From NCBI GenBank assembly GCA_009844405.1, contig VYBO01000130.1, forward strand, positions 12 through 64,011: DNA of 64,000 bases, in the 5' to 3' direction. Below the pieces are notes generated by a model, which saw only the letters and a program-made list of their open reading frames with translations, ran no database searches and had not been told where the DNA came from. Each line of letters starts with the position of its first letter. Position 1 is the first letter of the stretch. Positions 1 to 64,000 of the stretch are shown piece after piece. Origin of the DNA: Acidimicrobiaceae bacterium (lineage in GTDB: Bacteria; Actinomycetota; Acidimicrobiia; Acidimicrobiales; Aldehydirespiratoraceae). The translations under genes were made by a program, and so were the position numbers.

Positions 1-38
1 TCGAAGTGGCGCACTTGTCCGCTCGGCCTCTGGTGCGA

Positions 39-548
39 TCATCGCACGCCCATCGGGCTGGAGGTCGGCAGGGCTTCGCAGGCCAGCTTGGCCAGTTCGT
101 GGGCGTGGGCCACCGTCTCGTCGCTCAGGCGGCCGTGGAGCAGGTGGATGTAGTAGCGGCCCGAAGAGCGGTCGACATCGACGACCGCCGTCCCGGGACT
201 GAGCGTGATCGATGCCGACAGGAGCAGCATGTGCTCGCTGCCGGTGGCCGGCAGATCGACGGCCACGATGACCTCCTCCGTGCCGTCGTTGGGCGTGGCG
301 ATCTCGATGGCCACATTGACGGTCGAGCGGGCGAGGTCGACGAGGACCAGCCAAGCGAACTTGAGCAGGGGCCGGAAACGGATCACGTGGCGGGCGGTAG
401 GCCCCCGGTCGGCGGCCAGCACGACGACGGAGAGGGCCAGGCCGGAGGCCAGGTTGGCGATCGACACAGACCCCCACAGGCCGCACCAGACCATGACGAG
501 GCCGGCGGTGGCAACTGCCCGCCGCGGCGTTCCCGGGAACCTCCTCAT
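39..548 (-). CDS. mrpE: Na+/H+ antiporter Mrp/Mnh subunit E
   Basis: 169-aa ORF with a hydrophobic N-terminus and an MrpE-like body (..FAWLVLVDLARSTVNVA..). It lies directly downstream of mrpD on the same strand. Confidence 0.75.
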   Translation of the reverse strand: MRRFPGTPRRAVATAGLVMVWCGLWGSVSIANLASGLALSVVVLAADRGPTARHVIRFRPLLKFAWLVLVDLARSTVNVAIEIATPNDGTEEVIVAVDLPATGSEHMLLLSASITLSPGTAVVDVDRSSGRYYIHLLHGRLSDETVAHAHELAKLACEALPTSSPMGVR

Positions 549-558
549 GGTGACCGCC

Positions 559-2040
559 TCATGGCCGGACCGCCGCGATGTAGCTGGCCGGGTTGCGCAG
601 GCTCTCGGCTGCGTCGGTCGAGAGATCGAGCAGCGTTCCCGCGAACAGCGCCACCATCAGGGTGCCCGCCACCGCCAGCGCGGTGGCGGCATGCATAGTG
701 CGCCGGCCGCGGCGCGGGGCGGGACTGGGGCGGGGACCGTCGGCGCGCCTGCCCCAGAAGACCTCGTTCCAGATCTTGGCCATCGACTGCAGGGTCAAGC
801 CTCCGGCTACCAGCGCAGCCACCACCACCACGGCGCCTCCCTGGTCGACGGCGGCCGAGACGACCGCCAGTTTGGCCACGAAGCCGGAGAAGGGCGGGAT
901 CCCGGCCAGGCTCAGGGCCGGGATTGCGAACATCACGGCCACCAGCGGCTCGCGGGCGGCGAGGCCGCCGGACCGGTCCAGCGAGCTCGAGCCCTCGTGG
1001 TTCTCGATCAGGCCGCCTACCAGGAACAGGACGGCCTTGACCGGCATGTGGTGGATCAGGAACAGGATGGCTCCGGCCGTGCCGGCCACGGTGAAGAGGC
1101 TGAGACCCATGAACATGTAGCCGATCTGGCTGATGACGTGGAACGACAGGATGCGCTTCACGTCCGACTGCGCGAGAGCCCCGAGGACGCCGACCACCAT
1201 GGTGAGGGCGGCCACCAGCAGCATGATCGGCCCCAGGTCCTCCATTCCCATCAGGTTGTGGAACCGGATCATCGAGTAGATCCCGACCTTGGTCAGCAAG
1301 CCGGCGAACACCGCGGTGATGGTGGTGGGCGCGGTGGGGTAGGAGTCCGGCAGCCAGCTGAACAGAGGGAACACCGCGGCCTTGGTTCCGAAGACCACCA
1401 GGAACCACGCACCGATGCCGAGCCGGACCCCGGTGTCCAGCTGCGGTATCCGCTCGGCCAGCAGCGCCATGTTCACCGTGCCGGTGGCCGTGTAGACGAA
1501 GGCCACGCCGAACAGGAACAGCGTCGAGGCCAGCAGGTTCATCACCACGTAGGTCATGCCCGAGGAGACCTGGCTCCGGTTGCCCTGATGGGTCAGCAGC
1601 ACGTAGCTGGAGACCAGGATCAACTCGAAGGCGACGAAGAGGGTGAACAGGTCGCCGGTGAGGAAGGCCAGGGAGACCCCGGAGGTGAGCACGCACAGCA
1701 ACGGCCCGCTCAACTGCGGATTCGCCGCCCAAACCGTCCGGCGCTGGCCGATGGCGAAGATCTCCACCACGAAGATGATCGTCAGCGCGACCGGAAGGAT
1801 GAGGGCGGCGAACAGGTCGGCCACCAACACGATGCCGAGTTCCGGCGCCCAACCGCCGACCGCGACGGTGTGGGTGCCGTCGCGGGCGACGTTGACCAGC
1901 ATGATGTGCGAGGCGAGCGCGGCCGAGCCCAGACCGGCGAGGACGGCTATGTCACGTCCGAGGGGCTGGGAGCGAAGGGCGAGGCTGCAGGCCGCGGCCA
2001 CCAGCGGGCCGACGATCGCGAGGGAGATCAAACCGGTCAT
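559..2040 (-). CDS. mrpD: Na+/H+ antiporter Mrp subunit D (NuoN/NuoM-like)
   Basis: Polytopic membrane protein starting MTGLISLAIVGPL (ATG at 2040). It has proton-pumping NuoL/M/N-family features (..FTLFVAFELILVSSYVL.., ..WLPDSYPTAPT..). The longer ORF to 2478 is P/R-rich upstream and was rejected. ATGA-type overlap with the mrpC stop. Confidence 0.85.
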   Translation of the reverse strand: MTGLISLAIVGPLVAAACSLALRSQPLGRDIAVLAGLGSAALASHIMLVNVARDGTHTVAVGGWAPELGIVLVADLFAALILPVALTIIFVVEIFAIGQRRTVWAANPQLSGPLLCVLTSGVSLAFLTGDLFTLFVAFELILVSSYVLLTHQGNRSQVSSGMTYVVMNLLASTLFLFGVAFVYTATGTVNMALLAERIPQLDTGVRLGIGAWFLVVFGTKAAVFPLFSWLPDSYPTAPTTITAVFAGLLTKVGIYSMIRFHNLMGMEDLGPIMLLVAALTMVVGVLGALAQSDVKRILSFHVISQIGYMFMGLSLFTVAGTAGAILFLIHHMPVKAVLFLVGGLIENHEGSSSLDRSGGLAAREPLVAVMFAIPALSLAGIPPFSGFVAKLAVVSAAVDQGGAVVVVAALVAGGLTLQSMAKIWNEVFWGRRADGPRPSPAPRRGRRTMHAATALAVAGTLMVALFAGTLLDLSTDAAESLRNPASYIAAVRP

Positions 2041-2423
2041 GTCGCCGCCGGGTCCTCTGGCTCGGTCGGGCCGCTCTCGACCGCCGCGATGCGGCGGTCC
2101 TCGAGGTCGTCCTCGACCAGGTCGTCGCCCGAGAGCGTCCGCTGGCGCCTGGCCAGTGCCAGCAGGAACAGCGTCAGCCCGAACGAGATCACGATGGCGG
2201 TGAGGGTCAGGGCCTGCGGCAACGGGTTGGACATGTCCTCCGGCGCGGCCTGGCCGGCGATGGGCGGCCAGCCGGCCGGACCGCCGGCCGTGATCAGGGC
2301 GACCACCGTCGCGTGTCCCAGCAGCGAGTAGCCGAGGACGATCCGGCTCAGCGACCGCCCGGTCAGCAGGTACAGACCGACTGCGGTCAAACCGCCGATG
2401 GCCAGCAGGAGCGCGGTGCTCAC
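2037..2423 (-). CDS. mrpC: Na+/H+ antiporter Mrp subunit C (NuoK-like)
   Basis: GTG start at 2423 gives VSTALLLAIGGLTAVGLYLL.., a small 3-TM NuoK-like protein. It sits between mrpB and mrpD with overlapping stop/start codons. Confidence 0.8.
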   Translation of the reverse strand: MSTALLLAIGGLTAVGLYLLTGRSLSRIVLGYSLLGHATVVALITAGGPAGWPPIAGQAAPEDMSNPLPQALTLTAIVISFGLTLFLLALARRQRTLSGDDLVEDDLEDRRIAAVESGPTEPEDPAAT

Positions 2424-2872
2424 TCTCGCTCCCCACGGTCGGCGTCGGCCGGCGCGCCGGCAGCGAATTGGGCCGCACCCAACCCGTCGAGCGCTGCGAT
2501 GACGGTTCCGACGACGATCGCCGCCACTCCGAGATCGAACGGCAGAGCCGACCCGGTCTTGATCTTGCCGAGCAGGGGGGCCTCCACCGACAGCACCTGC
2601 TGGTCGAACAGCGGATCCCCCCACAGCAGCGGCATCAGGGCGACGGCGGCCACCACGAAGATGCCGACAGCCACCAGGCTGATGCCGTAGGTGGGCTGGT
2701 GGAACCCGGCGATGGTCCGGAGCGCGAGGATGGCCCCGAAGACCAGGCCGGCGGCGAACCCGCCGCCGGGGTTGTTGTGGCCCGCGAACAGCAGGTAGCA
2801 GCCCACGACGACCGCGAACGGGCCGGCCGCCCGGATGCCGAGACGGATCATGGGAGCCGATCCGTCGATCAT
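2420..2872 (-). CDS. mrpB: Na+/H+ antiporter Mrp subunit B
   Basis: MIDGSAPMIRLGIRAAGPFAVVVGCYLLFAGHNNPGGGFAAGL.. is the typical MnhB domain signature (GHxxPGGGF). The start overlaps the mrpA stop (ATGA at 2869-2872). Confidence 0.75.
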   Translation of the reverse strand: MIDGSAPMIRLGIRAAGPFAVVVGCYLLFAGHNNPGGGFAAGLVFGAILALRTIAGFHQPTYGISLVAVGIFVVAAVALMPLLWGDPLFDQQVLSVEAPLLGKIKTGSALPFDLGVAAIVVGTVIAALDGLGAAQFAAGAPADADRGERE

Positions 2873-5121
2873 GACGCCGAGCCTTCCCTGCCGGCTCCGG
2901 CCCGGGCCAGGGCCTGGACACCCAGGGCCACGGTGGCCAGGACCAAGACCTCGCCCAGGGTGTCGAGCCCCCGTATGTCGGTGAGGATGACGTTGACGAT
3001 GTTGCTGCCGCCGCCCTCGTCGACCGAGGCCGCCGCCAACTCGGCCAGCGGCGGCGCCCCGACGGGGTTGCCCGAAGCGGCCCCCAGCCCGATCACCACC
3101 GCTGCTCCCCCGAGTCCGGCGACCGCTATACGCACCGTCCGCCACCGCAGACCCGCCATCGGGAAGCTGCGGGAGAGGTGGCCGAAGGCGAGCACGAAGC
3201 CGACCACGATGGCCGCCTCGACCAGCAGCTGGGTGAGGGCCAGGTCGGGGGCGCCGTGGATCACGAACAGCGCCGCCACCGTGATGCCGGCCGCGCCGAG
3301 CGCCAGCCCTGCCCCGAGGCGGGTGCCGATGAAACACAGCGCGGCAGCCGCACCGACGACGGTGGCGGCCAGCACCCCCTGCAGCGGTGTGTGCCACCCG
3401 ACCAGGTGATCGAGGCTGATATCGGCCAGGAACGGGGTGGCGGCCAGGGTTGCCACAGCGGCCATGGTCACCAGGTACACGGGCAGCGAACCGTGCTGGA
3501 CCCGGGCGACGGTCGCCCGCCCCAAGGCCACGGTCCCGTCGATGGCGGCGTCCGTCCAGCGGGCCGCGTGGTCCGCCGGGGCCTGCCCCGGTCGTCCGCC
3601 CATGGCCAGACCGACGATCGCGCCGACCACCAGAACGACCGCCGAGACCGCCAGGGCCGGCTCCAGGCCGGGCCAGCGGTGGAGGTGCTCCACTTGCGCG
3701 CCGCCGCTCAGCCGGACCGCGGCCGGCCCCAGGACGGCGTCGAGGGGGCCGAGGGCGGCGAAGGCCGCGAGCCCGCCCACCGCGAGGACCGCGGGCGGCG
3801 CGCTCAGCGCGTGACGGCGGGCCGACAGCGGGGTCTCCGGGCCCGGTCCGAAGACCGCGACCAGGAACCGCGCCGTGTAGGCCACGGTCAGCACGGAGCC
3901 GCCGATCACCCCGAGGCCGACGATCCACGCCTCGGGGCCGTCGAGTTCGAGCGCGGCCTTGATGGCCGTCTCCTTGGCGACGAAGCCGAACAGGGGCGGG
4001 GCACCGGCCATCGACAACCCCGCGAGGGTGGCCGCGGCGAAGGTCACCGGCATGGATCGAGCCAGTCCTCCCAGCTCGTCGATGTGGCGGGTTCCCGCCC
4101 GCACGTCTATCTCTCCGACGATCAGGAACAGCGCACCCTTGAACAGGGCGTGAGCGACGAGAAGCGATACCGCCGCTAGCACGGCCGTGGGTGTCCCGAC
4201 GCTGAAGAGGGTGATGAGCATGCCCAGCTGCGAGATGGTGCCCCACGCCAGTATCAGCTTGGCGTCGCGATGGCGCAGAGCTCCGAGCGCCCCCCACAAG
4301 ACGGAGACGGCTCCGAAAGCGAGGCCGCATCCCTTCCACGCACCTATCCCGGAGAGAGCCGGGCCCGCCACCGCGACGAGCACCACTCCCGCCTTCACCA
4401 TGGTGGCTGCGTGGAGGTATGCGCTGACGGGGGTGGGGGCGACCATCGCGCCCGGCAGCCACGGGTGGAACGGGACCTGGGCCGACTTGGTGGCCGCGGC
4501 GATCATCACGAGCACCGCACCGACGGTGGCCGCGGTCCCGTCGACCGGGGCCAGCTCGCTGATCAGCGTCGTGCCCGCGGCGCCGGTCACGAGCAGCAGC
4601 CCGGCCAGCAGGACGAGACCGCCCCCTGCGGTCACCATCAGGGCGCGACGGGCCGCGACCAGCACCTCGGTGTCGGTGCTCTTGTGCCCGACGAGGAGGA
4701 ACGAGGTCACCGACGTCAGCTCCCAGAACACGAACAGCGTCCAGACCGAGTCCGCCCAGACCAGGCCCAGCATCGACGTCGAGAAGGCGAGCAGCGTCGT
4801 CGCGAACCTGCCGGTGCGGGCTGCGCCGGGCCCGAAGTACCCGAATGCGTAGACGAACACGAGGACGCCGATCCCCGACACGATCAGGGTCATGATCCCC
4901 GCGAACGCATCGACGCGGAACGTCATCGCCAGATCGAGTCCGCTCACCCAGGTCAAGTCGGCCGTCGCCGCCGAGCCGTCTCCGAGCCGGGCCGTGCCCC
5001 AGAGCGCGCTGAGCGCCGGGGGGACAGCTCCCACCAGCAGGCTGCTACGGCCCAGCCGGCGACCGGCACAAGCCAAGACCGCGCAAACGGCGACATGCAG
5101 TACCAGGAGGCCGAAGATCAA
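2869..5121 (-). CDS. mrpA: Na+/H+ antiporter Mrp subunit A (NuoL-like)
   Basis: 750-aa polytopic ORF in the NuoL/MrpA family (..WELTSVTSFLLVGH.., ..AATKSAQVPFHPWLPGAM..). First gene of the minus-strand mrp cluster. Confidence 0.85.
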   Translation of the reverse strand: MIFGLLVLHVAVCAVLACAGRRLGRSSLLVGAVPPALSALWGTARLGDGSAATADLTWVSGLDLAMTFRVDAFAGIMTLIVSGIGVLVFVYAFGYFGPGAARTGRFATTLLAFSTSMLGLVWADSVWTLFVFWELTSVTSFLLVGHKSTDTEVLVAARRALMVTAGGGLVLLAGLLLVTGAAGTTLISELAPVDGTAATVGAVLVMIAAATKSAQVPFHPWLPGAMVAPTPVSAYLHAATMVKAGVVLVAVAGPALSGIGAWKGCGLAFGAVSVLWGALGALRHRDAKLILAWGTISQLGMLITLFSVGTPTAVLAAVSLLVAHALFKGALFLIVGEIDVRAGTRHIDELGGLARSMPVTFAAATLAGLSMAGAPPLFGFVAKETAIKAALELDGPEAWIVGLGVIGGSVLTVAYTARFLVAVFGPGPETPLSARRHALSAPPAVLAVGGLAAFAALGPLDAVLGPAAVRLSGGAQVEHLHRWPGLEPALAVSAVVLVVGAIVGLAMGGRPGQAPADHAARWTDAAIDGTVALGRATVARVQHGSLPVYLVTMAAVATLAATPFLADISLDHLVGWHTPLQGVLAATVVGAAAALCFIGTRLGAGLALGAAGITVAALFVIHGAPDLALTQLLVEAAIVVGFVLAFGHLSRSFPMAGLRWRTVRIAVAGLGGAAVVIGLGAASGNPVGAPPLAELAAASVDEGGGSNIVNVILTDIRGLDTLGEVLVLATVALGVQALARAGAGREGSAS

Positions 5122-5200
5122 GGGCGCGCCTCAGCCGTGAGCATGAGACATTTTAGGTGTCGGGCACGGAGCCCGGGGCAGGAGGCCGACGGGTGGTTGG

Positions 5201-6601
5201 GTGCACAACCAGGTTCGACGAGGCTGCAATGATGAGCCGATGGTGTCAGATCCGGGAGACGACGCCCCCGCGCTGGAACCGTTCCCTTCGCCGGAGATCG
5301 ACGATGACCGCCGGTTGGCCCACCGGATCGCCATGCCGATGCTTCGCTTCTTCCACTTCCAGGCGGGGGGCGGCATCGCCATGCTCGTGGCCACGGCTGT
5401 GGCGCTGGTCTGGGCCAACTCGCCCTGGCAGGACTCCTACCACACGTTGCTGGACAGCCACACCCGTGTGGAGTTCGGCAATCTGCTGGTGCTCGACGAG
5501 CCGCTGGAGGAGTGGATCAACGACGCGTTGATGGTGGTGTTCTTCTTCGTCGTCGGCCTCGAGATCAAGCGCGAGCTCGTCGTGGGCGAGCTGCGGCGTC
5601 CGGGGGCGGTGGCACTGCCGTTGATCGCGGCGCTGGGCGGCATGGCGGTGCCCGCCGTGCTCTACGCCGCGTTCAACACCGGCGGGGAGGGCTCAGCCGG
5701 CTGGGGGATCCCGATGGCGACCGACATCGCCTTCGCGCTGGGCGTGGTTGCGCTGCTGGGACGCCATGTTCCCAGCTCGCTGAAGATCTTCCTACTCACC
5801 CTGGCGATCGTCGACGACATCGGAGCGATCCTCGTCATAGCCATCTTCTACACGGATGAGATCTCGCTCGGATGGCTGGCGCTGTCGGGCGGCATCGTGC
5901 TCCTGCTGCTCGTGATGCGCCTGATACGGGTCTGGTACACCCCGATGTATCTCGTGGTCGGGGTGGCGTTCTGGCTGACGCTCTTCGAGTCGGGGGTCCA
6001 CGCCACCATCGCCGGAGTTGTGATGGGCATGTTGGCGCCGGCACGCCCCCTGGTGAGCGAGGCGAGGTCCAGCCTGCTGCTGCAGCGATCGTTCTCGGAC
6101 GGAGCCGTCAGCGTGAGGCTGGCCCGGCAGGTCGTCTTCGAGGTCCGCGAGCGAGTGTCGGTGGCCGACCGGCTGGCCGACTTCCTCCATCCTTGGACGA
6201 GTTTCTTTATCGTCCCCGTCTTCGCGCTGGCCAATGCGGGCGTCGAGCTGTCCGTGGGCTCGCTGGGCGACGCGGTGCGGTCACCGGTCACCATCGGCAT
6301 CGTGCTGGGTCTGGTGGTCGGCAAGCTGGCCGGGGTCACCGCGTTCACGTGGCTGGCTGTACGCACGGGCTTGTGCGAGCTGCCGCGGGGAGCCACCTGG
6401 ACTCAAATGCTCGGCATCGGCGGGGTGGCCGGCATCGGCTTCACGGTGTCGCTGTTCATCACCAACCTGGCCTTCGAACAGCAACTGATCACGGATCAGG
6501 CGAAGATCGGCATCCTCGTGGCGTCGACCGTCGCGGCGTTGGTCGGTGCCACTATCCTCCGCTTTTCTCGATCAGCGGACGGGCCGGCGCCGGGAGCCTG
6601 A
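5201..6601 (+). CDS. nhaA: Na+/H+ antiporter NhaA
   Basis: 466-aa ORF with NhaA hallmarks (..VALVWANSPW.., ..INDALMVVFFFVVGLEIKRE.., ..GWGIPMATDIAFALGV.., ..LAIVDDIGAI..). The true start may be an internal Met (about 5240 or 5333). Confidence 0.85.
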   Translation: MHNQVRRGCNDEPMVSDPGDDAPALEPFPSPEIDDDRRLAHRIAMPMLRFFHFQAGGGIAMLVATAVALVWANSPWQDSYHTLLDSHTRVEFGNLLVLDEPLEEWINDALMVVFFFVVGLEIKRELVVGELRRPGAVALPLIAALGGMAVPAVLYAAFNTGGEGSAGWGIPMATDIAFALGVVALLGRHVPSSLKIFLLTLAIVDDIGAILVIAIFYTDEISLGWLALSGGIVLLLLVMRLIRVWYTPMYLVVGVAFWLTLFESGVHATIAGVVMGMLAPARPLVSEARSSLLLQRSFSDGAVSVRLARQVVFEVRERVSVADRLADFLHPWTSFFIVPVFALANAGVELSVGSLGDAVRSPVTIGIVLGLVVGKLAGVTAFTWLAVRTGLCELPRGATWTQMLGIGGVAGIGFTVSLFITNLAFEQQLITDQAKIGILVASTVAALVGATILRFSRSADGPAPGA

Positions 6602-6743
6602 GCACCCGGCAAGCGCCGGAGCGGATCGTTGGTCTGGCGGCACGCCCGTTCGTCCCCTGCCACATCGTGAACAAGACCTTGCTTATCCTGTCCGAGTCCC
6701 AAACAGTTGACGGGCACCCGCCCGTCGGATCGGTTGAATCTCC

Positions 6744-9362
6744 ATGGCCAGCGCCCTAGTAATCGTCGAGTCACCCGCCAAGGCGAAGACGATCTCCGGC
6801 TACCTGGGCCACGGCTACGTCGTGGAGTCATCCATCGGCCACATCCGCGATCTGCCCAGCCGGGCGGCCGAGGTTCCCAAGGCCTACAAGTCGGAGCCGT
6901 GGGCCCGCCTGGGGATCGACGTCGACAACGAATTCAAACCGCTGTACGTGGTCAACAACGACAAGCGCCAGCAGGTCCGCAAGCTCAAGGACCTCCTGGC
7001 TAACGCGGATGAGCTCTATCTGGCCACCGACGAGGACCGGGAGGGCGAGGCCATCGCCTGGCACCTGATGGAGGTTCTCAATCCGCGGGTGCCGGTGAAG
7101 CGCATGGTCTTCCACGAGATCACCCGGGCCGCGATCTCCGCCGCGGTCGCCGCGCCCCGAGAGTTGGACCGTCGCCTGGTGGACGCCCAGGAGGCCCGCC
7201 GGATGCTCGACCGGCTCTACGGCTACGAGGTGTCGCCGGTGCTGTGGAAGAAGGTCATGCCGCAACTGTCGGCCGGGCGGGTGCAGAGCGTCGCGGTGCG
7301 CATCGTTGTAGAGCGCGAGCGGGAGCGGATGGACTTCGTCAGCGCCGGCTTCTGGAGGCTCACCGGCACGTTCGTCCCGGCGGATTCTGCCGGCGGCAAC
7401 GGCAACCGGCCCGAGTTCACCGCCGATCTCGTCCAACTCGACGGCTCTCGTATCGCCGCGGCTCGCGACTTCGGCTCCGACGGCCAACCGACCCGGGGCG
7501 ATGTCACTGTGCTCGACGAGGCGGCGGCCACCTCGCTGGCCTCGGACCTTCAGGACGCGGCCTTCGCGGTTCGGGCCCGCACCTCCAAGCCCTACCGGCG
7601 GCGTCCGGCCGCGCCCTTCATCACGTCGACCTTGCAGCAGGAGGCGGCTCGGAAGCTTCACATGACCTCGGCCGCAGCCATGCGCACGGCCCAGTCACTG
7701 TACGAGAAGGGCTACATCACCTACATGCGCACCGACAGCACGTCGTTGTCGGCGAATGCGGTGGCCGCGGCCCGCTCCGAGGTGGAGAGGCGCTACGGCT
7801 CGAGCGTGCTGCCGACGGAGCCGAGGGTTTACGCCAGCAAGGTGAAGAACGCCCAGGAGGCGCACGAGGCCATCCGGCCCGCGGGCGACGCCTTCGCCGA
7901 CCCTTCGACGGTGGCCGATCAGCTGCCCCGGCCCGAGGCCCGGCTCTACGAGTTGGTGTGGAAGCGGACGCTGGCCAGCCAGATGACCGACTGCACCGGC
8001 GAGACGGTGCAGTTGCGCGTCGGCGCCCGAAGCGCCTCGGGCCGCGACGCCGAGTTCGCGGCCAGCGGCACGGTGATAACCCATATGGGCTTCCGCGAGG
8101 TGTACACCGAGGGAACCGACGCCGGGGAAGCGAGCGACACCGACGCTGAGCTTCGCCTGCCGCCGCTGCACGAGGGAGACGGCGCGGACTGCCGCGGCCT
8201 CGAGGCGTCCGGGCACTACACCCAGCCTCCGGCCCGCTACACCGAGGCCTCGCTGGTGCGGCGCCTGGAGCAGCTCGGCGTGGGTCGGCCCTCGACCTAT
8301 TCGTCGATCATGGGCACCATCATCGACCGCGGGTACGTGTGGAAGAAGGGCTCGGCACTGGTGCCGTCGTTCACCGCCTTCTCGGTGGTGAATCTGCTGG
8401 AGCGCCACTTCCCGAAGCTGGTCGACTACGCCTTCACCGCTGAGATGGAGGACGACCTCGACCGGATCGCGACCGGTGTGGAGGAGCAGGTTCCGTGGCT
8501 TCACCGGTTCTACTTCGGCGGTGACGACGATCCCGGCCTCAAGGAGAAGGTCTCCAGCCGCCTCAGCGACATCGACGCCCGGTTGGTGAACTCGATCCCG
8601 CTGGGCACCGATGCCGACGGTGTAGAGCTGGAGGTTCGCGTGGGGCGTTACGGCCCGACCGTGCAGAGGGGCGATGATTCAGTCTCCGTGCCCGACGGCA
8701 CCGCTCCCGACGAGCTCACCGTCGAGCGGGCCCTGGAGCTGCTGGCCTCCGGGCGCGACGAGCGAATTCTTGGCGCCGATCCCGCCACCGGTCTCACCGT
8801 GGTGGCCAGGTCCGGCCGTTACGGGCCCTACGTGCAGCTTGGACTGGGCGACGAGGTTCCCGACAAGCCGAAGTTCGCGTCGCTGTTCAAGACCATGGCC
8901 CCCGAGACGGTCACGCTGGAGGATGCGCTGCGGCTGCTGGCGCTGCCCCGCACCGTCGGCACTGATCCCGCCGACGGGGTGGAGGTCACCGTTCAGAATG
9001 GTCGCTACGGGCCGTTCGTGCGCAAGGGCTCCGACAGTCGCAGCCTGCCCAGCGAGGACAAGCTGTTCACGGTCACCCTCGAGGAGTGCCTCGAGCTGCT
9101 GGCCCAGCCGAAGACCCGGGGTCGGGCCGCCCCGGCCGCACCGCTGAGAGAACTGGGGGAGGATCCCGACACCGGCCGGGCCGTCGTGGTCAAGGACGGC
9201 CGTTACGGCCACTACGTCACCGACGGCGAGACCAACGCCTCGCTGCGGTCCGGCGACGCCGTCGAGGGGCTCACCCTGGAGCGGGCCTGCGAGTTGCTGG
9301 CGGACCGTCGGGCCAAGGGTCCGGCCAAGAAGCGTCCCGCCCGCCGCAAGCGGACCGGCTAG
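6744..9362 (+). CDS. topA: DNA topoisomerase I
   Basis: 872-aa ORF with a TOPRIM N-terminus (LVIVESPAKAKTISGYLG), the active-site region (..GYITYMRTDS..) and an actinobacterial-type basic C-terminal repeat tail (GRYGPYV motifs x4). Confidence 0.95.
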   Translation: MASALVIVESPAKAKTISGYLGHGYVVESSIGHIRDLPSRAAEVPKAYKSEPWARLGIDVDNEFKPLYVVNNDKRQQVRKLKDLLANADELYLATDEDREGEAIAWHLMEVLNPRVPVKRMVFHEITRAAISAAVAAPRELDRRLVDAQEARRMLDRLYGYEVSPVLWKKVMPQLSAGRVQSVAVRIVVERERERMDFVSAGFWRLTGTFVPADSAGGNGNRPEFTADLVQLDGSRIAAARDFGSDGQPTRGDVTVLDEAAATSLASDLQDAAFAVRARTSKPYRRRPAAPFITSTLQQEAARKLHMTSAAAMRTAQSLYEKGYITYMRTDSTSLSANAVAAARSEVERRYGSSVLPTEPRVYASKVKNAQEAHEAIRPAGDAFADPSTVADQLPRPEARLYELVWKRTLASQMTDCTGETVQLRVGARSASGRDAEFAASGTVITHMGFREVYTEGTDAGEASDTDAELRLPPLHEGDGADCRGLEASGHYTQPPARYTEASLVRRLEQLGVGRPSTYSSIMGTIIDRGYVWKKGSALVPSFTAFSVVNLLERHFPKLVDYAFTAEMEDDLDRIATGVEEQVPWLHRFYFGGDDDPGLKEKVSSRLSDIDARLVNSIPLGTDADGVELEVRVGRYGPTVQRGDDSVSVPDGTAPDELTVERALELLASGRDERILGADPATGLTVVARSGRYGPYVQLGLGDEVPDKPKFASLFKTMAPETVTLEDALRLLALPRTVGTDPADGVEVTVQNGRYGPFVRKGSDSRSLPSEDKLFTVTLEECLELLAQPKTRGRAAPAAPLRELGEDPDTGRAVVVKDGRYGHYVTDGETNASLRSGDAVEGLTLERACELLADRRAKGPAKKRPARRKRTG

Positions 9363-9402
9363 CCGCGACCTACTCGCGCGCCGGCGCGTAGCCTCAGGTG
9401 TC

Positions 9403-10848
9403 GTGGACGATGATGCACTCCGCTCATCGGCGGGCACCCGGCTCGATGAGGCCTTCGAGGCAGCCCGACCGTCGGGGCGCCTGGAGCGGATCTTCGGCAC
9501 CCGGGACTTCTTCAGGCTCTGGATCGCCCAGGTCGTCTCGGCCACCGGCGACTGGCTCGGCCTGTTCGCCATCATCGCATTGGCCGACCAGCTCGCCCCC
9601 GAAGGGTCCAAGGGCACCGCCATTGCCTTGGTGCTGGCCGCCCGGGTGGCGCCGGGCTTCTTCCTGGCCACCGCCGCGGGCGTGATCGTCGACCGGCTGA
9701 ACCGCAAACGGGTGATGGTGGCCTGCGACGTGGGCCGGGCGCTGGTCCTAGTGACGCTGCCGTTCGTCGACACCATCGTCGGCCTGGTGGTGGCCAGCTT
9801 CCTACTCGAGCTGCTCACGATGATGTGGCAGCCCGCCAAGGAGGCGACGGTCCCGGAACTCGTGCCCCGCGAGAAGCTCACCGCGGCCAATTCGCTCAAC
9901 GTGACCGCGGCCTACGGCATGTTCCCGGTGGCTGCCGGGACGGCCGCGCTGCTGGCCAAGGCGGCGGAGGCGGTGCCGGACGAGGGATGGGTGACGAACC
10001 TGCGGCTCAACGAGGAGGGACTGGCCTTCTACGTGGACGCGCTGACGTTCCTGGTGACCGCCCTGATCATCTGGCGCATCGCCATCCCGGTGCGCTCCCG
10101 CAAGGAGCGTCAGGCGACAGAACGGGGCAGCCTCGATCTTGGCCGGGCCATCCGCGAGCTCCGGGAAGGTTGGCGCCTGGTGGGGAGGAACCGCATCGTG
10201 CGGTCGGTGAACGTGGGGTTGGCCACGGCGGTGATGGGCGCGGGGATGGTGGTGGTTCTGGGCGCCCGGTTCGTCGACGAGGTGATCGTCGGGCGGGAGG
10301 CCGACTTCCATGCCGTGCTGTTCTCGCTCGGAGTGGGCATGGCAGTTGGCGTGGCCTCGGCCGCTGCGCTGCAGAATCGCATCAACCGGCTCCGCGGGTT
10401 CACATCAGCGCTCATCGGCGCGGGTGTGGTGCTGCTGGCCGCTGCGTCGGTGGACCGGCTGTCGCTGATGATCCCACTGGTGGTGCTGCTCGGGATGCTG
10501 GCCGGTCCCTCATATGTGCTCGGGTTCACGCTGCTGCACGAGAACGTCGACAACGAGATCCGGGGCCGCGTGTTCGCAGCCCTGCTCGTGCTGGTGCGGC
10601 TGTGCGCGCTGATTGCGCTGGCCGTCGGTGGCGTGCTGGCCGACCTGCTCGACGGCCTGTCGGACCTCTGGTGGGACCAGGAGGTCACGGTGCTGGGAGC
10701 GGTGGTCGAGTTGCCCGGATCGCGCCTCACGATGTGGATCGCTGGTGTGATCATCGTTGTCGCCGGCGCCCTGGCCACATTGAGTCTGAGATCCGGTGCT
10801 CGTGAGCAGGGCGGAGTGGCGTCCGAGAGCGAGGCGACGGCGCAGTGA
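9403..10848 (+). CDS. MFS transporter
   Basis: 481-aa ORF with about 12 predicted hydrophobic spans and an MFS-like start (FRLWIAQVVSATGDWLGLFAI..DRLNRKRVM). Confidence 0.7.
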   Translation: MDDDALRSSAGTRLDEAFEAARPSGRLERIFGTRDFFRLWIAQVVSATGDWLGLFAIIALADQLAPEGSKGTAIALVLAARVAPGFFLATAAGVIVDRLNRKRVMVACDVGRALVLVTLPFVDTIVGLVVASFLLELLTMMWQPAKEATVPELVPREKLTAANSLNVTAAYGMFPVAAGTAALLAKAAEAVPDEGWVTNLRLNEEGLAFYVDALTFLVTALIIWRIAIPVRSRKERQATERGSLDLGRAIRELREGWRLVGRNRIVRSVNVGLATAVMGAGMVVVLGARFVDEVIVGREADFHAVLFSLGVGMAVGVASAAALQNRINRLRGFTSALIGAGVVLLAAASVDRLSLMIPLVVLLGMLAGPSYVLGFTLLHENVDNEIRGRVFAALLVLVRLCALIALAVGGVLADLLDGLSDLWWDQEVTVLGAVVELPGSRLTMWIAGVIIVVAGALATLSLRSGAREQGGVASESEATAQ

Positions 10849-11450
10849 CCGGCCGGCTCATTGCGGTCGAGGGGGTGGACGCGTCGGGAAAGTCCACCCA
10901 GGCCCGGTTGCTGGCCGAGTCGCTGGGCGCGGTGTTCACCTTCCAGTTCGGCGCCACCGGTGTGGGGGCAGAGATCAGGCGGATGCTGCTCGATCCGGAC
11001 AACGATTCCCTAGACGACCGCACCGAGGCGCTGCTGATAATCGCGGACAAGGCCCAGCATGTGGCCGAGGTCGTCGGCCCGGCACTGCGAGATGGCCAGC
11101 ATGTAGTCACCGACCGCTTCACCGCGTCGACGCTCGCCTACCAGGGCTACGGGCGCGGTCTCGATCTTGCCGAGTTGCAGACGATGATGCACTTCGCCAC
11201 CGGAGGGATCGAACCCGACTTGAACCTGCTTCTGGACATCCCCCTCGAATTGGCGTCGCGGCGGCTGGGATCGTCACTCGACCGCTTCGAGGGAACCGGT
11301 GACGGCTTCCTCGATCGGGTCCGGGTCGGCTACCTGACTATGGCCGGGGCCGACCCGGCCCACTGGGCGGTGGTCGACGCCGACGGCTCGGTGGATGACG
11401 TGGCCGCCCGGGTGTTGGCCGCCGTGCAAGAACGTCTCGGCGGCATGTGA
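10845..11450 (+). CDS. tmk: dTMP (thymidylate) kinase
   Basis: LIAVEGVDASGKSTQARLL P-loop and a ..VVTDRFTASTLAYQG.. motif. GTG start overlaps the MFS stop. Confidence 0.9.
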   Translation: MTGRLIAVEGVDASGKSTQARLLAESLGAVFTFQFGATGVGAEIRRMLLDPDNDSLDDRTEALLIIADKAQHVAEVVGPALRDGQHVVTDRFTASTLAYQGYGRGLDLAELQTMMHFATGGIEPDLNLLLDIPLELASRRLGSSLDRFEGTGDGFLDRVRVGYLTMAGADPAHWAVVDADGSVDDVAARVLAAVQERLGGM

Positions 11451-12589
11451 TGACCCTTCTCGATGCTGCCGAGACGGCCACCTCCGATCCGTGGTCGGCG
11501 GTGGTGGGCCAGCCGCAGGCGGTGGCTGCCTTGACCGCGGCGGTGTCGTCTCCGGTGCATGCCTACCTGCTGGTCGGCCCGCGGGGTTCCGGCAAACGGG
11601 CCGCGGCTGGCGCCTTCGCGGGGGAGCTGATGGCGGCCGCGGACCGGCGGACGGGCTCAGATCCGGCCCGGTCTGCCAGGCATCGCCGCCTGGCTGCCCG
11701 CCAGGAGCACCCCGACGTCTTCGTGCTCAGCCCTGCCGGCCCGAGCCTGCGCCGCGAGGAGGAGGTGTCCCAGCTCATCGTCGAGGCGAGCCGCACGCCG
11801 GTGGAGGGCTCCCGCAAGGTGCTGGTCGTCGACCGTTTCCACACCGCCACACCGGCCGCGGCTGCAGCCCTGCTCAAACCGGTCGAGGAGCCGGCGGGCT
11901 CGGTGGTGTGGGTGCTGCTGGCCGAGCAGGTGCTGCCCGAGCACATCACCATCGCGTCGCGCTGCACAAGAGTCGACTTCGGCCCGGTTCCCGACACCGA
12001 GATCGCTCGGGTGCTGGTGTCGGAGGGTCTGGTCGCGGCCGACCGGGCCCCGCTGGTGGCGGCCGCGGCGGCGGGCAACCTCCATCGGGCCAGGGTTCTG
12101 GCTACCGACGAGCGGGTGGCGGCCCGGCGCGAGGCATGGTGGAAGGTGCCGGACCGCCTCGACGGATCCGGGGCCGCCGTCGCGCTGCTGGTCGCCGAAC
12201 TGCGAGCCATGATCGACGACGCCGGTGGAGCCCTCACCGAGCGCCACAGGTCCGACATCGTCGCTCTCGATCAGCGCGAGGAGCACTTCGGTGTGCGGGG
12301 CTCGGGCCGCAGCGTCATCGAAGCGCAGCACAAGCGCGAGCACCGCCAGTTCCGCACCGACGAGATCCGCTTCGGACTGGCCACTCTCGGCGCCCGATAC
12401 CGCGATGAGATCACCTCGATGCCGGGCGAGGGAGCGGCCGCGAACCGCCGGGCTGCTGCGGCCATGCGGGCCGTAGACCGCTTGCGGGCCACCGCTGAGA
12501 GCCTGATCCGCTCCCCGAACGAGGCCCTAGCCCTCCAAGCCCTGCTGCTCGATCTGCCGCCCCTGGGCGATAGCCTGAGCGGGCGCTAG
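11447..12589 (+). CDS. holB: DNA polymerase III subunit delta'
   Basis: HAYLLVGPRGSGKRAAA clamp-loader P-loop and ..KVLVVDRFH.. box. Conserved tmk-holB-tRNA-Thr order as in other actinobacteria. Confidence 0.8.
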   Translation: MMTLLDAAETATSDPWSAVVGQPQAVAALTAAVSSPVHAYLLVGPRGSGKRAAAGAFAGELMAAADRRTGSDPARSARHRRLAARQEHPDVFVLSPAGPSLRREEEVSQLIVEASRTPVEGSRKVLVVDRFHTATPAAAAALLKPVEEPAGSVVWVLLAEQVLPEHITIASRCTRVDFGPVPDTEIARVLVSEGLVAADRAPLVAAAAAGNLHRARVLATDERVAARREAWWKVPDRLDGSGAAVALLVAELRAMIDDAGGALTERHRSDIVALDQREEHFGVRGSGRSVIEAQHKREHRQFRTDEIRFGLATLGARYRDEITSMPGEGAAANRRAAAAMRAVDRLRATAESLIRSPNEALALQALLLDLPPLGDSLSGR

Positions 12590-12614
12590 GCGGCTCCGAC
12601 CGCGGGGCGCACAG

Positions 12615-12687
12615 GCCCGAATAGCTCAGTCGGTAGAGCGACGCTCTCGTAAAGCGTAGGTCAGGGGTTCAAGTCCCCTTTCGGGCT
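12615..12687 (+). tRNA. tRNA-Thr (anticodon CGT)
   Basis: Hand-folded cloverleaf: acceptor GCCCGAA/TTCGGGC, D-arm GCTC..GAGC, anticodon stem ACGCT/AGCGT with loop CTCGTAA, T-arm CAGGGGTTCAAGTCCCCT. No encoded CCA. Confidence 0.9.
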
Positions 12688-12688
12688 C
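12672..12688 (+). repeat. Direct repeat (att-like), left copy, within the tRNA-Thr(CGT) 3' end
   Basis: AGTCCCCTTTCGGGCTC here versus AGTCCCCATTCGGGCTC at 20780-20796 (16/17 identical). Confidence 0.6.
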
Positions 12689-12889
12689 GACTCTTGGAAG
12701 CAAAAATGGTCGTTGAAGTGTGGATACGTGCGAACGATTTCTTTTGGTTACCATTTTGAATATGTCGGCTGAGCGTTCGGCCACCACCACCGGAACTGTG
12801 TGCTGTCCCGGGACATGCTTGACGCGTTGGCTCCGGTAGGTGTGTTACACATCTGAGACGCGGTTCCGGTAGCTGCCGCGACTCTGGCT

Positions 12890-13717
12890 ATGGTTTTCGG
12901 CGTGTTCGGATGCATTGAAGCGCAGCGTCTATTGCTGTCGAGTCATTTGCTAGCCGTCTTCGCGTTGACGGTAACGGCGGGCTGCACAGTGGTCGAGTCC
13001 CCGAGCGGAGAGACATCCGTCGAAGCGCCAACCGTTGCCCCCAACGCGTCGGATACTGTGCGGGAGCACGCAGACCCAGGCTTCGAAGCGCCTACGCTGA
13101 CCGCACCCGATGACTTGGCGATGGAGCCTGTTGCCTATCTGGACTGCGATTTCTCCGATCATGCCGATCATGCTCTGGATGCGGTATGGCAGGTGAAGGC
13201 AGGCTTCAGCAGCGGCACCGCGTTCCACATCGGTGATGGGCAGTGGCTTACCGCCGAGCATGTCGTGTCCGGAAACAGCGCCGCCACCCTTCACAACGGC
13301 GGGGCTTCGATCAGGGCGACGGTCGCGGCCGTCAACAGGGCGGGCGACACGGCGCTGCTGCTCACATCGTCGGGTCCCAACCGGCTGGAGTTCGGCAGTC
13401 TCGCTGACATCGGTCCGGGTCATCAGGCCTACGCGGTTGGGTTCCCGCTTTATGACGCTCCCCAAGCGTCCATTTCCCGAGGCATCGTGTCGCGCATCGA
13501 ACGGCATGCTGGGTTAGAGGACGTGATCCTGGCCCAGACGCCGCCCCCCAACCTCGAAGTGTCGGCTGGGACCCCAGTGGACGTCGTGGTGGGCGAGTCG
13601 GCCGAGACCGAGGGCGATCAGATCGGGCCGGAGCCGCCCGAGGGCGAAGGCGGCGAGACCGAGGGCATCGAACCGTCCGGCGCGATCCCGCCCGAGGAGC
13701 CCGACGAGACCGGCTGA
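12890..13717 (+). CDS. Chimeric secreted trypsin-like protease-like protein (His and Asp motifs present, no GxSGG serine motif) with a PASTA-like, acidic tail
   Basis: Signal/TM-like N-terminus. ..GTAFHIGDGQWLTAEHVV.. (His box) and ..RAGDTALLL.. (Asp box) are present, but the region where GNSGGP is expected is replaced by ..ILAQTPPPNLEVSAGTPVDVVVGE.., followed by an E/G/P-rich tail. Confidence 0.45.
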   Translation: MVFGVFGCIEAQRLLLSSHLLAVFALTVTAGCTVVESPSGETSVEAPTVAPNASDTVREHADPGFEAPTLTAPDDLAMEPVAYLDCDFSDHADHALDAVWQVKAGFSSGTAFHIGDGQWLTAEHVVSGNSAATLHNGGASIRATVAAVNRAGDTALLLTSSGPNRLEFGSLADIGPGHQAYAVGFPLYDAPQASISRGIVSRIERHAGLEDVILAQTPPPNLEVSAGTPVDVVVGESAETEGDQIGPEPPEGEGGETEGIEPSGAIPPEEPDETG

Positions 13718-13732
13718 GGCTGGCTGTTGTCG

Positions 13733-13947
13733 CTAGCGGCAGCGGGCGAGGAAGTTGTCGAGCAGGTCGCGGCCCGCGTCGGTCAGCACCGACTCCGGGT
13801 GGAACTGCACTCCCTCGGTCGGGTGGCGCCGGTGCCGCAGACCCATCACCAGGCCCTCGTGGCAGGTGGCGGTGACTTCCAGCACGGGTGGCACAGAGGC
13901 GCGCTCGACGATCAGCGAGTGGTAGCAGGTGGCGGTGAAGGGGTTCG
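13733..13947 (-). pseudogene. C-terminal fragment of glutamine amidotransferase (anthranilate/aminodeoxychorismate synthase component II, TrpG/PabA-like)
   Basis: The last 71 aa of the frame read ..FTATCYHSLIVE..LEVTA..GLVMGLRHRRHPTEGVQFHPESVLTDAGRDLLDNFL. This is a class-I GATase C-terminus (His/Glu of the triad in HPES). The N-terminal ~120 aa are absent and the fragment abuts the helicase stop codon. Confidence 0.7.
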
Positions 13948-16900
13948 CTAGTCGGCTTCGAAGATGAGTTCGGGTATGACGACTTCCCAGTGGTCGTTGT
14001 GTAGGTGTTGTCGGTATTGGGGGTCTGAGCGGTCTTTGTTCCAGGTGGCGATGGCCGCGACTGTGGCTTGGGTGCAGGGCAGGTTGTCGGGCGCCTTGTA
14101 GCTGCGGGCGAGGGCGCCGACGGGGGTTCCTTTGTTGTCGAGGAGTTCCCAGCGGTCGCGGCGTGGGCGTGTCTGCAGCGGGTCGCCGGGTTTGAGGATC
14201 TTGATGCTGCGGTGCAGGCGGTTGTTTGGCGGTTTGCGGCCGGCGAAGCCGAGGTCTACGTCTTTGAGGGTGAGTGTGCGGTAGCGGCGGGACATCTGCG
14301 GTGTCGGCGCTGGAAGAGCGGCCTGCGGTCGCCACAGCACTGAGGGGTTGTCGTTGAGGGGTCTGTGGAAGGGGTGGGCGGTCTGTAGGCGTGTGAGTGT
14401 GAGTGTCTGTTTGGCGCGGGTCATTGCCACGTAGTAGAGCCGCCGCGGGGCGTCGGCGTCTTCTCGGCGGCTGCGACGGTCCCAGCCGCCGTCGAGCACG
14501 GCCACATGGTCGAACTCGAGGCCTTTGGCTCGGTGCGCGGTCAACAGCAGCAGTCCGCGCTGGCGGCGGCGGGTGTCTCGGCACCATTCTGCGAGCCATT
14601 CGATGAACGACGCTGCCGGTACTTGTGCGCCGCCGGTCTCGAGTTCGTGCTCTTCCAGGGCTTGGGTCAGCAGGTCAACCCAGGGTCCGGGCTGTTGGCG
14701 GTCGATCCATGCTTTGAGTTCGCGGTTGCCTATCAGGGCTGTGCCGTGCCGCTGGGCTTCCTGTCTCAGGGCTTGGGTCTCGCGCAGGTGCCATACGCTG
14801 AGGTCGCCTTCGTTGGCGAGCTGTGCGGGGATGTTCTGTTGTTCGCAGATGCTGCGGACCGGTTCGAGGTAGCTCCATTCGCGTGCGATGACCGCGCAGC
14901 GCGCCCAGTCCCAGTCCGCTGCGAGGCTCGCCAGTCGTGTCAACTCCGCCATCGCGGCCTGCGCCTGTGTGATCGGGTCGGCGGCGGGTGCGAGTATCTG
15001 TGCACGGCCGTCTGAGACGGGGTCCAGGCTCTGCCAGTCGCCTCCGGGCGGGTCGTTGCTGCGCTGGTCGTTTCTGCGGATGGCGTGGCCTGTCTTCATC
15101 CTGGGATGTGCCGGTGCGATGACTGCGTTGGCGGCGTCGATGATGTGGCCGGTGGAGCGGTAGTTCTCAACCAGCGGGAAGGTCCTGGCGTTGTAGTCCT
15201 GCTCGAAGCGGCGGATGAACTCCGGCGAGGCTCCGTTGAAGGCGTAGATGTTCTCGTCGTCGTCGCCGACCGCGAAGATCGTGAGCCGGGTGTCCGCGTC
15301 TGAGACTGTCCGTCCTGTCAGCGCCGCTATGAGTTCGTAGGCTTCGGGACCGATGTCTTGGTACTCGTCCACGAGTATCCACCGGAACCCTGCCAGCAGT
15401 CTCGTCCGTGTGTCCTCGGCCGCATCGGGATCGGCTTCTTCGCCTTCGAGTTCCTCGCCTTTCAGCAGGGCGGTGGCCCTCTTCATGGTGTCTTTGAGGG
15501 CGATTTCGATGTCTTCGTTGCGGGGCTGGTTCGAAGCGGCCGTGGAGAAGCTCGCGCCAACAAGCCGCATGGCCAGGGCGTGGCATGTGAGCACCATCAC
15601 GCCGCGTGCGTCGTCGCCGATGAGTTCTCGCAGCCGTCGGCGGATCTCGGCTGCGGCGTGACGGTTGTAGGCCAGCGCCAGGATGCCTCTGGGGTCTTGG
15701 CGGCGGCATCGGACCAGATAGGCGATGCGATGCACCAGCACCCTTGTCTTGCCTGAGCCTGGCCCGGCCAGCACCAGCACGTTGGTTGCTTCGCGGTCGT
15801 CTACTACCAGCGCCCGCTGTCGCGGGTTGTCGAGGCTCTCGACGATGGTGTGCCACGACTCCGCGGTCGTCTCGCGGTTCATCTCGGATCGGCGATGACC
15901 TAGCCAGCGCCGCACGAACTCTTCGTCTCCGAGTTCGAAGTACTCCAACGCCAATCGCAGCGCGTCGGCGAGCCGGTCGCGGCCCAGGTCCGCGTATTCG
16001 GCCATCACATGGATCTGTTGCACCGATCGGTCGTAGTGGTGCTGGAGTTCCTCGAAGTCTGATTGGCGGAACCCGCGTGTCTCCGCTTCGAGGGAGATGG
16101 TCATCGCTGGGCGGAACACGGTGAGGCCCCTGTTGAGCCTGATGGCCTCCTGCTCGTGCATCCACAGCAGGGCCCGTTCCATCAGCTTGCGCTCGTCCTT
16201 CGTGTCGCTTTGCAGCTGCGGGTCGGCGTCGAGGGTCTCGTTGATGCACTGCTGCAACTTGCCCAGAGTCGTGGTGACGAGCAGGTCGTTGCCCCGGCTG
16301 CCCGCCGCCAGCTCACCAAGGAGGTGATCCAACAAAGCGGCGGCTGCGGCCCGGCGGCGCTGCGCCATGCCTGCCAGCGAGCCCCAACTGCGTTTGAGGG
16401 TGACCATCACAGTCTCCGCGGCGTGTTTGCGCACCGCGACGCTGCCGCCGGCGCCGCCTGTGCCGCGGCCGTCTCGGGCGATGCCCTCCAGAGTCCGGGT
16501 CACATGCTCAGGCCGGGCGTCGGGGAACCCGGAGTCTTTGAGGCCCTGCGCGGCGATGCGCAGGTTCAAAGGAGCCTGCTCGCCTTCGTTCATGTCGGGG
16601 GCGAGTTCGCGCATCATCTCGATGAGCCGCTTCTCCATGTCCGCGGCTTCGGTGAGGCGGCTGCGCGAGGGTCGGCGCACGCCGACGTGCACGAACGCGG
16701 TCATCACGGTGTCGTTGCTGGCCAGACCGAGCTTCTCGAGGTCGTTGAGCGCGGCCGTGACGCCCTCCGGCGGCAAGCCGGAGACCTCCATTAGCATGTC
16801 TGTGGAGATGCCCTCGTCGGGGTCAGCGTTGATCAGCGTCTCCACGACGGCCACTAGCGCATCCCGGTAGCGGGCCTCGAGCTTGTGGCCTGCGAGCCTG

Positions 16901-19200
16901 TCCTTCGCGTCCTGGATGGACGCGACCCGAAGCGCAGACGGAAATATCTTCACCCGGTTCTCTTCGCGGGTCAGCAGCTTCGCTTCCTCTAGCCATGCGA
17001 CCGCGGTGCGCACCCGAGTGTCATCTGTGGTGGAGTCGCGTCTGAAGTCGTCTGCTTCGTCCTCTGTGAGTATCTCCCCGGGGGAGGCCACCACCTCGCC
17101 TCGGTGGCTGCTGCGGCGGTCCAGCGCGCGCAGCGCCCTCAGCACGCCGTGTATCTCCCGTCGGGTGAGACGCGACCGCGCCGACATGCCGAACTGGCGT
17201 TCAACGTCGTCGTTGGTGTACAGCAGCGCGCAGTGTGCCTGCTGCTGGTCTCGCCCGGCGCGGCCTGCTTCCTGCAGGTAGTTCTCCAGCGACGACGGGA
17301 TGTCGGCGTGGATCACCAGCCTCACGTCGGGCTTGTCGATGCCCATCCCGAACGCGTTGGTGGCGGCGATGGCCCGCAGTTCGCCTGCGATGAAGCGCTG
17401 CTGGATGGTCTTTTTCTCCTCAGGCGCCAGGCCGGCGTGGAAGCGGTCGGCTTCGATGCCTTGTGCTTGAAGGAACTCGGCGACTTGCTCGGTGCGTCGC
17501 CGGGTCGCGCAGTAGATGATCGCTCCGCCGGGTTTGTCTGGCGGCAGATGATGGGTCAGCGTCGAGTGGATGTGTTGGAGCTTGGCGGGCTCAGATGTTG
17601 GGATCACGACGAAGTCGAGGTTGGTGCGGCGGCTGCCGCCGTCGAACACCTTCACGTCGATGCCCAGGTGCCGCTTGAAGTAGTCGCAGATCTCGGTCCT
17701 GACCTCTGGTTTGGCTGTCGCTGTCAGACACAGCACCGGCGGGGTGCGCTCGCTGCCGGCTCTCTCCTTGATGAACCGCCCGACATAGCGATAGTCGGGA
17801 CGGAAGTCGTGTCCCCACTTGGACAGGCAGTGGGCCTCGTCGAGCACCCAGGCACCGATCTCGCGCTGTTGCAGCGCGCTGCGTACGGACACGCTGCGGA
17901 GCTGTTCAGGGGAGATCAATAAGATCGCGGCGTCGCCGAGGCGGACCTGCTCAAGGGCTTCGGCTCGCTCCGGCATGGACAACAGCCCGTTGACGGTGAC
18001 ACAAGACGTGATGCCGTGGCTCCTGAGGCCCGCGGCCTGATCGGCCATCAGCGCCACCAGCGGCGACAGCACCACAGTCAACGCGCCCGTCTTGTAATAG
18101 CGCGACAGTGCCGGTATCTGATAGCACAGCGACTTGCCTGTGCCCGTCGGCAGGATCGCCAGCACGTCCTGGCTCTTCATCGCCGCCTCGACAATCGCCT
18201 GCTGCATAGGCTTGCCCGTGTCGGGGTCTTTGGGTTCAGGCCTGAACGCGTCGAACCCGAACAGGCGCTTGAGCTCCGACACAGGATTGTGGTAGCTGTG
18301 GCACCACCCGCAGCGCTGGTCGCTGCAGGCTTCGTCGCGCAGGCGCCTCACGAGCCGCCCGGCCGCAGGGAACTGGTGCCGCACCCAGGGAGGCATCACC
18401 GAGTTGGCCCCCGACACCGACAGCCACGCCAGCGCATACGCCAGCGCCCAGCCGTGCTCTGCCGCGTCCGCCACCGCCCGGCTCATCTCCGAACGACATG
18501 AGCGGCCCTCCATGCCGGCGCGGATCGCTTCGCGTGCTTCGGCGACCTCGGGCCGCTGCGAACCGCGCAACGCGGTGAAGAACAAGTCGAAGCCCTCTGC
18601 GGCGGGGCTCGTTGACAGCCAGTGCCAGGCCGTCACCAACTCCCGAGGCGCCTCAGCCAGCCTGTGCTGCTGGTCCTTGAACACCCGAAGCGCCAGCCGG
18701 GCGTCCAGGTAAGCGTCGTTGCGCTGGGAGCGCTTGAGCGGCGCGTCCTTGTAGTGCTTGACCAGATGGTGATACGGGTTCGCCGGGAACGCCAGCGGGT
18801 TCAGCCACAGAGTGTCCACCACAGGCATCCCCAACAGCCCCAGCCCGGGAGCGGCGGCCTGCAGATGGGGAAGGTCGAACTTGATGATGTTGTGACCCAC
18901 CACAAAGTCAGCACCCCCAGCCAGCCCGTCAAGCGCAACAAGCGCCTCACCAACAGGGCACCCATCTTTGGCCGATGTGACATCGTCACCGTCCAAGCAT
19001 GTGACGCGCCCGCCGGCCTGGCCCTCAGAACGGGACATGTGCGACCATTGGACGCTCTGGTCCGTGTCGGAGCGCGTTCCTGCCAGAGCGTAGATGCGGC
19101 CGTCATGCCGAGAGACTTCAAGGTCGATCGACAAGCAGCGAGACAACACTCGGTCGGCAGTGCTCATGACCTCAAGATGCCCGGTCGCCGCGTGCCCCAA
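13948..19200 (-). CDS. 1750-aa fusion protein: DnaQ-like 3'-5' exonuclease + RecQ-family SF2 helicase + UvrD/Rep-family SF1 helicase
   Basis: Exonuclease motifs: LSIDLEV (ExoI), VVGHNIIKFDLPHL (ExoII), NDAYLDARLA (ExoIII-like). RecQ: AILPTGTGKSLCYQIPAL (~aa 350), LDEAHCLSKWGHDFRPDY, ATNAFGMGIDKPDVRLVIH, QEAGRAGRD. UvrD: VLAGPGSGKTRVLVHRIAYL (~aa 1145), ILVDEYQDI, ENYRST, LLLLTAHRAKGLEFDHV, YVAMTRAK. Confidence 0.85.
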   Translation of the reverse strand: MGHAATGHLEVMSTADRVLSRCLSIDLEVSRHDGRIYALAGTRSDTDQSVQWSHMSRSEGQAGGRVTCLDGDDVTSAKDGCPVGEALVALDGLAGGADFVVGHNIIKFDLPHLQAAAPGLGLLGMPVVDTLWLNPLAFPANPYHHLVKHYKDAPLKRSQRNDAYLDARLALRVFKDQQHRLAEAPRELVTAWHWLSTSPAAEGFDLFFTALRGSQRPEVAEAREAIRAGMEGRSCRSEMSRAVADAAEHGWALAYALAWLSVSGANSVMPPWVRHQFPAAGRLVRRLRDEACSDQRCGWCHSYHNPVSELKRLFGFDAFRPEPKDPDTGKPMQQAIVEAAMKSQDVLAILPTGTGKSLCYQIPALSRYYKTGALTVVLSPLVALMADQAAGLRSHGITSCVTVNGLLSMPERAEALEQVRLGDAAILLISPEQLRSVSVRSALQQREIGAWVLDEAHCLSKWGHDFRPDYRYVGRFIKERAGSERTPPVLCLTATAKPEVRTEICDYFKRHLGIDVKVFDGGSRRTNLDFVVIPTSEPAKLQHIHSTLTHHLPPDKPGGAIIYCATRRRTEQVAEFLQAQGIEADRFHAGLAPEEKKTIQQRFIAGELRAIAATNAFGMGIDKPDVRLVIHADIPSSLENYLQEAGRAGRDQQQAHCALLYTNDDVERQFGMSARSRLTRREIHGVLRALRALDRRSSHRGEVVASPGEILTEDEADDFRRDSTTDDTRVRTAVAWLEEAKLLTREENRVKIFPSALRVASIQDAKDRLAGHKLEARYRDALVAVVETLINADPDEGISTDMLMEVSGLPPEGVTAALNDLEKLGLASNDTVMTAFVHVGVRRPSRSRLTEAADMEKRLIEMMRELAPDMNEGEQAPLNLRIAAQGLKDSGFPDARPEHVTRTLEGIARDGRGTGGAGGSVAVRKHAAETVMVTLKRSWGSLAGMAQRRRAAAAALLDHLLGELAAGSRGNDLLVTTTLGKLQQCINETLDADPQLQSDTKDERKLMERALLWMHEQEAIRLNRGLTVFRPAMTISLEAETRGFRQSDFEELQHHYDRSVQQIHVMAEYADLGRDRLADALRLALEYFELGDEEFVRRWLGHRRSEMNRETTAESWHTIVESLDNPRQRALVVDDREATNVLVLAGPGSGKTRVLVHRIAYLVRCRRQDPRGILALAYNRHAAAEIRRRLRELIGDDARGVMVLTCHALAMRLVGASFSTAASNQPRNEDIEIALKDTMKRATALLKGEELEGEEADPDAAEDTRTRLLAGFRWILVDEYQDIGPEAYELIAALTGRTVSDADTRLTIFAVGDDDENIYAFNGASPEFIRRFEQDYNARTFPLVENYRSTGHIIDAANAVIAPAHPRMKTGHAIRRNDQRSNDPPGGDWQSLDPVSDGRAQILAPAADPITQAQAAMAELTRLASLAADWDWARCAVIAREWSYLEPVRSICEQQNIPAQLANEGDLSVWHLRETQALRQEAQRHGTALIGNRELKAWIDRQQPGPWVDLLTQALEEHELETGGAQVPAASFIEWLAEWCRDTRRRQRGLLLLTAHRAKGLEFDHVAVLDGGWDRRSRREDADAPRRLYYVAMTRAKQTLTLTRLQTAHPFHRPLNDNPSVLWRPQAALPAPTPQMSRRYRTLTLKDVDLGFAGRKPPNNRLHRSIKILKPGDPLQTRPRRDRWELLDNKGTPVGALARSYKAPDNLPCTQATVAAIATWNKDRSDPQYRQHLHNDHWEVVIPELIFEAD

Positions 19201-19281
19201 CCAACGAAACCGAGGCTTCAGGTCTGCGCCATCACTGCCGAGATCACTCTGCTCCGCTGACTCGACAGGAACTGCAGTGTC

Positions 19282-19692
19282 TCAGATGGAAGGCGGGTGT
19301 CGGTCATCGAACCCAGCGGCCACGATCCGATAGATCGAACTTGCGCAAGACGATGCACGAGCAGCATCGCCTTCGGTCGGCTCGTCCCACTCCCCCGGAT
19401 AGCGCGACTCGACTCCCCACTGGGTCAATTCAGCCAGACCGGCCCCGTCACTTCGTATCCCCCAGTGGTCCGCGCACAGACTGCAAAGAGCGTCCAAATC
19501 ATGGGTGAACGGGATCCGAGCACCGTCCAGCATCAAGGCGGCCTTCAGTGCCTTCTCCGCCGCTTGACAGAACAGGTAACAGGCGTGTCGTGGCGCCGCG
19601 GGTGACTGGAGCAGTCTTTGCGCGACCTGGAGGTCCTCACCCGCGAAATGGAGCCAGCGAAACGCCTCAGCCACCCGCTCATCGCCGCTCAT
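19282..19692 (-). CDS. HEPN domain protein (toxin-type partner of MNT)
   Basis: ..AEKALKAALMLDGARIPFTHDLDAL.. and ..ESRYPGEW.. are the HEPN signature. The start (ATG 19692) overlaps the MNT stop by 14 nt. The ORF track extends to 19722. Confidence 0.75.
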   Translation of the reverse strand: MSGDERVAEAFRWLHFAGEDLQVAQRLLQSPAAPRHACYLFCQAAEKALKAALMLDGARIPFTHDLDALCSLCADHWGIRSDGAGLAELTQWGVESRYPGEWDEPTEGDAARASSCASSIYRIVAAGFDDRHPPSI

Positions 19693-20032
19693 AGACAACT
19701 GTTCCCGTCCGGAGCGCTTCATGCAGCAAAGTTCCTGAAATGTCGCGACGGCGTTCGATCTCAGCGGGAGTGGCCACGACTATGTCCTTGCTCGCGGGCA
19801 AGTCCCGCAGTTCGTGGCGGATCGCAACCGCAACTCGGTGCTTGTGGACGGTCTCCTCGACCACGACGAGAAGGTCTATATCGCTGTCGCTGTCCGCTTC
19901 GCCCCGCGCCCTGGACCCGAACAGCACAACTCGCTGAGGCGCGAAACGACTCACAATTCGCCGAACTGCGGCATCTACGGTCGCATCAATCACAGGATTG
20001 GACTCGGCGGCCAGCGTACCCACAGCAACCAA
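19679..20032 (-). CDS. Minimal nucleotidyltransferase (MNT, antitoxin-type partner of HEPN)
   Basis: Pol-beta NTase motif VVLFGSRARGEADSDSDIDLLVVV in a 117-aa protein. Confidence 0.8.
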   Translation of the reverse strand: MVAVGTLAAESNPVIDATVDAAVRRIVSRFAPQRVVLFGSRARGEADSDSDIDLLVVVEETVHKHRVAVAIRHELRDLPASKDIVVATPAEIERRRDISGTLLHEALRTGTVVYERR

Positions 20033-20386
20033 CCCTACCGCCTCGACCCTGTGGCCAGCCCAGCGTTGCGAGCCCCGAACTCACCGAAGACCGCTCAGCC
20101 TGCTTGGTGGTAGGGATGCTCATCTCCGACAGTACTCAAGTCAAGTGACTGGCTTTCGCGGGGTTGCGCTCCTATGCGTTCCTGGTTCTTGAATGCCGGG
20201 TCGTGGCTGCCGTCGTCGGTCTGGTTCGGCGAGGTTCGCGAGGTGGCGTTCGCGGGCGGTTTGGTGTGAGCTTGGCCACGTGACACGATCATCTTTGCGG
20301 CCGATCTTGGCCACGCGGGCCTTGGTTCTGGTTGTGCTGGCCGGGTTGGCGGCTTCGGCTCTGGTTCACGCGCCGCTCGTCGCTGC

Positions 20387-20768
20387 TCAGGCTGGCACAG
20401 AGGTCGGGATGTCGAGTTCTCTCAGCAGCTTCACGCGGACCATCTTGAGCGCGTAGGGGAGGTCGCTGTGGTGCAGCGCCCGCTCGTGGTTGGGGCGGTG
20501 GCGCAGCTTGGGCATCGCGGCCAAAGCCGCTGCGGTGGGGTCGCTCTCGCGCAGGCCGCGGCCCATCGCGTACTTCATTGTGGTGGAGATCCGTTGTGTG
20601 GTGCGACGGGCAAGTTTCGGGGCGGTCCGACACCCGGTCAAGCACCGCCACCACATCGGCCGCGGCCACCTCCGCGGCCGGCATCGCCCCGATCGTCGCG
20701 TCGATGTGGTTCCTCAGCAGTGACCGCCACGACTGTTCCGTGTTGCCCGCCGTGACACCCCCAGTCAC
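20387..20768 (-). pseudogene. Tyrosine integrase remnant (N-terminal arm/SAM-like region only, frameshifted)
   Basis: Frame A reads ..[36 protein letters not shown]... Frame B continues ..[60 protein letters not shown].., the typical N-terminal third of actinobacterial P4-like integrases. The catalytic R..HxxR..Y domain is absent. It lies adjacent to the right att-like repeat. Confidence 0.65.
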
Positions 20769-20779
20769 AATAGGGTGTG

Positions 20780-20796
20780 AGTCCCCATTCGGGCTC
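20780..20796 (+). repeat. Direct repeat (att-like), right copy
   Basis: AGTCCCCATTCGGGCTC matches 16/17 nt of the tRNA-Thr(CGT) 3' end, 12 nt outside the integrase remnant. Confidence 0.55.
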
Positions 20797-20826
20797 CCTC
20801 AACCCCGTTTCTCGAAGAGGCGGCTA

Positions 20827-21420
20827 GTGGCCGACCAGGCAACCTTCGCGGACGACGCCCTGCCGCTGATGCCGGCGCTGTACTCGGCGGCGCTGCGGCT
20901 GACCCGCAACCCGTCAGACGCCGAGGACCTGGTGTCCGAGACCTACCTGCGGGCCTACCGGTCCTATGGCACGTTCACGGTGGGAACCAACCTGAAGGCG
21001 TGGATGTACCGCATCCTCACCAACGCCTACATCAGCGAGTACCGGCGCCGCCAGCGACGACCCGCCGAGACCGACCTGGGCGATGTGGAGAACCTCTACC
21101 TGTACCGCCGCCTCGGCGGTGACACGGCCGCACGGCTCGGGCGCAGCGCCGAGGACGAGCTGGCCTCGCTGTTCACCGAGCACGAGGTGAGGCAGGCGGT
21201 CGAGGACCTTCCCGACTACTACCGCCTGCCCGTGCTTCTCGCCGATGTGGAGGGGTTCTCCTACTCGGAGATAGCGGAGATCCTCGATGTTCCCATCGGC
21301 ACCGTCATGAGCCGCCTGCATCGGGGAAGAAAACAGCTCCACAAGAGGTTGTACGACTTCGCCGCCCGCCACCGGCTACTCCCGCAGGAGCCAGAGGCCG
21401 GACCGGACGACAGGAGTTGA
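20827..21420 (+). CDS. sigH: ECF sigma factor, SigH/SigR-like
   Basis: GTG start. Region 2 (..[39 protein letters not shown]) and region 4 (..[44 protein letters not shown]). Followed by a ZAS anti-sigma gene. Confidence 0.85.
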
Positions 21421-21423
21421 CCC

Positions 21424-21660
21424 GTGGCCTGTGACTGCGACGACATCTGCCGAGACCTTCACCTCTACCTCGACGGCGAGGCCACCGTTGCGGTCCGCAC
21501 CGTTATCTCCGCCCACCTCGAGTGCTGCCCCTCCTGTGCCGACGCGTTCCATTTCGAATCGCAGGTCCGGATGGCGGTGGCCCGCTGCTGCTGCGAGGAG
21601 CCGGTTCCGGAATCGCTGCGAGTGCGCGTGCTGCGAGCCATCTACACTGCGGACCCATGA
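21424..21660 (+). CDS. rshA: Zinc-binding anti-sigma factor (RshA/RsrA-like, ZAS family)
   Basis: 78-aa ORF with HLECCPSC (HxxxCxxC) and an N-terminal Cys. It starts 4 nt after the sigH stop. Confidence 0.8.
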   Translation: MACDCDDICRDLHLYLDGEATVAVRTVISAHLECCPSCADAFHFESQVRMAVARCCCEEPVPESLRVRVLRAIYTADP

Positions 21661-21691
21661 CCTTCGCCGGCCTCCTGATCCCGCCGCCCCG

Positions 21692-21823
21692 ATGACCTTC
21701 GCCGGCGTCGTATGGCACTTCTGGATCGCGGTGCCGCTCGCCGTGGCCGGCATCGTCTCGATCGTGGCGACCATCGCCGGCTACCTCCAGAAGGTCACCT
21801 ACAAGCGATACCCGAGGGACTGA
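21692..21823 (+). CDS. Small hypothetical membrane peptide (43 aa)
   Basis: MTFAGVVWHFWIAVPLAVAGIVSIVATIAGYLQKVTYKRYPRD has one TM span. Its first 15 nt are duplicated 35 nt upstream. There is no other support. Confidence 0.3.
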   Translation: MTFAGVVWHFWIAVPLAVAGIVSIVATIAGYLQKVTYKRYPRD

Positions 21824-21833
21824 GTCCCACCGC

Positions 21834-22976
21834 ATGGACGCCCACGCCGAGGGCTCCGTCGATCTCGACGGTGCTGTCGATCTCGACGGTCCCAACGACC
21901 CTGGAGACCTTGACGACCCCATCGACTGGGACCTGGCCCGCCGGGTTGCGGTGCGCACCGCCCGGCGCGAGCCCTACGCCGCGCCGCGCTGGCGCGACGG
22001 CCTGGCCGAGGACTTCGCCGAATGCACTGAGCAGGCCGAGGGGCTGGTGGCCGAGTTCACCGGCCTGCGGTCGCTGTCGGGACCGGCCCGGGGCAGGGTG
22101 ACCGACCGGGTCGGTTGGATCGACGCCAACCTGGCCTCGTTCCAGCGTCTGCTGAAGCCTCTCGCGGCCAAGCTCGGCACGGGCTCGGACGGGATGCTGG
22201 CCCCGATCACCCGGCGGGTGGCCGGGGCTGAGCTCGGCGTCATGCTGGGCTGGATGTCCACGCGGGTGCTGGGCCAGTACGACCTGCTGATCATCGAGGA
22301 CGACAAGCCCGAAGACCAGGACATCGTCTACTACGTGGCCCCCAACGTCGTGTCGCTGGAGAGCAAGTACGCCTTCGACCCGGCTGAGTTCCGGCTCTGG
22401 CTGGCGCTCCACGAGGTGACCCATCGGGCCCAGTTCACCGGCGTCGACTGGATGCGGCCGCACTTCATCGGCCTCGTCGAATCGGTGCTCGACTCGGTGG
22501 ATCCCGACCCGAAGCGGATCGCGGCGGCCGTGCGGCGGGTGGCGGAGGCCCGGCGCCGCGGCGAGGACCCGCTGGCCGCCGGCGGGGTCATGGCCCTGTT
22601 CGCCTCGGAGGCACAGGTGGAGACTCTGGAGCAGCTCGCCGGTCTCATGAGCCTCCTCGAGGGCCACGGCGACGTGACCATGGATCGAGCCGGCGAGGGC
22701 CTGGTCCCTTCCGCTCCGCGGTTCGGTCGGGTGATGCGCAGGCGACGGGAGTCGGTGCGGGGGTTCGCCAAGTTCTTTCAGCGGGTGATCGGCCTCGACG
22801 CCAAGATCAAGCAGTACGCCGAGGGCGAGCACTTCATCTCCTCGGTCGAGGAGGTCGGCGGCATGGTCCTGCTCGACCGTGTGTGGGAGAGTCCCGACAA
22901 TGTTCCCGGCATCGCCGAGATCCGCAACCCGCGCGACTGGGTCAGTCGCATGAGTGTCACCGAGGCTGCGGCCTGA
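21834..22976 (+). CDS. Zinc-dependent metalloprotease (DUF2342 family, Rv3626c-like)
   Basis: HEVTHRAQF (HExxH) motif, and a conserved position upstream of tilS-hpt as in mycobacteria. Confidence 0.75.
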   Translation: MDAHAEGSVDLDGAVDLDGPNDPGDLDDPIDWDLARRVAVRTARREPYAAPRWRDGLAEDFAECTEQAEGLVAEFTGLRSLSGPARGRVTDRVGWIDANLASFQRLLKPLAAKLGTGSDGMLAPITRRVAGAELGVMLGWMSTRVLGQYDLLIIEDDKPEDQDIVYYVAPNVVSLESKYAFDPAEFRLWLALHEVTHRAQFTGVDWMRPHFIGLVESVLDSVDPDPKRIAAAVRRVAEARRRGEDPLAAGGVMALFASEAQVETLEQLAGLMSLLEGHGDVTMDRAGEGLVPSAPRFGRVMRRRRESVRGFAKFFQRVIGLDAKIKQYAEGEHFISSVEEVGGMVLLDRVWESPDNVPGIAEIRNPRDWVSRMSVTEAAA

Positions 22977-22990
22977 GAGGACCGCGTGTC

Positions 22991-23053
22991 TCCCGCTCCT
23001 GTTCGCTGCGCTCACGGGTCGCTCGGGCCACGGCCTCGCGCCGCTCCGCCTCT
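22991..23053 (+). repeat. Dispersed intergenic repeat, copy 1
   Basis: TCCCGCTCCTGTTCGCTGCGCTCACGGGTCGCTCGGGCCACGGCCTCGCGCCGCTCCGCCTCTG. Near-identical cores occur at 26913, 37091 and 55383 (reverse). Confidence 0.8.
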
Positions 23054-23968
23054 GTGACCGGGACGCCCAGCGGAGCGGATGCGGGCGCGAGCATCGATTC
23101 TCTGCTGGCTCGCTGCACCTTCCCCGCGCCTGGCGCCTCCGTGGCCTGCGGTCTGTCCGGCGGCCCCGACTCCGCCGCCCTGATCGCGCTGGCGACCGCA
23201 GCCGGGCTGGAGGTCACCGCCTGGCATGTGGACCACGGCCTGCGGCCCTCGGCGCGCGCCGACACCGACGCGGCCCGAGCCATCGCGGACCACTTCGAGG
23301 CAGGTTTCGAGCTGCGCCGCGTGCGGGTGGATCCCGGTCCCAACCTGGAGGCGAGAGCCCGGGCCGCTCGCTACGAGGAATTGCCCGACGACGTGCTGGT
23401 CGGCCACACCGCGGACGACCGGGCCGAGACCGTGCTGTTCAACGTCGGCCGGGGCGGGGGACTGGCCGGCGCGGCTGCACCTCACGCTGGGGTGGGCCGT
23501 CCCCTGCTGGGACTGCGCCGCTCCGAGACCCACGCCCTGTGCGAGCGGCTCGGCCTTGCCACCGTTCACGACCCCATGAACGACGACTCGTCGTTCTCCC
23601 GGGTGGCCATCCGCAACGAGGTGATGCCTGCATTGGCGAGCGCTCTCGGGCGCGACCCGGTTCCCCTTCTGAATCGCCACGCCGACCTGGCTTCCCAGGC
23701 GCTGGAGGTGATCGCCGGGTTGGCCGCTGAGATCGACCCCACCAGCGCGGCCGCCCTCGCAGCCGCACCGAGAGCGGTGGCGGCCGAGGCGCTGCGGAGT
23801 TGGATCGCCGAGGCCGTCGGCTCGGCCCCGACAGCCGCCTCGATCGGCCGCGTGCTCGACGTTGCCGCCGGATGCAGCGTCGCCACCGAGATCAGCGGGG
23901 GTCATCGAGTGGCCCGCACTGCCGGCCGCCTCCGCATCGAGCTCCGCACTTCCGGTCCGTCCGCCTGA
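23054..23968 (+). CDS. tilS: tRNA(Ile)-lysidine synthase
   Basis: PP-loop ACGLSGGPDSAAL and ..LVGHTADDRAETVLFN... The GTG start at 23054 was chosen just after the repeat element; the start is uncertain. Confidence 0.8.
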   Translation: MTGTPSGADAGASIDSLLARCTFPAPGASVACGLSGGPDSAALIALATAAGLEVTAWHVDHGLRPSARADTDAARAIADHFEAGFELRRVRVDPGPNLEARARAARYEELPDDVLVGHTADDRAETVLFNVGRGGGLAGAAAPHAGVGRPLLGLRRSETHALCERLGLATVHDPMNDDSSFSRVAIRNEVMPALASALGRDPVPLLNRHADLASQALEVIAGLAAEIDPTSAAALAAAPRAVAAEALRSWIAEAVGSAPTAASIGRVLDVAAGCSVATEISGGHRVARTAGRLRIELRTSGPSA

Positions 23969-24099
23969 CCGGTCTCCGTGGGCCGTCCCGACGAGCTTCT
24001 CGGTTATCCGCCAGTGCGGTGGTCTCTCGACAGAAGTTCGAGGCCGATAGCGCTCGACCGGCCCGCATCCGCACCGGCAGTGCCCGGTATGGTGCCTGG

Positions 24100-24669
24100 A
24101 TGAGCTTGGCGCCGGAGCAGCCCGCGGCGCAGATGCCGAAGCCGCCGGGGTCGGTCGGCCGCGCCATCATCACCCCCGAGGAGCTGCGAGCCCGCGTGGA
24201 GGCGATCGGCGCCGAGATCACCGCCGACTACCAGGGCCGTCCCCCGTTGCTGGTCGGCGTTCTCAAGGGCGCCTTCGTGTTCATGAGCGACCTGGCCCGA
24301 GCCATCGACCTGCCGGTCGAGATCGACTTCATGGCCGTGTCGTCCTACGGGCTCAGCACCGAGTCCAGCGGAGTGGTCCGCATCATCAAGGACCTCGACA
24401 CCGACGTGCGGGACCGCCACGTCGTGCTGGTGGAGGACATAGTCGACTCCGGCCTCACCACCGACTACCTGGCCGAGTTGCTGAAGGCCCGGCGTCCGGC
24501 CAGCTTCGAGATGTGCGCCCTGCTCGTGCGGGAGGACGCCCGCACCGAGGGCATCCGCTACGTCGGATTCTCCGTGCCGGCCGACTGGCTCGTGGGCTAC
24601 GGCCTGGACGTGGGGGAGCGCTACCGCGAGCTGCCCTCGGTGCATCTCTTCGATCGGGACGACGCATGA
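24100..24669 (+). CDS. hpt: Hypoxanthine phosphoribosyltransferase
   Basis: ..LLVGVLKGAFVFMSDL.. and the PRPP motif HVVLVEDIVDSGLT. Sits in the tilS-hpt synteny. Confidence 0.9.
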   Translation: MSLAPEQPAAQMPKPPGSVGRAIITPEELRARVEAIGAEITADYQGRPPLLVGVLKGAFVFMSDLARAIDLPVEIDFMAVSSYGLSTESSGVVRIIKDLDTDVRDRHVVLVEDIVDSGLTTDYLAELLKARRPASFEMCALLVREDARTEGIRYVGFSVPADWLVGYGLDVGERYRELPSVHLFDRDDA

Positions 24670-25169
24670 GCAGCAAGTGGTCGGAAGGGATCGAGCCCCG
24701 GGGCTTCCGGTGGATCATCACCGACCGCTTCGGGGTGTGCGAACGGCCCGGCGGCTACGGCGTCGGCCACCGGCGGGTGCGGCGTCTCGAGGAGATCATC
24801 TGGCTGAGCCGCAACGAGATCGGCCTGATGGTGAGCATCACCGCGATTCCCTACAACCTCCACGACTACGACGAGCACGGGCTGGCCTACGCCCACCTTC
24901 CCTTCTCGGAGCCCGGCGACGGCGCCGAGCGCCTCGAGCAGATCCTGACCACGATCCGGGACCACTCGACCGACCAGCGGGTGGTGCTCCACCACGATTC
25001 CATCGGCGACCGGGTGTCGGGTGTGGTGGCGGGCTACCTGCTGTGGTCGGGGCTGGTCGACGCCGGCCCCGAGGCCATCACCATCGCCGAGCGGCTGCTG
25101 GAGCGCGAGCTCGGTCCCATGGCTCGTGAGATCGTGTCGATGGCCCAGCAGCTCAAGTCCGCCTCATGA
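24666..25169 (+). CDS. Dual-specificity-phosphatase-like protein with an atypical P-loop (no Cys)
   Basis: DSP-like layout (..AYAHLPFSEPGDG.. then ..VVLHHDSIGDRVSGVVAGYLL..), but Asp replaces the expected catalytic Cys and the loop is one residue short. ATGA overlap with hpt. Confidence 0.5.
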   Translation: MSSKWSEGIEPRGFRWIITDRFGVCERPGGYGVGHRRVRRLEEIIWLSRNEIGLMVSITAIPYNLHDYDEHGLAYAHLPFSEPGDGAERLEQILTTIRDHSTDQRVVLHHDSIGDRVSGVVAGYLLWSGLVDAGPEAITIAERLLERELGPMAREIVSMAQQLKSAS

Positions 25170-25206
25170 CCGCACCGGATCGTCGCGGACCCCTGGATCG
25201 TTAGAC

Positions 25207-25938
25207 GTGCGGTCGGTCCGCATCATCGGCGATGGACGGGCCGGCGGCGCGATCGCCGCGGCCCTGTCCGAGGTCGGCTGGCAGGTGCGCGGGGTGCTGG
25301 GCCGGTCGGCATCCGCCGCCCAGGTGGCCTCAGCGGCCGCCGACGTCGACCTGGTGCTGATCGCCACGCCGGACGCCGCGGTTCCGGACGTGGCCGCCTC
25401 CGTCGAACCCACCGCGGCTGCCGCGGTGGCCCATATGGCCGGCTCGCTCGGCCTCGACGCCGTCGGCATGCACCCCCGGCCTGCAGCCCTGCATCCATTG
25501 GTGGCCCTGCCCGACCCGGCCGTCGGTGCTCGGCGCCTGCTGGGGGGCGGGTGGTTCGCGGTGGCCGGTGATGCGCTCGTCCGGCAGGCGGTGGCCGACC
25601 TCGGCGGGCGGGCTTTCGAGGTGCCCGACGCCGACCGGGCTGCCTATCACGCCGCCGCGGTGGTCGCCTCCAACCATCTGGTGGCCCTGCTCGGCCAGGC
25701 GGAGCGCATCGCGTCTGAGGCGGGAGTTCCCTTCGCCGCCCTCATCGACCTGGTCCGGGGCACCGTCGACAACGTCGACGAGTTGGGCCCGGCCGCCGCC
25801 CTCACCGGTCCCGCAGCCCGCGGCGACACCCAGACCGTCTGCCGGCACGTCGAAGCCATTGACCCGGTCGAGCGAGCCGCCTACGAGGCACTGTCCCAGC
25901 TAGCCCGCCGGCTCGCGGGCCTTGCAGAGCCGTCATGA
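25207..25938 (+). CDS. Rossmann-like / DUF2520 domain protein (Rv3603c-like)
   Basis: VRIIGDGRAGGAIAAAL dinucleotide-binding start and a C-terminal ..LTGPAARGD.. motif typical of DUF2520. Sits upstream of panC as in mycobacteria. Confidence 0.6.
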   Translation: MRSVRIIGDGRAGGAIAAALSEVGWQVRGVLGRSASAAQVASAAADVDLVLIATPDAAVPDVAASVEPTAAAAVAHMAGSLGLDAVGMHPRPAALHPLVALPDPAVGARRLLGGGWFAVAGDALVRQAVADLGGRAFEVPDADRAAYHAAAVVASNHLVALLGQAERIASEAGVPFAALIDLVRGTVDNVDELGPAAALTGPAARGDTQTVCRHVEAIDPVERAAYEALSQLARRLAGLAEPS

Positions 25939-26008
25939 TCCGTCCCCACCCGTTCTGTTCGCGAGCCCGGCGCTTCGCGGAGAAGCGAGAACGGAGCGCA
26001 GAATCGGC

Positions 26009-26878
26009 ATGAGCACGGGTCGCCCCACGCCTGAGTTGGAGGCCACGATCGGCGGTCTGAGTCGACGGCTCGCCGAGGCCCGAGCGGCGGGCCGCACTGT
26101 CGGCTTCGTGCCCACGATGGGCTTCCTCCACGCCGGGCACTGCTCGCTGGTCGAGCGGGCCCGGGTCGACAACGACGTTGTGGTGGTGTCGATCTTCGTC
26201 AACCCGCTGCAGTTCAATCCGGGCGAGGACTTCGACGACTATCCCCGGGATCTGGACCGCGATCTCGAGATGTGCGCGAGAGCCGGCGCCGACATCGTGT
26301 TCGTTCCCGACGGGCCGGAGATGTACCCCGAGCCGGTGGCGACCACCGTGCGCCTACCGGCGCTCGCCGACGTGCTGTGCGGCGCCTCCCGCGCCGGCCA
26401 CTTCGACGGGGTCGCCACCGTCGTGGCCAAGCTGCTGGTGATCGTGGGCGAGTGCTCGGCCTACTTCGGTGAGAAGGACTTCCAGCAGCTCACGATCGTG
26501 ACCCGCATGGCCGCGGACCTGTCGCTGCCGGTGCGGGTGGTGGGCTGCGGAACCGTGCGGGAGCCCGACGGGCTCGCCCTCTCCAGCCGGAACGCCTACT
26601 TGAGCGAGGCGGAGCGAAGCCAGGCCCCGGTGCTGCTCCGGGCCCTCGAGGCCGGAGCGGCCCTGGTGCAGTCGGGTGAGGCCGACCCCGCGGCGGTGGA
26701 GGCCGAGATGGCCTCGGTGATCGCCACCGCGCCGCTGGCGGAGATCGACTACGCCGCGGCGGCGTCGGCGTCCACCCTCACCGCGGACGGACCATTGCGA
26801 GGCGATGTGCGGCTGCTGGTGGCCGTCCGGTTCGGCAAGGCCCGCCTGATAGACAACATCGGCTGCCGCGCCGGCTGA
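26009..26878 (+). CDS. panC: Pantoate--beta-alanine ligase
   Basis: VGFVPTMGFLHAGHCSLV (HIGH-like), ..VSIFVNPLQFNP.., ..GHFDGVATVVAKL... Confidence 0.9.
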   Translation: MSTGRPTPELEATIGGLSRRLAEARAAGRTVGFVPTMGFLHAGHCSLVERARVDNDVVVVSIFVNPLQFNPGEDFDDYPRDLDRDLEMCARAGADIVFVPDGPEMYPEPVATTVRLPALADVLCGASRAGHFDGVATVVAKLLVIVGECSAYFGEKDFQQLTIVTRMAADLSLPVRVVGCGTVREPDGLALSSRNAYLSEAERSQAPVLLRALEAGAALVQSGEADPAAVEAEMASVIATAPLAEIDYAAAASASTLTADGPLRGDVRLLVAVRFGKARLIDNIGCRAG

Positions 26879-26912
26879 TCGGCGCGGACCGGAGGCCACG
26901 GGGTGCGGGTGG

Positions 26913-27010
26913 TTCCCGCTCTTGTTCGCTGCGCTCACGGGCCGCTCGGGCCACGGCCTCACCCCTATGAACCCGCTTTGCTCGCCCACCCGCTCGGCCT
27001 CTGGCCGCCG
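26913..27010 (+). repeat. Dispersed intergenic repeat, copy 2 (long form)
   Basis: TTCCCGCTCTTGTTCGCTGCGCTCACGGGCCGCTCGGGCCACGGCCTC ... CCGCTCGGCCTCTGGCCGCC, located between panC and coaX. Confidence 0.8.
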
Positions 27011-27022
27011 TATCCTGCGGCG

Positions 27023-27816
27023 GTGCTGCTCGCTATCGACGTCGGCAACACCCAGACCGTCGTCGGCATCTACGACCCGGGCGCGGTCCACGGTTCGGCC
27101 GCGGCGGATGGGCTGGTCGACCACTGGAGGCTCTCTACCGACCCGAGCCGCACCGCCGACGAGCTCGGCGTGGTGATCAGGTCGCTGCTCGATGTGATCG
27201 ACATCGACTTCGACAGCGATGTCTCCGGAGTGTCCATCTGCTCGGGCGTGCCCCGACTGCTCGCAGGCCTGCGGGAGATGGTGCGGCGCCAGCTCGGATT
27301 CTCGCCCGTGGTGGTCGGGCCGGGCGTCAAGACCGGCATGCCGATCCACTACGACAACCCCAAGGAGGTCGGCGCCGACCGGATCGCCAACGCAGTGGCG
27401 GCCTACGACCTCTACGGCGGCCCCACCGTGGTGGTCGACTTCGGCACCGGCAACAACTTCGACGTCATATCGGCCGACGGAGCCTTCATGGGAGGCGCCA
27501 TCGCACCCGGCATCGAGATCAGCCTGGATGCGCTCATCGGCCGGGCCGCCGCCCTCGGCGCGGTCGAGTTGGTCGAGCCCCGCAGCGTGATCGGCAAGAC
27601 CACCGTCGAGTCGATCCAGTCCGGCGCCCTGTACGGGTTCACCGCCATGATCGACGGCATGAACGCCCGCTTCCTGGCCGAGTTGGGCGAGGCCAACGTC
27701 GTCGCCACCGGCGGCCTGGCCAATGTGATCGCCCCCATCTCGCAGACGATCGAGCACGTCGAGCCGTTCCTGACCCTGCACGGCCTGCGCATCGTCTACG
27801 AGCGCAACCAGGACCG

Positions 27817-27820
<4 letters not shown>
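27023..27820 (+). CDS. coaX: Type III pantothenate kinase
   Basis: LLAIDVGNTQTVVG start, ..GADRIANAVAA.., ..VVDFGTGNNFD... GTG start assumed. Confidence 0.85.
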
Positions 27821-29232
<1,412 letters not shown>

Positions 29233-29407
29233 CTCCCGGAATCGGCAGCAGGGCGGGCGTGCAGCTACGGGGTGACCTGGTCCTCGCCTGGGCTTGGGCC
29301 GCGCGTCCGCAGGTGGCTCCCGATGCGGGCGAGATGCTCGCAGATGGCACCGCTGTTGACGCCGTGATCACGGAATCCACGGACGAAGGAAGGCACTTGA
29401 CGGCCCC

Positions 29408-29429
29408 TCGCGATTGTACTAAATCGCGA
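29408..29429. promoter_or_regulatory. Perfect 8-bp inverted repeat (operator-like)
   Basis: TCGCGATT-GTACTA-AATCGCGA lies 19 nt upstream of the ATG at 29448, in a lower-GC intergenic stretch. Confidence 0.3.
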
Positions 29430-29447
29430 TCCAACAACTCCTACAGG

Positions 29448-29870
29448 ATGGAGATTGTCATGCGGTGCCGCATCTTTCTGTCAGCGATGGCGGTGGCAGC
29501 GCTCGTTGGCGGTTTGGTGTCCGCCACTCCAGCCGCGGCAACCGATGGCAGCGACTTGGGAGTGCTGGGTGAGCCTCTGGAGGATTCGTCGCCAGATGAC
29601 ACCTCTACAAGTCGTGGTGGTGACCTGCCCGACGGCGAAGGCTCGATGCCTGGCGACAGCGACTCTTCTGGACTTGTCGACGAACCCCTGGAAGGTGATG
29701 GGTCGTCATCCAACGGCCCTGAGAATGGGGAGTCGAACCGGGCCGAGGATCCCGCTGCGATAAGTGCCGACGAGTCGGGGGACTCGTATGGTTCGGTCGA
29801 GGAGCCGACCTTCGACACGATGTGGGAGCCCGGTTCGGTGGGTGCCCTCGCGGGTGTCGGCAGTGCATGA
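29448..29870 (+). CDS. Secreted acidic low-complexity protein (hypothetical)
   Basis: Signal-peptide-like start (MEIVMRCRIFLSAMAVAALVGGLVSATPAAA) followed by D/E/S/G-rich sequence. Confidence 0.45.
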   Translation: MEIVMRCRIFLSAMAVAALVGGLVSATPAAATDGSDLGVLGEPLEDSSPDDTSTSRGGDLPDGEGSMPGDSDSSGLVDEPLEGDGSSSNGPENGESNRAEDPAAISADESGDSYGSVEEPTFDTMWEPGSVGALAGVGSA

Positions 29871-30399
29871 CGACAACGTCGAGTTGCACACATGGCGCGC
29901 TGACGACGGTTCGTCGTTCTTGGCGCTACTCCTCATTGAAGGCGTGGAAGCTGCTATCGAGTACCGCTTCGAGAACGCGATACCCGAGGGCCATTCAGCG
30001 CTGCTTCATGCCGATGGATCAGTGAGGTTCTTCGACGCGGCCGGAGCCGAGGCAGGAGGCATCGCCGCGCCGTGGGCTATCGACGCCGACGGGACGGCCA
30101 TCCCCACCAGCTACGCTCTCGACGGCACCGCCCTCGTTCAAACTGTGGAGCACCGGGGAGCGGTCTACCCCGTTGTTCCCGACCCATGGTGGGCTCCGGT
30201 GGCCGTCGTTGTTGCTCTGGGCGCGTGTATCGGCAGTGTGTTCTGCGCCACGATGGCAACCGCCGCCGTCACGCTTGGTCCGCTAGTTGTTGGGACCGCG
30301 TGGCGCAACCGGGGATCCCTAAAGAGCGGGAACTCGAATAGCGGGTCGACGAACCGGCCGACCAACAAATGCAATATACGGAGTCGGGCCGGTTGCTAG
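29863..30399 (+). CDS. Hypothetical protein with a C-terminal TM segment
   Basis: ORF in the frame of 29764..30399. A GTG at 29863 overlaps the preceding stop. Globular part (..PWAIDADGTAIPTSYALDGTALVQTV..) followed by a hydrophobic span. No assignable family. Confidence 0.4.
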   Translation: MHDDNVELHTWRADDGSSFLALLLIEGVEAAIEYRFENAIPEGHSALLHADGSVRFFDAAGAEAGGIAAPWAIDADGTAIPTSYALDGTALVQTVEHRGAVYPVVPDPWWAPVAVVVALGACIGSVFCATMATAAVTLGPLVVGTAWRNRGSLKSGNSNSGSTNRPTNKCNIRSRAGC

Positions 30400-30427
30400 T
30401 TCGCGTGACTGGCCCGCACCCCTCCGT

Positions 30428-30913
30428 TTGTGTCCGAGCGTCGTGACAAGGCTGATGAACTCGAAGGGCTTTCTCGCAATAATGCGGAATGTCCGATGGT
30501 CTGACGGGCGACTCGCCAGTCACGGCCATGATCGGTTCACGCTGGCGTTGCGTGTAGTGAGCCTGGGCCTGCTCGCATCATCCGTGATCGTCTACTGGTG
30601 GCGCTCCTCGTTGACTGGGTGGATCGCGTTGATGGTGGCCGGGGTTGCTGTCGGCCTTGTGGCAAGTGCACGCCTACACACCGTTGTGCGTCGAATCGAA
30701 CGGGCAGGGTCGGTGTCTCCGCCTCTGCGAGCATCGTCCTCATCCCGTTTCCTTGAGTTCTTCGCCCGAATCTATGGGAGCGCTGCGGAAAGGCTGGAAG
30801 AGCGTGCTAAGCAAGCCGAGGAACGCGGCGATGAGGTGGCCGCGACCGCGTACCGTCGACGTGCTGCGAAAGAGCGGGCCGACGCGGCACGGTGCCGCGA
30901 CACGCTCGCCTGA
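30428..30913 (+). CDS. Hypothetical membrane protein
   Basis: 161-aa ORF with two hydrophobic spans and a basic/acidic helical tail. The start is uncertain. Confidence 0.35.
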   Translation: MCPSVVTRLMNSKGFLAIMRNVRWSDGRLASHGHDRFTLALRVVSLGLLASSVIVYWWRSSLTGWIALMVAGVAVGLVASARLHTVVRRIERAGSVSPPLRASSSSRFLEFFARIYGSAAERLEERAKQAEERGDEVAATAYRRRAAKERADAARCRDTLA

Positions 30914-30916
30914 AGC

Positions 30917-31960
30917 TCAGCCGGTGAGGGCGGGCGCCTCGGTCAGGCGGTCGGCGGCCAGGCGCAGCACCGCGGTGGCGGGGGTGTCGGGCAGCGACGT
31001 GAGCGCGGCCTGGGCCTTGTCGGCCCACATGCGGGCGGTGCCGCGGGCCTCGTCCACACCGCCGGTGGACCGGACCAGCTCGGCGGCCCGGTCGCGGACT
31101 GCGGCGTCGATGGGCCGGCCGAGGATCGAGCGCAGCTCGTCGCCGGCCGCCGGGTCGGCCAGCGCCCGGATGACCGGAAGCGTGTAGGTGCCCTCGGCCA
31201 GGTCGTTGCCGGTCGGCTTGCCCAGCTGCGACTCGGTGGCCACCAGGTCCAGGATGTCGTCGACGATCTGGAAGGCCATGCCGTAGGAGAAGCCGAACTC
31301 TCCGAGCGCCTCCGCCGCGGCCCGGGGCACCTCGCCCACGGTGGCCCCGATCCGGCAGGAGATGGACAGCAGCGCGGCGGTCTTTCCCGACACGGCCTTC
31401 TCGTAGCGCTGCTCGCTGCGCCCGGTGTCGTAGGCGTTCTCGAGCTCGATGATCTGGCCCTCGCAGAGCCGGGTGATCGCCTCGGCCAAGAGCTCCGCGA
31501 CCTCGGCCCCGAGCGACGCCGCCATGGCGGAGGCCCGCCCCAGCAGGTAGTCGCCGGCCAGGATGGCCCGCAGGTTGCCCCACTGTGCGTTGACGCTGGC
31601 CACCGTGCGCCGGGTCGTGGCCTCGTCCATGACGTCGTCGTGGTACAGCGAGCCGATGTGGACCAGCTCGACCGAGGCGCCGCCGCGCACCGCGGCCTCC
31701 GACGATCTCGTCGGCGCGGCGTCGCACACCAGCGAGGAGGCGAGGCAGAAGCCGGGCCGGACCAGCTTCCCGCCGACTGTGATCAGATGCCGGGCCAACT
31801 CGGTGACGAAGTCGTCGGGAGCGCTTGCCGCGCTGAGCATCTCATTCTCGACTCGCCGCAGGTCGTCCTCCAGGAACGGCAGCAGGGCGAACGGCGAGGG
31901 GTTGGCCACGCTGCGAGGGTAATGGGGACCGCGCGGCCGCGGGCGGCGGGGGTGGCTCAT
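30917..31960 (-). CDS. Polyprenyl diphosphate synthase (trans-IPPS, GrcC/IdsA-like)
   Basis: First and second Asp-rich motifs: LYHDDVMDE and FQIVDDILD. Confidence 0.85.
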   Translation of the reverse strand: MSHPRRPRPRGPHYPRSVANPSPFALLPFLEDDLRRVENEMLSAASAPDDFVTELARHLITVGGKLVRPGFCLASSLVCDAAPTRSSEAAVRGGASVELVHIGSLYHDDVMDEATTRRTVASVNAQWGNLRAILAGDYLLGRASAMAASLGAEVAELLAEAITRLCEGQIIELENAYDTGRSEQRYEKAVSGKTAALLSISCRIGATVGEVPRAAAEALGEFGFSYGMAFQIVDDILDLVATESQLGKPTGNDLAEGTYTLPVIRALADPAAGDELRSILGRPIDAAVRDRAAELVRSTGGVDEARGTARMWADKAQAALTSLPDTPATAVLRLAADRLTEAPALTG

Positions 31961-32072
31961 GTCACAGCCTGAGCCCGCGCCGCGACGCGACCCTTGTCAC
32001 GGGTCCGGGCTACACTGACCGCCATGAGGCAGCCCGTCCGGCCCGACCCGTCCAGCGGCGGAGGTGTGAGCG

Positions 32073-34601
<2,529 letters not shown>

Positions 34602-34647
34602 GCTTCCCCTCCGGGGGCAGCTGAGATCGGGCCACAGGACCAGGGCC

Positions 34648-36210
34648 GTGGCCTCTCAGCGCCGGCGTGCGGTTGCGGTGGCGCGCCTCCTCAGGCCGGC
34701 CGTGCTGGCTCTGGGGCTGGCGCTGCTGGTTGCGGCCTGCCGGGTCGACACCAGCGTGCACGTCGAGGTGGAGGACGCCGGATCGGGCACGGTGACGGTG
34801 GTGTTCAACGCCGACGCGGTAGCGGTGTCCCGCGTCCCCGAGCTGGCCGGGGGGCTGATCTTCGACGACGCGCAGGCCGCCGGATGGGCGGTGGAGGGCC
34901 CGCTGTTCCGCGCCGACGGGGGTGTGCAGATCCGTGCGGTCAAGCGGTTCGAGTCGGCCGGCCAGCTTCCCCAGGTCCTCGAGGAGCTGGCCGGCAAGGA
35001 GGTGATCTTCACCGGGGTGGTCTTGGAGCAGACCCGCTCCTTCGCTGAGACCTCCTACCGCTTCCAGGCCGGCATCGACCCGACTCCGCCTCTGGACGAC
35101 TTCAGCGACGACGCTCTCGCCGCGATCTTCGAGGGCCAGCCCTTCGGGCGCCCGCTGCAGGACCTGATCGCGGAGGCCGGCGCCCCCGAGGACTCGCTGG
35201 GCTTCGAGTTCCTGTTGACGCTGATCGACTCCGACGAGGCCTTCGACGCCTCTGCGGCCGCCTCCGGCGTGGAGGGGGAATCCGAGGACGGGATGGTGGC
35301 ACTGTCGCCCGAGGTCGACGGATCCACGGCCGTCTGGCGCTTCTCCTACGGGGACCGGCCGGTGACGGTGAACGCCTCGACGACGGTCTCCGACACCTTG
35401 GCGCCGCTGTGGCTCAACATCGCCCGGGTGGCCGGCGCCGCTTTCGGCGCAGTGCTGCTAGGCGTGGGCGTGGCCAGGTTGGTGGCACTGCTGCGCGCTC
35501 CCAGGGGCCGGGGCCGCCGGGCCACCCGGCGCCGCCGGCAGCGGGCCGCGGCCCGGGAGGCGGAGGCCAGCCGCCCCCGCAAGCGCCTGCTGCGCCTGCT
35601 GGTGGTGGACGTGCACGGTGTGATCGTGCGGCCCACCGACCCGCGGGAGGGCCTGCTGCTGCCGGTGATCCTGGGCGAGAACCCCGACATCGATCCCGAG
35701 CTGATCCGCGACCGGCACCGCATGCTGGTGCTGGGCAGGCTCACCGCCGAGGAGTTCTGGAGCGACCTCGGGCTCGGCCCGATCGGCCGTGACGTGGAGA
35801 CCCGCTACCTGTCGTCGTTCAAGCTGGTGCCGGGCCTGCACCAGTTCCTCGACCGGGTCGCGAGCCGGAGCCTGCCGGTGGCGGCGGTCGGCAACCAGCC
35901 CCGGGAGTGGGGGCTGCGGTTGAGGCGCATGGCCGAGCTGGAGGACTCGGTGTCGTCGTGGCTGGTGAGCGGTGATGTGGGGGCTGTGCTTCCCGAGCGG
36001 TCGCTGTTCGAGGCGACCCGCCGGGTGATGTCGGTGGACCTCTACGACTGCCTGTACCTGTCGAGCGTGCCCGAGTACCTGGACGCCGCGTCCGACATGG
36101 GGATGGCCACCGGCTACTTCGCGGCCAGCCCCGAGGATGTGCAGGAGACCGAGCACACCCTGATCCGGGGTTATGACGACATCCTCAGGGGCCGCGCCAC
36201 CGGGACCTGA
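34648..36210 (+). CDS. Membrane-anchored protein with a C-terminal HAD-like hydrolase domain
   Basis: Lipoprotein-like start (..LLVAAC), a central TM followed by an Arg-rich stretch, and a C-terminal ..LLVVDVHGVIV.. (DxD-like motif I with His) ...LYLSSVPEYLDAA... The assignment is tentative. Confidence 0.5.
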   Translation: MASQRRRAVAVARLLRPAVLALGLALLVAACRVDTSVHVEVEDAGSGTVTVVFNADAVAVSRVPELAGGLIFDDAQAAGWAVEGPLFRADGGVQIRAVKRFESAGQLPQVLEELAGKEVIFTGVVLEQTRSFAETSYRFQAGIDPTPPLDDFSDDALAAIFEGQPFGRPLQDLIAEAGAPEDSLGFEFLLTLIDSDEAFDASAAASGVEGESEDGMVALSPEVDGSTAVWRFSYGDRPVTVNASTTVSDTLAPLWLNIARVAGAAFGAVLLGVGVARLVALLRAPRGRGRRATRRRRQRAAAREAEASRPRKRLLRLLVVDVHGVIVRPTDPREGLLLPVILGENPDIDPELIRDRHRMLVLGRLTAEEFWSDLGLGPIGRDVETRYLSSFKLVPGLHQFLDRVASRSLPVAAVGNQPREWGLRLRRMAELEDSVSSWLVSGDVGAVLPERSLFEATRRVMSVDLYDCLYLSSVPEYLDAASDMGMATGYFAASPEDVQETEHTLIRGYDDILRGRATGT

Positions 36211-36268
36211 GCGCCGTCGCCGGTCCGGAGGCCGAGCGGAGGCGGGCGGATCCGCTCCATGCGGGCTC

Positions 36269-37033
36269 TCAGCCGGCGGTGTCGGTGAAGCGGTCGCGCA
36301 CGTGGCCGTACTGCTCGCCGCCGTCGACGGTAAGGCACTCGCCGGTGACCGCTCCCGCCTCGAGGAGGTACCGGACGGCCCGCCCGGCCTCGGGGCCTCC
36401 GCTCCAGCGACCGAGCAGCGTGCGCCGCCTCAGCCTCTCGACCTGGTCCGGCCCGAACTTGGCCGGCGCGATCGTCGGGCCGAGCGCCACCGCGTTGCAG
36501 CGCACGGTCGGGGCGAGCTCCACCGCCACCTGGCGGGTCAGGGCCAGCAGCGCGGCCTTGGCCACGCTGTGGGCGGCTCGACCGGGCCAGGGCTGCCAGG
36601 CCGACAGGTCCACGATGTTCACGATCGCCCCGCCGCCCCTCTCGAGCATCGACGGCGCGACGGCGTTGATGAGATGGAACGGCCCGTGGAGCACCACGTC
36701 GAGAGTCCGGTACCAGGTGTCGGTGTCGTCCGAGGGGAACTCGTCGCGGGCGAACCACGAGGCGCTGTTGACCAGGGCATCGACGGGTCCCAGGCGGCAG
36801 GCCACGGCCTCGGCGAGTCCGGCGGCCTCGGCCGGCGCGGCCAGATCGGTCTTGAACGCGCCGGCGCCGACCCCGCAGCCGCGCAACTCGGTGACCGTCT
36901 CGGCGGCCTGATCCTCGGACCGGCGGTAGGCGATGGCCACCGCCGCGCCTGCCGCCGCGAGCTCCAGAGCGATGGCCCGCCCCACCCGGTGGGCGCCGCC
37001 GGTCACCAACGCGACCCGTCCTGCCAGCTCCAT
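36269..37033 (-). CDS. SDR-family oxidoreductase
   Basis: MELAGRVALVTGGAHRVGRAIA (TGxxxxxG) and ..AHSVAKAAL.. (YxxxK-like with His). Start ATG at 37033 within the longer 36269..37954 ORF. Confidence 0.75.
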   Translation of the reverse strand: MELAGRVALVTGGAHRVGRAIALELAAAGAAVAIAYRRSEDQAAETVTELRGCGVGAGAFKTDLAAPAEAAGLAEAVACRLGPVDALVNSASWFARDEFPSDDTDTWYRTLDVVLHGPFHLINAVAPSMLERGGGAIVNIVDLSAWQPWPGRAAHSVAKAALLALTRQVAVELAPTVRCNAVALGPTIAPAKFGPDQVERLRRRTLLGRWSGGPEAGRAVRYLLEAGAVTGECLTVDGGEQYGHVRDRFTDTAG

Positions 37034-37090
37034 CCGCCAAGCATGGCATGCGCGGACGGATCGACAGCCCGTCGCGTCGCCGCGCCGCCA

Positions 37091-37198
37091 ATCCCGCTCT
37101 TGTTCGCTGCGCTCACGGGCCGCTCGGGCCACGGCCTCGCTCGGCGACTTGCAGGCCCTGCAAGCCGTGGGCCAATCCGCTCGGCCTCTGGGCATGGC
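37091..37198 (+). repeat. Dispersed intergenic repeat, copy 3 (long form)
   Basis: ATCCCGCTCTTGTTCGCTGCGCTCACGGGCCGCTCGGGCCACGGCCTCGC...CCGCTCGGCCTCTGGGCATGGC, located between divergent oxidoreductase genes. Confidence 0.8.
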
Positions 37199-37246
37199 AG
37201 ACCGCCGGTCGCACGGTTTCGATCGGGCGCCTCTATTGTCGGCGCG

Positions 37247-38215
37247 ATGGTCGAGCTGGCTTGCATGGTGATGCCCGAGGGACCGGTCGCTGAGGTGGTG
37301 AACGCAGCGGTGGCGGCCGAGGAGCTGGGGTGCAGCCGGGTGTGGATCCCCGACGAGGGTCTGGCGGCCAGGGAGTGCTGGGTGACCTTGGGCGCGGTCG
37401 CTGCGGCCACAAGCTCCGTCGAGGTCGGCACCGGCATCACCAACGCCTACACCCGCCATCCGGGCATGACCGCCGCCGCGGTCGCCACGCTGGACGAGGC
37501 GTCCGGTGGGCGGGCCGCGCTGGGGATCGGAGCGGGCGGCGCCCTCACGCTCACCGCGCTGGCGATCGAGCGGCGGGCGCCGATCGCGGCCATGCGGGAG
37601 TTGGTGACGACCAGCCGGGCGCTGTGGTCGGGCGAGACCGTCGACCACACCGGCGTTGCCGGCGGGTTCCGCCGGGCCCGTCTCGGCTACGGCCGGCCCG
37701 ACATCGGTGTCTGGCTGGCCGGGCGCGGTCCGAGGGTGATGCGTCTGGCGGGAGAGTTGGCCGACGGCTTCATCCTGTCGTTCGTCCACAAGGAGCTTAT
37801 CGGCGAGCACATCGGGGCGATCCGGGCGGCGGCCGGCGAGCACGGCCGTCGGGGTCCGAGGCTGTGCTACATGACCATCCTGGCCACGACGGACAGGGCC
37901 CGCGAGGCGGCCCGGGCGGCCCTGACGTTCCGTCTCGTGGATTCCCCCGACCACGTCAAGGCCCGGATCGGCCTAGACGCCCAGACCGAGGCCGCCATCC
38001 GCCGGGGCCTCTCCGAGGGCGGGCCGGCCGCCGCGGCCCGCTTCGTGCTCGACGGCTGGGTCGACGCCTTCGTGATCTCGGGCTCGGTGGACGAGTGCCG
38101 GTCCGAGCTGAACGCGCTGGTGGACGCCCACGGGATCGACGAGTTCCAGGTGTCGGTCAACGATCTCGGCACTGCGGCCGAGGACCTGGCCCTAGCCGCC
38201 CAGATCACCCGCTGA
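37247..38215 (+). CDS. LLM-class (luciferase-like) flavin/F420-dependent oxidoreductase
   Basis: ..LGCSRVWIPDEG.., ..TGITNAYTRHP.., ..LGIGAGG.. are typical of luciferase-like monooxygenase family proteins. Only the last 322 aa of the 36173..38215 ORF look coding. Confidence 0.7.
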   Translation: MVELACMVMPEGPVAEVVNAAVAAEELGCSRVWIPDEGLAARECWVTLGAVAAATSSVEVGTGITNAYTRHPGMTAAAVATLDEASGGRAALGIGAGGALTLTALAIERRAPIAAMRELVTTSRALWSGETVDHTGVAGGFRRARLGYGRPDIGVWLAGRGPRVMRLAGELADGFILSFVHKELIGEHIGAIRAAAGEHGRRGPRLCYMTILATTDRAREAARAALTFRLVDSPDHVKARIGLDAQTEAAIRRGLSEGGPAAAARFVLDGWVDAFVISGSVDECRSELNALVDAHGIDEFQVSVNDLGTAAEDLALAAQITR

Positions 38216-38332
38216 ACGCGGCGGTTCGGTCCATACTCCGCTCAACCAGTCGACGCCGCCGGTGTTCTGAACGGTCGGTGCGAGACGCGCAGGGAGGGCC
38301 GCACATGATCTCACCCGACGACCGAGCCGAAC

Positions 38333-39304
38333 TCATGGAGCCCTATTGTCCAGTCCGACGAGGTTGTGGCTGGTGGCGACGAGTTGCCGGGCGGCTTCCA
38401 TGTTCTTGGCGTTCGGGTTCGGGGTCTCCATGGGCCAGCCGCCGGCCCGGCACTCCTTGTCGCGGTAGAGGATGCTCCACTGGCTGAAGTAGGCGCCGGA
38501 GTGCTGGGGGGCGTCGTCCGACAACAGGCAGTGGAGTGTGGTCTGGGCCGACTCCTCGCTGCTGTCGGACACCAGCCGGGTCAACGGGCGCATGATCGCC
38601 ATGGCGATGCGCATCGGCAGGCTGGCGCCCGACCCGAAGTTGGAACGGGCCCATCCGGGGTGGAGGGAGAATGCCGAGACGCCGGTGCCCGCCAGCCGCT
38701 CGCCGAGTTCCTTGGCGTATAGGACCGTCGCCACTTTCGCCTCGCAGTAGGCGCGCATGTTGTTGAAGTCGCGCCGCTCGAAGTTGAGGTCGTCGAGTAC
38801 CACTTGCGGCCGGTTCCTGGGGCTTCCGGCGTGGACGACCGACGACACGATCGCCATTCGCGAGGGCGCGGTCGCCCGGAGCGCGTCGAGGAGGAGTTCG
38901 GTCAGCAGGAAGTGGCCGAAGTAGCTCACTGCGATGGTCGACTCGAACCCGTCCTTGGTGCGCTGGAGGTCACCGCGCATGTTCACCATGCCGGCGTTGC
39001 ACGCCAGCCCGTCGAGACGGTCGTGCTTGGCGGTGAACGCGGCGACGAACTCGCGAACCGACTGGAGGTCAGCGAGATCGAGCGGCATGACCTCATGCGT
39101 TCCGCGGAGGCCGGCGAAGCTCCGAGCCGCATCCTCGCCGGCCTCGATCCGGCGGCAGGCCATCACCACATGGCCTGCCTGCTTCACGAGCTGGCGGGCG
39201 GTCTCGAGGCCGATGCCGGAGTTCGCGCCGGTGACGATGTAGGTCTTGCCGGCGAGGTCCTTAGAACGGGTCGCCTCATCGATTGCAAGCTTCTTCCGCG
39301 CCAT
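38333..39304 (-). CDS. SDR-family oxidoreductase (retinol-dehydrogenase-like)
   Basis: KTYIVTGANSGIGLETA (TGxxxGxG), NAG, and YCEAKVA (YxxxK). Confidence 0.8.
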   Translation of the reverse strand: MARKKLAIDEATRSKDLAGKTYIVTGANSGIGLETARQLVKQAGHVVMACRRIEAGEDAARSFAGLRGTHEVMPLDLADLQSVREFVAAFTAKHDRLDGLACNAGMVNMRGDLQRTKDGFESTIAVSYFGHFLLTELLLDALRATAPSRMAIVSSVVHAGSPRNRPQVVLDDLNFERRDFNNMRAYCEAKVATVLYAKELGERLAGTGVSAFSLHPGWARSNFGSGASLPMRIAMAIMRPLTRLVSDSSEESAQTTLHCLLSDDAPQHSGAYFSQWSILYRDKECRAGGWPMETPNPNAKNMEAARQLVATSHNLVGLDNRAP

Positions 39305-39543
39305 GATGATCTCCTTTCTAGTCGTCACCGCTGGCGAGTTCGAACTCCCCAGGAATCCGCTCAATGAGTCCTACAAGTTGCCACAGTCATGCGTGGGGCG
39401 TGACTTGACAGGGCGTCAGTTGACGCCACAGTGGGATGACAGCGCCGGGACGGTTGCACCAGGCGCGTATGCTCGCCACGGTGAATAATCCCTACTGATA
39501 GATCTAGTTGTGAATGAAGCACCGCTCAAGGAGGAGGCACACC

Positions 39544-39759
39544 ATGGGAGACACCCGCACTACGACCATCCGCCAAGACGCCCAGCAGGCCGCTGAACTC
39601 GACGCCGTCGCCCGGGTTGACGGCGTGTCCACGTCGGAGGCGATCCGTGCCGCCATCGCTGAGCACATCGAGAAGCGGCGGCGCGACCCTGCCTTCCAGG
39701 AGCGGCTCCAGCGCATCCTCGAAGAGGAGCGCGTTGTGATCGAGCGGCTCGCCCAGTAA
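39544..39759 (+). CDS. Ribbon-helix-helix (CopG/antitoxin-like) DNA-binding protein
   Basis: 71-aa protein ..TTIRQDAQQAAELDAVARVDGVSTSEAIRAAIAEHI... AGGAGG RBS about 7 nt upstream of the ATG. No partner ORF is seen. Confidence 0.55.
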   Translation: MGDTRTTTIRQDAQQAAELDAVARVDGVSTSEAIRAAIAEHIEKRRRDPAFQERLQRILEEERVVIERLAQ

Positions 39760-39809
39760 CAAGACGGTGTTGATCACACCGGAAGTAGGCTCTGAACAGG
39801 GATCTTGGG

Positions 39810-39853
39810 AGCCCGAGACAGGAGTCGAACCTGCGACCTGCTGTTTACAAGAC
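39810..39853 (-). repeat. Partial duplicate of tRNA-Thr(TGT): anticodon arm to 3' end (att-like direct repeat, distal copy)
   Basis: The 44 nt AGCCCGAGACAGGAGTCGAACCTGCGACCTGCTGTTTACAAGAC are identical to 55048-55091 inside the intact tRNA gene. Confidence 0.85.
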
Positions 39854-39999
39854 GCAAGAAGCAGGTGTCGGCCAGTATCAGCCCGTACCAGAAAGTACGT
39901 CTGACGTCGGCTTTCGCGATCCGGCCGTGTCAGCGAGTGCCTGTGGATATCGCCCAGTTTCTAACTGTACGTTAGAAGATCCGTTAGAAGACTCGGCCC
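39850..39999 (+). repeat. ~150-bp island-arm repeat, left copy
   Basis: AGACGCAAGAAGCAGGTGTCGGCCAGTATCAGCCCGTACC...TTCTAACTGTACGTTAGAAGATCCGTTAGAAGA is roughly 90% identical by eye to 54834-54982. It contains three GTTAGAA motifs, one of them inverted. Confidence 0.85.
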
Positions 40000-40294
40000 A
40001 TGGATCAGCCATGCAGCAGCTGTCGGAGTCGACATCCGTGCCAGCACGCGAGCGTGCTCATGTGCTTTGACGCGGTTGCTCGGAAGTGATAGAACGATGT
40101 CAACCCCGCCGGGGTGAGTAGCCCCGGCCCTCGGCTTCGGCCGGGGCCGTCTAGTCCCTTCGGGAACCCGTAGCGCTCGGGTCCTCTCTCGGTCGTCCTG
40201 CGGGAACGACGGGCTACCCCGGCACGGGCGATCCGCTCATGCCTTCACCGCAGGTGGGCCTCGATCAGTTTGTCAGGGGCGGTGCCCTAGTACG

Positions 40295-41077
40295 TTGCAC
40301 GACGCGATGGCTGCGCAACCACTTGGCCCGTTTGGATCTTTGGGCGACGTGCGGCGTGCCGGCGAGGTGTTGCGCCAGGCACAGGCCAGCGAGGGCAACC
40401 TGCCCTCGATTGAGGAAGTCCGCGATGCCCGTGAGGTTGTCGAGGCGTATCGGTCTGCTCATGCTGCGCCCTTGCATGCCGCCTACATGGGGATGCGATC
40501 ATGCCTGACCACCGAGGGCTTCTATGTCGATCTCTTCAATCTCGACGTCTCGCGGCGGCTCAAGAGGCTGCCCACCATCGAGGACAAGCTCCGGCGGCTC
40601 CCCACGATGGACCTGTCGACCATGCAGGACATCGGAGGTTGCCGGGCCGTTCTCAACACCCAAGATCAGGTCCAACGGGTCGTAGAGCGATTCTGTGCCA
40701 ACAGCCTCAGACGAAACCGACGGCCCGACAGGATCAGAGACTACGTGGCCGAGCCTCAAGACTCCGGTTACCGGGCCATCCACATCTACACGAGGTACCA
40801 CGGCCGGCGGATCGAGGTGCAGCTCCGCACCCGAGAACAGGACAGCTGGGCCAAGATCGTGGAGGACTTGACCAGCAAGACCGGCATCGACTTCAAGAAC
40901 GGCGACGGTCCCGATGAGGTTCACGAAATGCTCCGGGCACTGTCGCAGCTCCTGTCTCAGCGAGAGCCGGGAGAGCCATACTCGAAGGAACTCATGGGCG
41001 TTCTCACCCGGCTGGCTCTGGTGGCAACGGCCGGCCTTGCTGTAGGGTCTCATCACCGAAGAACAAGGGAGGACTGA
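40295..41077 (+). CDS. RelA/SpoT-domain nucleotide pyrophosphokinase (small alarmone synthetase, toxSAS-like)
   Basis: Synthetase-fold motifs MQDIGGCRAVL, ..SGYRAIHIY.., ..IEVQLRTREQDSWAKIVE... No HD hydrolase, TGS or ACT domains. 260 aa. Confidence 0.75.
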   Translation: MHDAMAAQPLGPFGSLGDVRRAGEVLRQAQASEGNLPSIEEVRDAREVVEAYRSAHAAPLHAAYMGMRSCLTTEGFYVDLFNLDVSRRLKRLPTIEDKLRRLPTMDLSTMQDIGGCRAVLNTQDQVQRVVERFCANSLRRNRRPDRIRDYVAEPQDSGYRAIHIYTRYHGRRIEVQLRTREQDSWAKIVEDLTSKTGIDFKNGDGPDEVHEMLRALSQLLSQREPGEPYSKELMGVLTRLALVATAGLAVGSHHRRTRED

Positions 41078-41361
41078 TGGCTAAGCGCAAGACCATTGAC
41101 TTCCTCATCGTGTACGACCATGACGCAAGGAAGCAGATCAGCCTCGAGGAGTTCCGCAACACGGCTCAAGCGCTCAAGGCCTACAGTGAACGCGAAGAGC
41201 AATACCGCGACAACCACCGATTGGAGGTCGTCCTGCTGGGTGCCGACTCCATAGAAGCCATCAAGGTCACTCACTCCAACTACTTCGAGGACACAGCCGA
41301 CGCCCTCGACGACCTGCTCGCCAGCCTCGGGCCCGAACCGATCCCGGCTGTTGGGCCCTAG
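41077..41361 (+). CDS. Small acidic protein, candidate cognate antitoxin of the RelA/SpoT-domain protein
   Basis: 94-aa ORF whose ATG overlaps the upstream TGA (TGATG), with a GGGAGGA RBS inside the upstream gene. No recognisable motif. Confidence 0.5.
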   Translation: MAKRKTIDFLIVYDHDARKQISLEEFRNTAQALKAYSEREEQYRDNHRLEVVLLGADSIEAIKVTHSNYFEDTADALDDLLASLGPEPIPAVGP

Positions 41362-41446
41362 GACCTCTCCGCTGGCCCCACGCTGAGCGCGTCGCAAGAA
41401 GCCGGAGAGCTGGTCCGCCGATTCGCACGACGGTCTGAGTTTCTCC

Positions 41447-41482
41447 TTGTTCTGTGTTCCTGTACACAAGAACACAGAACAA
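41447..41482. terminator. Bidirectional hairpin between convergent genes
   Basis: Perfect 13-bp inverted repeat TTGTTCTGTGTTC-(10 nt)-GAACACAGAACAA, between the + strand pair (ends 41361) and the - strand giant gene (ends 41595). Confidence 0.5.
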
Positions 41483-41594
41483 CATCGATCGTCCGCGGCT
41501 GAGGTTCAGGATCGTCACCTCGGGAGCGCATGCCTTGCGCAGTGAAGGCCCTACGAGCTATCCCAGGCGAGGACTCTCGCCCCCGGTCGGCTGG

Positions 41595-44500
41595 CTAGTC
41601 CTCAGCAGACTGAGATTCGAGGATGACAGCGACACCGCCTGGGTCGATGTCCCACTCCAGCGCGAGGTAGCGGGCACCTACCATCGCGTCGAACTCAGCA
41701 ACGCCGCCGCCCTCCCGCAGCCCGGTTGCGATTTGCTTGGCGAAACAAGGCTCAGTGCTCGTCCCCTCAAGTTCCGACTGGACTCTGTCCGCGGTCATAG
41801 CAAGAAGGTCGAGTAGATCCCTGACGAACGGGTCGTCAGGGATGTCGTTCAATTGCTCATATGCCGTTGCGAACTCCGATGTGGCCGACTCAACGACAGC
41901 AAGGACAATCTCGTGGGACTGCTGTTCATCTGGCAGTTGGGAGATGCCCGACAGTGCTTGTAGGGCATGCTGGCACTGATCGAATAGGTTCGCGAGAGGG
42001 CTGGGATGTGCAGCGGGCAGCATTTCAAGACCTTCAGGATTGGGGAACGGCCACAGGTTGCCGACGAGCTTTGTAGCCAGGCTTGGAGCCGGTCGGCCAT
42101 CGCGCAGCGGAACGAAGACGAAGGTTTCCTCCACTGGTCGGTCCGCGCCGAGCGCCTCCTCAAGGCTGGCGACAGCGGCTGGCCAATCGAGTAGGGAAGC
42201 GACATCGACTGACACCAAGTACTCGGCGAAGCCTGCGTGTTCGCGATCGACGTGGCGGATCGTGGCTGCTAGACCGGTCTCTCGAAGGGTGGCTTGGACA
42301 GCAGGGCGCCTAGTCTGATTGCGGCGGCGCTCAAGCTGCCTACAAGTCTGGGCAGCGCGCTGCAGCGCACGGGCTGGCGTCCCCGATTGCGCGCTGCGTC
42401 TGATGCGAGCCACATCGGCATCGGCTTCTGCGAGTTCATTGATCACAGCGTGCAGGTCCAGCAGCGTTGAACGGAGCGAGTCGAGACAAGGTGGATGGTC
42501 CTCAACTCCCATGAGATGCCATGGCTGGCCGATTGCACCCTGCAGGTGCTTCTCAAGGACGGTGTCACTGATGTAGGCCGCCAGCGCTCGATATCCATCT
42601 GGGTTGGTAAGCCGCTGGAACACATTGCCGGTCAAGTCGGTGATGAGGGCGGACAGGTCGTCGGCCTTGTCGTTCGGCCTCTCGTCGGACATAGCAATGT
42701 CACCGAGTTGCGCGGGCCCTGATGCCGGGCGAAGTGCACGGCCGCCTTCGTGCAGTTCCGCGAGTTGCGTGTTCAGCCCTTGGAGATCGCGCTCCTCCCC
42801 GGCCACGAATCCGTTGCCGAGGCGCAGGGTGAGACTGGCGGCACGCTCAAGCAGGGGGAGCGCTTCGGAGAGTCGCGTGGTGTCGGCTGCACCGAGAAGC
42901 GACTGCGCCGCTTGAAGGCGGACTTGATTCCAGGCGCGAGCTGCCGACGTGTGGTCATACTGGCGCCTAAGGCGGCTGATTCCATGCGTGTGACCGCCAA
43001 TTGTCAGTGGCAAGCCTCCCGGCCAGAGTGCCTGGACATCGACGCTCTCGATGTGCGGGAGGCAGCGCAACAGCAAGCGTCCGAGCGCGATCGCTTCCTC
43101 GCCCGCGTCGGGCTGAGCCGAATCCGACGTGTGAAGGAAGCGGCAGTAGCCGACGGTCTCGCCGTCAACCGAGCGGGTGTCCAATTCCATTATCCACGGG
43201 TTTTCTGCGCGGATCCTTCTGATGACGGCGGACTCACGACCGAGCAACTCGACGAGGTGCGCTGCTAGCTGCGGTTCGCAGTTGCGCGCTGTCGCAACGC
43301 ACGTGGCCAACCCGTCCACCGAAGCGGCTCGAAGGCTCACTCCAAAGGAGGACCTGGAGACCAGGGCGTTGCGAAGAGCTACAGATAGTTCCGGTGGGCT
43401 TCCTTCCATTACCTCAAGCAGTCGGGTTGCTCGAACTAGGGAACTCTCAGATGCAACCAGGTCGGCCACCTCGGCGTGGCCTATCGCAGCTACCAGATCG
43501 TCCCTGGACCTCCGTTCGACAGCAGAGTCCATTGCCTCACGTGCAGCCCGAAGCTCCGCGGGAAAGAAGTCGGGGAATTCGAGTCCCGCAGCTGCGAACA
43601 GGACAAGGACTGGCTGGCTTGATGCCGGCACTCCGTGTTGCTCCGCGATCTGCTTCCACTCTCTCGCACGGTCGTAGAAGTCAGCGAGTCGAAGGCCTTG
43701 CCCGACCCCAACTAAGCGCTCCGGATCTACCGGACCGGCAGTCTCGGCTTCGATGACGACTTGGCGGGCGTCGGGTATGTCGGCGAGCATCGACGCTACG
43801 AATCGATGTAGCTGTGGTGTGGGAATCAGACGGACCACTCGTCTCACGCTCTCTGTGAGTTGCGGTGGGGGTAGCCGATGGATGGCATTGCACAGAGCGA
43901 TCGAACGGAGCCGGTGCAGACCCCCGATCTCTCCTTCCCGCTCAACAATGAGGTGCTCCGCGACAAGACGGCTCAGCGCCGCGCGGGTTTGGAGGCCGGT
44001 CAATTCGCACGCATGGGCAAGCGCGGTCGTTGAGATTCGTGCGGACCACCGATCCGCGACCGAGGTCAGGGCGAGAATGTCAAGCTCGTTGTGTCGTCCT
44101 TCGTCAATGCGTCGGCGGACCTGTTCGTCGATGACGTCGCCAAGCCGGTTCCCTCGGGTGAGCAGGTGTGTGAACTCAAGCGTCAGCCCGCGCGACGCTT
44201 CGAAGGCCTCCATCCAGTGGGCAGCACCGGTCGCTTGACGCCGAACCAGCCCGTTGAAGATCGTCTCTGCGGCTGCTTCGTCAAGACGCACATCGATGGA
44301 GGCGCACATCGAGAGGTCGCCAAGCACAAAGAGATCCTCAGCTCGCGCTGTCGCAACGAGAAGCAGGCCGGGCAGCGCTGCCGCTGCGGAGCGGAGTTCC
44401 GCCCAGCCCGTCAGGTCAGCGGTGCCAGCTGCATCAATCAGGAATCCGACGGGTCTATCGTGGGCCACTCCATAAGCCCGAGCGAGCCGGATGAGGTGAT

Positions 44501-45629
44501 GGACATCGCGAGCTGACAGGCGCTTGATGCGGAACCAGAGCACGCCAGGGAGCGCTAAAGGGATGGTCCACAGGACAGCGCTCTTGCCGACACCCGACGG
44601 CCCTGCGATTACTGCTGCTGAGCGATCATCCAGCCCGGATAGGACTTCAGCGACGAGCTCCGGGCGTGGGACCACAAGATTCGATGCGACATGAAACGGC
44701 TGCGTGGCCATGCCTTCGTAGTACCGGTCATCCCCTGGCTGCGACGCTGGGTACTCAAGGGTCTCGCACATCCCCTGCCGTATCGCGAACTCGAGAGACT
44801 CAAGGTCGAGATGAGCGACGACCTGCTCGATCGTGCTAACGGCCGCGGTTCGGTCGAGCCGCCGACGGGCCTCGTAGCTCGCCGTCGCGTTTGCGTCCGC
44901 GGCGTCTGCCACATCCGAGCACAGTTGCCGAGCAACGAGCCTCAGCGCCGAGGGTGGTAGGTCCCACTGACTGCGAATGTGAGTAACCGTCGCGGCCAAG
45001 ACTTCTGCTCTGCTGGCCCCGAGGACGACTGTCGTGGCCAGCAGTTCCGATAGGTCGCGCCGGCTCATGCCATGACTCGTCGCTCTTGTTGCCAGATTCG
45101 TCACGAGCGGGGACCCATCGTTCATGCGGTCCGCCAGTGAAGTGCCGAGATCATCTAGCCCGTTGAGGTCTTCCTCGCCCGTCACGCCGCGTTCGAGCAC
45201 GACGATTAGGGCCGCGCCCCGGTGCCCTCTAGAAGCGTGCCGCTCCCAGGCATCGAGAATGTGCCTGCTAGCCGTAGACGGCGGGAACTTGTCAAGATGC
45301 TCGACCCTCGACTTGACCTGGACGTGGCGCGGCTCGTCGCCTTCTAGCGACAAGTCTTCGAAGCCCTCAGGAACGAGCCATGTAGGTCCGATCCCGCATG
45401 CAAGTCGGGCAGCTAGCCAGGCACCCACCTCATCCTGAAAGTGGAAGCCGCGCCCCGAGCGGGCGCCAGATCTTGATTTCGACCACTGGCTGACCAGCAA
45501 CTCGCCATTGGAGTCCTCGTCCACTTCAACAGGCCGAGTCTCGCAGGGAGCGCTCTCGATCGGCTTTCGAGTCGGCGTCTTCCTTGGTCGGGAGCCCTTC
45601 CCGCGGCGCTTAGCCCGCTTCTTCGCCAT
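41595..45629 (-). CDS. 1344-aa protein: N-terminal Cap4-type (DUF4297-like) PD-(D/E)xK nuclease + P-loop NTPase + long helical C-terminal region (Avs/STAND-like architecture)
   Basis: N-terminus: ..GRGFHFQDEVGAWLAARL..LVPEGFEDLSLEG..RHVQVKSR.. (GxxFQ...E-x-ED...QxK). Walker A VIAGPSGVGKSAVLW at ~aa 340, Walker-B-like RPVGFLIDAAG, then ~900 aa of Leu/Ala-rich helical sequence. Confidence 0.7.
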   Translation of the reverse strand: MAKKRAKRRGKGSRPRKTPTRKPIESAPCETRPVEVDEDSNGELLVSQWSKSRSGARSGRGFHFQDEVGAWLAARLACGIGPTWLVPEGFEDLSLEGDEPRHVQVKSRVEHLDKFPPSTASRHILDAWERHASRGHRGAALIVVLERGVTGEEDLNGLDDLGTSLADRMNDGSPLVTNLATRATSHGMSRRDLSELLATTVVLGASRAEVLAATVTHIRSQWDLPPSALRLVARQLCSDVADAADANATASYEARRRLDRTAAVSTIEQVVAHLDLESLEFAIRQGMCETLEYPASQPGDDRYYEGMATQPFHVASNLVVPRPELVAEVLSGLDDRSAAVIAGPSGVGKSAVLWTIPLALPGVLWFRIKRLSARDVHHLIRLARAYGVAHDRPVGFLIDAAGTADLTGWAELRSAAAALPGLLLVATARAEDLFVLGDLSMCASIDVRLDEAAAETIFNGLVRRQATGAAHWMEAFEASRGLTLEFTHLLTRGNRLGDVIDEQVRRRIDEGRHNELDILALTSVADRWSARISTTALAHACELTGLQTRAALSRLVAEHLIVEREGEIGGLHRLRSIALCNAIHRLPPPQLTESVRRVVRLIPTPQLHRFVASMLADIPDARQVVIEAETAGPVDPERLVGVGQGLRLADFYDRAREWKQIAEQHGVPASSQPVLVLFAAAGLEFPDFFPAELRAAREAMDSAVERRSRDDLVAAIGHAEVADLVASESSLVRATRLLEVMEGSPPELSVALRNALVSRSSFGVSLRAASVDGLATCVATARNCEPQLAAHLVELLGRESAVIRRIRAENPWIMELDTRSVDGETVGYCRFLHTSDSAQPDAGEEAIALGRLLLRCLPHIESVDVQALWPGGLPLTIGGHTHGISRLRRQYDHTSAARAWNQVRLQAAQSLLGAADTTRLSEALPLLERAASLTLRLGNGFVAGEERDLQGLNTQLAELHEGGRALRPASGPAQLGDIAMSDERPNDKADDLSALITDLTGNVFQRLTNPDGYRALAAYISDTVLEKHLQGAIGQPWHLMGVEDHPPCLDSLRSTLLDLHAVINELAEADADVARIRRSAQSGTPARALQRAAQTCRQLERRRNQTRRPAVQATLRETGLAATIRHVDREHAGFAEYLVSVDVASLLDWPAAVASLEEALGADRPVEETFVFVPLRDGRPAPSLATKLVGNLWPFPNPEGLEMLPAAHPSPLANLFDQCQHALQALSGISQLPDEQQSHEIVLAVVESATSEFATAYEQLNDIPDDPFVRDLLDLLAMTADRVQSELEGTSTEPCFAKQIATGLREGGGVAEFDAMVGARYLALEWDIDPGGVAVILESQSAED

Positions 45630-45762
45630 ATCGCGATGGTTGCAGTGACCTATGACACTTGCCGGAATCGCCCCGATCGGGAAGCGCGCGGCCTCCAGAA
45701 GATCCCAAAGGATGGGTGCTCACCGATGGATGCTCTCGTCTCATTGGATCGCCTCACAGGAC

Positions 45763-48700
45763 TCAGGGCGCGGACAGGGAGCAGAGGTCCGACAAGAGGC
45801 TCCTAAGGTCCTCGACGGGGATGATCGTCGTGCCTACGTCGCTACCCAGATGGCGGAGCAGGTCGGCGGCGATGGATGGTGCGCTGGTCACGAGGATGTC
45901 CTCGATCTGCCAGTCGCCGGCGCGTCCCGCGAGTTGCATCTGACGGTGGAGCGTTGACCAGTGGTCTCGCACGAACTTGACACGCTCGTTGTGGCGGGCA
46001 ACGGCCGGGTTCTCTCCGGAAACAAGCTTGTCGAGATCCTGCTTGATTTCGCGGGCGCTCCGCGACGTAGCGAAGCTCTTGGCTTCGATGATCGAAAGAG
46101 TCTTGCGATGCTTGTTGATGACGAGCACATCGATGTCCCCTAGCTTGTCGCCGTTCTGTCGTTCTAGCGAAGTGTTTCCGAGCGACTTCACTTGCACGCT
46201 CACCTGGTTGTGCGGGTCCCTGCGGAAGATGTCGGCGACTTCGCTCTCGAACTCCCTGCTGATGCGGTTGCGCTGCTGGCTGATGTACCGCTTCATCGAG
46301 CGCGACTTGGCCGCTAGCCGGCCGGAAGACATCTGCTCGAACAGCGCTTCTGTGGCGGTCCAAGGCGCCTGGCTGCCCCAAGTGGCTACCAACTCATCGT
46401 CCCCGCATTCTCGAATCAAGACAGGACGACGTAGGAATGAGTTTTCTCTCGCGTAGCGCCACGGCGTGAAATCCGGATCGAACAGATCTGGGTCCTTATC
46501 GGCTGGCGCCGCCCTTAGCGACATCATGTTGATCATTCTTGTTGCCTGCTGTTGGTCGAGTTCGGTGGTCGTGGTGAGATCGTGCAGAAGATCGGAAACG
46601 AGCATTGTCCTCACTTGAACGTCGTTGCCCGCAGCGAGTTCGCTCAGGCGCTCCACCGCTTCAAGGAACCCGATGAAAGGCACGCCGAACTCGGCTTCGA
46701 ACACGGCCGATGCCTCTCTGAGATCGGCCGCGGGCGGAGGGTCTTGGCTTGCCATGAAGTTGGCCCACTCGGCTAGTAGGTCTTGGGCCGCAAGGGCGCG
46801 CGCATTCGTGTCGGTGCGGTCGCCCACGGCTTGGCAGTACGGATCGCTCAGGTCCATTCGTAGACAGCCGGGTTCCCGAAAGTACAGGTCCGTATCCGAT
46901 AGCTCTAGGCGGTAGGCGTCGCCAATGGAGCCCAATGCGATCATCTGCTGGGAGATCGCCAGGAGTTCGTCGTAGCGCGAGAACGACATCGGGCGGTGGC
47001 CGCCGCGGACGCAGCGCACGGCCGATTCGATCAGGTAGCGGCTCGCCAAAGCGCTCTGTTCGATCTCATGATGTTTCTCGATCGCGCTACGCATGTCGCC
47101 GCCGTTGTCAGCGTCGGTGAATGGGTTCGGGGCCATGACGCGCAACATCGTCCTGTCGCGTTGCATCCGCTCCTGCTCCGACGCGAGCAACTCAAAGGTC
47201 GTATAGGGGTCGAGTTCGCGAAGTTTCTCGCGCAACCTGCCGTCGAGGGTGCGCACGATCTCCACGATGATCTCTACGCGACGCTCCACAGGGACGGGGC
47301 CGAACTGTAGACCGAGGCCGGACGCAATCGCGTCGATCTCGTTTACCACGCCATCAAGTTCGAGGTGGTATTGCAGCCGGCACCCGGGCAGATGTGCGCC
47401 ACCGTGGACGCCGGGTACATATCCGATGCCGACATGCATGAACCGCGGGCCTTCGTGGATGCTGACGTCGTTGAGGTCGGCGTCCATAACGGCGGATGGC
47501 CGTCCTGCCAGCGACGCCAGTGACCTTGCCACTTCCACGATCAGTTCTTGTTCTGCAGCATCGGCTACCTGCGATAGGCGCGCTGCGGCATTGGGCAGCA
47601 GTCGCACGGTGATTCGGTGCTCATCACGATCGACTGCGATCTCGAACCACGGCGCGTCGTCGGCGTGGTCGACGTCCGCGAATGAGAGTACGGACCCGTC
47701 GGGATCGACGATCTCGATGACGACGCACGAGGCGCTCACGGCAATCGTGTCCAGATTCGTGTCGACACGGTCTCGTATCCGCCACAGGTGGAGCGAGAGG
47801 GCGTCTGCTACTCCCGCACAGAACCGCTGCGATTGAGTGCCAGCGCCATGGGCTCCGACCCAGCACGGCAGAGCAAGCTCAACCAGCCTCAGATGTCTCA
47901 GATCCTCGCGCTGAGGTACGTACACACGCACGCTCTCGCTCACAGCTTCGCGGCTCACAGGCACCGCTCTCGAGCCATCGGGTAGAGGGACGGCATGTGC
48001 ATCTGATCGGCGTCGCTCTCTGACAGCTAGGGGTGCTCCAAACCCGGGGGGCAGCAGGATGCCGCGTGCTTCTGGGCCGCTAAGTCGACGCGGCCTTCTG
48101 TCGGACTGGAGGTACAGCGCGTAGGCGTCTGCTGCATTGTTGACCGTTCCGTAGCCGGGCAGACGGATTTCGGCGAGGGCCCTTACGAACCGCCAGAGCC
48201 CCAGGCTGTCGTCCCGCTCGTGGTGGGCAATTGTGCGCATCTCATCGATGGTCAGCAGGAGAACCGACCGGCCTCCACCTTCAAGCTCAGTGAAGTCCGC
48301 ATGCATCGGGCGGCCGATCGGCACCATGAGCACTAGGTGAAGAACCTCACCGGCCGGGTTGGCGGCGCGCGCCGCGTCGCGGACATGTTGCATGCGCTTG
48401 TTGATGCATTGCATCTGCGAGGTGGAGTCGGTCGCCGCATGTGGCCTCGCGGTCTCGTATCCGTTGAGATCGTCAGCGAATACGACAACATGCGCGATCT
48501 TGTCAATATCGAACGCGAATAACGCATCTTGGAGATTGCTGGATGGTTGGAGTGCCAGCGAGGCGTCCAGTGGAACCCACCTCATCTGCTGACATAGACG
48601 TTCTGTCTCGGCCAGAACGGCTCGCTCGAAGGCTGCCATCAGATGGTGGTGCACGCCACTCGCGGCGGCCCTCGCTGCGACGCGATGCACTACAGAGAGG

Positions 48701-49467
48701 GCGAGCTGGTTTGGCGATGGCACGATCAGCCCGTTCGAAGAAGAATTCAGGGACAGCGGATACAGGAGGGCCCGGTCGTCGGTCAAGCGGGCGCGATCTC
48801 GCTTCCAAGCGATCCGCTTCGTGGGCCAGCACAGATCGGAGAAGCCCTCAAGCCCGCCGAATCGGGTCTCCAAGTCCGGCCCGTCGATGCAGACAGCCGC
48901 CTTCAGGCGCCGGAGCTCTTCCACTGGCGGAATGTGAACTCCTCTGTCCTTCTCGAACTTGGGTTCCTGCCAGCGTTCCAAGCCGCCGCCGCGCGCGGCC
49001 CTGTCGGAGATCCAAAGAAGGCGGGCTGCGTCGCGTCGCATCAGTTCTTGCACACCTGCAGCCTCGGCCGGAATTTTGTCGAGTGCTTGGAGCACGAACT
49101 GGCATACGGTCGCCGCGTTGGCGACCGCGCCTGGGACTGTGAGGTACTCGGCGTCGTCGAATACGACTGGTGCTGTGAACGGACTCTCGAAGGGATCTTC
49201 GTGGGCGAGCACATGGTCACTAGCGATCGGAGGACCCGTCAACAGAGCTTCAATGTCGGCGACTGCCGCTGTCCGCTGCGGAAGAGCGGGGCGCACGGCT
49301 CGCGTCGCCTCGACCAAGCGTGCGAAGCGGAGCCACTTCGTAGCGTTGTCGGGTAGGAGCTGAAGTGCCCCCGCACTCAGGAGCAGTGAGTCGGTCACAC
49401 TCCGAAGTTGCGGGCCCAAGCGGGCCAACTCGCGAGGAGTGCCCCTGCGAGATCCCGGGAGCCTCAT
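45763..49467 (-). CDS. 1234-aa protein of unknown function with a C-terminal PD-(D/E)xK-like nuclease motif
   Basis: Uninterrupted ORF whose ATG overlaps the stop of the upstream E2-like gene (ATGA at 49464-49467). C-terminal motif ..LGDIDVLVINKHRKTLSIIEAKSF.. (D-x13-E-x-K; nt 46081-46140). No Walker A or other motif recognised in the first ~1100 aa. Confidence 0.7.
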   Translation of the reverse strand: MRLPGSRRGTPRELARLGPQLRSVTDSLLLSAGALQLLPDNATKWLRFARLVEATRAVRPALPQRTAAVADIEALLTGPPIASDHVLAHEDPFESPFTAPVVFDDAEYLTVPGAVANAATVCQFVLQALDKIPAEAAGVQELMRRDAARLLWISDRAARGGGLERWQEPKFEKDRGVHIPPVEELRRLKAAVCIDGPDLETRFGGLEGFSDLCWPTKRIAWKRDRARLTDDRALLYPLSLNSSSNGLIVPSPNQLALSVVHRVAARAAASGVHHHLMAAFERAVLAETERLCQQMRWVPLDASLALQPSSNLQDALFAFDIDKIAHVVVFADDLNGYETARPHAATDSTSQMQCINKRMQHVRDAARAANPAGEVLHLVLMVPIGRPMHADFTELEGGGRSVLLLTIDEMRTIAHHERDDSLGLWRFVRALAEIRLPGYGTVNNAADAYALYLQSDRRPRRLSGPEARGILLPPGFGAPLAVRERRRSDAHAVPLPDGSRAVPVSREAVSESVRVYVPQREDLRHLRLVELALPCWVGAHGAGTQSQRFCAGVADALSLHLWRIRDRVDTNLDTIAVSASCVVIEIVDPDGSVLSFADVDHADDAPWFEIAVDRDEHRITVRLLPNAAARLSQVADAAEQELIVEVARSLASLAGRPSAVMDADLNDVSIHEGPRFMHVGIGYVPGVHGGAHLPGCRLQYHLELDGVVNEIDAIASGLGLQFGPVPVERRVEIIVEIVRTLDGRLREKLRELDPYTTFELLASEQERMQRDRTMLRVMAPNPFTDADNGGDMRSAIEKHHEIEQSALASRYLIESAVRCVRGGHRPMSFSRYDELLAISQQMIALGSIGDAYRLELSDTDLYFREPGCLRMDLSDPYCQAVGDRTDTNARALAAQDLLAEWANFMASQDPPPAADLREASAVFEAEFGVPFIGFLEAVERLSELAAGNDVQVRTMLVSDLLHDLTTTTELDQQQATRMINMMSLRAAPADKDPDLFDPDFTPWRYARENSFLRRPVLIRECGDDELVATWGSQAPWTATEALFEQMSSGRLAAKSRSMKRYISQQRNRISREFESEVADIFRRDPHNQVSVQVKSLGNTSLERQNGDKLGDIDVLVINKHRKTLSIIEAKSFATSRSAREIKQDLDKLVSGENPAVARHNERVKFVRDHWSTLHRQMQLAGRAGDWQIEDILVTSAPSIAADLLRHLGSDVGTTIIPVEDLRSLLSDLCSLSAP

Positions 49468-49985
49468 CGGTCCTCCTGGTCCGCCCCGGAGCCAGCAAGC
49501 ACTCTCTGGTTCCGACCGCTGGCGTGAGCCTTGCTCCTACGGCGGGAGAGATGCCGATGGTGTGTTGTCGATCCGACAATTGGGCCGGTGTGGTTGCCGC
49601 CGCTTCCGCACCATTCCCCGGTAGCACGCCAGAACTCGTAGTGGAGGAGCCACTCACAGGCCCACGGGAGGATGGTCACAGCGATTGGATCGCCGGGGGA
49701 CCACTGGCCGGGTTCATGCAGGCAGAGGCTGCCGTCCGGGTAGATGTGGGGCAGGTTGCCGTCGGTGTCGACGACGAGCTTCGGGCGACGGACGAAGACG
49801 CGCGGGTGATACGGCGGCGCGTAGCGGAGGGCTACAAGGTATTGCCGGCTGACCTCGCTGGGTTGGAGTTCACCGGTCCACTGCAGCACTCCAGCCTTCA
49901 GCGTCGCCTGCCCGTGCGGGTAGTGATCGTCGAGCAGTCGCGCCTCCCGTACGAGTGCGAGGGTGCGTCTATCGGTCTGGGCCAT
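49464..49985 (-). CDS. Stand-alone prokaryotic E2-like (UBC-fold) protein, CBASS type II(short)-style
   Basis: ..LPHIYPDGSLCLHEPGQW.. resembles the E2 HPN..G.ICL catalytic-Cys loop. 173 aa. The start overlaps the CD-NTase stop by 17 nt. Confidence 0.6.
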   Translation of the reverse strand: MAQTDRRTLALVREARLLDDHYPHGQATLKAGVLQWTGELQPSEVSRQYLVALRYAPPYHPRVFVRRPKLVVDTDGNLPHIYPDGSLCLHEPGQWSPGDPIAVTILPWACEWLLHYEFWRATGEWCGSGGNHTGPIVGSTTHHRHLSRRRSKAHASGRNQRVLAGSGADQEDR

Positions 49986-51105
49986 GAAAGTCGTGGGGCT
50001 GAATCTTGGTGCCGCTCCGATCGGTCACTCTTCCCTGCTGGACGACGCTGAGGCCGCCGGCAGCTGCAAGGGACGAGAGGCCCACCCCGACTCGCTTGGC
50101 TCCGGCCTGCACCGGGGCAGCACCGAGTGCAGTGCCAAGCGACCTGACGGCCTCGTCAACGCCGTTGCTGGTGGCCCAGCGGTCGGTATCGGCTACCAGC
50201 GCCTCGACCCACCGATCGAAGTGTCTCTTGCGGTCCGGGTTCGTGTTCCACTTGTCCGCGAAGTTCTCCTCCTCGTGGGCCGGGTTGGGGACCCACCAGG
50301 TGCCGTTGCGCCATTCGACGTGAGACGGGAGGCTGCGAGCCACCTTCCGGAACGCCTCGTATAGGTCGCTTTCCCCGCCGTAGGCATGCGTTGCCAAGGT
50401 CGTGATAAGGATGGAGGCTGGTTTGTCCTGGGGGTTGCTCCGGAAGAACCTGTCGCGGTGCAGCTTCAGCAACTGAACCACCCGTTGCAGCGCGGTTCTC
50501 ACCAGCCACTGAGGAACGTCTTCGACGTCTCGGCTGAGCATCACAGCCAGTTGCGCCCTGGCGACATCAACGGCCTCCCCCATGGAACTCCAGAACCAGT
50601 CGGCGTATCCGATCGGGTTGCTGTGCTGCCACAGGAACAGGTCGCGATCTGACAGCAGCACGGCGGTGTCGTCGCCGTCGGGATCGGGGATGACGGGCAG
50701 CACGTCCATGTGGAAGCGGTCACCCGCATAGATGAGTTCCCAGCAGCGGCCTCGCTCCTTCAGTGTCGGGTTTCCGTTGCTGGCTCCGCGTACGGTGATG
50801 TAATCCGTCAGTAGCTGCCCAGCCTGGGCGCGGAGTTCCTTCTGGGTGATCGACTCCTTGGTCAGGAGTCGGAGGTGGACCAGGTCGATGTCGAAGTCCC
50901 CGCCGGCGGTCGGTCGCAGCACGGTTCCCAGCCGGAACGAGCCCTGTGGGTACACTTCGCGTTCGTCGACGCCTTGGGCGACGAGCCATTGGCCGAGATC
51001 CGTGTATCGATGCTCTGCGAGCGCAAACTGCTGGGGTGAGATGTCGAGTTCCCCGGCCGTTGCGTCGAGCACTCGCGAGGTCACCTGGAGATTGCTATTG
51101 GGCAT
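49969..51105 (-). CDS. CD-NTase (cGAS/DncV-like nucleotidyltransferase, SMODS-type)
   Basis: Start MPNSNL.. (ATG 51105). Pol-beta NTase core QGSFRLGTVLRPTAGGDFDIDLV (GS-x13-DxD) plus a third acidic HMDVLP. ..SILITTLA.. helix. The N-terminal LDISPQQFALAEHRYTDLGQWL is typical of SMODS. Confidence 0.75.
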   Translation of the reverse strand: MPNSNLQVTSRVLDATAGELDISPQQFALAEHRYTDLGQWLVAQGVDEREVYPQGSFRLGTVLRPTAGGDFDIDLVHLRLLTKESITQKELRAQAGQLLTDYITVRGASNGNPTLKERGRCWELIYAGDRFHMDVLPVIPDPDGDDTAVLLSDRDLFLWQHSNPIGYADWFWSSMGEAVDVARAQLAVMLSRDVEDVPQWLVRTALQRVVQLLKLHRDRFFRSNPQDKPASILITTLATHAYGGESDLYEAFRKVARSLPSHVEWRNGTWWVPNPAHEEENFADKWNTNPDRKRHFDRWVEALVADTDRWATSNGVDEAVRSLGTALGAAPVQAGAKRVGVGLSSLAAAGGLSVVQQGRVTDRSGTKIQPHDFHGPDR

Positions 51106-52168
51106 GGGTGAGCTCCTTTCCATGGAAGGGGGTGTACGGAGAGGGGGAGTGCTGGAAGAAGTCGGCCAGCGCAGGCGAGCATGTGCGGCTCTCAGCGAGG
51201 GCACGTCCGATCAGGTCCGGGGCGGTCACCGAGTCGAGCTTGTGAAGGCCCACGGGGGTCGGCGCGTCCACCCGCACCACGTTGGACCGCCCGAGAATGA
51301 GCTGGGCATGGTTGGTGGCTGCCAGGCTCTGCCCTCGCAGCATCACCTTGAGGCCGTCCGAGCGCCAAGCGAACAATCCCCCGTTGTCAAGAGTGGTCCG
51401 GCGTTCGCGGACTTCGTTCGTGGTGCCCACATTGAGGACGCGGATGCGGCCGCGCTCACCGCCGAGACGGTCGAAGCACTCCGCCACCCCCACCAGCGTC
51501 GGGTTGTTGGCCCACACACCGCCGTCAATCAGACGGTGCGCCTCCACCCGGTGAGTGGGGAGGAACGCCGGCGCTGCCGCGGTGGCCAAGGCCACGTCCA
51601 CGGCCGCCACTCGCCAGTCGCGTCGCAGGTCCCGATGGTGGGGGGTGCGGAACAGATGGACGTGATCCGCGGCTAGGTCGTAGCTGGGGATGGCGAGTCG
51701 GACCCTCGAAGCGCCGAGAAGCCGATCTCTGAAGCGGTCTTGCAGCACTGCTCGCAGTCCAGCGGCGTTGTATCGAGGCCACCGGAGTCGTCGCAATAAC
51801 CCGTGACGTGCTCGCCCCGCCCGTGGGAAGATGCGGTCGCCGTGTTCGAGATAGATCGACAAAACCTCAGTCGGCGGCACGCCCAGCCCAAGCGCCAGAG
51901 CGATGATGCCACCCGTCGAGGTCCCGACTATGAGATCGAAGTGGTCGGCGATCGACGTGCGGAAGTCCTCCTCCCAGGCAGCCAAGGTTGCCGCAGTGAA
52001 GATCCCGCGCAGCCCGCCTCCGTCGAGCGCGAGCACTTGGAGGAGCGGAGCGCTCCGATCCGGCGACCCAGCGGGCGTGGAATCGGACTCGACACCGATC
52101 ACGTAGCCGCTGGCAGCCTGAGGCTGGTCGTCGGCGTTCTCAGGCTTGGCTATCCGGATCTCAGTCAT
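51095..52168 (-). CDS. capV: Patatin-like phospholipase (CapV-like CBASS effector)
   Basis: Oxyanion DGGGLRG, nucleophile elbow GTSTGG and catalytic Asp in IDGGVWANNP. The stop overlaps the CD-NTase start by 11 nt. Confidence 0.8.
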   Translation of the reverse strand: MTEIRIAKPENADDQPQAASGYVIGVESDSTPAGSPDRSAPLLQVLALDGGGLRGIFTAATLAAWEEDFRTSIADHFDLIVGTSTGGIIALALGLGVPPTEVLSIYLEHGDRIFPRAGRARHGLLRRLRWPRYNAAGLRAVLQDRFRDRLLGASRVRLAIPSYDLAADHVHLFRTPHHRDLRRDWRVAAVDVALATAAAPAFLPTHRVEAHRLIDGGVWANNPTLVGVAECFDRLGGERGRIRVLNVGTTNEVRERRTTLDNGGLFAWRSDGLKVMLRGQSLAATNHAQLILGRSNVVRVDAPTPVGLHKLDSVTAPDLIGRALAESRTCSPALADFFQHSPSPYTPFHGKELTHAQ

Positions 52169-52232
52169 GCCGCGCTCCTCGGCTCGGCTCTAGGGTCCAC
52201 CACAAGCACATAACGTCAGTGTAATATCACTT

Positions 52233-52247
52233 CAACATGTTGTCAAC
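52233..52247. promoter_or_regulatory. Overlapping palindromes at the start of the XRE-HIRAN gene, plus a TAATAT -10-like hexamer (52222-52227)
   Basis: CAACATGTTG (52233-52242) and GTTGTCAAC (52239-47) straddle the ATG at 52237. TAATAT lies 9 nt upstream of the ATG with no SD sequence, which is a leaderless-type arrangement. The site sits in the 68-bp divergent intergenic region shared with the patatin gene. Confidence 0.4.
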
Positions 52248-53217
52248 CCGAGGCCTCATCTCCGTGACTGATCCATCCCCACCACCGGTGCTGACCTTGT
52301 CGGAGCTGAGACGGCGGCTCGGACGATCACAAGCCGAGGTCGCTACCACGATCGGCACGACCCAATCAGGCGTCTCGCGCATCGAGCACCAGGCCGACAT
52401 GCACGTGTCAACACTCAACGAGTACGCCTTCGCCCTAGGTGGGCGCCTGCGCTTGATTGTGGAACACGGCGACGATCACACCGAGATCGGGATCCCGGCG
52501 CTACGTCAGGAGCGACGCGAGCAGCGTCGAGAGTTCCGTGTGATCTGGCAGGACCAACCAACCCGGAGCCTGGTGCAGGTCGGGTGGCTCGTGTACACCG
52601 GCGACGAGTTCACGTTCTCATACGTCGACGAAGCCAAGTCCCACGAGCGGTTCCAGCCATTCCCCGCCTTCCCGCGCCTGGATGAGACCTACAAGGCAAG
52701 CGAACTTTTTCCGTACTTCGCCCTACGACTCACCAGCGCGGCCGATCCGCACTACGACGCTGTGTTGGACGCACTGGGACTCACCCGTGAAGACGCGACA
52801 CCCGTGGAACTGCTTGCACGGTCACCCGACTCGCCCCATGACACCATCCAGGTAGTGCCCGAACCCACGGAAATGGCCGATGGCACGCTCGTTCGCCTGT
52901 TTCTCGTGTCCGGTACCCGCCACGCAGACGAACGGGATCCCGACACCGTGAGCCGACTCATCGAGGACCTCGCTACGGACTCACTCCTCGACCTCGTGGC
53001 CGAGCCCAACAACCGGCACAACCCTCAGGCGCTTCATATCGCGGCAAATGGCAAACGACTCGGCTGGGTACCCGACTACTTGCTCTCGGAGATTCACGGC
53101 TACATCGACACAGACCGTCCAGTGTCAATCGCTGTCGCTCAAGCGAACGGTCCGGACGCCCCACCGCACATGCGCCTCCTATGCCGACTGACCGTAGCCC
53201 CCGGGACACCCGATTGA
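52237..53217 (+). CDS. XRE-family HTH protein with a C-terminal HIRAN domain
   Basis: N-terminal HTH: LTLSELRRRLGRSQAEVATTIGTTQSGVSRIEH. C-terminal HIRAN-like: ..LLDLVAEPNNRHNPQALHIAANGKRLGWVPDYLLSEI.. (EPxNxxDxxA..G..lGyvP pattern). Confidence 0.7.
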   Translation: MLSTRGLISVTDPSPPPVLTLSELRRRLGRSQAEVATTIGTTQSGVSRIEHQADMHVSTLNEYAFALGGRLRLIVEHGDDHTEIGIPALRQERREQRREFRVIWQDQPTRSLVQVGWLVYTGDEFTFSYVDEAKSHERFQPFPAFPRLDETYKASELFPYFALRLTSAADPHYDAVLDALGLTREDATPVELLARSPDSPHDTIQVVPEPTEMADGTLVRLFLVSGTRHADERDPDTVSRLIEDLATDSLLDLVAEPNNRHNPQALHIAANGKRLGWVPDYLLSEIHGYIDTDRPVSIAVAQANGPDAPPHMRLLCRLTVAPGTPD

Positions 53218-53284
53218 GCGTCAGCAACTCGCCGGATGCGGTGGCGTGTGAGGTTCTGCTGGCTGCAGAGTCCTTCAAGGCGGT

Positions 53285-53830
53285 CTAGGTCTTCGAGCGG
53301 GACGAGTCCCTCGCGGCTTTGCGGCGCAGCAGTCGCAGGACTCGTGTGATCCGGTCGTTGACCTGGCACTGGCCGTGAAGTCGGGCGATCTTGTCGCAGG
53401 CGTACTCAACCACGCCGATCGCGGCCACAGTGAGGGCCTCAGCGCTTTCGGCGGTGGCGATCTTCTCGACCTCGGGCATCATCCGCCACCACCGGTGCTC
53501 GTTGCCGAAGGCGCGGCGGCTGGCCCGCCACATGGTCACGTCGTCGAGGGTCACCTGGTCACCGAAGCGCGCTATCACCGTGGTCTGGTCCTCGTCGGGG
53601 AGGTGGGCCACGACGGTGGCGATGTCGCGGGAGTACAGGGCCCGCGCGTCGGTCTGCATCGCCGCTCCGAGTGCCCGCAGCGCTTCTTCGATGACGGCTG
53701 CGGCGCCCTGCGACGGGGCGCAGTGGCGCCAGGGGTCGTTGTATTCTTGGCTGCGAGGGCTGATCTCGATTAGGCGCCGGTGTGCTTGCTCGAGGTGGTA
53801 GTAGGCGGCCTCGATGTCGGTGTCGGGCAG
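53285..53830 (-). CDS. HEPN-like protein (partner of the upstream MNT); start unresolved
   Basis: Helical protein with ..AAYYHLEQAHRRLIEI.. and an Rx5H motif (RAFGNEH). The only upstream ATG (53947) would overlap the MNT gene by 178 nt. No ATG or GTG lies near the MNT stop, so this is either a frameshift or a non-canonical start. Confidence 0.4.
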   Translation of the reverse strand: MPDTDIEAAYYHLEQAHRRLIEISPRSQEYNDPWRHCAPSQGAAAVIEEALRALGAAMQTDARALYSRDIATVVAHLPDEDQTTVIARFGDQVTLDDVTMWRASRRAFGNEHRWWRMMPEVEKIATAESAEALTVAAIGVVEYACDKIARLHGQCQVNDRITRVLRLLRRKAARDSSRSKT

Positions 53831-54204
53831 GGCCTGGGCTTGTCCCAGACCACGGCGCTGTCGTCTCCCTGGCTGGCCGCGACAACCACCAGGTTGTCTC
53901 GGATCGCCGCCGCGAACGACGACGCCATCTTGTTCTGCGCCGCCCACTCAGCCACGTCGGTGACCCAGATTGTCACGTAGTGTCCGCAGGCGTCGCCCGC
54001 AATGCGCATCAGGTCAAGTCGCAGCTGCCAGCGGTTCTTGTAGTCCACGTCGTCGAAGATGGCCACAAGGTCGATGTCGCTGACCGGATCGGCGCCGCCG
54101 GCCACAACCGAGCCGTAGGCCAGCACCTCGCGGGCTCCGGCACCGGTGAGGGCCCGGCCGGCTGTTCGGGCGTCCTCAAGAGTGGGCGCGGCCATCTCGG
54201 TCAC
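53770..54204 (-). CDS. Nucleotidyltransferase-domain protein (MNT-like)
   Basis: REVLAYGSVVAGGADPVSDIDLVAIF (GS-x10-DxD). The C-terminal ~25 aa (PRPCPTPTSRPPTTT..) look like out-of-frame read-through. Confidence 0.65.
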   Translation of the reverse strand: MTEMAAPTLEDARTAGRALTGAGAREVLAYGSVVAGGADPVSDIDLVAIFDDVDYKNRWQLRLDLMRIAGDACGHYVTIWVTDVAEWAAQNKMASSFAAAIRDNLVVVAASQGDDSAVVWDKPRPCPTPTSRPPTTTSSKHTGA

Positions 54205-54231
54205 GGCGTCAGGCCCCCTGCTGCAGCGCTA

Positions 54232-54780
54232 CTAGAGCCCCAGGTCCTCGCGCATCTCGTCTACCGGATAAAGATCCGTGGCGTGTCTGAGCGCGTCGGC
54301 GATCAGGTCGAACACTTCGTCGTCGCCTAGGTCTGCCACCGCGTCGGCCAGCCACATCTGCATCGCTTCGGTGCCTGATCCGGCGGGCAGCTCGCGGCCC
54401 TCTGCGGCTAGCGCCCTCTCGAGCACCAGCTGTGATGCCATTACTGTGATCACCAGATCAGCTATGCCGCTACGCATCGGGTCGTCCAGCTCCCCGAGCA
54501 CCGGTCCGCCCCACAACGCCACCAGGCGGCGCCGCGCCATCGCCGTCAAGTAAAGGCCGCCAGTCTCCATGCGGCGATGCTCCAGCACACACTCGGTGCT
54601 CTCGTCGTAGTCGCGGTGAGCGCGCAGCAGGCGCCTCAGCGCCTCAGAGCGCTCAAAGGCCGGATACACCGCAGCCCTACGCGCCTCGGCTGCCGCGGCA
54701 TACTCCTGCTGCAACTCGCGCAGTCGCTCTATCGCGCGTTGGCGCTCGGTGTCGTCGAAGCGCGGTTCTCGTTCGTTCAT
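54232..54780 (-). CDS. Hypothetical protein (182 aa), first gene of the MNT/HEPN-like cluster
   Basis: ORF with normal, helical amino-acid composition, 27 nt upstream of the MNT gene on the same strand. No motif recognised. Confidence 0.45.
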   Translation of the reverse strand: MNEREPRFDDTERQRAIERLRELQQEYAAAAEARRAAVYPAFERSEALRRLLRAHRDYDESTECVLEHRRMETGGLYLTAMARRRLVALWGGPVLGELDDPMRSGIADLVITVMASQLVLERALAAEGRELPAGSGTEAMQMWLADAVADLGDDEVFDLIADALRHATDLYPVDEMREDLGL

Positions 54781-54833
54781 GGTTCTGCTCCCTGCCGGTA
54801 CGCGTCAGTGCTGGGCGGCTGCGTTTGACATGC

Positions 54834-54982
54834 AGACGCAAGAAGCAGGTGTCGGCCAGTATCAGCCCGTACCGGAAAGTGGGTTTGACGTGGGCTTTCG
54901 CGATTCGGCCGTGTCAGCGAGTGCCTGTGGATATCGCCCAGCTTCTAACCGTACGTTAGAAGATCCGTTAGAAGATCGGCCC
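54834..54982 (+). repeat. ~150-bp island-arm repeat, right copy
   Basis: Matches 39850-39999 with scattered substitutions and one 1-nt indel. It lies 62 nt from the tRNA-Thr(TGT) 3' end. Confidence 0.85.
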
Positions 54983-55044
54983 TTGGGCCCGGATTCGGAG
55001 TCTCGCCAACATCACAGAAATAGGCTTTGAAGTCCTGTTTTGCT

Positions 55045-55121
<77 letters not shown>

Positions 55122-55382
55122 CGGGTTTGCGCGCATTGATGCGCGAGTTGGGGGGGCGTCTCCGATGAGGTTACCCGTGGTCGAACTGGGTGAAGTCCGC
55201 CTGCCAGACCCGGTTGGGGGTGTTGTCCACCGAGCACCCAAATTGTTGATCCACGAAAGCGTGTGTCTGTTGCCGTGGACATTGCAGGACCAGCATCGGT
55301 AGCGTTGCAAGACCTGCATCGGTTTTGTTGTGTATCCTCCATTGTGGCGTTGCAGTCCTAGCATTGAGAAATTGCAATCATA

Positions 55383-55472
55383 AGAGGCCCCGCGGATAGG
55401 CGGGCGACCCGGCCCATACGGGGCGGGGCCGTAGCCCGAGCGGCCCGTGAGCGAAGCGAACAAGAGCGGAAA
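55383..55472 (-). repeat. Dispersed intergenic repeat, copy 4 (reverse orientation, more diverged)
   Basis: The reverse complement reads TTCCGCTCTTGTTCGCTTCGCTCACGGGCCGCTCGGGCTACGGCC...CCGCGGGGCCTCT. Confidence 0.7.
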
Positions 55473-55540
55473 TGACCACCCTGCGACGCGATCGGCCGCC
55501 GATCAATCCGCGCTCGCTCTAACATCAGAGTGTAGGGTGG

Positions 55541-55786
55541 ATGCACCTGGAGGTCGACGCGATCATCCGGCGACGGAACGGCGAGTGGATCGCGGTCGAG
55601 ATCAAGCTCGGGGGCCGGGCCGCGGTCGAAGCCGCCGCGGCCTCGCTCACCAAGCTCCGAGACGACCGGATCGACCCAGCCAAGGTAGGCGCACCTCGCC
55701 GGCTGGTGGTGGTCACCGCCACCGGCTTCGCCTACGAACGCACCGACGGCGTGGCCGTGGTGCCCATCACCGCCCTCGGCCCCTGA
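55541..55786 (+). pseudogene. C-terminal fragment of an AAA-ATPase/DUF4143-family protein
   Basis: ..LEVDAIIRRRNGEWIAVEIKLGG.. is the restriction-endonuclease-like C-terminal module of DUF4143 ATPases. The N-terminal ATPase part is missing, and the repeat element lies directly upstream. Confidence 0.5.
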
Positions 55787-55874
55787 ACGCACAAGCCGTG
55801 GCCAGGGCCTGGTTGGGCTAGAGTCAGCGGATCAGGTTCGATTCGGCCCAGCGCTCCGCGGCTTCCGCGTCCTG

Positions 55875-56915
55875 ATGCAGCCGCGTCGCCGGAACGCGCT
55901 CGGTGCGGCGTGCATCGCCGGGGCGGCCGTCGCCTACTCGCTGATCCCGCTGCCGATCCGGTACGCGGGCGAGGGCTTCTCCGTCCTCGTCCTGGGCACG
56001 CTCATGGAGTCGGCCTGCGCGACGATGCTGCTGGTCGCGCTGGCCGTGACGGCTCGGCCCGCGCTGGGCGTGGGCCCGCTCGAGGCGATGCGTCCGGCAC
56101 GACTCGTGGCGCTGCCCCCCGTCGCGCCGGCAGGCCCGCGTCCGAGCGTGCTCCTGGCACTGCTGCTGATCACCGCACCCAATGTCCTGCTGTACGCCGG
56201 CACCGCTGCCCTGCTGCCGCTCGTGGTGCTGTCCTGCTTCTCGGACGGCCTCGACGTCGTGCCGCAGTCCCTTCTGATCGCTCGCTGGAGCGGCAGCAGC
56301 CGGAGCATCTCGACCCGCAGCGCCACCATGATGTGCGGACTGCCGATCGCGGTGGCCGCGGTCGTGTGGAGCCAGACGGCCCCCGGCCAGATCGAGGGAG
56401 GCTCATGGCGGAGCACGGCTGTCGGGCTCGTGCTGGGGGTGCTGACCACGGCGACGTACGCCGTGCGGCCATCGGCGGGGATCATCTACGGCGACCGCTG
56501 CGCCCTGGCCCGGCGCGACGGGCGCAGGGCCGTGTCCGTCAAGGAGTACGGCGTCGCCCTCTGGTGGTCGACGTTCGCCGCCTCGGCGGTCAGCGTTCCG
56601 ATCGTGGCCGCGGTCGGGCTGACGTTCGCCCTCGGCGGATTGGGCGCCACCCGCTCGGCGGCGTTCGGGGCAGCGTCCGGACTGATCATGGGTTGCGCCC
56701 GCCTGCTGCACCGGGCCGGCAACATCGTCACCGCCGACACGCGAGTCAACAGCCTGCTCTACGCGTCTCCGGCGCTGGCGGCCATATGGCTGACGATCGC
56801 AGGCGACCCCATCTACCAGCCTTTGCTGTTCGCAGGCGGCATGGCGGTCATCTTCGGACTCAACGCGGCCATCGCAGCAGACCGCAGCGGGCGGCAGTCA
56901 GCCCAGGCGCAGTAG
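55875..56915 (+). CDS. Polytopic membrane protein (DMT/EamA-like topology, hypothetical)
   Basis: 346-aa ORF with about 10 hydrophobic spans. No specific motif. Confidence 0.55.
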   Translation: MQPRRRNALGAACIAGAAVAYSLIPLPIRYAGEGFSVLVLGTLMESACATMLLVALAVTARPALGVGPLEAMRPARLVALPPVAPAGPRPSVLLALLLITAPNVLLYAGTAALLPLVVLSCFSDGLDVVPQSLLIARWSGSSRSISTRSATMMCGLPIAVAAVVWSQTAPGQIEGGSWRSTAVGLVLGVLTTATYAVRPSAGIIYGDRCALARRDGRRAVSVKEYGVALWWSTFAASAVSVPIVAAVGLTFALGGLGATRSAAFGAASGLIMGCARLLHRAGNIVTADTRVNSLLYASPALAAIWLTIAGDPIYQPLLFAGGMAVIFGLNAAIAADRSGRQSAQAQ

Positions 56916-56925
56916 TGCCCCGGGG

Positions 56926-57285
56926 TCAGCAGGCGCTGAGGGCTGCGGCGGCGCGGGTCTTGAGCCCGGCGCCCAGGCCGTCGTCGTAGGCGACTACCCG
57001 GTCGGCGGTGGCGGGCGTCAGGCCCGTCCACAGGACCGGGGCCCACGGCACCTGCGCCGACACGACGATGCCGGAGTCGGCGGCGGCGCATGCCTCGACG
57101 CCTTCGGTCTCAGGGGGCGCACATCCATCGTGGGTGATGCAACTGGCCACGAAGGCGGCCGCGGCGTGCTCGGCCCGGATCTCGGCCAGGTCGTTGGCCG
57201 CGGCATAGGCCGCGTGGTCGCGCAGCGAGACGGCCATGGCGGTGACCATCGCGGCCAGCATCAGTACCAGCACCGGGACCGTCAT
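56926..57285 (-). CDS. TadE/TadG-like pseudopilin-type protein
   Basis: 119-aa ORF with an N-terminal TM (MTVPVLVLMLAAMVTAMAV) and an Ala-rich body. Sits in the Tad-like cluster. Confidence 0.5.
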   Translation of the reverse strand: MTVPVLVLMLAAMVTAMAVSLRDHAAYAAANDLAEIRAEHAAAAFVASCITHDGCAPPETEGVEACAAADSGIVVSAQVPWAPVLWTGLTPATADRVVAYDDGLGAGLKTRAAAALSAC

Positions 57286-57292
57286 CCGGGCC

Positions 57293-57673
57293 TCACTGCG
57301 ACGCGGGGCAGGCGACCCGTACGTGTGCCGATGCGGCCGGCCGGGACTGGGCGTAGCCGGTTACGCACACCCGGTTGCCGGCCGGCGGGCCGGACGCCTC
57401 GCACACCACCGTGACCGTCGCTGACTGGCTCGCGTCGGCGTGGACGAGGGTCGCACTGGTCTGGACGCAGGCCGAGAGCGTCGCCCCCAGAGCGACCCGC
57501 TCGGCGGACTCGGCTGCCTCGGGAGCGCCCGCCTGCGCCGCGGCCTGCGCGGCAAGTTCGGCTGCAACGGCGGCGCGGGCCTGGCCGTTGGCGAAGCCTC
57601 CGACGAAGGCGACCGCCCACAGTGCGAGCGCCACGACCGGGGCGGCCAGCACCAGCGCCACCGCCTCATCCAT
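57293..57673 (-). CDS. TadE-like protein
   Basis: 126-aa ORF with an N-terminal hydrophobic segment and an Ala-rich body. Tad cluster position. Confidence 0.5.
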   Translation of the reverse strand: MDEAVALVLAAPVVALALWAVAFVGGFANGQARAAVAAELAAQAAAQAGAPEAAESAERVALGATLSACVQTSATLVHADASQSATVTVVCEASGPPAGNRVCVTGYAQSRPAASAHVRVACPASQ

Positions 57674-57802
57674 CAGTCGTACCGTCCGCAGCGGGGTCGG
57701 CTAGCGCGGCGGCGCGACTGCCGGCGGCGGCAACCTCCGTATCGGGGCCGGCCGGTGCAGCGCGGCGGCTGCCCGCGGTGGCACTCGGCGGGTCGGAGGG
57801 GT

Positions 57803-57876
57803 CGGTCAGCATGGTGGTGCGAGGGCCCGGCCGGTGTCGCGGCTCGTGTCCGGTCAGCATGGTGGTGCGAGGGCCC
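57803..57876. repeat. 26-bp perfect direct repeat x2 (48-bp period)
   Basis: CGGTCAGCATGGTGGTGCGAGGGCCC occurs at 57803-57828 and 57851-57876. The second copy contains the stop codon of the 57854..58270 gene. Confidence 0.8.
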
Positions 57877-58270
57877 AGCCCGTGGCAGAGGCGGCCCGCG
57901 ACGGCCGGCAGGCCACCGCGGTGGCTTCCAGCCAGGCTCGGGCGCCGGCTGCGCCGACGGTGACCGTGGCCACCACCGTGCAAGACGGCTCGGCGGTGAG
58001 GGTGTAGCCGGTGGCCGTGGCGGCCGAGCGGGCGCCCGTGCGGGTCGCCGCGGCCCGGGCGGCGGACTCCTCGGCCTCGGCCCAGCCGGGGTGGGCGTCG
58101 GTGCAGTCCCAGCCGGCGCCGTCGAGGACCTGAGCAGCCGCAGTGGCGGCGGCCACCGCCGCGGTGGAGGCGGTGATCCTGGCCACCTGGTGCAGGTAGA
58201 TGCCGAAGCTGACCGCCACCACCACGAAAATCAACGCGGTGGTGCGCAGCGCCGCGAAGGCGGTGTCCAT
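57854..58270 (-). CDS. TadE-like protein
   Basis: 138-aa ORF with an N-terminal TM (ALRTTALIFVVVAVSFGIYL). Tad cluster position. Confidence 0.5.
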   Translation of the reverse strand: MDTAFAALRTTALIFVVVAVSFGIYLHQVARITASTAAVAAATAAAQVLDGAGWDCTDAHPGWAEAEESAARAAATRTGARSAATATGYTLTAEPSCTVVATVTVGAAGARAWLEATAVACRPSRAASATGWALAPPC

Positions 58271-58318
58271 CGGCGGCGCCTGGCTGGATGCTCAGCGACC
58301 CGGTTGGAGTCGAGGCGC

Positions 58319-58537
58319 CTAAGCGCACGTACCGGGAGTACTACTGGTGCCAGCAGTCCATTTTCCGCCGACGGCATCGCACAGGTTCTCGTGCTTGATC
58401 TGGGCCCTGTCGGTGCCTGGGTTCTTCTCGGTCGTGGGGGTGTTGTTGCCGACGACCTGCCAGGTGAACAGCACCACTGCGGCGGTGATGGCGATGGTGG
58501 CGGCGAGCATGATGATCTTGGCGACGGGTGAGTCCAT
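58319..58537 (-). CDS. Small secreted/membrane protein, candidate Flp-type pilin
   Basis: 72 aa: MDSPVAKIIMLAATIAITAAVVLFTWQVV... Strong RBS (AAGGAGG) 7 nt upstream. Sits between the TadC-like and TadE-like genes. Confidence 0.5.
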   Translation of the reverse strand: MDSPVAKIIMLAATIAITAAVVLFTWQVVGNNTPTTEKNPGTDRAQIKHENLCDAVGGKWTAGTSSTPGTCA

Positions 58538-58593
58538 GTGTCGGCCTCCTTGGCGACGTTCGTGTGACTTTCGGGATGGGCGGGGAGCGGGGC

Positions 58594-59382
58594 TCACACG
58601 CCGATATCGACGCTGGCCAGCAGCGCGATCACCACGACCGCGCTGGCGGTGACGGCGAGGAGGGTGCCGGTTCCGGCCACCGACCGGCCCAGTGCCTCGA
58701 TGCGGACCCGGCGCTGGTCCTCGAGGGCCTGCACGGCTTGGGCGATGAGCCGGTCGATCAGGCCTGCGGCCGCCGCCCCGCCCCGCTCGGCCGCCGTCAG
58801 GGTGCCGACCAGAGTCTCGGCAGCGGACCCGGCAAAATGCGCCGACGCGGCGCCGAGAGGGTCGCGTCCCGAGGTGAGGGCCAGGTTGATGCTGGTGGCG
58901 ACCGGCGCGAAGGCGGGCGCCTCCACCCGCTCGGCCGCCTCGACCGCGGCTTCGTTGATGGGGCGGCCCGCGGCCACGAACAGGCGGATGCGGCGAAGCC
59001 ACTCGAGCAGGGCGGCGTCGCGCCGGGCCCGGAAGCCCGACAGTACGCCCCGGCGCAGCAGCGGCGCCACGGCCACCGGCACCCAACACGACACGGCTAC
59101 CGCCGCCACGGCGCCGGTCCGGAAGCCCGAGAGCAGGGTCCCGGCTGCCAGCACCAAGACTGCGACTGTGGGCGTAGCCACCACCGACGCCGCCCGCAGC
59201 CGGTGCGGCGGCCATCCCGCGGCCGCGAGTTCGACCGTGTTGGCCTGCTGGGGCGCGGCGGCGAGCACCAGCCGCAGCGCCGCTGCTGCGCCGGAGGCGG
59301 CCGCCAACCAGATCATCGCCGGCCATTCCGGCCGTCTGGCAGGCCGGCGCGCCCAACCGTCGGCGACGCTTCGTGGGTGCAA
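58594..59382 (-). CDS. Type II secretion system F-family protein (TadC-like)
   Basis: 262-aa membrane protein with a T2SS-F-like layout (TM - cytoplasmic helical domain - 2 TM). Tad cluster position. Confidence 0.6.
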   Translation of the reverse strand: MHPRSVADGWARRPARRPEWPAMIWLAAASGAAAALRLVLAAAPQQANTVELAAAGWPPHRLRAASVVATPTVAVLVLAAGTLLSGFRTGAVAAVAVSCWVPVAVAPLLRRGVLSGFRARRDAALLEWLRRIRLFVAAGRPINEAAVEAAERVEAPAFAPVATSINLALTSGRDPLGAASAHFAGSAAETLVGTLTAAERGGAAAAGLIDRLIAQAVQALEDQRRVRIEALGRSVAGTGTLLAVTASAVVVIALLASVDIGV

Positions 59383-59474
59383 CTCGCCGCCACTTCGCCA
59401 GCATGACCGCCCTCCGCGCTCCGGGCTGTTGCGGCCCGGCGCAGCGGGTCTGTGGTCAGCGGCGCGCCCGACCG

Positions 59475-59592
59475 TCCGGTATCGAGCCTCGCTTTCGGAT
59501 CATTGAAGCCTGCCGGAGATCGAGGACGCCGCCGAGGCGGTCGCCGGAGTCCGGTATCGAGTCTTGCGCTACGGATCATTGAAGCCCCCCGG
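59475..59592. repeat. ~43-bp imperfect direct repeat x2
   Basis: TCCGGTATCGAGCCTCGCTTTCGGATCATTGAAGCCTGCCGGA (59475-59517) and TCCGGTATCGAGTCTTGCGCTACGGATCATTGAAGCCCCCCGGA (59549-59592). The second copy overlaps the stop of the TadB-like gene. Confidence 0.75.
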
Positions 59593-60391
59593 ATCCCGTG
59601 GCCGACCGGGCGGGCAGCAGGACTCGCGCGCTCAACGCCGCGGTCATGACCGCTCCGGCCAGCAAGAGCGCGGCCCCCTGGGAGCCGGCCAGCCACGCCC
59701 CGACGTCGGCGGCGACCTGTCCGGCCCCGGCGACGAGCCCAGCCCCGAGCAGCACCACGAGGGCCAGCGTGGGCATGGCAGCCGCCACACGGCCATGGAA
59801 CTGCCGGGCCGTCGCCGCGATCTGGGAGGCCTCCGCCTCGAGCACGGTCACGGTCTCGGCCCAGCGCCCGCCGCCCTCGGCCGAGACGGCGATCAGGTCG
59901 GCCAGGGAGGCGGCCACCGCGGACGGCACCCGGGCCGCGAACCGCTCGGCCGCGATGTCTGCCCCGAGGCTCTCGCAGTCGGCGGCCATCGCCACCGCCG
60001 CCTCGCCCACGTTTCCGCTCACGAGCGGCGCGGCCCGGGCGACCGCGTCGGAGGCGGTCACCGCCACCGCGGCCTGGTTGGCCAGCACGCTCGCGAATCG
60101 AGCCACCCCCTCGGCGGTGGCGACCCGCCGCCACGACGACACCAGAACCTTCGTCGCCGACGTGCACACCACCGCGCCGATCGCCGCCGCGGCCGCGTGG
60201 CCGGCTGCGAGGCCCAGGGCGATCATGGCGGCCCCGGCCGCGGCCGCGGCGGGAAGCTCGGCCGGGATGCGGGTCCGCCGGCGCCGACCCGTCCTCGCCT
60301 GCAACGACCAGCGGGTCCCGTCGGCCGGCCACAGCATGATGGCGAGCACCAGCGATCCGCCGGCGCAGATGATCCATCCCGAGGCGGTCAT
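59576..60391 (-). CDS. Type II secretion system F-family protein (TadB-like)
   Basis: Start chosen at MTASGWIICAGGSLVLAIML (ATG 60391, GGAGAG RBS). The ORF track extends to 60475. Membrane protein upstream of the TadC-like gene. Confidence 0.55.
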   Translation of the reverse strand: MTASGWIICAGGSLVLAIMLWPADGTRWSLQARTGRRRRTRIPAELPAAAAAGAAMIALGLAAGHAAAAAIGAVVCTSATKVLVSSWRRVATAEGVARFASVLANQAAVAVTASDAVARAAPLVSGNVGEAAVAMAADCESLGADIAAERFAARVPSAVAASLADLIAVSAEGGGRWAETVTVLEAEASQIAATARQFHGRVAAAMPTLALVVLLGAGLVAGAGQVAADVGAWLAGSQGAALLLAGAVMTAALSARVLLPARSATGSGGLQ

Positions 60392-60437
60392 CGGCGCTCT
60401 CCGTTCGTCCCATCGACAGCGATCCCTCCCGGAGCAC

Positions 60438-62090
60438 TCATCGGGGTGCTCCGTTGCGCTCCGTGTTGGCCGCATCGCGGCCGGAAGGGCTGCCGCCGAC
60501 CAGCTGCAGGACGGGCCGGTACGGGGCGGCCTCCGGAGCGGGGCAGTCGACCTCGACCCCCGCCGACCGGTATACGTCGGCCACGCGGCCCACCGGCGGG
60601 GCCTCGGGCGCGGCCCAGCGCTGCCCGGGCTGGAGGCGCCACAGGCAGCGCGTCCCGATCGTGCCGTCGACGTCGATGCCGGTGATCTGAGTCACGTCCG
60701 CGATGACCCGCTCACTGGCGTGGTTGCGCCCCATCCACACCAGCAGGTGAACCGCGATGGCGATCGACCGTCGGGCCAGGCCCTCGTCGGCGCCCTCGGA
60801 GGTGGCGTAGGCGGTGAGTTTCTCGAGCACCCCGTCGCCGGGCGGGGAGTGCAGGGTGACGAGGCATCCGTCGAGACCCGAGGACATGGCATCGAGCAGG
60901 GCCATGGTGCCCTCGCCCCTCACCTCGCCCACCACCAGCTTGGAGCTGTTGGCCCGCTTGGCGTCGCGCACGTGGTCGGCCATGGAGTGCTTGCCCACGC
61001 CGTCGTTGTTGGCGTCCCTGGTGAGCCGCTCGTAGGCGTTGGGGTGGATGCCGTACTCGCGCAGCCTCAGTTCGGGGGTGTCCTCGATGGTGTCGATGCG
61101 CTCCTCGGACGGCACCTGCGCCAGCAGCGCCTGGCAGAGCGTGGTCTTGCCGCCCCCCATGGCGGCCGCGACCACCACGTTGGCTCGCATGTCGCCGGCG
61201 ACGGCCTCCACCAGCACGTCGGCCAGCTGGGTGCTGCACAGGCCCAACTCGGCAAGCGTGCGCCGGCCGCCGAGGTTGCTGCGGAGCACCAGAGTCGGCG
61301 GCGTGCAGACGAACGCCTCGGCGTGAAGGCGCCACCGGCCGCCGATGCGGGTGTCGAGGCGGGGGTCGAGCTCGTCGAAGCGCTGCGGCCGCTCGCCCGC
61401 GTAGGCGGCCAGGAACCGGCACGCCCCGATCATCTCGTCGTCGCTCGAGAACGGGGACGATCGGCTCTGCCGCTCGCCGTTGGAGAACTCGACCAGCATC
61501 GATTCGCCGCCCCGGATCTGGAACTCCTCCACCCCGTCCTCACCCAGCAGCTCCCGCAGCCGGTCGGCGGCCGCGGCGGCGGCCGACTCGCGGCGCGTGG
61601 TCCGGTCGGCGCCGTCCATGCGCTGCGGCGCGGCGGCCAACGAGCCCAGCGAGCGGCCCAGGCGGCGCAGTGTCCGCTCCGGGCGCCTGGCGGGCGTGTA
61701 CGGCACCGCTCGCACTGCCTGGGCGCCGGCCAGCAGCCGCAGTTCGGCGGTGTCCACCGCATGGTCCGCGACCACTACCAGAGCCAACGGCACCCTGGCC
61801 GCGGAACCGGTGCTCAGGCTCAACCGGTCCCGCAGGCCGCGGCCCGAGCCTGCGGTCACCCACACCACTCCGGCGGCCGCGGCCGCGGTGGTGCGCTGCA
61901 CGCTGTCGCTCTCGCACGGGTCCAACGCCACGACCGAGGCCCGATGAGGCGCGGCGGCCAGGGCCCGGTCGGCGAGCGACTCGCCCACCACCAGATCGGC
62001 GGCCGAGGAGCGCACTCCCTCGATGATGGTGCGCACCACCCAGCCGGCGGCCTGCGGGTCGAGTCGGCGGTCAGTTGAGACCATCAGCAT
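60438..62090 (-). CDS. TadA/CpaF-family secretion ATPase with a ~170-aa N-terminal extension
   Basis: Walker A AAAMGGGKTTLCQALL, Asp box ..ERIDTIEDTPEL.., Walker B/His box ..KLVVGEVRGEGTMALLDAMSSG..GCLVTLHS... The N-terminal region is Ala-rich and lacks a P-loop. Confidence 0.8.
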   Translation of the reverse strand: MLMVSTDRRLDPQAAGWVVRTIIEGVRSSAADLVVGESLADRALAAAPHRASVVALDPCESDSVQRTTAAAAAGVVWVTAGSGRGLRDRLSLSTGSAARVPLALVVVADHAVDTAELRLLAGAQAVRAVPYTPARRPERTLRRLGRSLGSLAAAPQRMDGADRTTRRESAAAAAADRLRELLGEDGVEEFQIRGGESMLVEFSNGERQSRSSPFSSDDEMIGACRFLAAYAGERPQRFDELDPRLDTRIGGRWRLHAEAFVCTPPTLVLRSNLGGRRTLAELGLCSTQLADVLVEAVAGDMRANVVVAAAMGGGKTTLCQALLAQVPSEERIDTIEDTPELRLREYGIHPNAYERLTRDANNDGVGKHSMADHVRDAKRANSSKLVVGEVRGEGTMALLDAMSSGLDGCLVTLHSPPGDGVLEKLTAYATSEGADEGLARRSIAIAVHLLVWMGRNHASERVIADVTQITGIDVDGTIGTRCLWRLQPGQRWAAPEAPPVGRVADVYRSAGVEVDCPAPEAAPYRPVLQLVGGSPSGRDAANTERNGAPR

Positions 62091-62700
62091 CGTCGGACCT
62101 CCCTTCGCCCGGTTGCGGCGCCCGTTGCGGTGCCGGGCAGCCGGGCCAGCCCGCCGGAGGCGATTCCCATATCCACCAAACCGTCGGGCCCAGGACGGCG
62201 GCCAACTGGGGTCGGGCCTCGACCACCACCGTGCTTTCCCCCGCGACCACCACTGGCAGCACCGCGGCGGCGCAGCCGCCCGGCTGCGCGGCCAGCACCG
62301 CGGCGTCTCCGGCCTGCGGCCCCGGGTCGGGCCAGAGCGACCAGTCCACCGCCACCGCCAGCAGGGCTGCCGACAGGTCCGACGCGGCGGGCACGACGGA
62401 GTCGGTCAGCATGGTCCCGGACACGACCGTGCCTGCCGGCACCGGCACCGCAGGCACGCGACCGGCCAGCTGATCGGCAGTCACGAACAGCGCGGCGGAC
62501 GCCTCGGGCATCTCCACCGTCACGAACTCGCCCGGCTCGCGCCCGGCTGGCCAGTCCTCGGCCGCGGCCACGACCTGCACGGTGGGCTGGGGCTCGGGGC
62601 GGCCGAACAGCCACACCGAGAGCACCACCACCACGACGATCAGGGCTGCGGCCGCGAATCGCCTGGCCTGCCCCGACATGGGCGCTGATGTTCCGGCCAT
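62071..62700 (-). CDS. CpaB/RcpC-like (SAF-domain-type) pilus assembly protein
   Basis: 209-aa ORF with an N-terminal TM (AAALIVVVVVLSVWLF). Sits upstream of the ATPase with a 20-nt overlap. Assignment is by position and topology only. Confidence 0.4.
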   Translation of the reverse strand: MAGTSAPMSGQARRFAAAALIVVVVVLSVWLFGRPEPQPTVQVVAAAEDWPAGREPGEFVTVEMPEASAALFVTADQLAGRVPAVPVPAGTVVSGTMLTDSVVPAASDLSAALLAVAVDWSLWPDPGPQAGDAAVLAAQPGGCAAAVLPVVVAGESTVVVEARPQLAAVLGPTVWWIWESPPAGWPGCPAPQRAPQPGEGRSDDADGLN

Positions 62701-62709
62701 CTGCGCCTC

Positions 62710-64000
62710 CTAGCTCCGCGGGGCCCCGCGCCGAGGCTCAGCGGGAGGACCGGGGCCGGAGTTGTGCTGCAGCGTGGTCCCGGACGTGTAGTCGATCATC
62801 TCCAGGAACCACTCGACGCCGCCGGCGAGCGTCGCGCACTCCTGGGAGACGGCGTCCCCGGCTACGCCCTCGAAGCAGGCGCGGGCCTGCCAGGACCACA
62901 CCCCCGAAGACGGGAGCTGCCACCGGCACTGGTCGTAGGCGTCGGCGGCGACCATCGCCGTGGCGACGTCGCACGACGCCCGTATGTCGCGGCTGCGGTG
63001 GCTCTGCCGTGCCTGCGCCTGCTCGGCCGCACTCAGGTTGTCCCAACGGCTCAGGTAGGTGCCGAGACCTGCGCCCGGTCGGGCTGCCCTCGTGTTCTCG
63101 ATCATGGAGCGGTGCCGGGCGGTCCACGGCAGCAGTTGCTCAAGCCGGGTCTGCACGCTCGCGGCCTGCCACAGGCAGCCGTCGTCGCTTGGGACGTGCC
63201 AGAGGGCGTCAGGGTCGATGACCGGCCACACGGGCGACTCGGACACCACCAGGTATTCTGCGCCGCCCGGCACATCGGGATGCGGAGGCCAGGGCCTGCC
63301 CGGCTCGCCCTGCGACTCGATGTCGACCAGCGTCGCCCACCGCAGCTGCGACACGAACCGCGAGCGCTCGCCGGCAGTCAGCCCCAGACCTGTCGTGCAC
63401 GGATCCTCGTCGTCGTCGGCCCCGCCGGGCGGTCTGCCTCCGCTGCCGCCGGGGCCTCGGTCTCCTGCGTCGTCGTCGGGTTCGATGCGGTCCAGGAACG
63501 CGGCGAGCTGGGCGTTGGTCATGGTCGAGTCGGGATCGGCGTCGGGCCGGCTGTAGGGGTTGACCACCCCGTCGCCGTCGCGGTCGTGGCCCTTCAAGAT
63601 GCCCAGATCGGCCAACTCGTCGGCCACCTCGAAGGGATCCGCCTCGGGGTCGACGTCGATGCCGATCCCGACCGCTATGGCGATGAACATGTCCCCCCGG
63701 TCGGCGCTGCCCTCTTCGGGGAGGGTCTCGAGGGCGGCTTCGGCGTCGAAGTCCGGGTTGTGCTCCCCGTAGCGTTCGATGATCGCCAGGAGGTCTTCGG
63801 CGCCGGTGTCCTCGTCTGGATTGTAATCGTCGGGCAGGTAGCCGTTATCAATGCCGGCGTCGATCTCTCTGCACGCCCAGGACCGGCAGTCCGGGTCGCT
63901 GCCGGAGGCCTGCGTGGTGGTTGTCGCCGGTTTCGTGGTGGTGGGCGGCCTGGTGGTGGTCGTCGGGCAGTTCGGGAAGCAGCGCGGGAAGACGATGATC
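62710..64000 (-). CDS. Secreted hypothetical protein, 5'-partial (continues beyond the window)
   Basis: The frame is open from the window edge: ..TTTTRPPTTTKPATTTTQ.. Thr/Pro linker, a DRDGDGVVNP calcium-binding-like loop, an acidic region and a Cys/Trp-rich C-terminal domain. Confidence 0.55.
   Translation of the reverse strand, partial: IIVFPRCFPNCPTTTTRPPTTTKPATTTTQASGSDPDCRSWACREIDAGIDNGYLPDDYNPDEDTGAEDLLAIIERYGEHNPDFDAEAALETLPEEGSADRGDMFIAIAVGIGIDVDPEADPFEVADELADLGILKGHDRDGDGVVNPYSRPDADPDSTMTNAQLAAFLDRIEPDDDAGDRGPGGSGGRPPGGADDDEDPCTTGLGLTAGERSRFVSQLRWATLVDIESQGEPGRPWPPHPDVPGGAEYLVVSESPVWPVIDPDALWHVPSDDGCLWQAASVQTRLEQLLPWTARHRSMIENTRAARPGAGLGTYLSRWDNLSAAEQAQARQSHRSRDIRASCDVATAMVAADAYDQCRWQLPSSGVWSWQARACFEGVAGDAVSQECATLAGGVEWFLEMIDYTSGTTLQHNSGPGPPAEPRRGAPRS

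Follow-up and report, generated by a model that had tools for sequence, protein, structure and literature searches.

The window, by which we mean the whole 64,000-nucleotide stretch of Acidimicrobiaceae bacterium DNA that was analysed (GCA_009844405.1, VYBO01000130.1:12-64011), carries an island of ~15.2 kb in which GC content is 0.60–0.66, compared with 0.72–0.76 outside. The island is bounded by att-like repeats. The right repeat (55046-55091) is the 3' half of a tRNA-Thr (tgt) gene that ARAGORN placed at 55045..55121 on the minus strand, and the left one (39808..39853, unstranded, 46 nt; family D3 of the repeat search) is a perfect copy of that half. Between them lie an Avs-like gene and a cassette of HTH, CBASS and Upx-family genes, and the island carrying this cassette probably integrated at the tRNA-Thr gene.

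The CBASS genes are encoded on the minus strand. A patatin-like phospholipase, the CBASS effector (51095..52168; Pfam Patatin, 9.1e-25; PADLOC phospholipase effector, 7e-100), is followed by a CD-NTase of 378 aa (49969..51105; PADLOC cyclase, 7.2e-105; Pfam DncV-like/SMODS) and an E2-like protein of 173 aa (49464..49985; PADLOC E2, 8.7e-41; Pfam PF26395 E2-CBASS on homologues). The CD-NTase likely starts at the ATG at 51105, as in the 378-aa calls of loci L007, L015, L017 and L018; the mechanical ORF reaches a GTG at 51204. Judged by sequence, the three genes make up a full type II-short CBASS in which patatin is the effector. A divergent gene on the plus strand (52237..53217) encodes a 326-aa HTH protein (Pfam HTH_3, 2.5e-05; PADLOC candidate PDC-M03B over the C-terminal part, 1.7e-60). 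Homologues of this HTH protein adjoin the patatin gene in L002, L007, L009 and L015, and it accompanies the cassette.

The patatin, CD-NTase, E2 and Upx-family genes overlap successively by 11, 17 and 4 nt, an arrangement typical of a single transcription unit. A consensus scan of the operon strand found a sigma-70-like site (TTGACA-17-TACACT, 52218..52246, minus strand) just 5' of the patatin gene; this is weak evidence and not significant alone, because one site was found where 1.7 are expected by chance. The same scan, which is weak for Actinomycetota, detected no promoter-like site within the E2 gene and nothing terminator-like on the minus strand from 41000 to 53500. The Upx-family gene is probably co-transcribed with CBASS. 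Transcription from the promoter region 5' of patatin would most likely cover it, and its translation may be coupled to that of E2 through the ATGA overlap.

The Upx-family gene (45763..49467, minus strand) encodes 1234 aa from an ATG start. The minus-strand junction reads ...ACCAGGAGGACCG ATG A..., where the Upx ATG (49467-49465) and the E2 stop codon TGA (49466-49464) form an ATGA overlap at 49464..49467, and the ATG is preceded, 4 nt away, by a strong Shine-Dalgarno motif, AGGAGG (49477-49472). An (A/G)TGA overlap and the N-terminus MRLLGSR... also occur in the homologous loci L001, L002, L007/L008 and L013, and L014 has the same junction and N-terminus although its E2 is reduced to the 3' end; the overlap is kept in every clade member whose E2 end is intact. 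Because of this recurrence, the junction and start codon are conserved and do not represent a chance overlap. The ORF listing, the sequence and the conserved junction thus bear out the ORF and overlap reported in the initial annotation, which had tied the gene to the CBASS genes, and the operon-like, overlapping arrangement is upheld. Other 4-nt co-directional overlaps occur in the window at 10845-10848 and 11447-11450, and such overlaps are frequent in this high-GC genome. The overlap favours co-transcription and possible translational coupling; functional dependence does not follow from it.

Upx was reportedly described by Gao et al. in 2020 as a single-gene defence system; its family models are NCBIfam NF042954, PADLOC PDLC02221 and Pfam PF28173 (Upx-like). 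The 1234-aa protein, left unassigned initially, matched the PADLOC Upx model at 1.2e-19 and NCBIfam NF042954 (Upx_antiphage) at 2.4e-22, residues 731-1178 aligning with profile positions 749-1202 of 1240. Scoring 78 bits where an equivalog needs 1900, the protein classes as a family-level Upx member and not as a SeUpx equivalog. PF28173 was present as precomputed annotation on 24 of 29 homologues and is also listed for the 1234-aa protein itself (P0001); our local Pfam scan of the protein returned no PF28173 match. A profile built from 18 close homologues matched 9wuf_A, the cryo-EM chain of SeUpx, over two collinear stretches (1.2e-25), and profile A6, built from 42 wider relatives including the 1234-aa protein, matched it at 5.7e-99 in a single stretch (11-1202 against 34-1233 of 1272). 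A single-sequence phmmer search with the protein did not recover 9wuf, and the similarity to SeUpx is remote. When the AF2 model was searched against the PDB with Foldseek, as the initial annotation had proposed, 9wuf was the sole significant match (9.3e-23 over 1235 columns, ~15% identity), and the anticipated SAVED, NERD, DUF4263 and Cap4 folds were not recovered with this low-confidence model (pLDDT 56.8, pTM 0.36); the TM-score of 0.19 to 9wuf is uninformative on global geometry because the model is poor.

An exhaustive family search yielded 1981 cluster representatives, nearly all of 1150–1290 aa and aligned in one full-length stretch. Upx_antiphage was the sole significant full-length NCBIfam match in all seven representatives sampled; it was matched over its full length in two, and one of the seven adds short N-terminal matches to SEC-C-type motif models. 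In Pfam, PADLOC and NCBIfam the 1234-aa protein showed no other domain and no NTPase, and Walker, HD, TIR, SIR2 and helicase families gave no match, in agreement with the lack of such motifs noted at the outset. These sequence comparisons identify the product as a divergent, full-length member of Upx, a known family of single-polypeptide anti-phage defence nucleases, and the initial annotation had itself named membership of a known family as an outcome that would refute its proposal of an extra CBASS component.

The PD-(D/E)xK signature recognised earlier at the C-terminus, GDIDVLVINKHRKTLSIIEAKSF (46072..46140, minus strand, from the translation), coincides with the catalytic site of SeUpx: in a residue-by-residue HMM alignment to 9wuf_A, D1113, E1128 and K1130 align with D1161, E1176 and K1178. 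Across 42 family members of 20–66% identity, G1110, D1111, D1113 and K1130 show no variation, and at least 90% retain E1128; the PWRxxR and EDP motifs are likewise conserved between the 1234-aa protein and the Upx family. In SeUpx, D1161, E1176 and K1178 are the catalytic residues, and E1176A abolishes defence (PMC13099982). The NERD, Shedu or Cap4-type core to which the signature had been likened was not found, as DUF4263, NERD and DUF4297 (Pfam) and Shedu (PADLOC) gave no match at E<=0.1. A second, simplified nuclease site in the N-terminal domain (NTD) of SeUpx (D122, D127, R129, E147, D173) is described in one paper for one homologue. Its 'DxR' residues are not kept here (D127 corresponds to E107, R129 to L109 and D122 to L102), in a part of the alignment that is weak (i-Evalue 0.0017). 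From the collinearity with SeUpx, we infer an approximate layout in which an N-terminal and middle sensor/scaffold spans ~aa 1-685 and a C-terminal domain ~aa 686-1234.

The three characterised homologues SeUpx, HpUpx and PbUpx are only ~16% identical among themselves. Each defends alone in E. coli (PMC13601566; PMC13099982) and is activated by the ATPase domain of the phage large terminase (PMC13601566). The trigger is disputed, being the ATPase domain of the terminase large subunit according to Evans et al. 2026 and gp16 according to Zhou et al. 2026. Extrapolating sensing and nuclease release from this work to the 1234-aa protein, its first ~1000 residues may form the sensor and scaffold to which a phage protein (the terminase ATPase domain or gp16) binds. 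Binding would free the nuclease, which in published Upx proteins degrades ssDNA 3'-5' in vitro in a Mg-dependent manner; as a result, phage DNA would be lost, with toxicity to the cell or abortive infection. The earlier idea of a phage sensor fits, because Upx proteins respond to the phage large terminase (PMC13601566), and is consistent by homology with such a role.

The neighbourhoods of 11 loci of one clade (clade A) and of 8 loci outside it were surveyed. The patatin/CD-NTase/E2/Upx cassette or a remnant of it was present in 11/11 clade-A loci (64–100% identity), whereas CBASS was absent from all eight outside loci, which hold sister-clade and distant homologues (L010/11, L012, L016, L019, L003-L006); the CD-NTase neighbourhood about which the initial annotation had asked is conserved within the clade and missing from the eight loci beyond it. 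The sister-clade and distant Upx homologues have no conserved partner gene. The Upx-family gene sits in defence islands, and by genomic context its relatives appear to stand alone. In L009, L013 and L014 CBASS is destroyed and the Upx ORF intact, and these three loci could be islands midway through decay; L002 shows the reverse, an ISL3 element having interrupted Upx beside an intact CBASS. Comparison of the CBASS-linked clade with the CBASS-free one showed 9 fixed differences and clade-specific indels reaching at most 6 aa, and no insertion, domain or module is specific to the linked clade. The tree and the survey point to a single acquisition event behind the linkage: the Upx gene would have been captured once, directly 3' of E2, in one Acidimicrobiia clade (Ca. 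Aldehydirespiratoraceae-like). The resulting five-gene cassette (HTH, patatin, CD-NTase, E2, Upx) appears to travel as a unit, because it is found in different genomic surroundings. The link to CBASS is real yet narrow, confined among the loci surveyed to one shallow clade. A Upx-CBASS operon is mentioned neither in PMC13601566 nor in PMC13099982, and none of the six listed abstracts of papers that contain both 'Upx' and 'CBASS' points to one.

Downstream, 133 bp 3' of the Upx stop codon, begins a gene for a 1344-aa Avs-like protein (41595..45629, minus strand). Its AF2 model (pLDDT 84.8, pTM 0.70) predicts an N-terminal nuclease resembling Cap4/LmuA, then a P-loop NTPase of the STAND class (GPSGVGKS), with helices making up the C-terminal region. 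The best Foldseek match was Avs3 bound to the PhiV-1 terminase (8dgc, 1.1e-11, TM-score 0.20), and further matches included Avs5, Avs4, NLRs, CED-4 and the Cap4 and LmuA nucleases. The protein had no significant sequence-level match to Avs, Pfam or PADLOC models, and its more than 311 homologues are all without names. It is probably a separate system.

Taken together, these observations make it likely that a Upx-family nuclease was captured behind CBASS and that the two are co-expressed yet mechanistically independent layers of defence. We conclude that two known, probably autonomous defence systems are stacked at the locus and that the Upx-family protein is not a new CBASS part. The opposite reading, that it is a true accessory component acting as a second effector, an upstream phage sensor or a target of E2 conjugation, is very unlikely in our assessment. 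Such an effector would use a cryptic sensor to respond to the CD-NTase product, and the upstream phage sensor or E2 target would control the CD-NTase. This reading draws on the 4-nt start/stop overlap kept throughout the clade, on the presence of CBASS or a remnant at every clade-A locus and on the recurrence of the HTH-patatin-CD-NTase-E2-Upx cassette in differing surroundings, hence its movement as a unit; a conserved overlap and a unitary cassette would also be expected if CBASS and Upx interacted. However, SAVED, CARF, STING and other cyclic-nucleotide sensors had no match in the 1234-aa protein in Pfam or PADLOC, no PADLOC CBASS effector or accessory model matched it, and the sole significant match of its low-confidence structural model is Upx. 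From end to end it aligns collinearly with SeUpx, which defends alone, linked and CBASS-free clades differ by indels of <=6 aa and only 9 fixed differences, the linkage is a single event on the tree, an intact Upx stands beside a broken CBASS three times, and no component is missing from CBASS, whose effector is the patatin. The extra CBASS component proposed in the initial annotation accordingly finds no CBASS model match and no clade-specific module, and its CD-NTase link is limited to one clade; nor did the second cyclic-nucleotide-gated effector with a cryptic SAVED-like sensor, also proposed there, gain a sensor match, the only structural match being to Upx.

If the adjacency were merely physical, a promoter within the E2 coding sequence and a separate Shine-Dalgarno sequence would serve the gene, co-regulation and coupling would both be absent, and the overlap would have arisen as a by-product of compact high-GC gene packing. 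The strong AGGAGG 4 nt 5' of the ATG would suit this, as would the frequent 4-nt overlaps in the window, the sister-clade genes that share the N-terminus and have their own Shine-Dalgarno-like sequence without an upstream E2, and the intact Upx ORFs of L013, L014 and L009, where the CBASS promoter region has been lost to IS elements or deletions. We nevertheless regard this as unlikely, since the scan, weak as it is for Actinomycetota, found nothing promoter-like in E2 and nothing terminator-like on the operon strand, and successive overlaps of 11, 17 and 4 nt join all four genes, as is typical of a single transcription unit. That the partner of Upx is the downstream Avs-like STAND nuclease and not CBASS, in a two-gene terminase-sensing module, is highly improbable. 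Evans et al. associate Upx genes with a split-TPR Avs1 variant, the confident model of the neighbour best matches terminase-bound Avs3 (1.1e-11), and the same Avs-like neighbour also lies 3' of Upx in L001 and L017. But the pairing occurs in only 3/11 clade-A loci, the other readable loci carrying a different downstream gene; a 133-bp gap separates the two genes; and there is no Avs1 match at the sequence level. Most Avs-like members must occur without Upx, because more than 311 homologues are known for them and 29 for this Upx subfamily. We retain a captured, co-expressed and independent Upx-family nuclease as the likely reading.

Compared with known systems, the 1234-aa protein resembles Upx in being a single polypeptide of ~1230 aa without an NTPase, in its full-length collinearity with SeUpx, in a C-terminal PD-(D/E)xK nuclease with the same D...ExK residues and in its PWRxxR and EDP motifs. 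It differs from SeUpx, to which it is ~15% identical in the Foldseek alignment, in that the NTD 'DxR' residues are not conserved, and in being tied here into a CBASS operon through the 4-nt overlap. The patatin, CD-NTase and E2 genes upstream fit type II (short, E2-only) CBASS with a patatin (CapV-like) effector, and the Upx-family gene lies on the same strand and overlaps the E2 stop; unlike CBASS components, however, its product matches no CBASS model or sensor, and the system is complete without it. With Cap4, NERD and Shedu (DUF4263) it has only the general PD-(D/E)xK restriction-endonuclease-like core in common, and the Cap4-like similarity in the window belongs to the neighbouring 1344-aa protein instead. 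That neighbour recalls Avs1/Avs3 in its predicted layout, with a STAND P-loop NTPase between a Cap4-like nuclease and a long helical C-terminus, but it has no sequence-level match to them, is far shorter than SeAvs3 (~2000 aa), gives low TM-scores (0.20) and is no constant partner of the Upx clade.

The 1234-aa ORF at 45763..49467 (minus strand, ATG start) lies directly behind a CBASS E2 gene, and the initial annotation held it to be an unassigned protein and a possible extra component of that CBASS. The ORF and its ATGA overlap with the E2 stop codon are present as described, at the same coordinates and with the same junction sequence: the minus strand reads ACCAGGAGGACCG-ATG-A, in which the ATG at 49467-49465 overlaps the TGA stop at 49466-49464 of the 173-aa E2 gene. 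The genes upstream encode a patatin phospholipase (Pfam 9e-25; PADLOC CBASS phospholipase effector 7e-100), a CD-NTase (PADLOC cyclase 7e-105; Pfam DncV-like/SMODS) and the E2 protein (PADLOC E2 9e-41), which together make up a complete, ordinary type II-short CBASS. For the CD-NTase the most likely start codon is the ATG at position 51105, which gives a protein of 378 aa as in its homologues, and with this start all four genes overlap, by 11, 17 and 4 nt. A scan for sigma-70 sites and terminators returned one sigma-70-like site against 1.7 expected, which is not significant and comes from a consensus ill-suited to Actinomycetota; this sole site on the operon strand lies upstream of patatin, a weak pointer, and the same scan found no terminator-like site on that strand. 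Taken together, the gene overlaps, the lack of a terminator-like site and the position of the single sigma-70-like site make it likely that the CBASS genes and the Upx-family gene are co-transcribed. Translational coupling from E2 to Upx is possible, and the Upx-family gene also carries its own Shine-Dalgarno sequence, AGGAGG, 4 nt 5' of the ATG. The last residues of E2 (~135-173; 49464-49580, minus strand) form a basic, low-complexity tail that reaches the Upx start codon, and the protein is ~28 residues longer at its C-terminal end than the PADLOC E2 models. The E2 ORF may have been lengthened through a former intergenic region when E2 and Upx were joined.

Judged from its sequence, the protein belongs, as a new and highly divergent member, to the known, recently characterised Upx family of defence nucleases, and the description "unassigned" no longer holds. 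It matches the PADLOC Upx model at 1.2e-19 and the NCBIfam model "anti-phage protein Upx" at 2.4e-22, with residues 731-1178 aligned to model positions 749-1202 of 1240. The NCBIfam score, 78 bits, is far under the equivalog cut-off of 1900 bits, indicating a distant relative and not an orthologue of Salmonella Upx. A homologue search recovered 29 proteins of 55-100% identity, all from metagenomes or MAGs and nearly all of 1220-1240 aa; the precomputed Pfam assignment PF28173 ("Upx-like") is attached to 24 of the 29. A word-indexed search with a profile returned the same 29 proteins as the single-sequence query, and a scan of JGI metagenomes with degenerate patterns turned up no relatives. When 1.84 billion cluster representatives were searched exhaustively with a profile, 1981 relatives were recovered at E <= 1e-3 (683 at E <= 1e-30), almost all of 1150-1290 aa and matched over one full-length stretch. 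Among sampled relatives, Upx_antiphage was the sole significant full-length NCBIfam hit in 7/7, and covered the whole length in two of the seven. The initial observation that Walker, HD, TIR, SIR2 and helicase motifs are missing agrees with Pfam, PADLOC and NCBIfam, which report no such family. SAVED, NERD, Shedu/DUF4263, Cap4, TIR, SIR2, HD, Walker and helicase readings found no support in these three collections.

The cryo-EM structure of Salmonella Upx (SeUpx, chain 9wuf_A) was reached from the window protein only by profiles. A single-sequence phmmer search against the PDB returned nothing and missed 9wuf, in keeping with the low identity (about 16%) among the tested members of the family. 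A profile of 18 homologues matched 9wuf_A at 1.2e-25 in two collinear stretches (23-173 against 47-191 and 561-1171 against 593-1225), and a 42-sequence profile of the window protein and its wider relatives matched at 5.7e-99, aligning 11-1202 with 34-1233 of 1272. The initial annotation had suggested an AlphaFold model searched with Foldseek for SAVED, NERD or Cap4 folds. The AF2 model, made on residues 25-1224, is poor (pLDDT 56.8, pTM 0.36), and we took from it the Foldseek E-value and coverage alone, setting aside TM-scores and domain geometry. The sole significant PDB match of this low-confidence model was "Cryo-EM structure of Upx" (9.3e-23, 1235 aligned columns, 15% identity), with a TM-score of 0.19 that is meaningless for so poor a model.

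Upx is a single-gene defence system. SeUpx was solved as a monomer with an NTD (1-515), MD (516-714) and CTD (715-1272), and is a Mg-dependent 3'-5' ssDNA exonuclease with catalytic residues D1161, E1176 and K1178 (Zhou et al. 2026, PMC13099982). With the E1176A substitution, defence and toxicity are both lost (Evans et al. 2026, PMC13601566). The C-terminal PD-(D/E)xK signature noticed initially in the window protein was recovered as GDIDVLVINKHRKTLSIIEAKSF at 46072-46140, and in the 18-homologue profile alignment its residues D1113, E1128 and K1130 fall on the three SeUpx catalytic residues in that order. Across the 42-sequence alignment (20-66% identity), G1110, D1111, D1113 and K1130 are invariant and E1128 is at least 90% conserved. 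The second, simplified nuclease site proposed for the SeUpx NTD (Zhou et al. 2026, PMC13099982), in contrast, is not conserved: in the HMM alignment D127, R129 and D122 of SeUpx correspond to E107, L109 and L102, whereas the adjacent EDP motif is retained.

To ask whether the protein belongs to CBASS, we collected genomic context for 19 distinct loci, the window among them; in a neighbour-joining tree the close homologues fall into two clades. Clade A (64-100% identity to the window protein) comprises 11 loci, and all 11 have CBASS or a remnant of it directly upstream. Intact patatin/CD-NTase/E2 genes together with an intact Upx gene occur at seven loci (the window, L001, L007/L008, L015, L017, L018 and L020). 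At four loci where E2 is intact (the window, L001, L002 and L007/L008) the (A/G)TGA junction was read directly, and gene calls likewise give a 4-nt overlap at L017, L018 and L020. Elsewhere one half of the cassette is damaged. At L002 the CBASS is intact and Upx is broken by an ISL3 transposase (L002 10666-12170). At L013 a composite transposon (Transposase_mut; L013 50-8911) splits the CD-NTase, at L014 only E2 residues 89-172 are left behind an IS (rve) element (L014 8469-9717), and at L009 a deletion has left a 190-aa patatin/E2 fusion remnant (L009 9337-9909); the Upx ORF is full-length (1229-1264 aa) at these three loci. Related genomes thus provide natural knock-outs of the Upx half (L002) and of the CBASS half (L013, L014, L009).

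Outside clade A, CBASS was found at none of the eight loci examined, namely the sister clade B (L010/L011, L012, L016, L019; 55-59% identity to the window protein), L004 (60%), and L003, L005 and L006 (35-40%). The genes around Upx at these loci are defence or housekeeping genes of unrelated kinds, among them a GTPase-centred system, MazE, TmtA, a type IIG restriction-modification system and FtsK. The CBASS-free Upx-family gene of L012 lies beside a GASH/DO-GTPase/GAP1 conflict system (L012 14164-20041), and that of L003, whose product matches PADLOC Upx at 5e-33, lies in a context of TmtA and a type IIG restriction-modification enzyme (L003 3141-6269 and 13754-16888). CBASS or its remnant occurs at every clade-A locus and at none of the others, a pattern that points to one capture rather than to a linkage that has arisen repeatedly. 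Between CBASS-linked and CBASS-free proteins the largest indel is 6 aa and only nine substitutions are fixed, and this comparison reveals no sensor module gained on joining CBASS. The flanking genes of the cassette vary among loci, and a divergent HTH gene travels alongside it in the window and at L002, L007, L009 and L015, indicating that the cassette moves as a unit.

The best explanation of these observations is an autonomous Upx-family sensor-nuclease joined behind a complete type II-short CBASS. For three highly divergent Upx proteins, the trigger in every case was the ATPase domain of large terminases from diverse phages (Evans et al. 2026, PMC13601566); activation of SeUpx by the phage protein gp16 has been proposed (Zhou et al. 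2026, PMC13099982), and gp16 triggered no toxicity in the screen of Evans et al. 2026 (PMC13601566). If the mechanism is extended by homology, binding of the terminase ATPase by the N-terminal ~1000 residues of the window protein would switch on the D1113/E1128/K1130 nuclease, leading to phage DNA loss and abortive infection. One could instead read the patatin/CD-NTase/E2/Upx cassette as functional cross-talk, more than stacking. Terminase sensing by Upx could conceivably feed CBASS signalling, E2 could conjugate the CD-NTase to Upx, or a PDC-M03B-type HTH protein could control both jointly, with one system backing up the other under phage inhibition. The conserved junction and the mobility of the cassette as a unit are compatible with cross-talk; all structural and phylogenetic tests speak against it, and we regard it as very improbable. 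Cross-talk of this sort, if true, would give a CBASS a protein-sensing front end, or place a Upx under second-messenger control, for the first time. The same tests, with CBASS confined to one clade and no clade-specific module, count against the initial proposal of a new CBASS component, and the probable CBASS-Upx operon fusion is a minor architectural variant restricted to one lineage.

All the defence genes lie in an island of ~15.2 kb with a GC content of 0.60-0.66, against 0.72-0.76 outside. At each end stands a perfect 46-nt copy of the 3' half of tRNA-Thr (tgt), in direct orientation (39808-39853 and 55046-55091), the right-hand one within the tRNA gene itself (55045-55121, minus strand); Pfam detected no integrase in the island. 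Immediately inside both ends is another direct repeat (142 nt, 94% identical; 39850-39991 and 54834-54975). The layout of this second repeat misfits a simple attL/attR pair, and it may have been left by an earlier or tandem island. At the left end, a RelA/SpoT-domain gene of the small alarmone synthetase type (40295-41077, plus strand) matches the PADLOC single-gene candidate PDC-S33 at 5.7e-53, and a 140-aa ORF on the opposite strand (41053-41475) overlaps its end. The divergent HTH gene (52237-53217, plus strand) encodes 326 aa with an N-terminal HTH_3 domain and a C-terminal part matching PADLOC candidate PDC-M03B (1.7e-60); since it travels with the cassette at several loci, its product may regulate the CBASS-Upx cassette. 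Outside the island, a 1750-aa protein (13948-19200, minus strand) combines DEAD/Helicase_C and UvrD-like helicase modules.

A further large gene (41595-45629, minus strand) begins 133 bp downstream of the Upx stop and encodes 1344 aa with no Pfam, NCBIfam or PADLOC assignment. Its AF2 model is confident (pLDDT 84.8), and the top structural match is Avs3 bound to the PhiV-1 terminase (1.1e-11), followed by Avs5, Avs4, plant NLRs, CED-4, and the Cap4 and LmuA nucleases. The protein has a GPSGVGKS P-loop and weak N-terminal similarity to LmuA/AbpA-type nucleases. Based on the model, it is probably an unclassified Avs-like nuclease-STAND defence protein. Its family, with more than 311 homologues, all unnamed, is much larger than this Upx subfamily, and the gene follows Upx at only 3 of the 11 clade-A loci.

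These results remove a false lead, in that the giant "unassigned" protein can be recognised as a defence nuclease of the Upx family. They extend that family to uncultured Acidimicrobiia, with members about 15% identical to the characterised Salmonella protein that may be of use in gauging the generality of terminase sensing. The cassette is a natural example of two putative abortive-infection systems in one probable operon that move jointly, and a single 15-kb tRNA-Thr island is shared by two putative terminase sensors and CBASS. The CBASS-Upx operon fusion is unmentioned in PMC13099982 and PMC13601566 (the word CBASS is absent from Evans et al. 2026, PMC13601566), nor is it indicated in any of the six abstracts listed for papers naming both Upx and CBASS. 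Evans et al. 2026 (PMC13601566) describe some Upx genes that have a split-TPR Avs1 variant or another Upx as their neighbour; compared with this published Upx-Avs1 association, Upx here adjoins an Avs3-like STAND nuclease in a similar pairing.

Follow-up and report, generated by a model that had tools for sequence, protein, structure and literature searches.

A type II(short) E2-CBASS operon in a tRNA-Thr island of an Acidimicrobiia-like bacterium, and a divergent HTH-HIRAN gene that may regulate it

The window analysed here is a 64,000-nt stretch of an Acidimicrobiaceae contig. On its minus strand lie three intact open reading frames, at 51095-52168, 49969-51105 and 49464-49985, for a patatin, a CD-NTase and a stand-alone E2 protein. 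Read directly in the sequence, the patatin and NTase frames overlap by 11 nt (51095-51105) and the NTase and E2 frames by 17 nt (49969-49985), exactly the coupling described in a first-pass annotation of this DNA. The motifs cited there are all present as well: DGGGLRG, GTSTGG and IDGG in the patatin, QGS...DFDID...HMDVLP in the NTase, and HIYPDGSLCLHEP in the E2. PADLOC matches all three far above chance (Effector 7e-100, Cyclase 5.7e-105, E2 8.7e-41).

The 357-aa product of 51095-52168 is a CapV-type patatin phospholipase, the CBASS effector. Besides the PADLOC Effector/Phospholipase model it matches Pfam Patatin (9.1e-25) and, among PDB sequences, CBASS phospholipases (2e-44) and AbCapV (2.6e-26). 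With the NCBIfam equivalog NF041079 (CBASS_lipase, CBASS cGAMP-activated phospholipase) it reaches 258 bits, above the cutoff of 200, which bears out its earlier reading as a standard CBASS effector. The oxyanion motif GGGxRG (DGGGLRG), the nucleophile motif GxSxG (GTSTG) and the catalytic DG[GA] (IDGG) align with the same three motifs of solved CapV-type CBASS phospholipases.

The CD-NTase gene (49969-51105) is read from the ATG at 51105, giving 378 aa; a GTG at 51204 would give 411 aa, and homologues have 376-378 aa. Catalytic residues G55, S56, D72, D74 and D134 are invariant in 80 of 80 relatives, and the lid is SNPIGY (residues 162-167). Profile searches place the protein in the CD-NTase/SMODS family: beyond the PADLOC Cyclase match, it exceeds the cutoff for Pfam DncV-like_NTFase (29.8 bits vs 24.9), and PF18144 and PF21654 are recorded as precomputed matches on exactly this 378-aa protein. 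It falls just under the cutoff of our local SMODS profile (24.9 against 26.5) and far under that of NCBIfam cGAS (54.5 against 150). Sequence matches in the PDB are all CdnG enzymes (VcCdnG 7e-49, SmCdnG 3e-28, BdCdnG 3e-6). An AF2 model (pLDDT 86.6) has as its best folds 8yjy_A and 8hsb_A, both SmCdnG from the CdnG-E2 complex (TM 0.77-0.78, E 9e-20); the top six folds are CdnG, with BdCdnG following SmCdnG, and further matches are CdnB, DncV and CdnD. By its nearest neighbours in sequence and in predicted fold the enzyme is clade-G-like, and clade G supplies the CD-NTase in about 74% of E2-CBASS (PMC12948482). The model has a helix at 329-348 and short strands at 353-355, 359-361 and 366-367, sitting where SmCdnG has its E2-binding helix and beta-sheet; this C-terminal part, modelled with the E2 partner absent, is of low confidence (pLDDT 50-67). 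No long disordered internal loop appears in the model; protease-sensing activation loops have been reported in nearly all clade G enzymes (preprint, PMC12991175).

The E2 gene (49464-49985) encodes 173 aa, with the catalytic C88 in DGSLCLHEP and H80 in LPHIYP, both invariant in 47 of 47 homologues. It has no matching model in our local Pfam or NCBIfam copies. It groups with CBASS E2 proteins: PDB SmE2 (8hsb_B) matches at 8.7e-12 with the Cys of LCL aligned, and a homologue 76% identical to it, in sister locus L085, carries PF26395 (E2-CBASS). The C-terminal tail is basic and Arg-rich, with a single Lys, K152. E1 (ThiF), Prok-E2_A-E1 and JAB found no match among the island ORFs scanned with Pfam, PADLOC and NCBIfam. 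The Cap2/Cap3 subtype (E1E2/JAB-CBASS) was rejected, as the 173-aa E2 is without an E1 domain and no JAB gene turned up among those ORFs.

Shine-Dalgarno-like sequences precede the starts of the patatin and NTase genes and that of a giant gene downstream. Upstream of the patatin gene, on the minus strand at 52218-52246, is a putative sigma-70-like promoter, a consensus match (TTGACA-17-TACACT) that is the sole one in 41000-53500 and falls inside a conserved 68-bp intergenic block. CBASS transcription probably begins at this single site (52246-52218), to judge from its sequence. No terminator-like site was found on the minus strand from 52168 to 41595.

Two giant minus-strand genes occupy the rest of that stretch. 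The nearer one (45763-49467, 1234 aa) starts with an ATG that overlaps the E2 stop by 4 nt (ATGA). It matches PADLOC Upx (1.2e-19) and has a precomputed match to PF28173. Against the NCBIfam equivalog for Upx (NF042954) it reaches only 78 bits where the cutoff is 1900, over the C-terminal ~450 residues alone, so that Upx proper was rejected and the gene is filed as Upx-like PF28173, a separable neighbouring defence gene. Its C-terminal PD-(D/E)xK core (GDIDVLV...IIEAKSF) keeps D1111, D1113, E1128 and K1130 invariant in 18 homologues; the N-terminal 730 residues have no detectable match. The second (41595-45629, 1344 aa), 133 nt further downstream, encodes a P-loop (STAND-like) NTPase with a Walker A motif GPSGVGKS at residue 343 and a weak Pfam AAA_16 match, and with no match in PADLOC, NCBIfam or PDB. 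A homologue 39% identical to it adjoins a type III CBASS in another locus (L114); among the NTase sister loci the gene occurs only in the window and in L003. The operon had been described as running without a gap into both giant genes, which is true of the first junction, with its ATGA overlap, and not of the second, with its 133-nt gap.

These genes lie in an island of ~15.3 kb bounded by a perfect 46-nt direct repeat. The right-hand copy (55046-55091) is the 3' 46 nt of a tRNA-Thr(tgt) gene found by ARAGORN at 55045-55121 on the minus strand, the island's integration site, and the left-hand copy at the far end (39808-39853) is a displaced tRNA-Thr 3' half, 100% identical. G+C is 0.62-0.65 inside and 0.70-0.74 outside. 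The repeat pair and the G+C step confirm the tRNA-Thr island proposed earlier. No recognisable integrase was found among the island ORFs scanned.

Transcribed divergently from CBASS, on the plus strand at 52237-53217, is a gene for a 326-aa protein with an XRE/HigA-like HTH domain, a HipS-like middle and a HIRAN domain, a candidate CBASS transcriptional regulator. It matches Pfam HTH_3 (24.7 bits vs cutoff 23), weakly a HipA-N-like model, and PADLOC PDC-M03B (1.7e-60, residues 97-320). Its AF2 model (pLDDT 76.6) finds the HLTF HIRAN domain (probability 1.00) and the HigA antitoxin HTH as folds, and the L085 homologue lies above the Pfam HIRAN threshold. Homologues are found next to CBASS of types I, II, II-short and III, likewise upstream and divergent. 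An operator-like element at 52196-52242 consists of a TCCACC box followed by CATAAC-N6-GTAATATCAC-N6-ATGTTG (family consensus TAtCAC-N6-GTAcTATCAC-N6-GTGAT), and overlaps both the CBASS promoter and the HTH gene's start codon. All 21 intergenic regions that lie upstream of an HTH-HIRAN homologue have it, irrespective of CBASS type, and with 0 mismatches allowed its central 10-mer has no second occurrence in the window.

The patatin, CD-NTase and E2 genes form, on the evidence of their sequences, a typical and intact E2-only CBASS anti-phage operon of the type II(short)/E2-CBASS kind; profile, sequence-to-PDB and fold searches all uphold the type first proposed. Three features that had been flagged as unusual are normal for the E2-CBASS class, or were overstated. 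Having the effector gene in front is the rule among relatives: this order is kept in about 38 related loci, and wherever a patatin is present in 79 related loci it is directly upstream of the NTase. The V. cholerae capV-dncV pair is also effector-first. So is M. abscessus CmaABC (PMC12359967). The order patatin-NTase-E2 is common to Acidimicrobiia, Micromonospora, Protofrankia, Actinomadura and Nitrospira, and the 17-nt NTase/E2 overlap is kept in L001-L011 and L072. The NTase does end in HDFHG|PDR, with a sub-terminal G375 and then PDR. This ending, likewise flagged, is a class signature, because the pattern H-x-F-[HYFW]-G with a tail of 1-8 residues occurs in every E2-linked relative and is missing from E2-less relatives, and because SmE2 itself cleaves off the residues after the conserved Gly of its CD-NTase and then ligates (PMC12948482). 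The third feature, the continuation into giant genes, is taken up next.

It is quite unlikely that the trio forms one integrated system of four or five genes together with the Upx-like gene and perhaps also the P-loop NTPase, the giant protein being coupled to the cyclic-nucleotide signal or the E2 as an additional sensor or a second effector. Such a system would account for the ATGA overlap of E2 and Upx-like genes recurring in L003/L080, L010/L081 and L085/L086 with Upx-like proteins only 66-74% identical, for the same E2/Upx-like order in L103, for the minus strand free of terminator-like sites down to 41595, and for L084, which retains the Upx-like gene behind a patatin-E2 fusion remnant. 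However, the trio occurs with no giant gene in 19 sister loci (L001, L002, L004-L009 and L011-L021), and Upx-like homologues occur without CBASS in L082/L083, L087, L088 and L089. The two parts also decay apart: an ISL3 insertion interrupts the Upx-like gene of L010, where the trio is intact, and the reverse holds in L084. Published Upx is a self-sufficient single-protein terminase-sensing nuclease (PMC13099982, PMC13601566), and no cyclic-nucleotide-binding domain (SAVED, STING etc.) was detected in either giant protein. The giant genes are, as judged from gene content across these loci, separable neighbours and not a conserved continuation of the CBASS operon, since most sister loci lack them and the Upx-like gene is also found without CBASS. 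A novelty weaker than that of the HTH-HIRAN gene may lie here, an E2-CBASS sub-lineage that shares a single transcription unit, by translational fusion, with an Upx-like nuclease of the terminase-sensor type. The IS insertion in L010 and the deletion remnant in L084, together with the lack of a recognisable integrase among the scanned ORFs, could also be taken to mean that the island is decaying and the operon in it an inactive relic, its defence lost. That reading is very improbable, given that all three ORFs are full length relative to their homologues with every catalytic residue intact, that the patatin, NTase and Upx-like genes have Shine-Dalgarno-like sequences ahead of their starts, and that the promoter-like site and operator-like element are conserved. 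We hold it to be highly probable that this is a complete, apparently functional E2-CBASS abortive-infection operon on an integrase-less defence island at tRNA-Thr.

The HTH-HIRAN gene is more interesting than the CBASS core, in that it may be an undescribed CBASS regulator. Three kinds are known, CapW (PMC11662680), CapH/CapP (bioRxiv 10.1101/2022.04.27.489752; PMC13228613) and CapK/CapS (PMC13373217), marked respectively by a WYL domain, by a pair of HTH and M78 peptidase, and by a pair of anti-sigma-type kinase and STAS. The HTH-HIRAN gene shares with them the divergent upstream slot and a span of several CBASS types. Assignment to any of the three was rejected, as there is no WYL, no M78 peptidase and no kinase/STAS pair. 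HIRAN binds ssDNA 3' ends, which fits the theme of ssDNA or DNA-damage sensing in all three known classes. In the literature searched we found no paper tying HIRAN to CBASS regulation. The protein probably controls expression of the CBASS operon, and we give an even chance to the fuller proposal that HTH/HipS-like/HIRAN proteins are a fourth, single-polypeptide class of CBASS regulator that senses DNA 3' ends or ssDNA through HIRAN and controls types I, II, II-short and III through a candidate TATCAC-repeat operator lying over the promoter. The protein might instead be an independent HipN-like toxin-antitoxin or defence component (PDC-M03B) that is merely co-located with CBASS in defence islands. 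PDC-M03B is its strongest profile match, HipN, described as a putative antitoxin for HipI kinases, has the same combination of HipS-like and HIRAN domains (PMC8262856), and relatives without the HTH, at 27-45% identity, are found in many metagenome loci. Yet no Hip kinase gene adjoins it, whether in the window or at the CBASS-linked loci, and in every case the form with the HTH is transcribed divergently from a CBASS operon 60-170 bp away, across four architectures; the conserved repeat element tracks the HTH-HIRAN gene and overlaps the promoter, and genes like the known regulators CapH/CapP fill the same slot in sister loci. We regard independence from CBASS as somewhat unlikely.

For the operon itself a mechanism can be taken by homology from the Serratia E2-CBASS (PMC12948482, and Yan et al. 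2024 as cited there). Structural alignment with SmCdnG gives 26-27% identity, and it is from homology at this level that we infer the adduct, the cleavage, the product, the lipase activation and the defence alike. The E2 would dock on the helix-plus-beta-sheet C-terminal module of the CD-NTase, remove PDR after G375 and join G375 covalently to C88 through a thioester that can exchange with an isopeptide on a Lys, plausibly K152 in the E2 tail. This linkage would control cyclase activity. On phage infection the cyclase would make a cyclic dinucleotide, which would activate the CapV-like patatin phospholipase, so that the membrane is degraded and the cell dies before phage release. The product is most likely cGAMP, because the nearest characterised relatives are all clade G cGAMP synthases and the SNPxGY lid is conserved. 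Characterised CapV enzymes respond to 3'3'-cGAMP, unlike the 3'2'-cGAMP product of characterised clade G cyclases. The latter isomer is what the clade G cyclases characterised so far make (PMC12804361).

The nearest solved relative is the E2-CBASS of Serratia marcescens (SmCdnG-SmE2; PDB 8HSB, 8YJY, 9KKB; PMC12948482, Yan et al. 2024 as cited there), the best match for the NTase in sequence and fold taken together and for the E2 in sequence. [quoted passage not shown] They differ in that NTase identity is only about 26-27% by structural alignment, in the actinobacterial host (Acidimicrobiia-like, ~65% G+C), and in the longer Arg-rich tail of our E2, whose sole Lys K152 is not aligned to K159 of SmE2. 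VcCdnG and EcCdnG (PMC12804361; PMC12991175) have identical catalytic residues (GS, DxD and D) and an identical SNPxGY lid, VcCdnG being the best PDB match by sequence (7e-49). Their partners are Cap5 nucleases and their product is 3'2'-cGAMP; the effector here is a patatin. The ~33-residue insertion before the lid of VcCdnG is absent from our NTase, and its model has no long disordered loop similar to the EcCdnG activation loop.

With V. cholerae capV-dncV-cap2-cap3 and M. abscessus CmaABC (PMC12359967) the operon shares the effector-first order, a CapV-family patatin and a cyclase under ubiquitin-like control. Their E1-E2 fusion (Cap2), accompanied in some cases by the JAB peptidase Cap3, is replaced here by a 173-aa E2 only, with no ThiF or JAB among the scanned island ORFs, and their cyclases are of clade A or other kinds. 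The Upx-like protein resembles Upx (PMC13099982; PMC13601566) in its length of ~1230 aa and its C-terminal PD-(D/E)xK core with E-x-K, which in Upx provides catalytic residues E1176/K1178 (PMC13099982). Upx is at times reported in genomic association with STAND (Avs1-like) NTPases, and here a P-loop NTPase gene comes after the Upx-like gene; unlike Upx, the Upx-like gene is translationally coupled to a CBASS E2.

The patatin, nucleotidyltransferase (NTase) and stand-alone E2 genes at 49464-52168 are, judged by sequence, an E2-only (type II short) CBASS. All three lie on the minus strand: the patatin at 51095-52168 (357 aa), the NTase at 49969-51105 (378 aa counted from an ATG that we favored over an upstream GTG, homologs being 376-378 aa long) and the E2 at 49464-49985 (173 aa). 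We found these ORFs exactly as the first-pass annotation had claimed, with the 11-nt and 17-nt overlaps and every motif it quoted. The patatin scored 258 bits against the NCBIfam equivalog "CBASS cGAMP-activated phospholipase" (cutoff 200) and 7e-100 against the PADLOC CBASS phospholipase effector, and alignment with solved CBASS phospholipases put all three catalytic motifs in register. The NTase aligned along its entire length with a PADLOC CBASS cyclase model (5.7e-105) and passed Pfam DncV-like_NTFase; SMODS fell narrowly below cutoff in the local Pfam copy, and both domains are recorded for the exact sequence in a large protein database. Its only three sequence relatives in the PDB are all from clade G: VcCdnG, a 3′2′-cGAMP synthase (PMC12804361), SmCdnG and BdCdnG. 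An AlphaFold2 model prepared with 27 homologs as input (pLDDT 86.6) had as its top fold match the CdnG chain from the CdnG-E2 complex of Serratia marcescens (TM 0.77-0.78, E 9e-20), followed by BdCdnG and then CdnB, DncV and CdnD. G55, S56, D72, D74 and D134 are invariant in 80/80 relatives.

The 173-aa ORF matched 14 PADLOC models, 13 of them E2 or E1-E2 (best 8.7e-41), and aligned to the solved Serratia SmE2 (8.7e-12) with the L-C-L cysteine in place; C88 and H80 are invariant in 47/47 homologs. Pfam and NCBIfam, in their local copies, yielded nothing for this protein, which we do not count against it because PADLOC, the PDB and a newer precomputed Pfam family (PF26395, "E2-CBASS", carried by a 76%-identical homolog) all place it as an E2. 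The NTase is likewise placed in the CD-NTase/SMODS family by PADLOC, Pfam, PDB and fold comparison, and neither E1 nor JAB domains were found nearby among the island ORFs scanned; with CBASS lipase, cyclase and E2 all identified, the type II(short) classification of the first-pass annotation stands. Three database proteins 75-82% identical to the NTase (P0184, P0242 and P0246) are annotated with a DncV-like_NTFase and an E2-CBASS Pfam domain in a single chain; they may be fusions of NTase and E2, or a frameshift or an assembly error may have caused read-through of the 17-nt overlap.

Three features had been called unusual, and the first two of these prove to be the normal E2-CBASS signature. 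Scanning a single genome for each species, we found 79 loci with NTase relatives, the closest being from Acidimicrobiia MAGs (80-84% identity). The effector-first order is no oddity, since a patatin homolog, where present (~38 loci), always lies immediately upstream of the NTase, and the full patatin-NTase-E2 order is kept in Acidimicrobiia, Micromonospora, Protofrankia, Actinomadura and Nitrospira. The capV-dncV genes of V. cholerae are also effector-first. So is CmaABC of M. abscessus (PMC12359967). The second supposed oddity was the missing terminal Gly of the NTase. All E2-linked relatives have a C-terminus of the form H-x-F-[HYFW]-G plus 1-8 further residues; in E2-less relatives the motif is missing and the C-termini are longer and quite different, and the homology of most relatives ends exactly at G375 of the window NTase. 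In the Serratia system no C-terminal residue of CdnG other than this Gly is conserved, SmE2 cuts off anything that follows it, a GFP fusion included, and SmE2 ends up bonded covalently to the C-terminal end of CdnG, by thioester at C101 and isopeptide at K159 (PMC12948482). Because E2-linked relatives share the pattern and SmE2 removes post-Gly residues, HDFHG followed by PDR is a class signature rather than an anomaly; it is the Cap2/Cap3 systems that lead one to expect a terminal Gly.

The segment from the third catalytic Asp (D134) to the SNPxGY lid was compared across 80 relatives, and spans 27-34 residues in E2-linked relatives and 42-53 in most E2-less ones. Clade G enzymes have been reported to carry a protease-tripwire loop that senses proteases for activation (PMC12991175). 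Since no long disordered loop is seen inside the NTase model and the Asp-to-lid segment is short in E2-linked relatives, this activation loop may be absent from the window NTase and from E2-CBASS enzymes, with the proviso that the EcCdnG loop K184-K218 does not map with certainty onto the window NTase. Together these comparisons form a data set in which E2-linked cyclases are recognizable by the sub-terminal H-x-F-aromatic-G motif and its disposable tail, and tend to be without the longer loop of E2-less relatives.

A working model can be drawn largely by analogy. Transcription probably starts at the predicted promoter TTGACA-17-TACACT (52246-52218), the only sigma-70-like site in the 12.5 kb from 41 to 53.5 kb. 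The E2 would dock on the cyclase's C-terminal helix/beta module, modeled with low confidence at residues 329-367, then trim PDR and join G375 to C88, in a bond that would be exchangeable with a Lys; K152 is the sole Lys of the E2 tail. Upon infection the cyclase would make a cyclic dinucleotide, most probably one of the cGAMP isomers, which would activate the CapV-like lipase and so destroy the membrane. AbCapV assembles into filaments with 3′3′-cGAMP (PMC12480259).

The trio lies in a 15.3-kb island delimited by two identical 46-nt copies, in direct orientation, of the tRNA-Thr(tgt) 3′ half (39808-39853 and 55046-55091), with G+C of 0.62-0.65 inside vs. 0.70-0.74 outside. All its recognizable genes are defense-like; they include, besides the trio, the two giant genes and the divergent HTH-HIRAN gene described below. 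At 40295-41077 on the plus strand is a 260-aa RelA/SpoT-domain protein (Pfam RelA_SpoT 2.9e-16; PADLOC PDC-S33 5.7e-53) that may be a defense gene of the toxic small alarmone synthetase type. Near the right end, a 144-aa MntA-like nucleotidyltransferase (53770-54204, minus strand; NTP_transf_2 above cutoff, the MntA antitoxin model weak) overlaps a 220-aa ORF with no family match (53285-53947, minus strand), and the two may form an MNT/HEPN-like toxin-antitoxin pair. No integrase was found among the island ORFs scanned, and the island therefore looks immobilized, or mobilized in trans. Just inside its ends is a 142-nt direct repeat of 94% identity (39850-39991 and 54834-54975), which would flank the core upon circularization. 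Elsewhere in the window (8432-8528, plus strand) ARAGORN called a 97-nt tRNA-Ala(cgc), unusually long for a bacterial tRNA, which may be an insertion-bearing tRNA or a false call.

Two giant minus-strand genes follow the E2, and the operon had been described as continuing into them without a gap; this holds for the first, joined to E2 by a 4-nt stop/start overlap (ATGA), and fails for the second, which is preceded by a 133-nt gap. The first (45763-49467, 1234 aa) is Upx-like (PF28173): its C-terminal 450 residues match Upx profiles, with a score far under the Upx equivalog cutoff, and contain the D..D...ExK nuclease motif in invariant form, making it a PD-(D/E)xK protein. The second (41595-45629) encodes a 1344-aa P-loop NTPase with Walker A motif GPSGVGKS at residue 343; it had no PADLOC, NCBIfam or PDB match, and PDB sequence searches found none for either giant protein. 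Upx is described as a self-sufficient terminase-sensing nuclease, sometimes accompanied by STAND NTPases (PMC13601566, PMC13099982). Some Upx genes are reported to have a STAND/Avs-like partner (PMC13601566), and the P-loop NTPase may be one. Among sister loci, those with relatives of the window CBASS, the NTPase gene occurs only in the window and in L003 (15479-19507); a 39%-identical relative adjoins a type III CBASS (L114, 87-2240).

Whether the trio and giant genes make one integrated system can be judged from the loci with Upx-like relatives. A genome scan for these gave two loci with the single sequence and six with an alignment profile, and we widened the context search through the protein database and contigs. 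In favor of integration, the ATGA overlap recurs in L003, L010 and L085/86, and L103 has the Upx-like gene after E2 in the same order, so that the coupling is shared by several lineages of Acidimicrobiia. Against it, most sister loci have the trio without the Upx-like gene, Upx-like genes occur without CBASS at L082/83, L087, L088 and L089, an ISL3 element splits the Upx-like gene of L010 and leaves the trio intact, and at L084 all that is left of the CBASS is a 190-aa patatin-E2 fusion remnant beside an intact Upx-like gene. Since trio and Upx-like gene each occur without the other, membership of the giant genes in the CBASS operon is mostly rejected, and an integrated system seems improbable; the most economical reading is that of separate defense genes sharing one transcription unit in a sub-lineage. 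The recurrent coupling of Upx-like genes to E2-CBASS is a lead worth following.

The core itself adds little, being another E2-CBASS, even if its source is an uncultured actinobacterial lineage that has been little studied; of more importance, and likewise worth following, is the divergent gene at 52237-53217 (plus strand, 326 aa). Its product has an XRE-type HTH (Pfam HTH_3 above cutoff), followed by a match to PADLOC candidate PDC-M03B (1.7e-60); a homolog passes Pfam HIRAN and weakly matches the HipA N-terminal domain. Fold comparison of an AlphaFold2 model (pLDDT 76.6) gave matches to the HIRAN domain of HLTF (probability 1.00) and to HTH antitoxins of the HigA type. The family numbers 353 proteins at E<=1e-5. 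A genome scan gave three full-length loci, and further contexts came from the protein database, contigs and one metagenome scan; besides the window these are L085, L099-L105 and L108-L122, with homologs 57-93% identical to the window protein, the range being 57-82% for the contexts described next. In contig look-ups every homolog gene was divergent from the neighboring operon, at 60-170 bp. That operon is E2-type CBASS in L085 and L103, type III in L099 (Streptomyces) and L100 (NTase-HORMA-TRIP13 with a DUF6602 or S_4TM effector), type II with an E1E2/JAB/patatin fusion in L101, and type I with a SAVED effector in L104; in L102, though the gene is placed likewise, the type is unclear. In the metagenome scan the divergent operon had a PADLOC cyclase in at least 11 of the 14 loci with upstream DNA, and those typed singly were CBASS types II-short, II and III. 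In sister loci L003, L004, L006 and L009 the slot is filled by a Peptidase_M78 and HTH_3 pair, that is, CapP/CapH-like regulators (the pair Pfam-confirmed in L003, its HTH partner also in L004 and L006).

The intergenic regions have an element in common, TAtCAC-N6-GTAcTATCAC-N6-GTGAT, found in 21/21 of them at 16-78 nt 5′ of the HTH start; it follows the HTH gene, not the CBASS type. In the window it lies at ~52209-52242, where it overlaps both the promoter-like site and the first codon of the HTH gene, and together with a TCCACC box it forms a conserved operator-like stretch at 52196-52242. HIRAN domains bind the 3′ ends of single-stranded DNA (ssDNA). The three described classes of CBASS regulator, CapW, CapH/CapP and CapK/CapS, all respond to ssDNA (PMC11662680, PMC13228613, PMC13373217). 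On account of these properties and the conserved contexts we propose the HTH-HIRAN protein as a candidate fourth, single-protein class of CBASS regulator, a proposal whose chances we put at about even. Our literature search found no paper linking HIRAN to CBASS, whole-word matches being only unrelated CoCoNuT papers. How lethal abortive-infection systems stay silent and are then induced is under active study; if the proposal is true, a HIRAN-based class with a recognizable operator would be broadly associated with all main CBASS types in Actinobacteria. The rival reading, an independent HipN-like module, draws on the domain content, for in Hip kinase toxin-antitoxin systems the module called "HipN" consists of HipS-like and HIRAN domains (PMC8262856). 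Unlike HipN, the window protein has no kinase nearby and bears its HipS-like and HIRAN domains fused to an HTH, and confirmation of its role as a regulator would tie the control of immune operons to the HipN/HIRAN module that Hip toxin-antitoxin systems contain.

Follow-up and report, generated by a model that had tools for sequence, protein, structure and literature searches.

Genes and features at the locus

The window (the whole stretch of DNA that was analysed, 64,000 nucleotides) contains a presumed CBASS operon on the minus strand and, back to back with it, the gene of a putative transcriptional regulator on the plus strand. The following features frame the locus:

45763–52168, minus strand: presumed target operon (PADLOC, Pfam and NCBIfam)
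51095–52168, minus strand: patatin gene, first gene of the operon
49969–51204, minus strand: CD-NTase gene
49464–49985, minus strand: E2 gene
45763–49467, minus strand: Upx-like gene
52169–52263: divergent regulatory region, 95 bp, 55.8% GC
52250–52253, plus strand: Shine–Dalgarno-like GAGG, 10 nt 5′ of GTG 52264
52264–53217, plus strand: regulator gene, 317 residues from GTG 52264 (open reading frame and homologue alignment)

The downstream neighbour of the regulator gene is an MNT/HEPN-like pair. A sequence-run search found the stretch in sponge-metagenome DNA contigs only.

The regulator gene most likely starts at GTG 52264

The open frame listed for the window spans 52237–53217 on the plus strand (326 residues) and is divergent from the patatin gene, the start codon of which occupies positions 52166–52168 on the minus strand. 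The original prediction was right about this frame and its orientation and is amended here in its choice of start codon, as comparison of homologous sequences indicates that GTG 52264 (317 residues), rather than ATG 52237, is most likely the real start. The in-frame ATG would prepend nine codons that are not conserved in the homologue alignment. In the closest relative (L005, 93% identical), the counterpart of this ATG is out of frame and reads into TGA, L006 and L007 have in-frame stops just 5′ of the conserved start (V(S/T)DP), and at this start L008 has an ATG. These interrupted or out-of-frame upstream sequences, along with the homologue alignment, place the start at GTG 52264, and the intergenic alignment shows a GGAG or GAGG at the corresponding position of homologous loci. 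Measured to this codon, the intergenic region is 95 bp long instead of the 68 bp given initially.

A leaderless transcript beginning at the upstream ATG, which had been proposed from a TAATAT hexamer located 9 nt before that codon, was rejected: the conserved start is GTG 52264, the ATG is out of frame in L005, and in-frame stops precede the start in L006 and L007. The hexamer itself is present (52222–52227), and a distance of 9 nt separates it from the ATG anyway.

The regulator combines HigA-like, HipS-like and HIRAN domains

Three domains were recognized, all of them strongly conserved in the homologue alignment:

52288–52497, plus strand: HigA2/HigA3-type XRE HTH with a C-terminal β-lid (dimerisation) (Pfam HTH_3, PDB profile and fold)
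52519–52833, plus strand: HipS-like domain, equivalent to HipA N-subdomain 1 (PADLOC, Pfam and fold)
52840–53202, plus strand: HIRAN domain (Pfam in 28/29 family members; core motif EPNNRHNPQAL...GWVPDY; fold)

The two terminal domains agree with those predicted from the sequence at the outset, which overlooked the HipS-like middle and described a simple two-domain HTH–HIRAN protein. The N-terminal domain matches Pfam HTH_3 (E=2.5e-5) and, in a profile comparison with PDB sequences, Mycobacterium tuberculosis HigA3 (E=2.5e-13) and HigA2 (E=4.5e-8). The HigA profile match (hmmsearch, E=2.5e-13) spans the helices and the GGRLRLVVEHG strands, and the fold superimposes with 6ltz and 6lty at TM scores of 0.78–0.82 and 34–38% identity. 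The regulator thus shares a homologous HTH and β-lid dimer domain with HigA3 and HigA2 (6lty, 6ltz, 7ewc), which are antitoxins of about 100 residues devoid of a C-terminal sensor. Against the PDB sequences, the full-length alignment profile retrieved only the HTH, and the HIRAN and HipS folds were assigned by fold comparison or with sub-alignments.

The HipS–HIRAN half (residues 97–320) matches PADLOC PDC-M03B with E=1.7e-60, and Pfam Couple_hipA is matched by 22 of the 29 family members. Fold searches relate the middle domain to Legionella HipS(Lp) 8ezr_A and to 7vkb_B (probability 1.0, TM 0.76–0.77). For HIRAN, the regulator sequence alone gives a weak match (E=0.011–0.035), and PF08797 is found in 28/29 members. 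This domain has the β-barrel fold and the EPxNPxD/N core motif, and it matches the HLTF HIRAN domain (4xzg, 4s0n, 5bnh; Foldseek probability 1.0), with which it shares an EPNNP...A(I/L) core, as well as lp_0118 (3k2y). The structure model, built from a 52-sequence alignment, has a pLDDT of 88.6 and a pTM of 0.71; an earlier model from 29 sequences had left the middle domain below a pLDDT of 50, which the larger alignment resolved.

The succession of HipS-like and HIRAN domains is also that of HipN, the putative antitoxin of hipIN (PDC-M03B; PMC8262856), to which the regulator is related. The genome also encodes a canonical HipN, with 35% identity over this part. HipN lacks an HTH, and its gene invariably comes after that of a HipI kinase, whereas the regulator has an additional HTH of HigA type and its gene adjoins CBASS and no kinase gene.

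The intergenic region contains overlapping predicted promoters

The 95-bp region, which is lower in GC than the window (55.8% versus 68.2%) as noted originally, is predicted from its sequence to hold overlapping divergent promoters and candidate regulator-binding sites:

52218–52246, minus strand: predicted CBASS promoter, with −35 TTGACA (52246–52241), a 17-nt spacer and −10 TACACT (52223–52218)
52222–52227, plus strand: TAATAT, −10-like hexamer assigned to the promoter of the regulator gene; the CBASS −10 overlaps it on the opposite strand
52209–52230, plus strand: direct repeat of two candidate half-sites of the TAT(C/A)AC type at a spacing of 16 bp (CATAAC 52209–52214, TATCAC 52225–52230)
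52233–52247: palindromes CAACATGTTG (52233–52242) and GTTGTCAAC (52239–52247)
52193–52201: GGGTCCACC box, in the predicted 5′UTR of the CBASS transcript

The TTGACA-17-TACACT promoter scores 10/12 matches, with 0.0 expected in shuffled sequences in the promoter scan. L005 and L042 have the same promoter, and a related TTGACG-17-TATAGT lies 11 bp upstream in L001, L006, L007, L008 and L002. On the regulator side, GTA(A/C/G)TAT occupies an identical position across the 27/27 aligned loci, L045, L014 and L047 reading GTGCTAT, GTGATAT or GTGCTAG. The GGGTCCACC box, which occurs once in the window, is kept in most of the 27 aligned loci irrespective of the first operon gene. Between patatin-type and type III loci, the region can be aligned all the way from the initiation codon of the operon's first gene to the regulator start, so that the operon promoter is part of the regulator cassette; the Shine–Dalgarno site and start codon of that first gene travel with the regulator.

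Over the candidate half-sites, the family consensus reads TATCACGTCAGC-GTAC-TATCACGTCAAC-GTGAT. A 16-bp direct repeat is seen family-wide (7.8/13 versus 3.3±0.7), as are two dyads with centres 16 bp apart; the dyads of the window itself are weak (4/9 consensus positions each) and represent a candidate operator only. The solved operator of M. tuberculosis HigA3 is a palindrome, TATAACC-N4-GGTTATA, placed across its −10 box (PMC7340258), and the family sites have the same 7-4-7 geometry and a similar half-site.

The original prediction had put forward two overlapping palindromes straddling the ATG as an operator. Both are present, and with the start at GTG 52264 they fall in the promoter/5′UTR instead of across the start. 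We rejected them as an operator since (i) among the relatives only L005 has perfect copies, L042 has degenerate ones and all others have none, and (ii) GTTGTCAAC includes the −35 hexamer of the minus-strand CBASS promoter, which accounts for it. By analytic estimate, a 10-bp perfect palindrome has a chance of about 0.08 of occurring in 95 bp, and the palindromes alone are not beyond chance.

Regulator genes face many different immune operons

We assessed 43 non-identical homologous loci. The regulator gene is directly divergent from an intact CBASS operon in 35 of them and from a CBASS remnant in one, and three others have different immune-like operons (Ubl-E1; E2-E1-JAB-patatin; AAA-TIR-TIR-SLOG). 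CBASS is not among the neighbours of some members (L018, L021, L054 and L114). The CBASS operons that face the gene have at least seven architectures:

patatin-CDN-E2
TRIP13-Cap8-HORMA-CDN-4TM
CDN-HORMA-TRIP13-NucC
CDN-HORMA-AAA-SAVED nuclease
TIR-SAVED/CDN/E1E2
HNH-SAVED/CDN/E1E2
SMODS+E1E2

The operon type switches at least 15 times along the regulator tree, and the sister regulators L013 and L015 adjoin a type III and a type II CBASS, respectively. The co-occurrence with CBASS expected at the outset was thereby found, with the promoter region carried along. Adjacency of this kind is functional linkage and does not establish a transcriptional link.

In subgroup B, an overlapping Gp49/HigB-like toxin gene precedes the regulator gene and four of 12 loci are not beside CBASS; the protein of this subgroup could be mainly an antitoxin. 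No HigB/Gp49 toxin gene lies upstream in the window or at any subgroup A locus, the window's subgroup having lost it.

The family is rare and nearly restricted to Actinomycetota, chiefly Acidimicrobiia. A pattern scan detected it in 20 of about 185,000 species genomes, and in a class-wide sample of 401 genomes the full-length form was found only in the window's own genome, the remaining matches being HTH-less HipN. A phage origin was rejected, as the viral contigs searched contained no relative of the regulator.

The HIRAN domain departs from HLTF at the 3′-OH-binding position

In a profile alignment of the regulator family with HLTF, which is weak (E about 0.09) and yet agrees with the fold match, the 3′-OH-binding Asp94 of HLTF aligns with a near-invariant Asn. 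The counterpart of Tyr93 is variable (His in the window protein), that of His110 is an invariant Trp, that of Tyr72 is His or Tyr, and Arg71 is retained. Most DNA-contact motifs are also missing from actinobacterial HipN HIRAN domains, according to Gerdes et al. (PMC8262856). The substitution of Asp94 by Asn and of His110 by Trp and the loss of Tyr93, together with this remark, make canonical DNA-end binding by the regulator HIRAN domain doubtful, and the changes at these three positions suggest that its ligand may differ from that of HLTF.

A probable one-component regulator of divergent immune operons

Based on the CBASS adjacency, the co-travelling intergenic region, the overlapping promoters and the HigA3-like site geometry, we consider that the protein is probably a one-component regulator, likely a repressor, of the divergent immune operon, here patatin/CD-NTase/E2/Upx-like. 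From the back-to-back gene order with many different CBASS operons, an undescribed switch for suicide-type immune systems is the most likely role of the protein. In the mechanism that we propose, the HigA3-like HTH and β-lid would dimerise and bind TATCAC-type sites; as both divergent promoters of the 95-bp region overlap these sites, the CBASS operon and the regulator's own gene would both be repressed. The C-terminal HipS–HIRAN module, which may have been borrowed from HipN-type partners of HipA-like kinases, would serve as the signal receiver: ligand binding to HIRAN would be relayed to the HTH dimer by way of the HipS-like domain, and repression would be lifted. Our best guess for the ligand would be free nucleic-acid 3′ ends or single-stranded DNA arising from phage DNA or DNA damage. 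From these comparisons we infer that the candidate sites are bound and the promoters repressed, and likewise which signal is received and in which direction the operon responds.

Another view of the altered pocket (Asn for Asp, invariant Trp), to which we give little credence, is that the HipS–HIRAN unit is a portable sensor that might bind a small nucleotide-like molecule. Candidates might be short 3′-OH oligonucleotides released as DNA is degraded, or a product, cyclic or linear, made by the adjoining CD-NTase or TIR signalling operons. Were this true, it would represent the first HIRAN domain serving as the small-ligand sensor of a transcription factor, and it would amount to feedback or priming control of immune-operon transcription.

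The protein might instead act post-translationally, as a sensor or partner of CBASS proteins with or without a transcriptional role; for instance, phage DNA ends could be recognized by HIRAN, and the CD-NTase or another component could be bound and gated by the HipS-like domain. HipS domains inhibit HipT kinases through protein–protein contacts (as in the HipS–HipT complex 8ezr, to which the middle domain has a fold match), the conservation of all three domains is strong and, to our knowledge, many CBASS cyclases have no known activator. Such a partner would be expected to co-evolve with its operon, yet the regulator repeatedly swaps operon types, which have in common only highly divergent CD-NTases and include types with their own HORMA/TRIP13 sensors as well as non-CBASS operons. 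As the conserved HTH and promoter cassette moreover indicate DNA binding, we regard this alternative as unlikely.

The homology of the N-terminal domain with HigA2/HigA3, the toxin genes overlapping the subgroup B members and the four loci devoid of a CBASS neighbour would also fit an orphan, toxin-less HigA-type antitoxin that regulates only itself and was brought beside CBASS by defence-island accumulation, with no control of the operon. Co-occurrence within islands would not yield direct divergent adjacency, at about 95–200 bp, in 35/43 loci, nor does it explain the 5′UTR, Shine–Dalgarno site and start codon common to unrelated operons. Throughout the window's own clade (the window, L005, L042, L001, L006–L008, L002 and L009) the predicted operon promoter overlaps the regulator −10, and the window's subgroup is without the toxin gene. 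We regard this explanation, too, as unlikely.

Finally, the PDC-M03B match of the HipS–HIRAN half, a canonical PDC-M03A kinase and PDC-M03B pair in the same genome (contig C34) and the CapK/CapS precedent for kinase control of immune-operon repressors (PMC13373217) could point to a HipN-type antitoxin that neutralises, or is phosphorylated by, a HipI-like kinase in trans, with an HTH autoregulating as in HipB; this is very unlikely, since no kinase gene adjoins the regulator at any of the 43 loci, PDC-M03A has no match in 11/18 regulator-carrying genomes, complete chromosomes included, and the C34 kinase is already paired with its own HipN. The same 11 genomes suggest that a repressor of this kind needs no kinase, and we rejected a kinase partner; Pfam and PADLOC found no HipA_C or PDC-M03A match in the window neighbourhood.

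Comparison with known regulator cassettes

Divergently encoded regulators that respond to DNA damage are on record for CBASS and further immune operons, namely CapW, CapH/CapP and CapK/CapS (PMC9122588, PMC11662680, PMC13373217). CapW binds the shared promoter region, and its C-terminal sensor domain binds single-stranded DNA, which relieves repression (PMC9122588, PMC11662680). Like CapW (wHTH-WYL-WCX, BrxR family), the regulator is a single protein divergent from CBASS or defence operons, but the two are unrelated in sequence and fold: the regulator consists of a HigA-type XRE HTH, HipS and HIRAN, no WYL/WCX match was detected in it with Pfam, NCBIfam or PADLOC, and its family is far rarer.

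The CapH + CapP and CapK + CapS cassettes, which are triggered by DNA damage or single-stranded DNA, lie upstream of many different immune operons, CBASS and Bub among them (bioRxiv 10.1101/2022.04.27.489752; PMC13373217). CapH likewise has an XRE-type HTH (weak fold match to 7t5u). These are two-protein systems, a repressor with a peptidase or kinase, whereas the regulator would unite repressor and sensor in a single chain. No adjoining ImmA/IrrE-type metallopeptidase gene, as in CapH/CapP, accompanies it, and Pfam, PADLOC and NCBIfam found no peptidase gene beside it in the window. As in this class of immune-operon cassettes, the regulator gene is divergent from many unrelated operons.

The original prediction of a divergent CBASS regulator distinct from CapW or CapH/CapP therefore survives in its comparative association, shorn of its palindromic operator, leaderless start and two-domain form. 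A literature search of partial coverage retrieved no description of the CBASS association, and an earlier one is possible.

Implications

What keeps suicide-type immune systems, CBASS among them, silent and what then switches them on is understood only in part. The literature so far describes three regulator cassettes (CapW, CapH/CapP and CapK/CapS), all of which sense single-stranded DNA. The locus would add a fourth, unrelated cassette made from toxin–antitoxin parts, with a HigA head and a HipS–HIRAN tail, and we read its architecture as a new variation on the theme of the other three. Its practical reach is modest since the family is rare and found nearly only in Actinomycetota. The HipS–HIRAN unit gains a second, kinase-free context, which suggests that it is perhaps a general sensor module, more than a kinase antidote, and this one-protein system offers a simple means to ask what bacterial HIRAN domains bind.

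A probable divergent regulator gene and its start

The 326-aa open frame of the original prediction indeed lies divergent from the patatin gene of a CBASS operon, across an intergenic stretch of lower GC content (55.8% versus 68.2% for the whole window).

52237–53217, + strand, regulator open frame, 326 aa from its ATG
51095–52168, − strand, patatin gene (PADLOC CBASS phospholipase effector, E=7e-100; NCBIfam CBASS_lipase, E=1e-76)
49969–51204, after the patatin gene, CD-NTase gene (PADLOC cyclase, E=7e-105)
49464–49985, after the CD-NTase gene, stand-alone E2 gene (PADLOC E2, E=9e-41)
After the E2 gene in the same operon, Upx-like gene, 1234 aa

Upon alignment with 28 homologues, all other sequences start with M(T/S)DP, a position matched by GTG 52264 in the window. 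The ATG upstream is out of the regulator frame and reaches a TGA in the closest relative (locus L005, 93% identical), in-frame stops occur three codons ahead of the conserved V(S)DP in loci L006 and L007, and locus L008 carries an ATG at the conserved start position. These comparisons indicate that the gene most likely spans 52264–53217, encoding 317 aa, and that the intergenic region measures 95 bp. A Shine-Dalgarno-like GAGG lies 10 nt upstream of this GTG (+ strand). From this start, the transcript would have a leader instead of being leaderless as proposed, and the two palindromes thought to straddle the start codon both end before it. Downstream of the regulator, 53285–54780 (−) is a separate MNT/HEPN-type module outside the cassette, comprising an MntA-like nucleotidyltransferase (53770–54204), an overlapping ORF and a 182-aa gene without assignment.

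Domain architecture

The XRE-type HTH and HIRAN domains recognized originally are both found, and a third, HipS-like domain lies between them. The N-terminal domain matches Pfam HTH_3 (E=2.5e-5, single window sequence), and the family profile matches both HigA3 and HigA2 of Mycobacterium tuberculosis (E=2.5e-13 and E=4.5e-8, respectively) across the helices and the GGRLRLVVEHG..EI strands, which make up the β-lid dimerization element. Its fold matches 6ltz, 6lty and 7ewc (TM 0.76–0.82, 34–38% identity). The middle domain is weakly detected as Couple_hipA in the window sequence alone (E=0.014–0.057) and is present in 22 of 29 members; in an AlphaFold model computed from a 52-sequence alignment (pLDDT 88.6, pTM 0.71), it resembles Legionella HipS of the HipS–HipT complex (8ezr_A, probability 1.0, TM 0.77) and also 7vkb_B. 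A Pfam HIRAN match occurs in 28 of the 29 proteins (E=7.8e-7 at best), with fold matches to HLTF HIRAN (4xzg, 4s0n, 5bnh) and bacterial lp_0118 (3k2y).

Residues 97–320 correspond to PADLOC PDC-M03B (E=1.7e-60), that is HipN, the putative antitoxin with HipS-like and HIRAN domains that Gerdes et al. 2021 (PMC8262856) described in hipIN kinase modules. The HipS-like and HIRAN pairing is thus common to both proteins, whereas the HTH head is added in the regulator. The kinase PDC-M03A is absent from 11 of 18 genomes carrying the regulator, which argues against the need for a kinase partner. The same genome, a sponge-associated MAG, has on another contig (C34, locus L112) a canonical pair at 1886–3644 (−), a 319-aa PDC-M03A kinase (E=3.6e-76) followed by a 271-aa PDC-M03B HipN (E=7.3e-80) that shares 35% identity with the window's regulator over its HipS-HIRAN half. 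Fragmented HipA_C matches, one of them containing an internal TGA, occur on contigs C33 (43889–44746) and C139 (12708–13490) of this genome and are possibly decayed HipA-family kinase genes.

Profile alignment of the family HIRAN domain with that of HLTF indicates that R71 is retained, that D94, which contacts the 3'-OH, is replaced by a near-invariant Asn, that the Y93 position is variable and that H110 corresponds to an invariant Trp. Most DNA-contact motifs are also missing from the HIRAN domains of actinobacterial HipN (Gerdes et al., PMC8262856).

Association with CBASS

Homologous loci were drawn from species-representative genomes (20 full-length loci), metagenome contigs and exact-protein look-ups, and neighbours were annotated by seeded phmmer searches, PADLOC and Pfam. 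The co-occurrence expected from the original prediction was borne out: upstream sequence sufficed for assessment at 43 non-identical loci, and at 35 of these the regulator lies directly divergent from an intact CBASS operon.

CBASS operons facing the regulator (CDN, CD-NTase)
12 loci, patatin-CDN-E2
8 loci, TIR-SAVED/CDN/E1E2
6 loci, TRIP13-Cap8-HORMA-CDN-4TM
5 loci, CDN-HORMA-TRIP13-NucC
1 locus (L023), CDN-TRIP13 with TIR-SAVED-family effector
1 locus, CDN-HORMA-AAA-SAVED nuclease
1 locus, HNH-SAVED/CDN/E1E2
1 locus, SMODS+E1E2

Three of the eight other loci have the regulator divergent from non-CBASS immune-like operons: a Bub-like Multi_ubiq and ThiF operon (L117, 5075–6899), a 382-aa gene with a 1142-aa E2-E1-JAB-patatin fusion (L118, 2290–6863) and an AAA-?-TIR-TIR-SLOG operon (P0140 locus). 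In L116, the regulator (7001–7954) adjoins Upx and a 190-aa patatin::E2 fusion remnant (6326–6898, −) made of about 85 first patatin and 45 last E2 residues. Despite deletion of the CD-NTase, this locus retains the regulator together with the Upx-like gene downstream, a hint that Upx too is driven by the cassette. The remaining 4 of 43 loci had no defence neighbour recognizable by phmmer, PADLOC or Pfam.

Operon type switches at least 15 times across the maximum-likelihood regulator tree, and near-identical sister regulators face different systems (type III with NucC in L013, type II with TIR-SAVED in L015). This is not the behaviour expected of a gene whose only link with CBASS is a common defence island. 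One 198,413-bp metagenome contig carries three paralogous regulators (P0022, P0043, P0050), and the two examined (P0022, P0043) each adjoin a different operon. The family is rare: a pattern scan of about 185,000 species genomes found it in 20, the HTH-bearing form occurred solely in the window's own genome among 401 evenly sampled genomes of the class, and no relatives were found in viral contigs.

Two subgroups and a probable HigA origin

Subgroup A, which includes the window, comprises proteins of about 317 aa without a toxin gene. Subgroup B proteins (about 342 aa, roughly 50% identity) are extended at the N-terminus, and a Gp49/HigB-like toxin gene (PF05973) comes before the regulator gene in all loci except L019, which lacks one, and P0140, for which no such gene was called. 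Such genes are found, mostly, in L017–L023 and at the following loci, where gene calls place a 4-nt overlap with the regulator start.

L113, 6642–7004
L114, 6684–7004
L115, 6642–7004

The subgroup B layout is a higB-higA::hipS::HIRAN cassette usually beside CBASS, which 8 of 12 assessable loci face. In L023 (9899–10928), the regulator appears as two overlapping ORFs (apparent frameshift), with a Gp49-like gene on one side and a type III CBASS on the other. From the subgroup differences, the regulator looks like a HigA antitoxin that gained HipS-HIRAN, with loss of the toxin in subgroup A.

The intergenic promoter region

The hexamer and both palindromes lie where they were originally placed.

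52222–52227, + strand, TAATAT hexamer
52233–52242, palindrome CAACATGTTG
52239–52247, palindrome GTTGTCAAC
52209–52214, candidate direct half-site CATAAC
52225–52230, candidate direct half-site TATCAC
−35 52246–52241, −10 52223–52218, − strand, predicted CBASS promoter TTGACA-17-TACACT

In the window, the promoter scan found this one strong minus-strand promoter (10/12 matches, none expected); the regulator's TAATAT, on the opposite strand, shares positions with the promoter's −10. The promoter also occurs in L005 and L042; TTGACG-17-TATAGT lies 11 bp further upstream in L001 and L006–L008, more distant relatives within the window's clade, and more weakly in L002 and L009, L042 having both. 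The palindromes were rejected as a conserved operator, being perfect only in L005 and decayed in L042, with the predicted −35 falling within GTTGTCAAC.

A gap-free, hexamer-anchored alignment of 27 loci yields the consensus GGGTCCACC-N3-AG-N2-TATCACGTCAGC-GTACTATCACGTCAAC-GTGAT. An objective scan detected a 16-bp direct repeat (7.8 of 13 identities versus a background of 3.3±0.7) and two dyad centres spaced by 16 bp (5.3 and 4.4 of 9 complementary positions versus 2.3±0.5). The downstream dyad, TATCACG-TCAA-CGTGATA, has the same 7-4-7 layout as, and a similar half-site to, the operator TATAACC-TAGA-GGTTATA bound by HigA3 across its own −10 box (PMC7340258). The dyads of the family consensus are weak in the window (4 of 9 positions each), where only the direct half-sites stand out.

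Patatin-type and type III loci can be aligned from the regulator start through the CCTC Shine-Dalgarno complement to the CAT of the first genes, which are unrelated. The operon promoter and 5'UTR are therefore part of the regulator cassette. The first eight or so codons of these genes are faintly similar (patatin MTEIRIAK, window 52140–52168, versus TRIP13 MEETGIVR in L002 and L009), which may reflect a recombination junction just inside the first ORF or chance likeness. The GGGTCCACC box (52193–52201) falls within what is predicted to be the 5'UTR of the operon's first gene, at the same place in most of the 27 loci whatever that gene is, and belongs to a short 6–7-bp hairpin in L013, L015, L049 and L051 (CTCCGG-TCCAC-CCGGAG in L015 and L049); a second operator and an RNA element are candidate roles.

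Proposed mechanism

The best-supported reading is that the regulator is a one-component repressor: a HigA-type dimer would occupy TATCAC-type sites spanning the overlapping divergent promoters, and the HipS-HIRAN half would take up a signal, lifting repression. CapW, CapH/CapP and CapK/CapS are known analogues exerting divergent, signal-responsive control of immune operons (PMC9122588, PMC11662680, PMC13373217), whereas for the present regulator we infer binding, repression and inducer alike. We consider the model as a whole fairly probable, functional coupling of the regulator to the adjacent immune operon more so, and the sensing of DNA ends less so.

Signal-responsive regulator cassettes divergent from immune operons are already known, as are each of the three domains and the combination of HipS with HIRAN. 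Our literature search found no description of HipS-HIRAN fused to a HigA-type HTH, nor of systematic pairing with CBASS.
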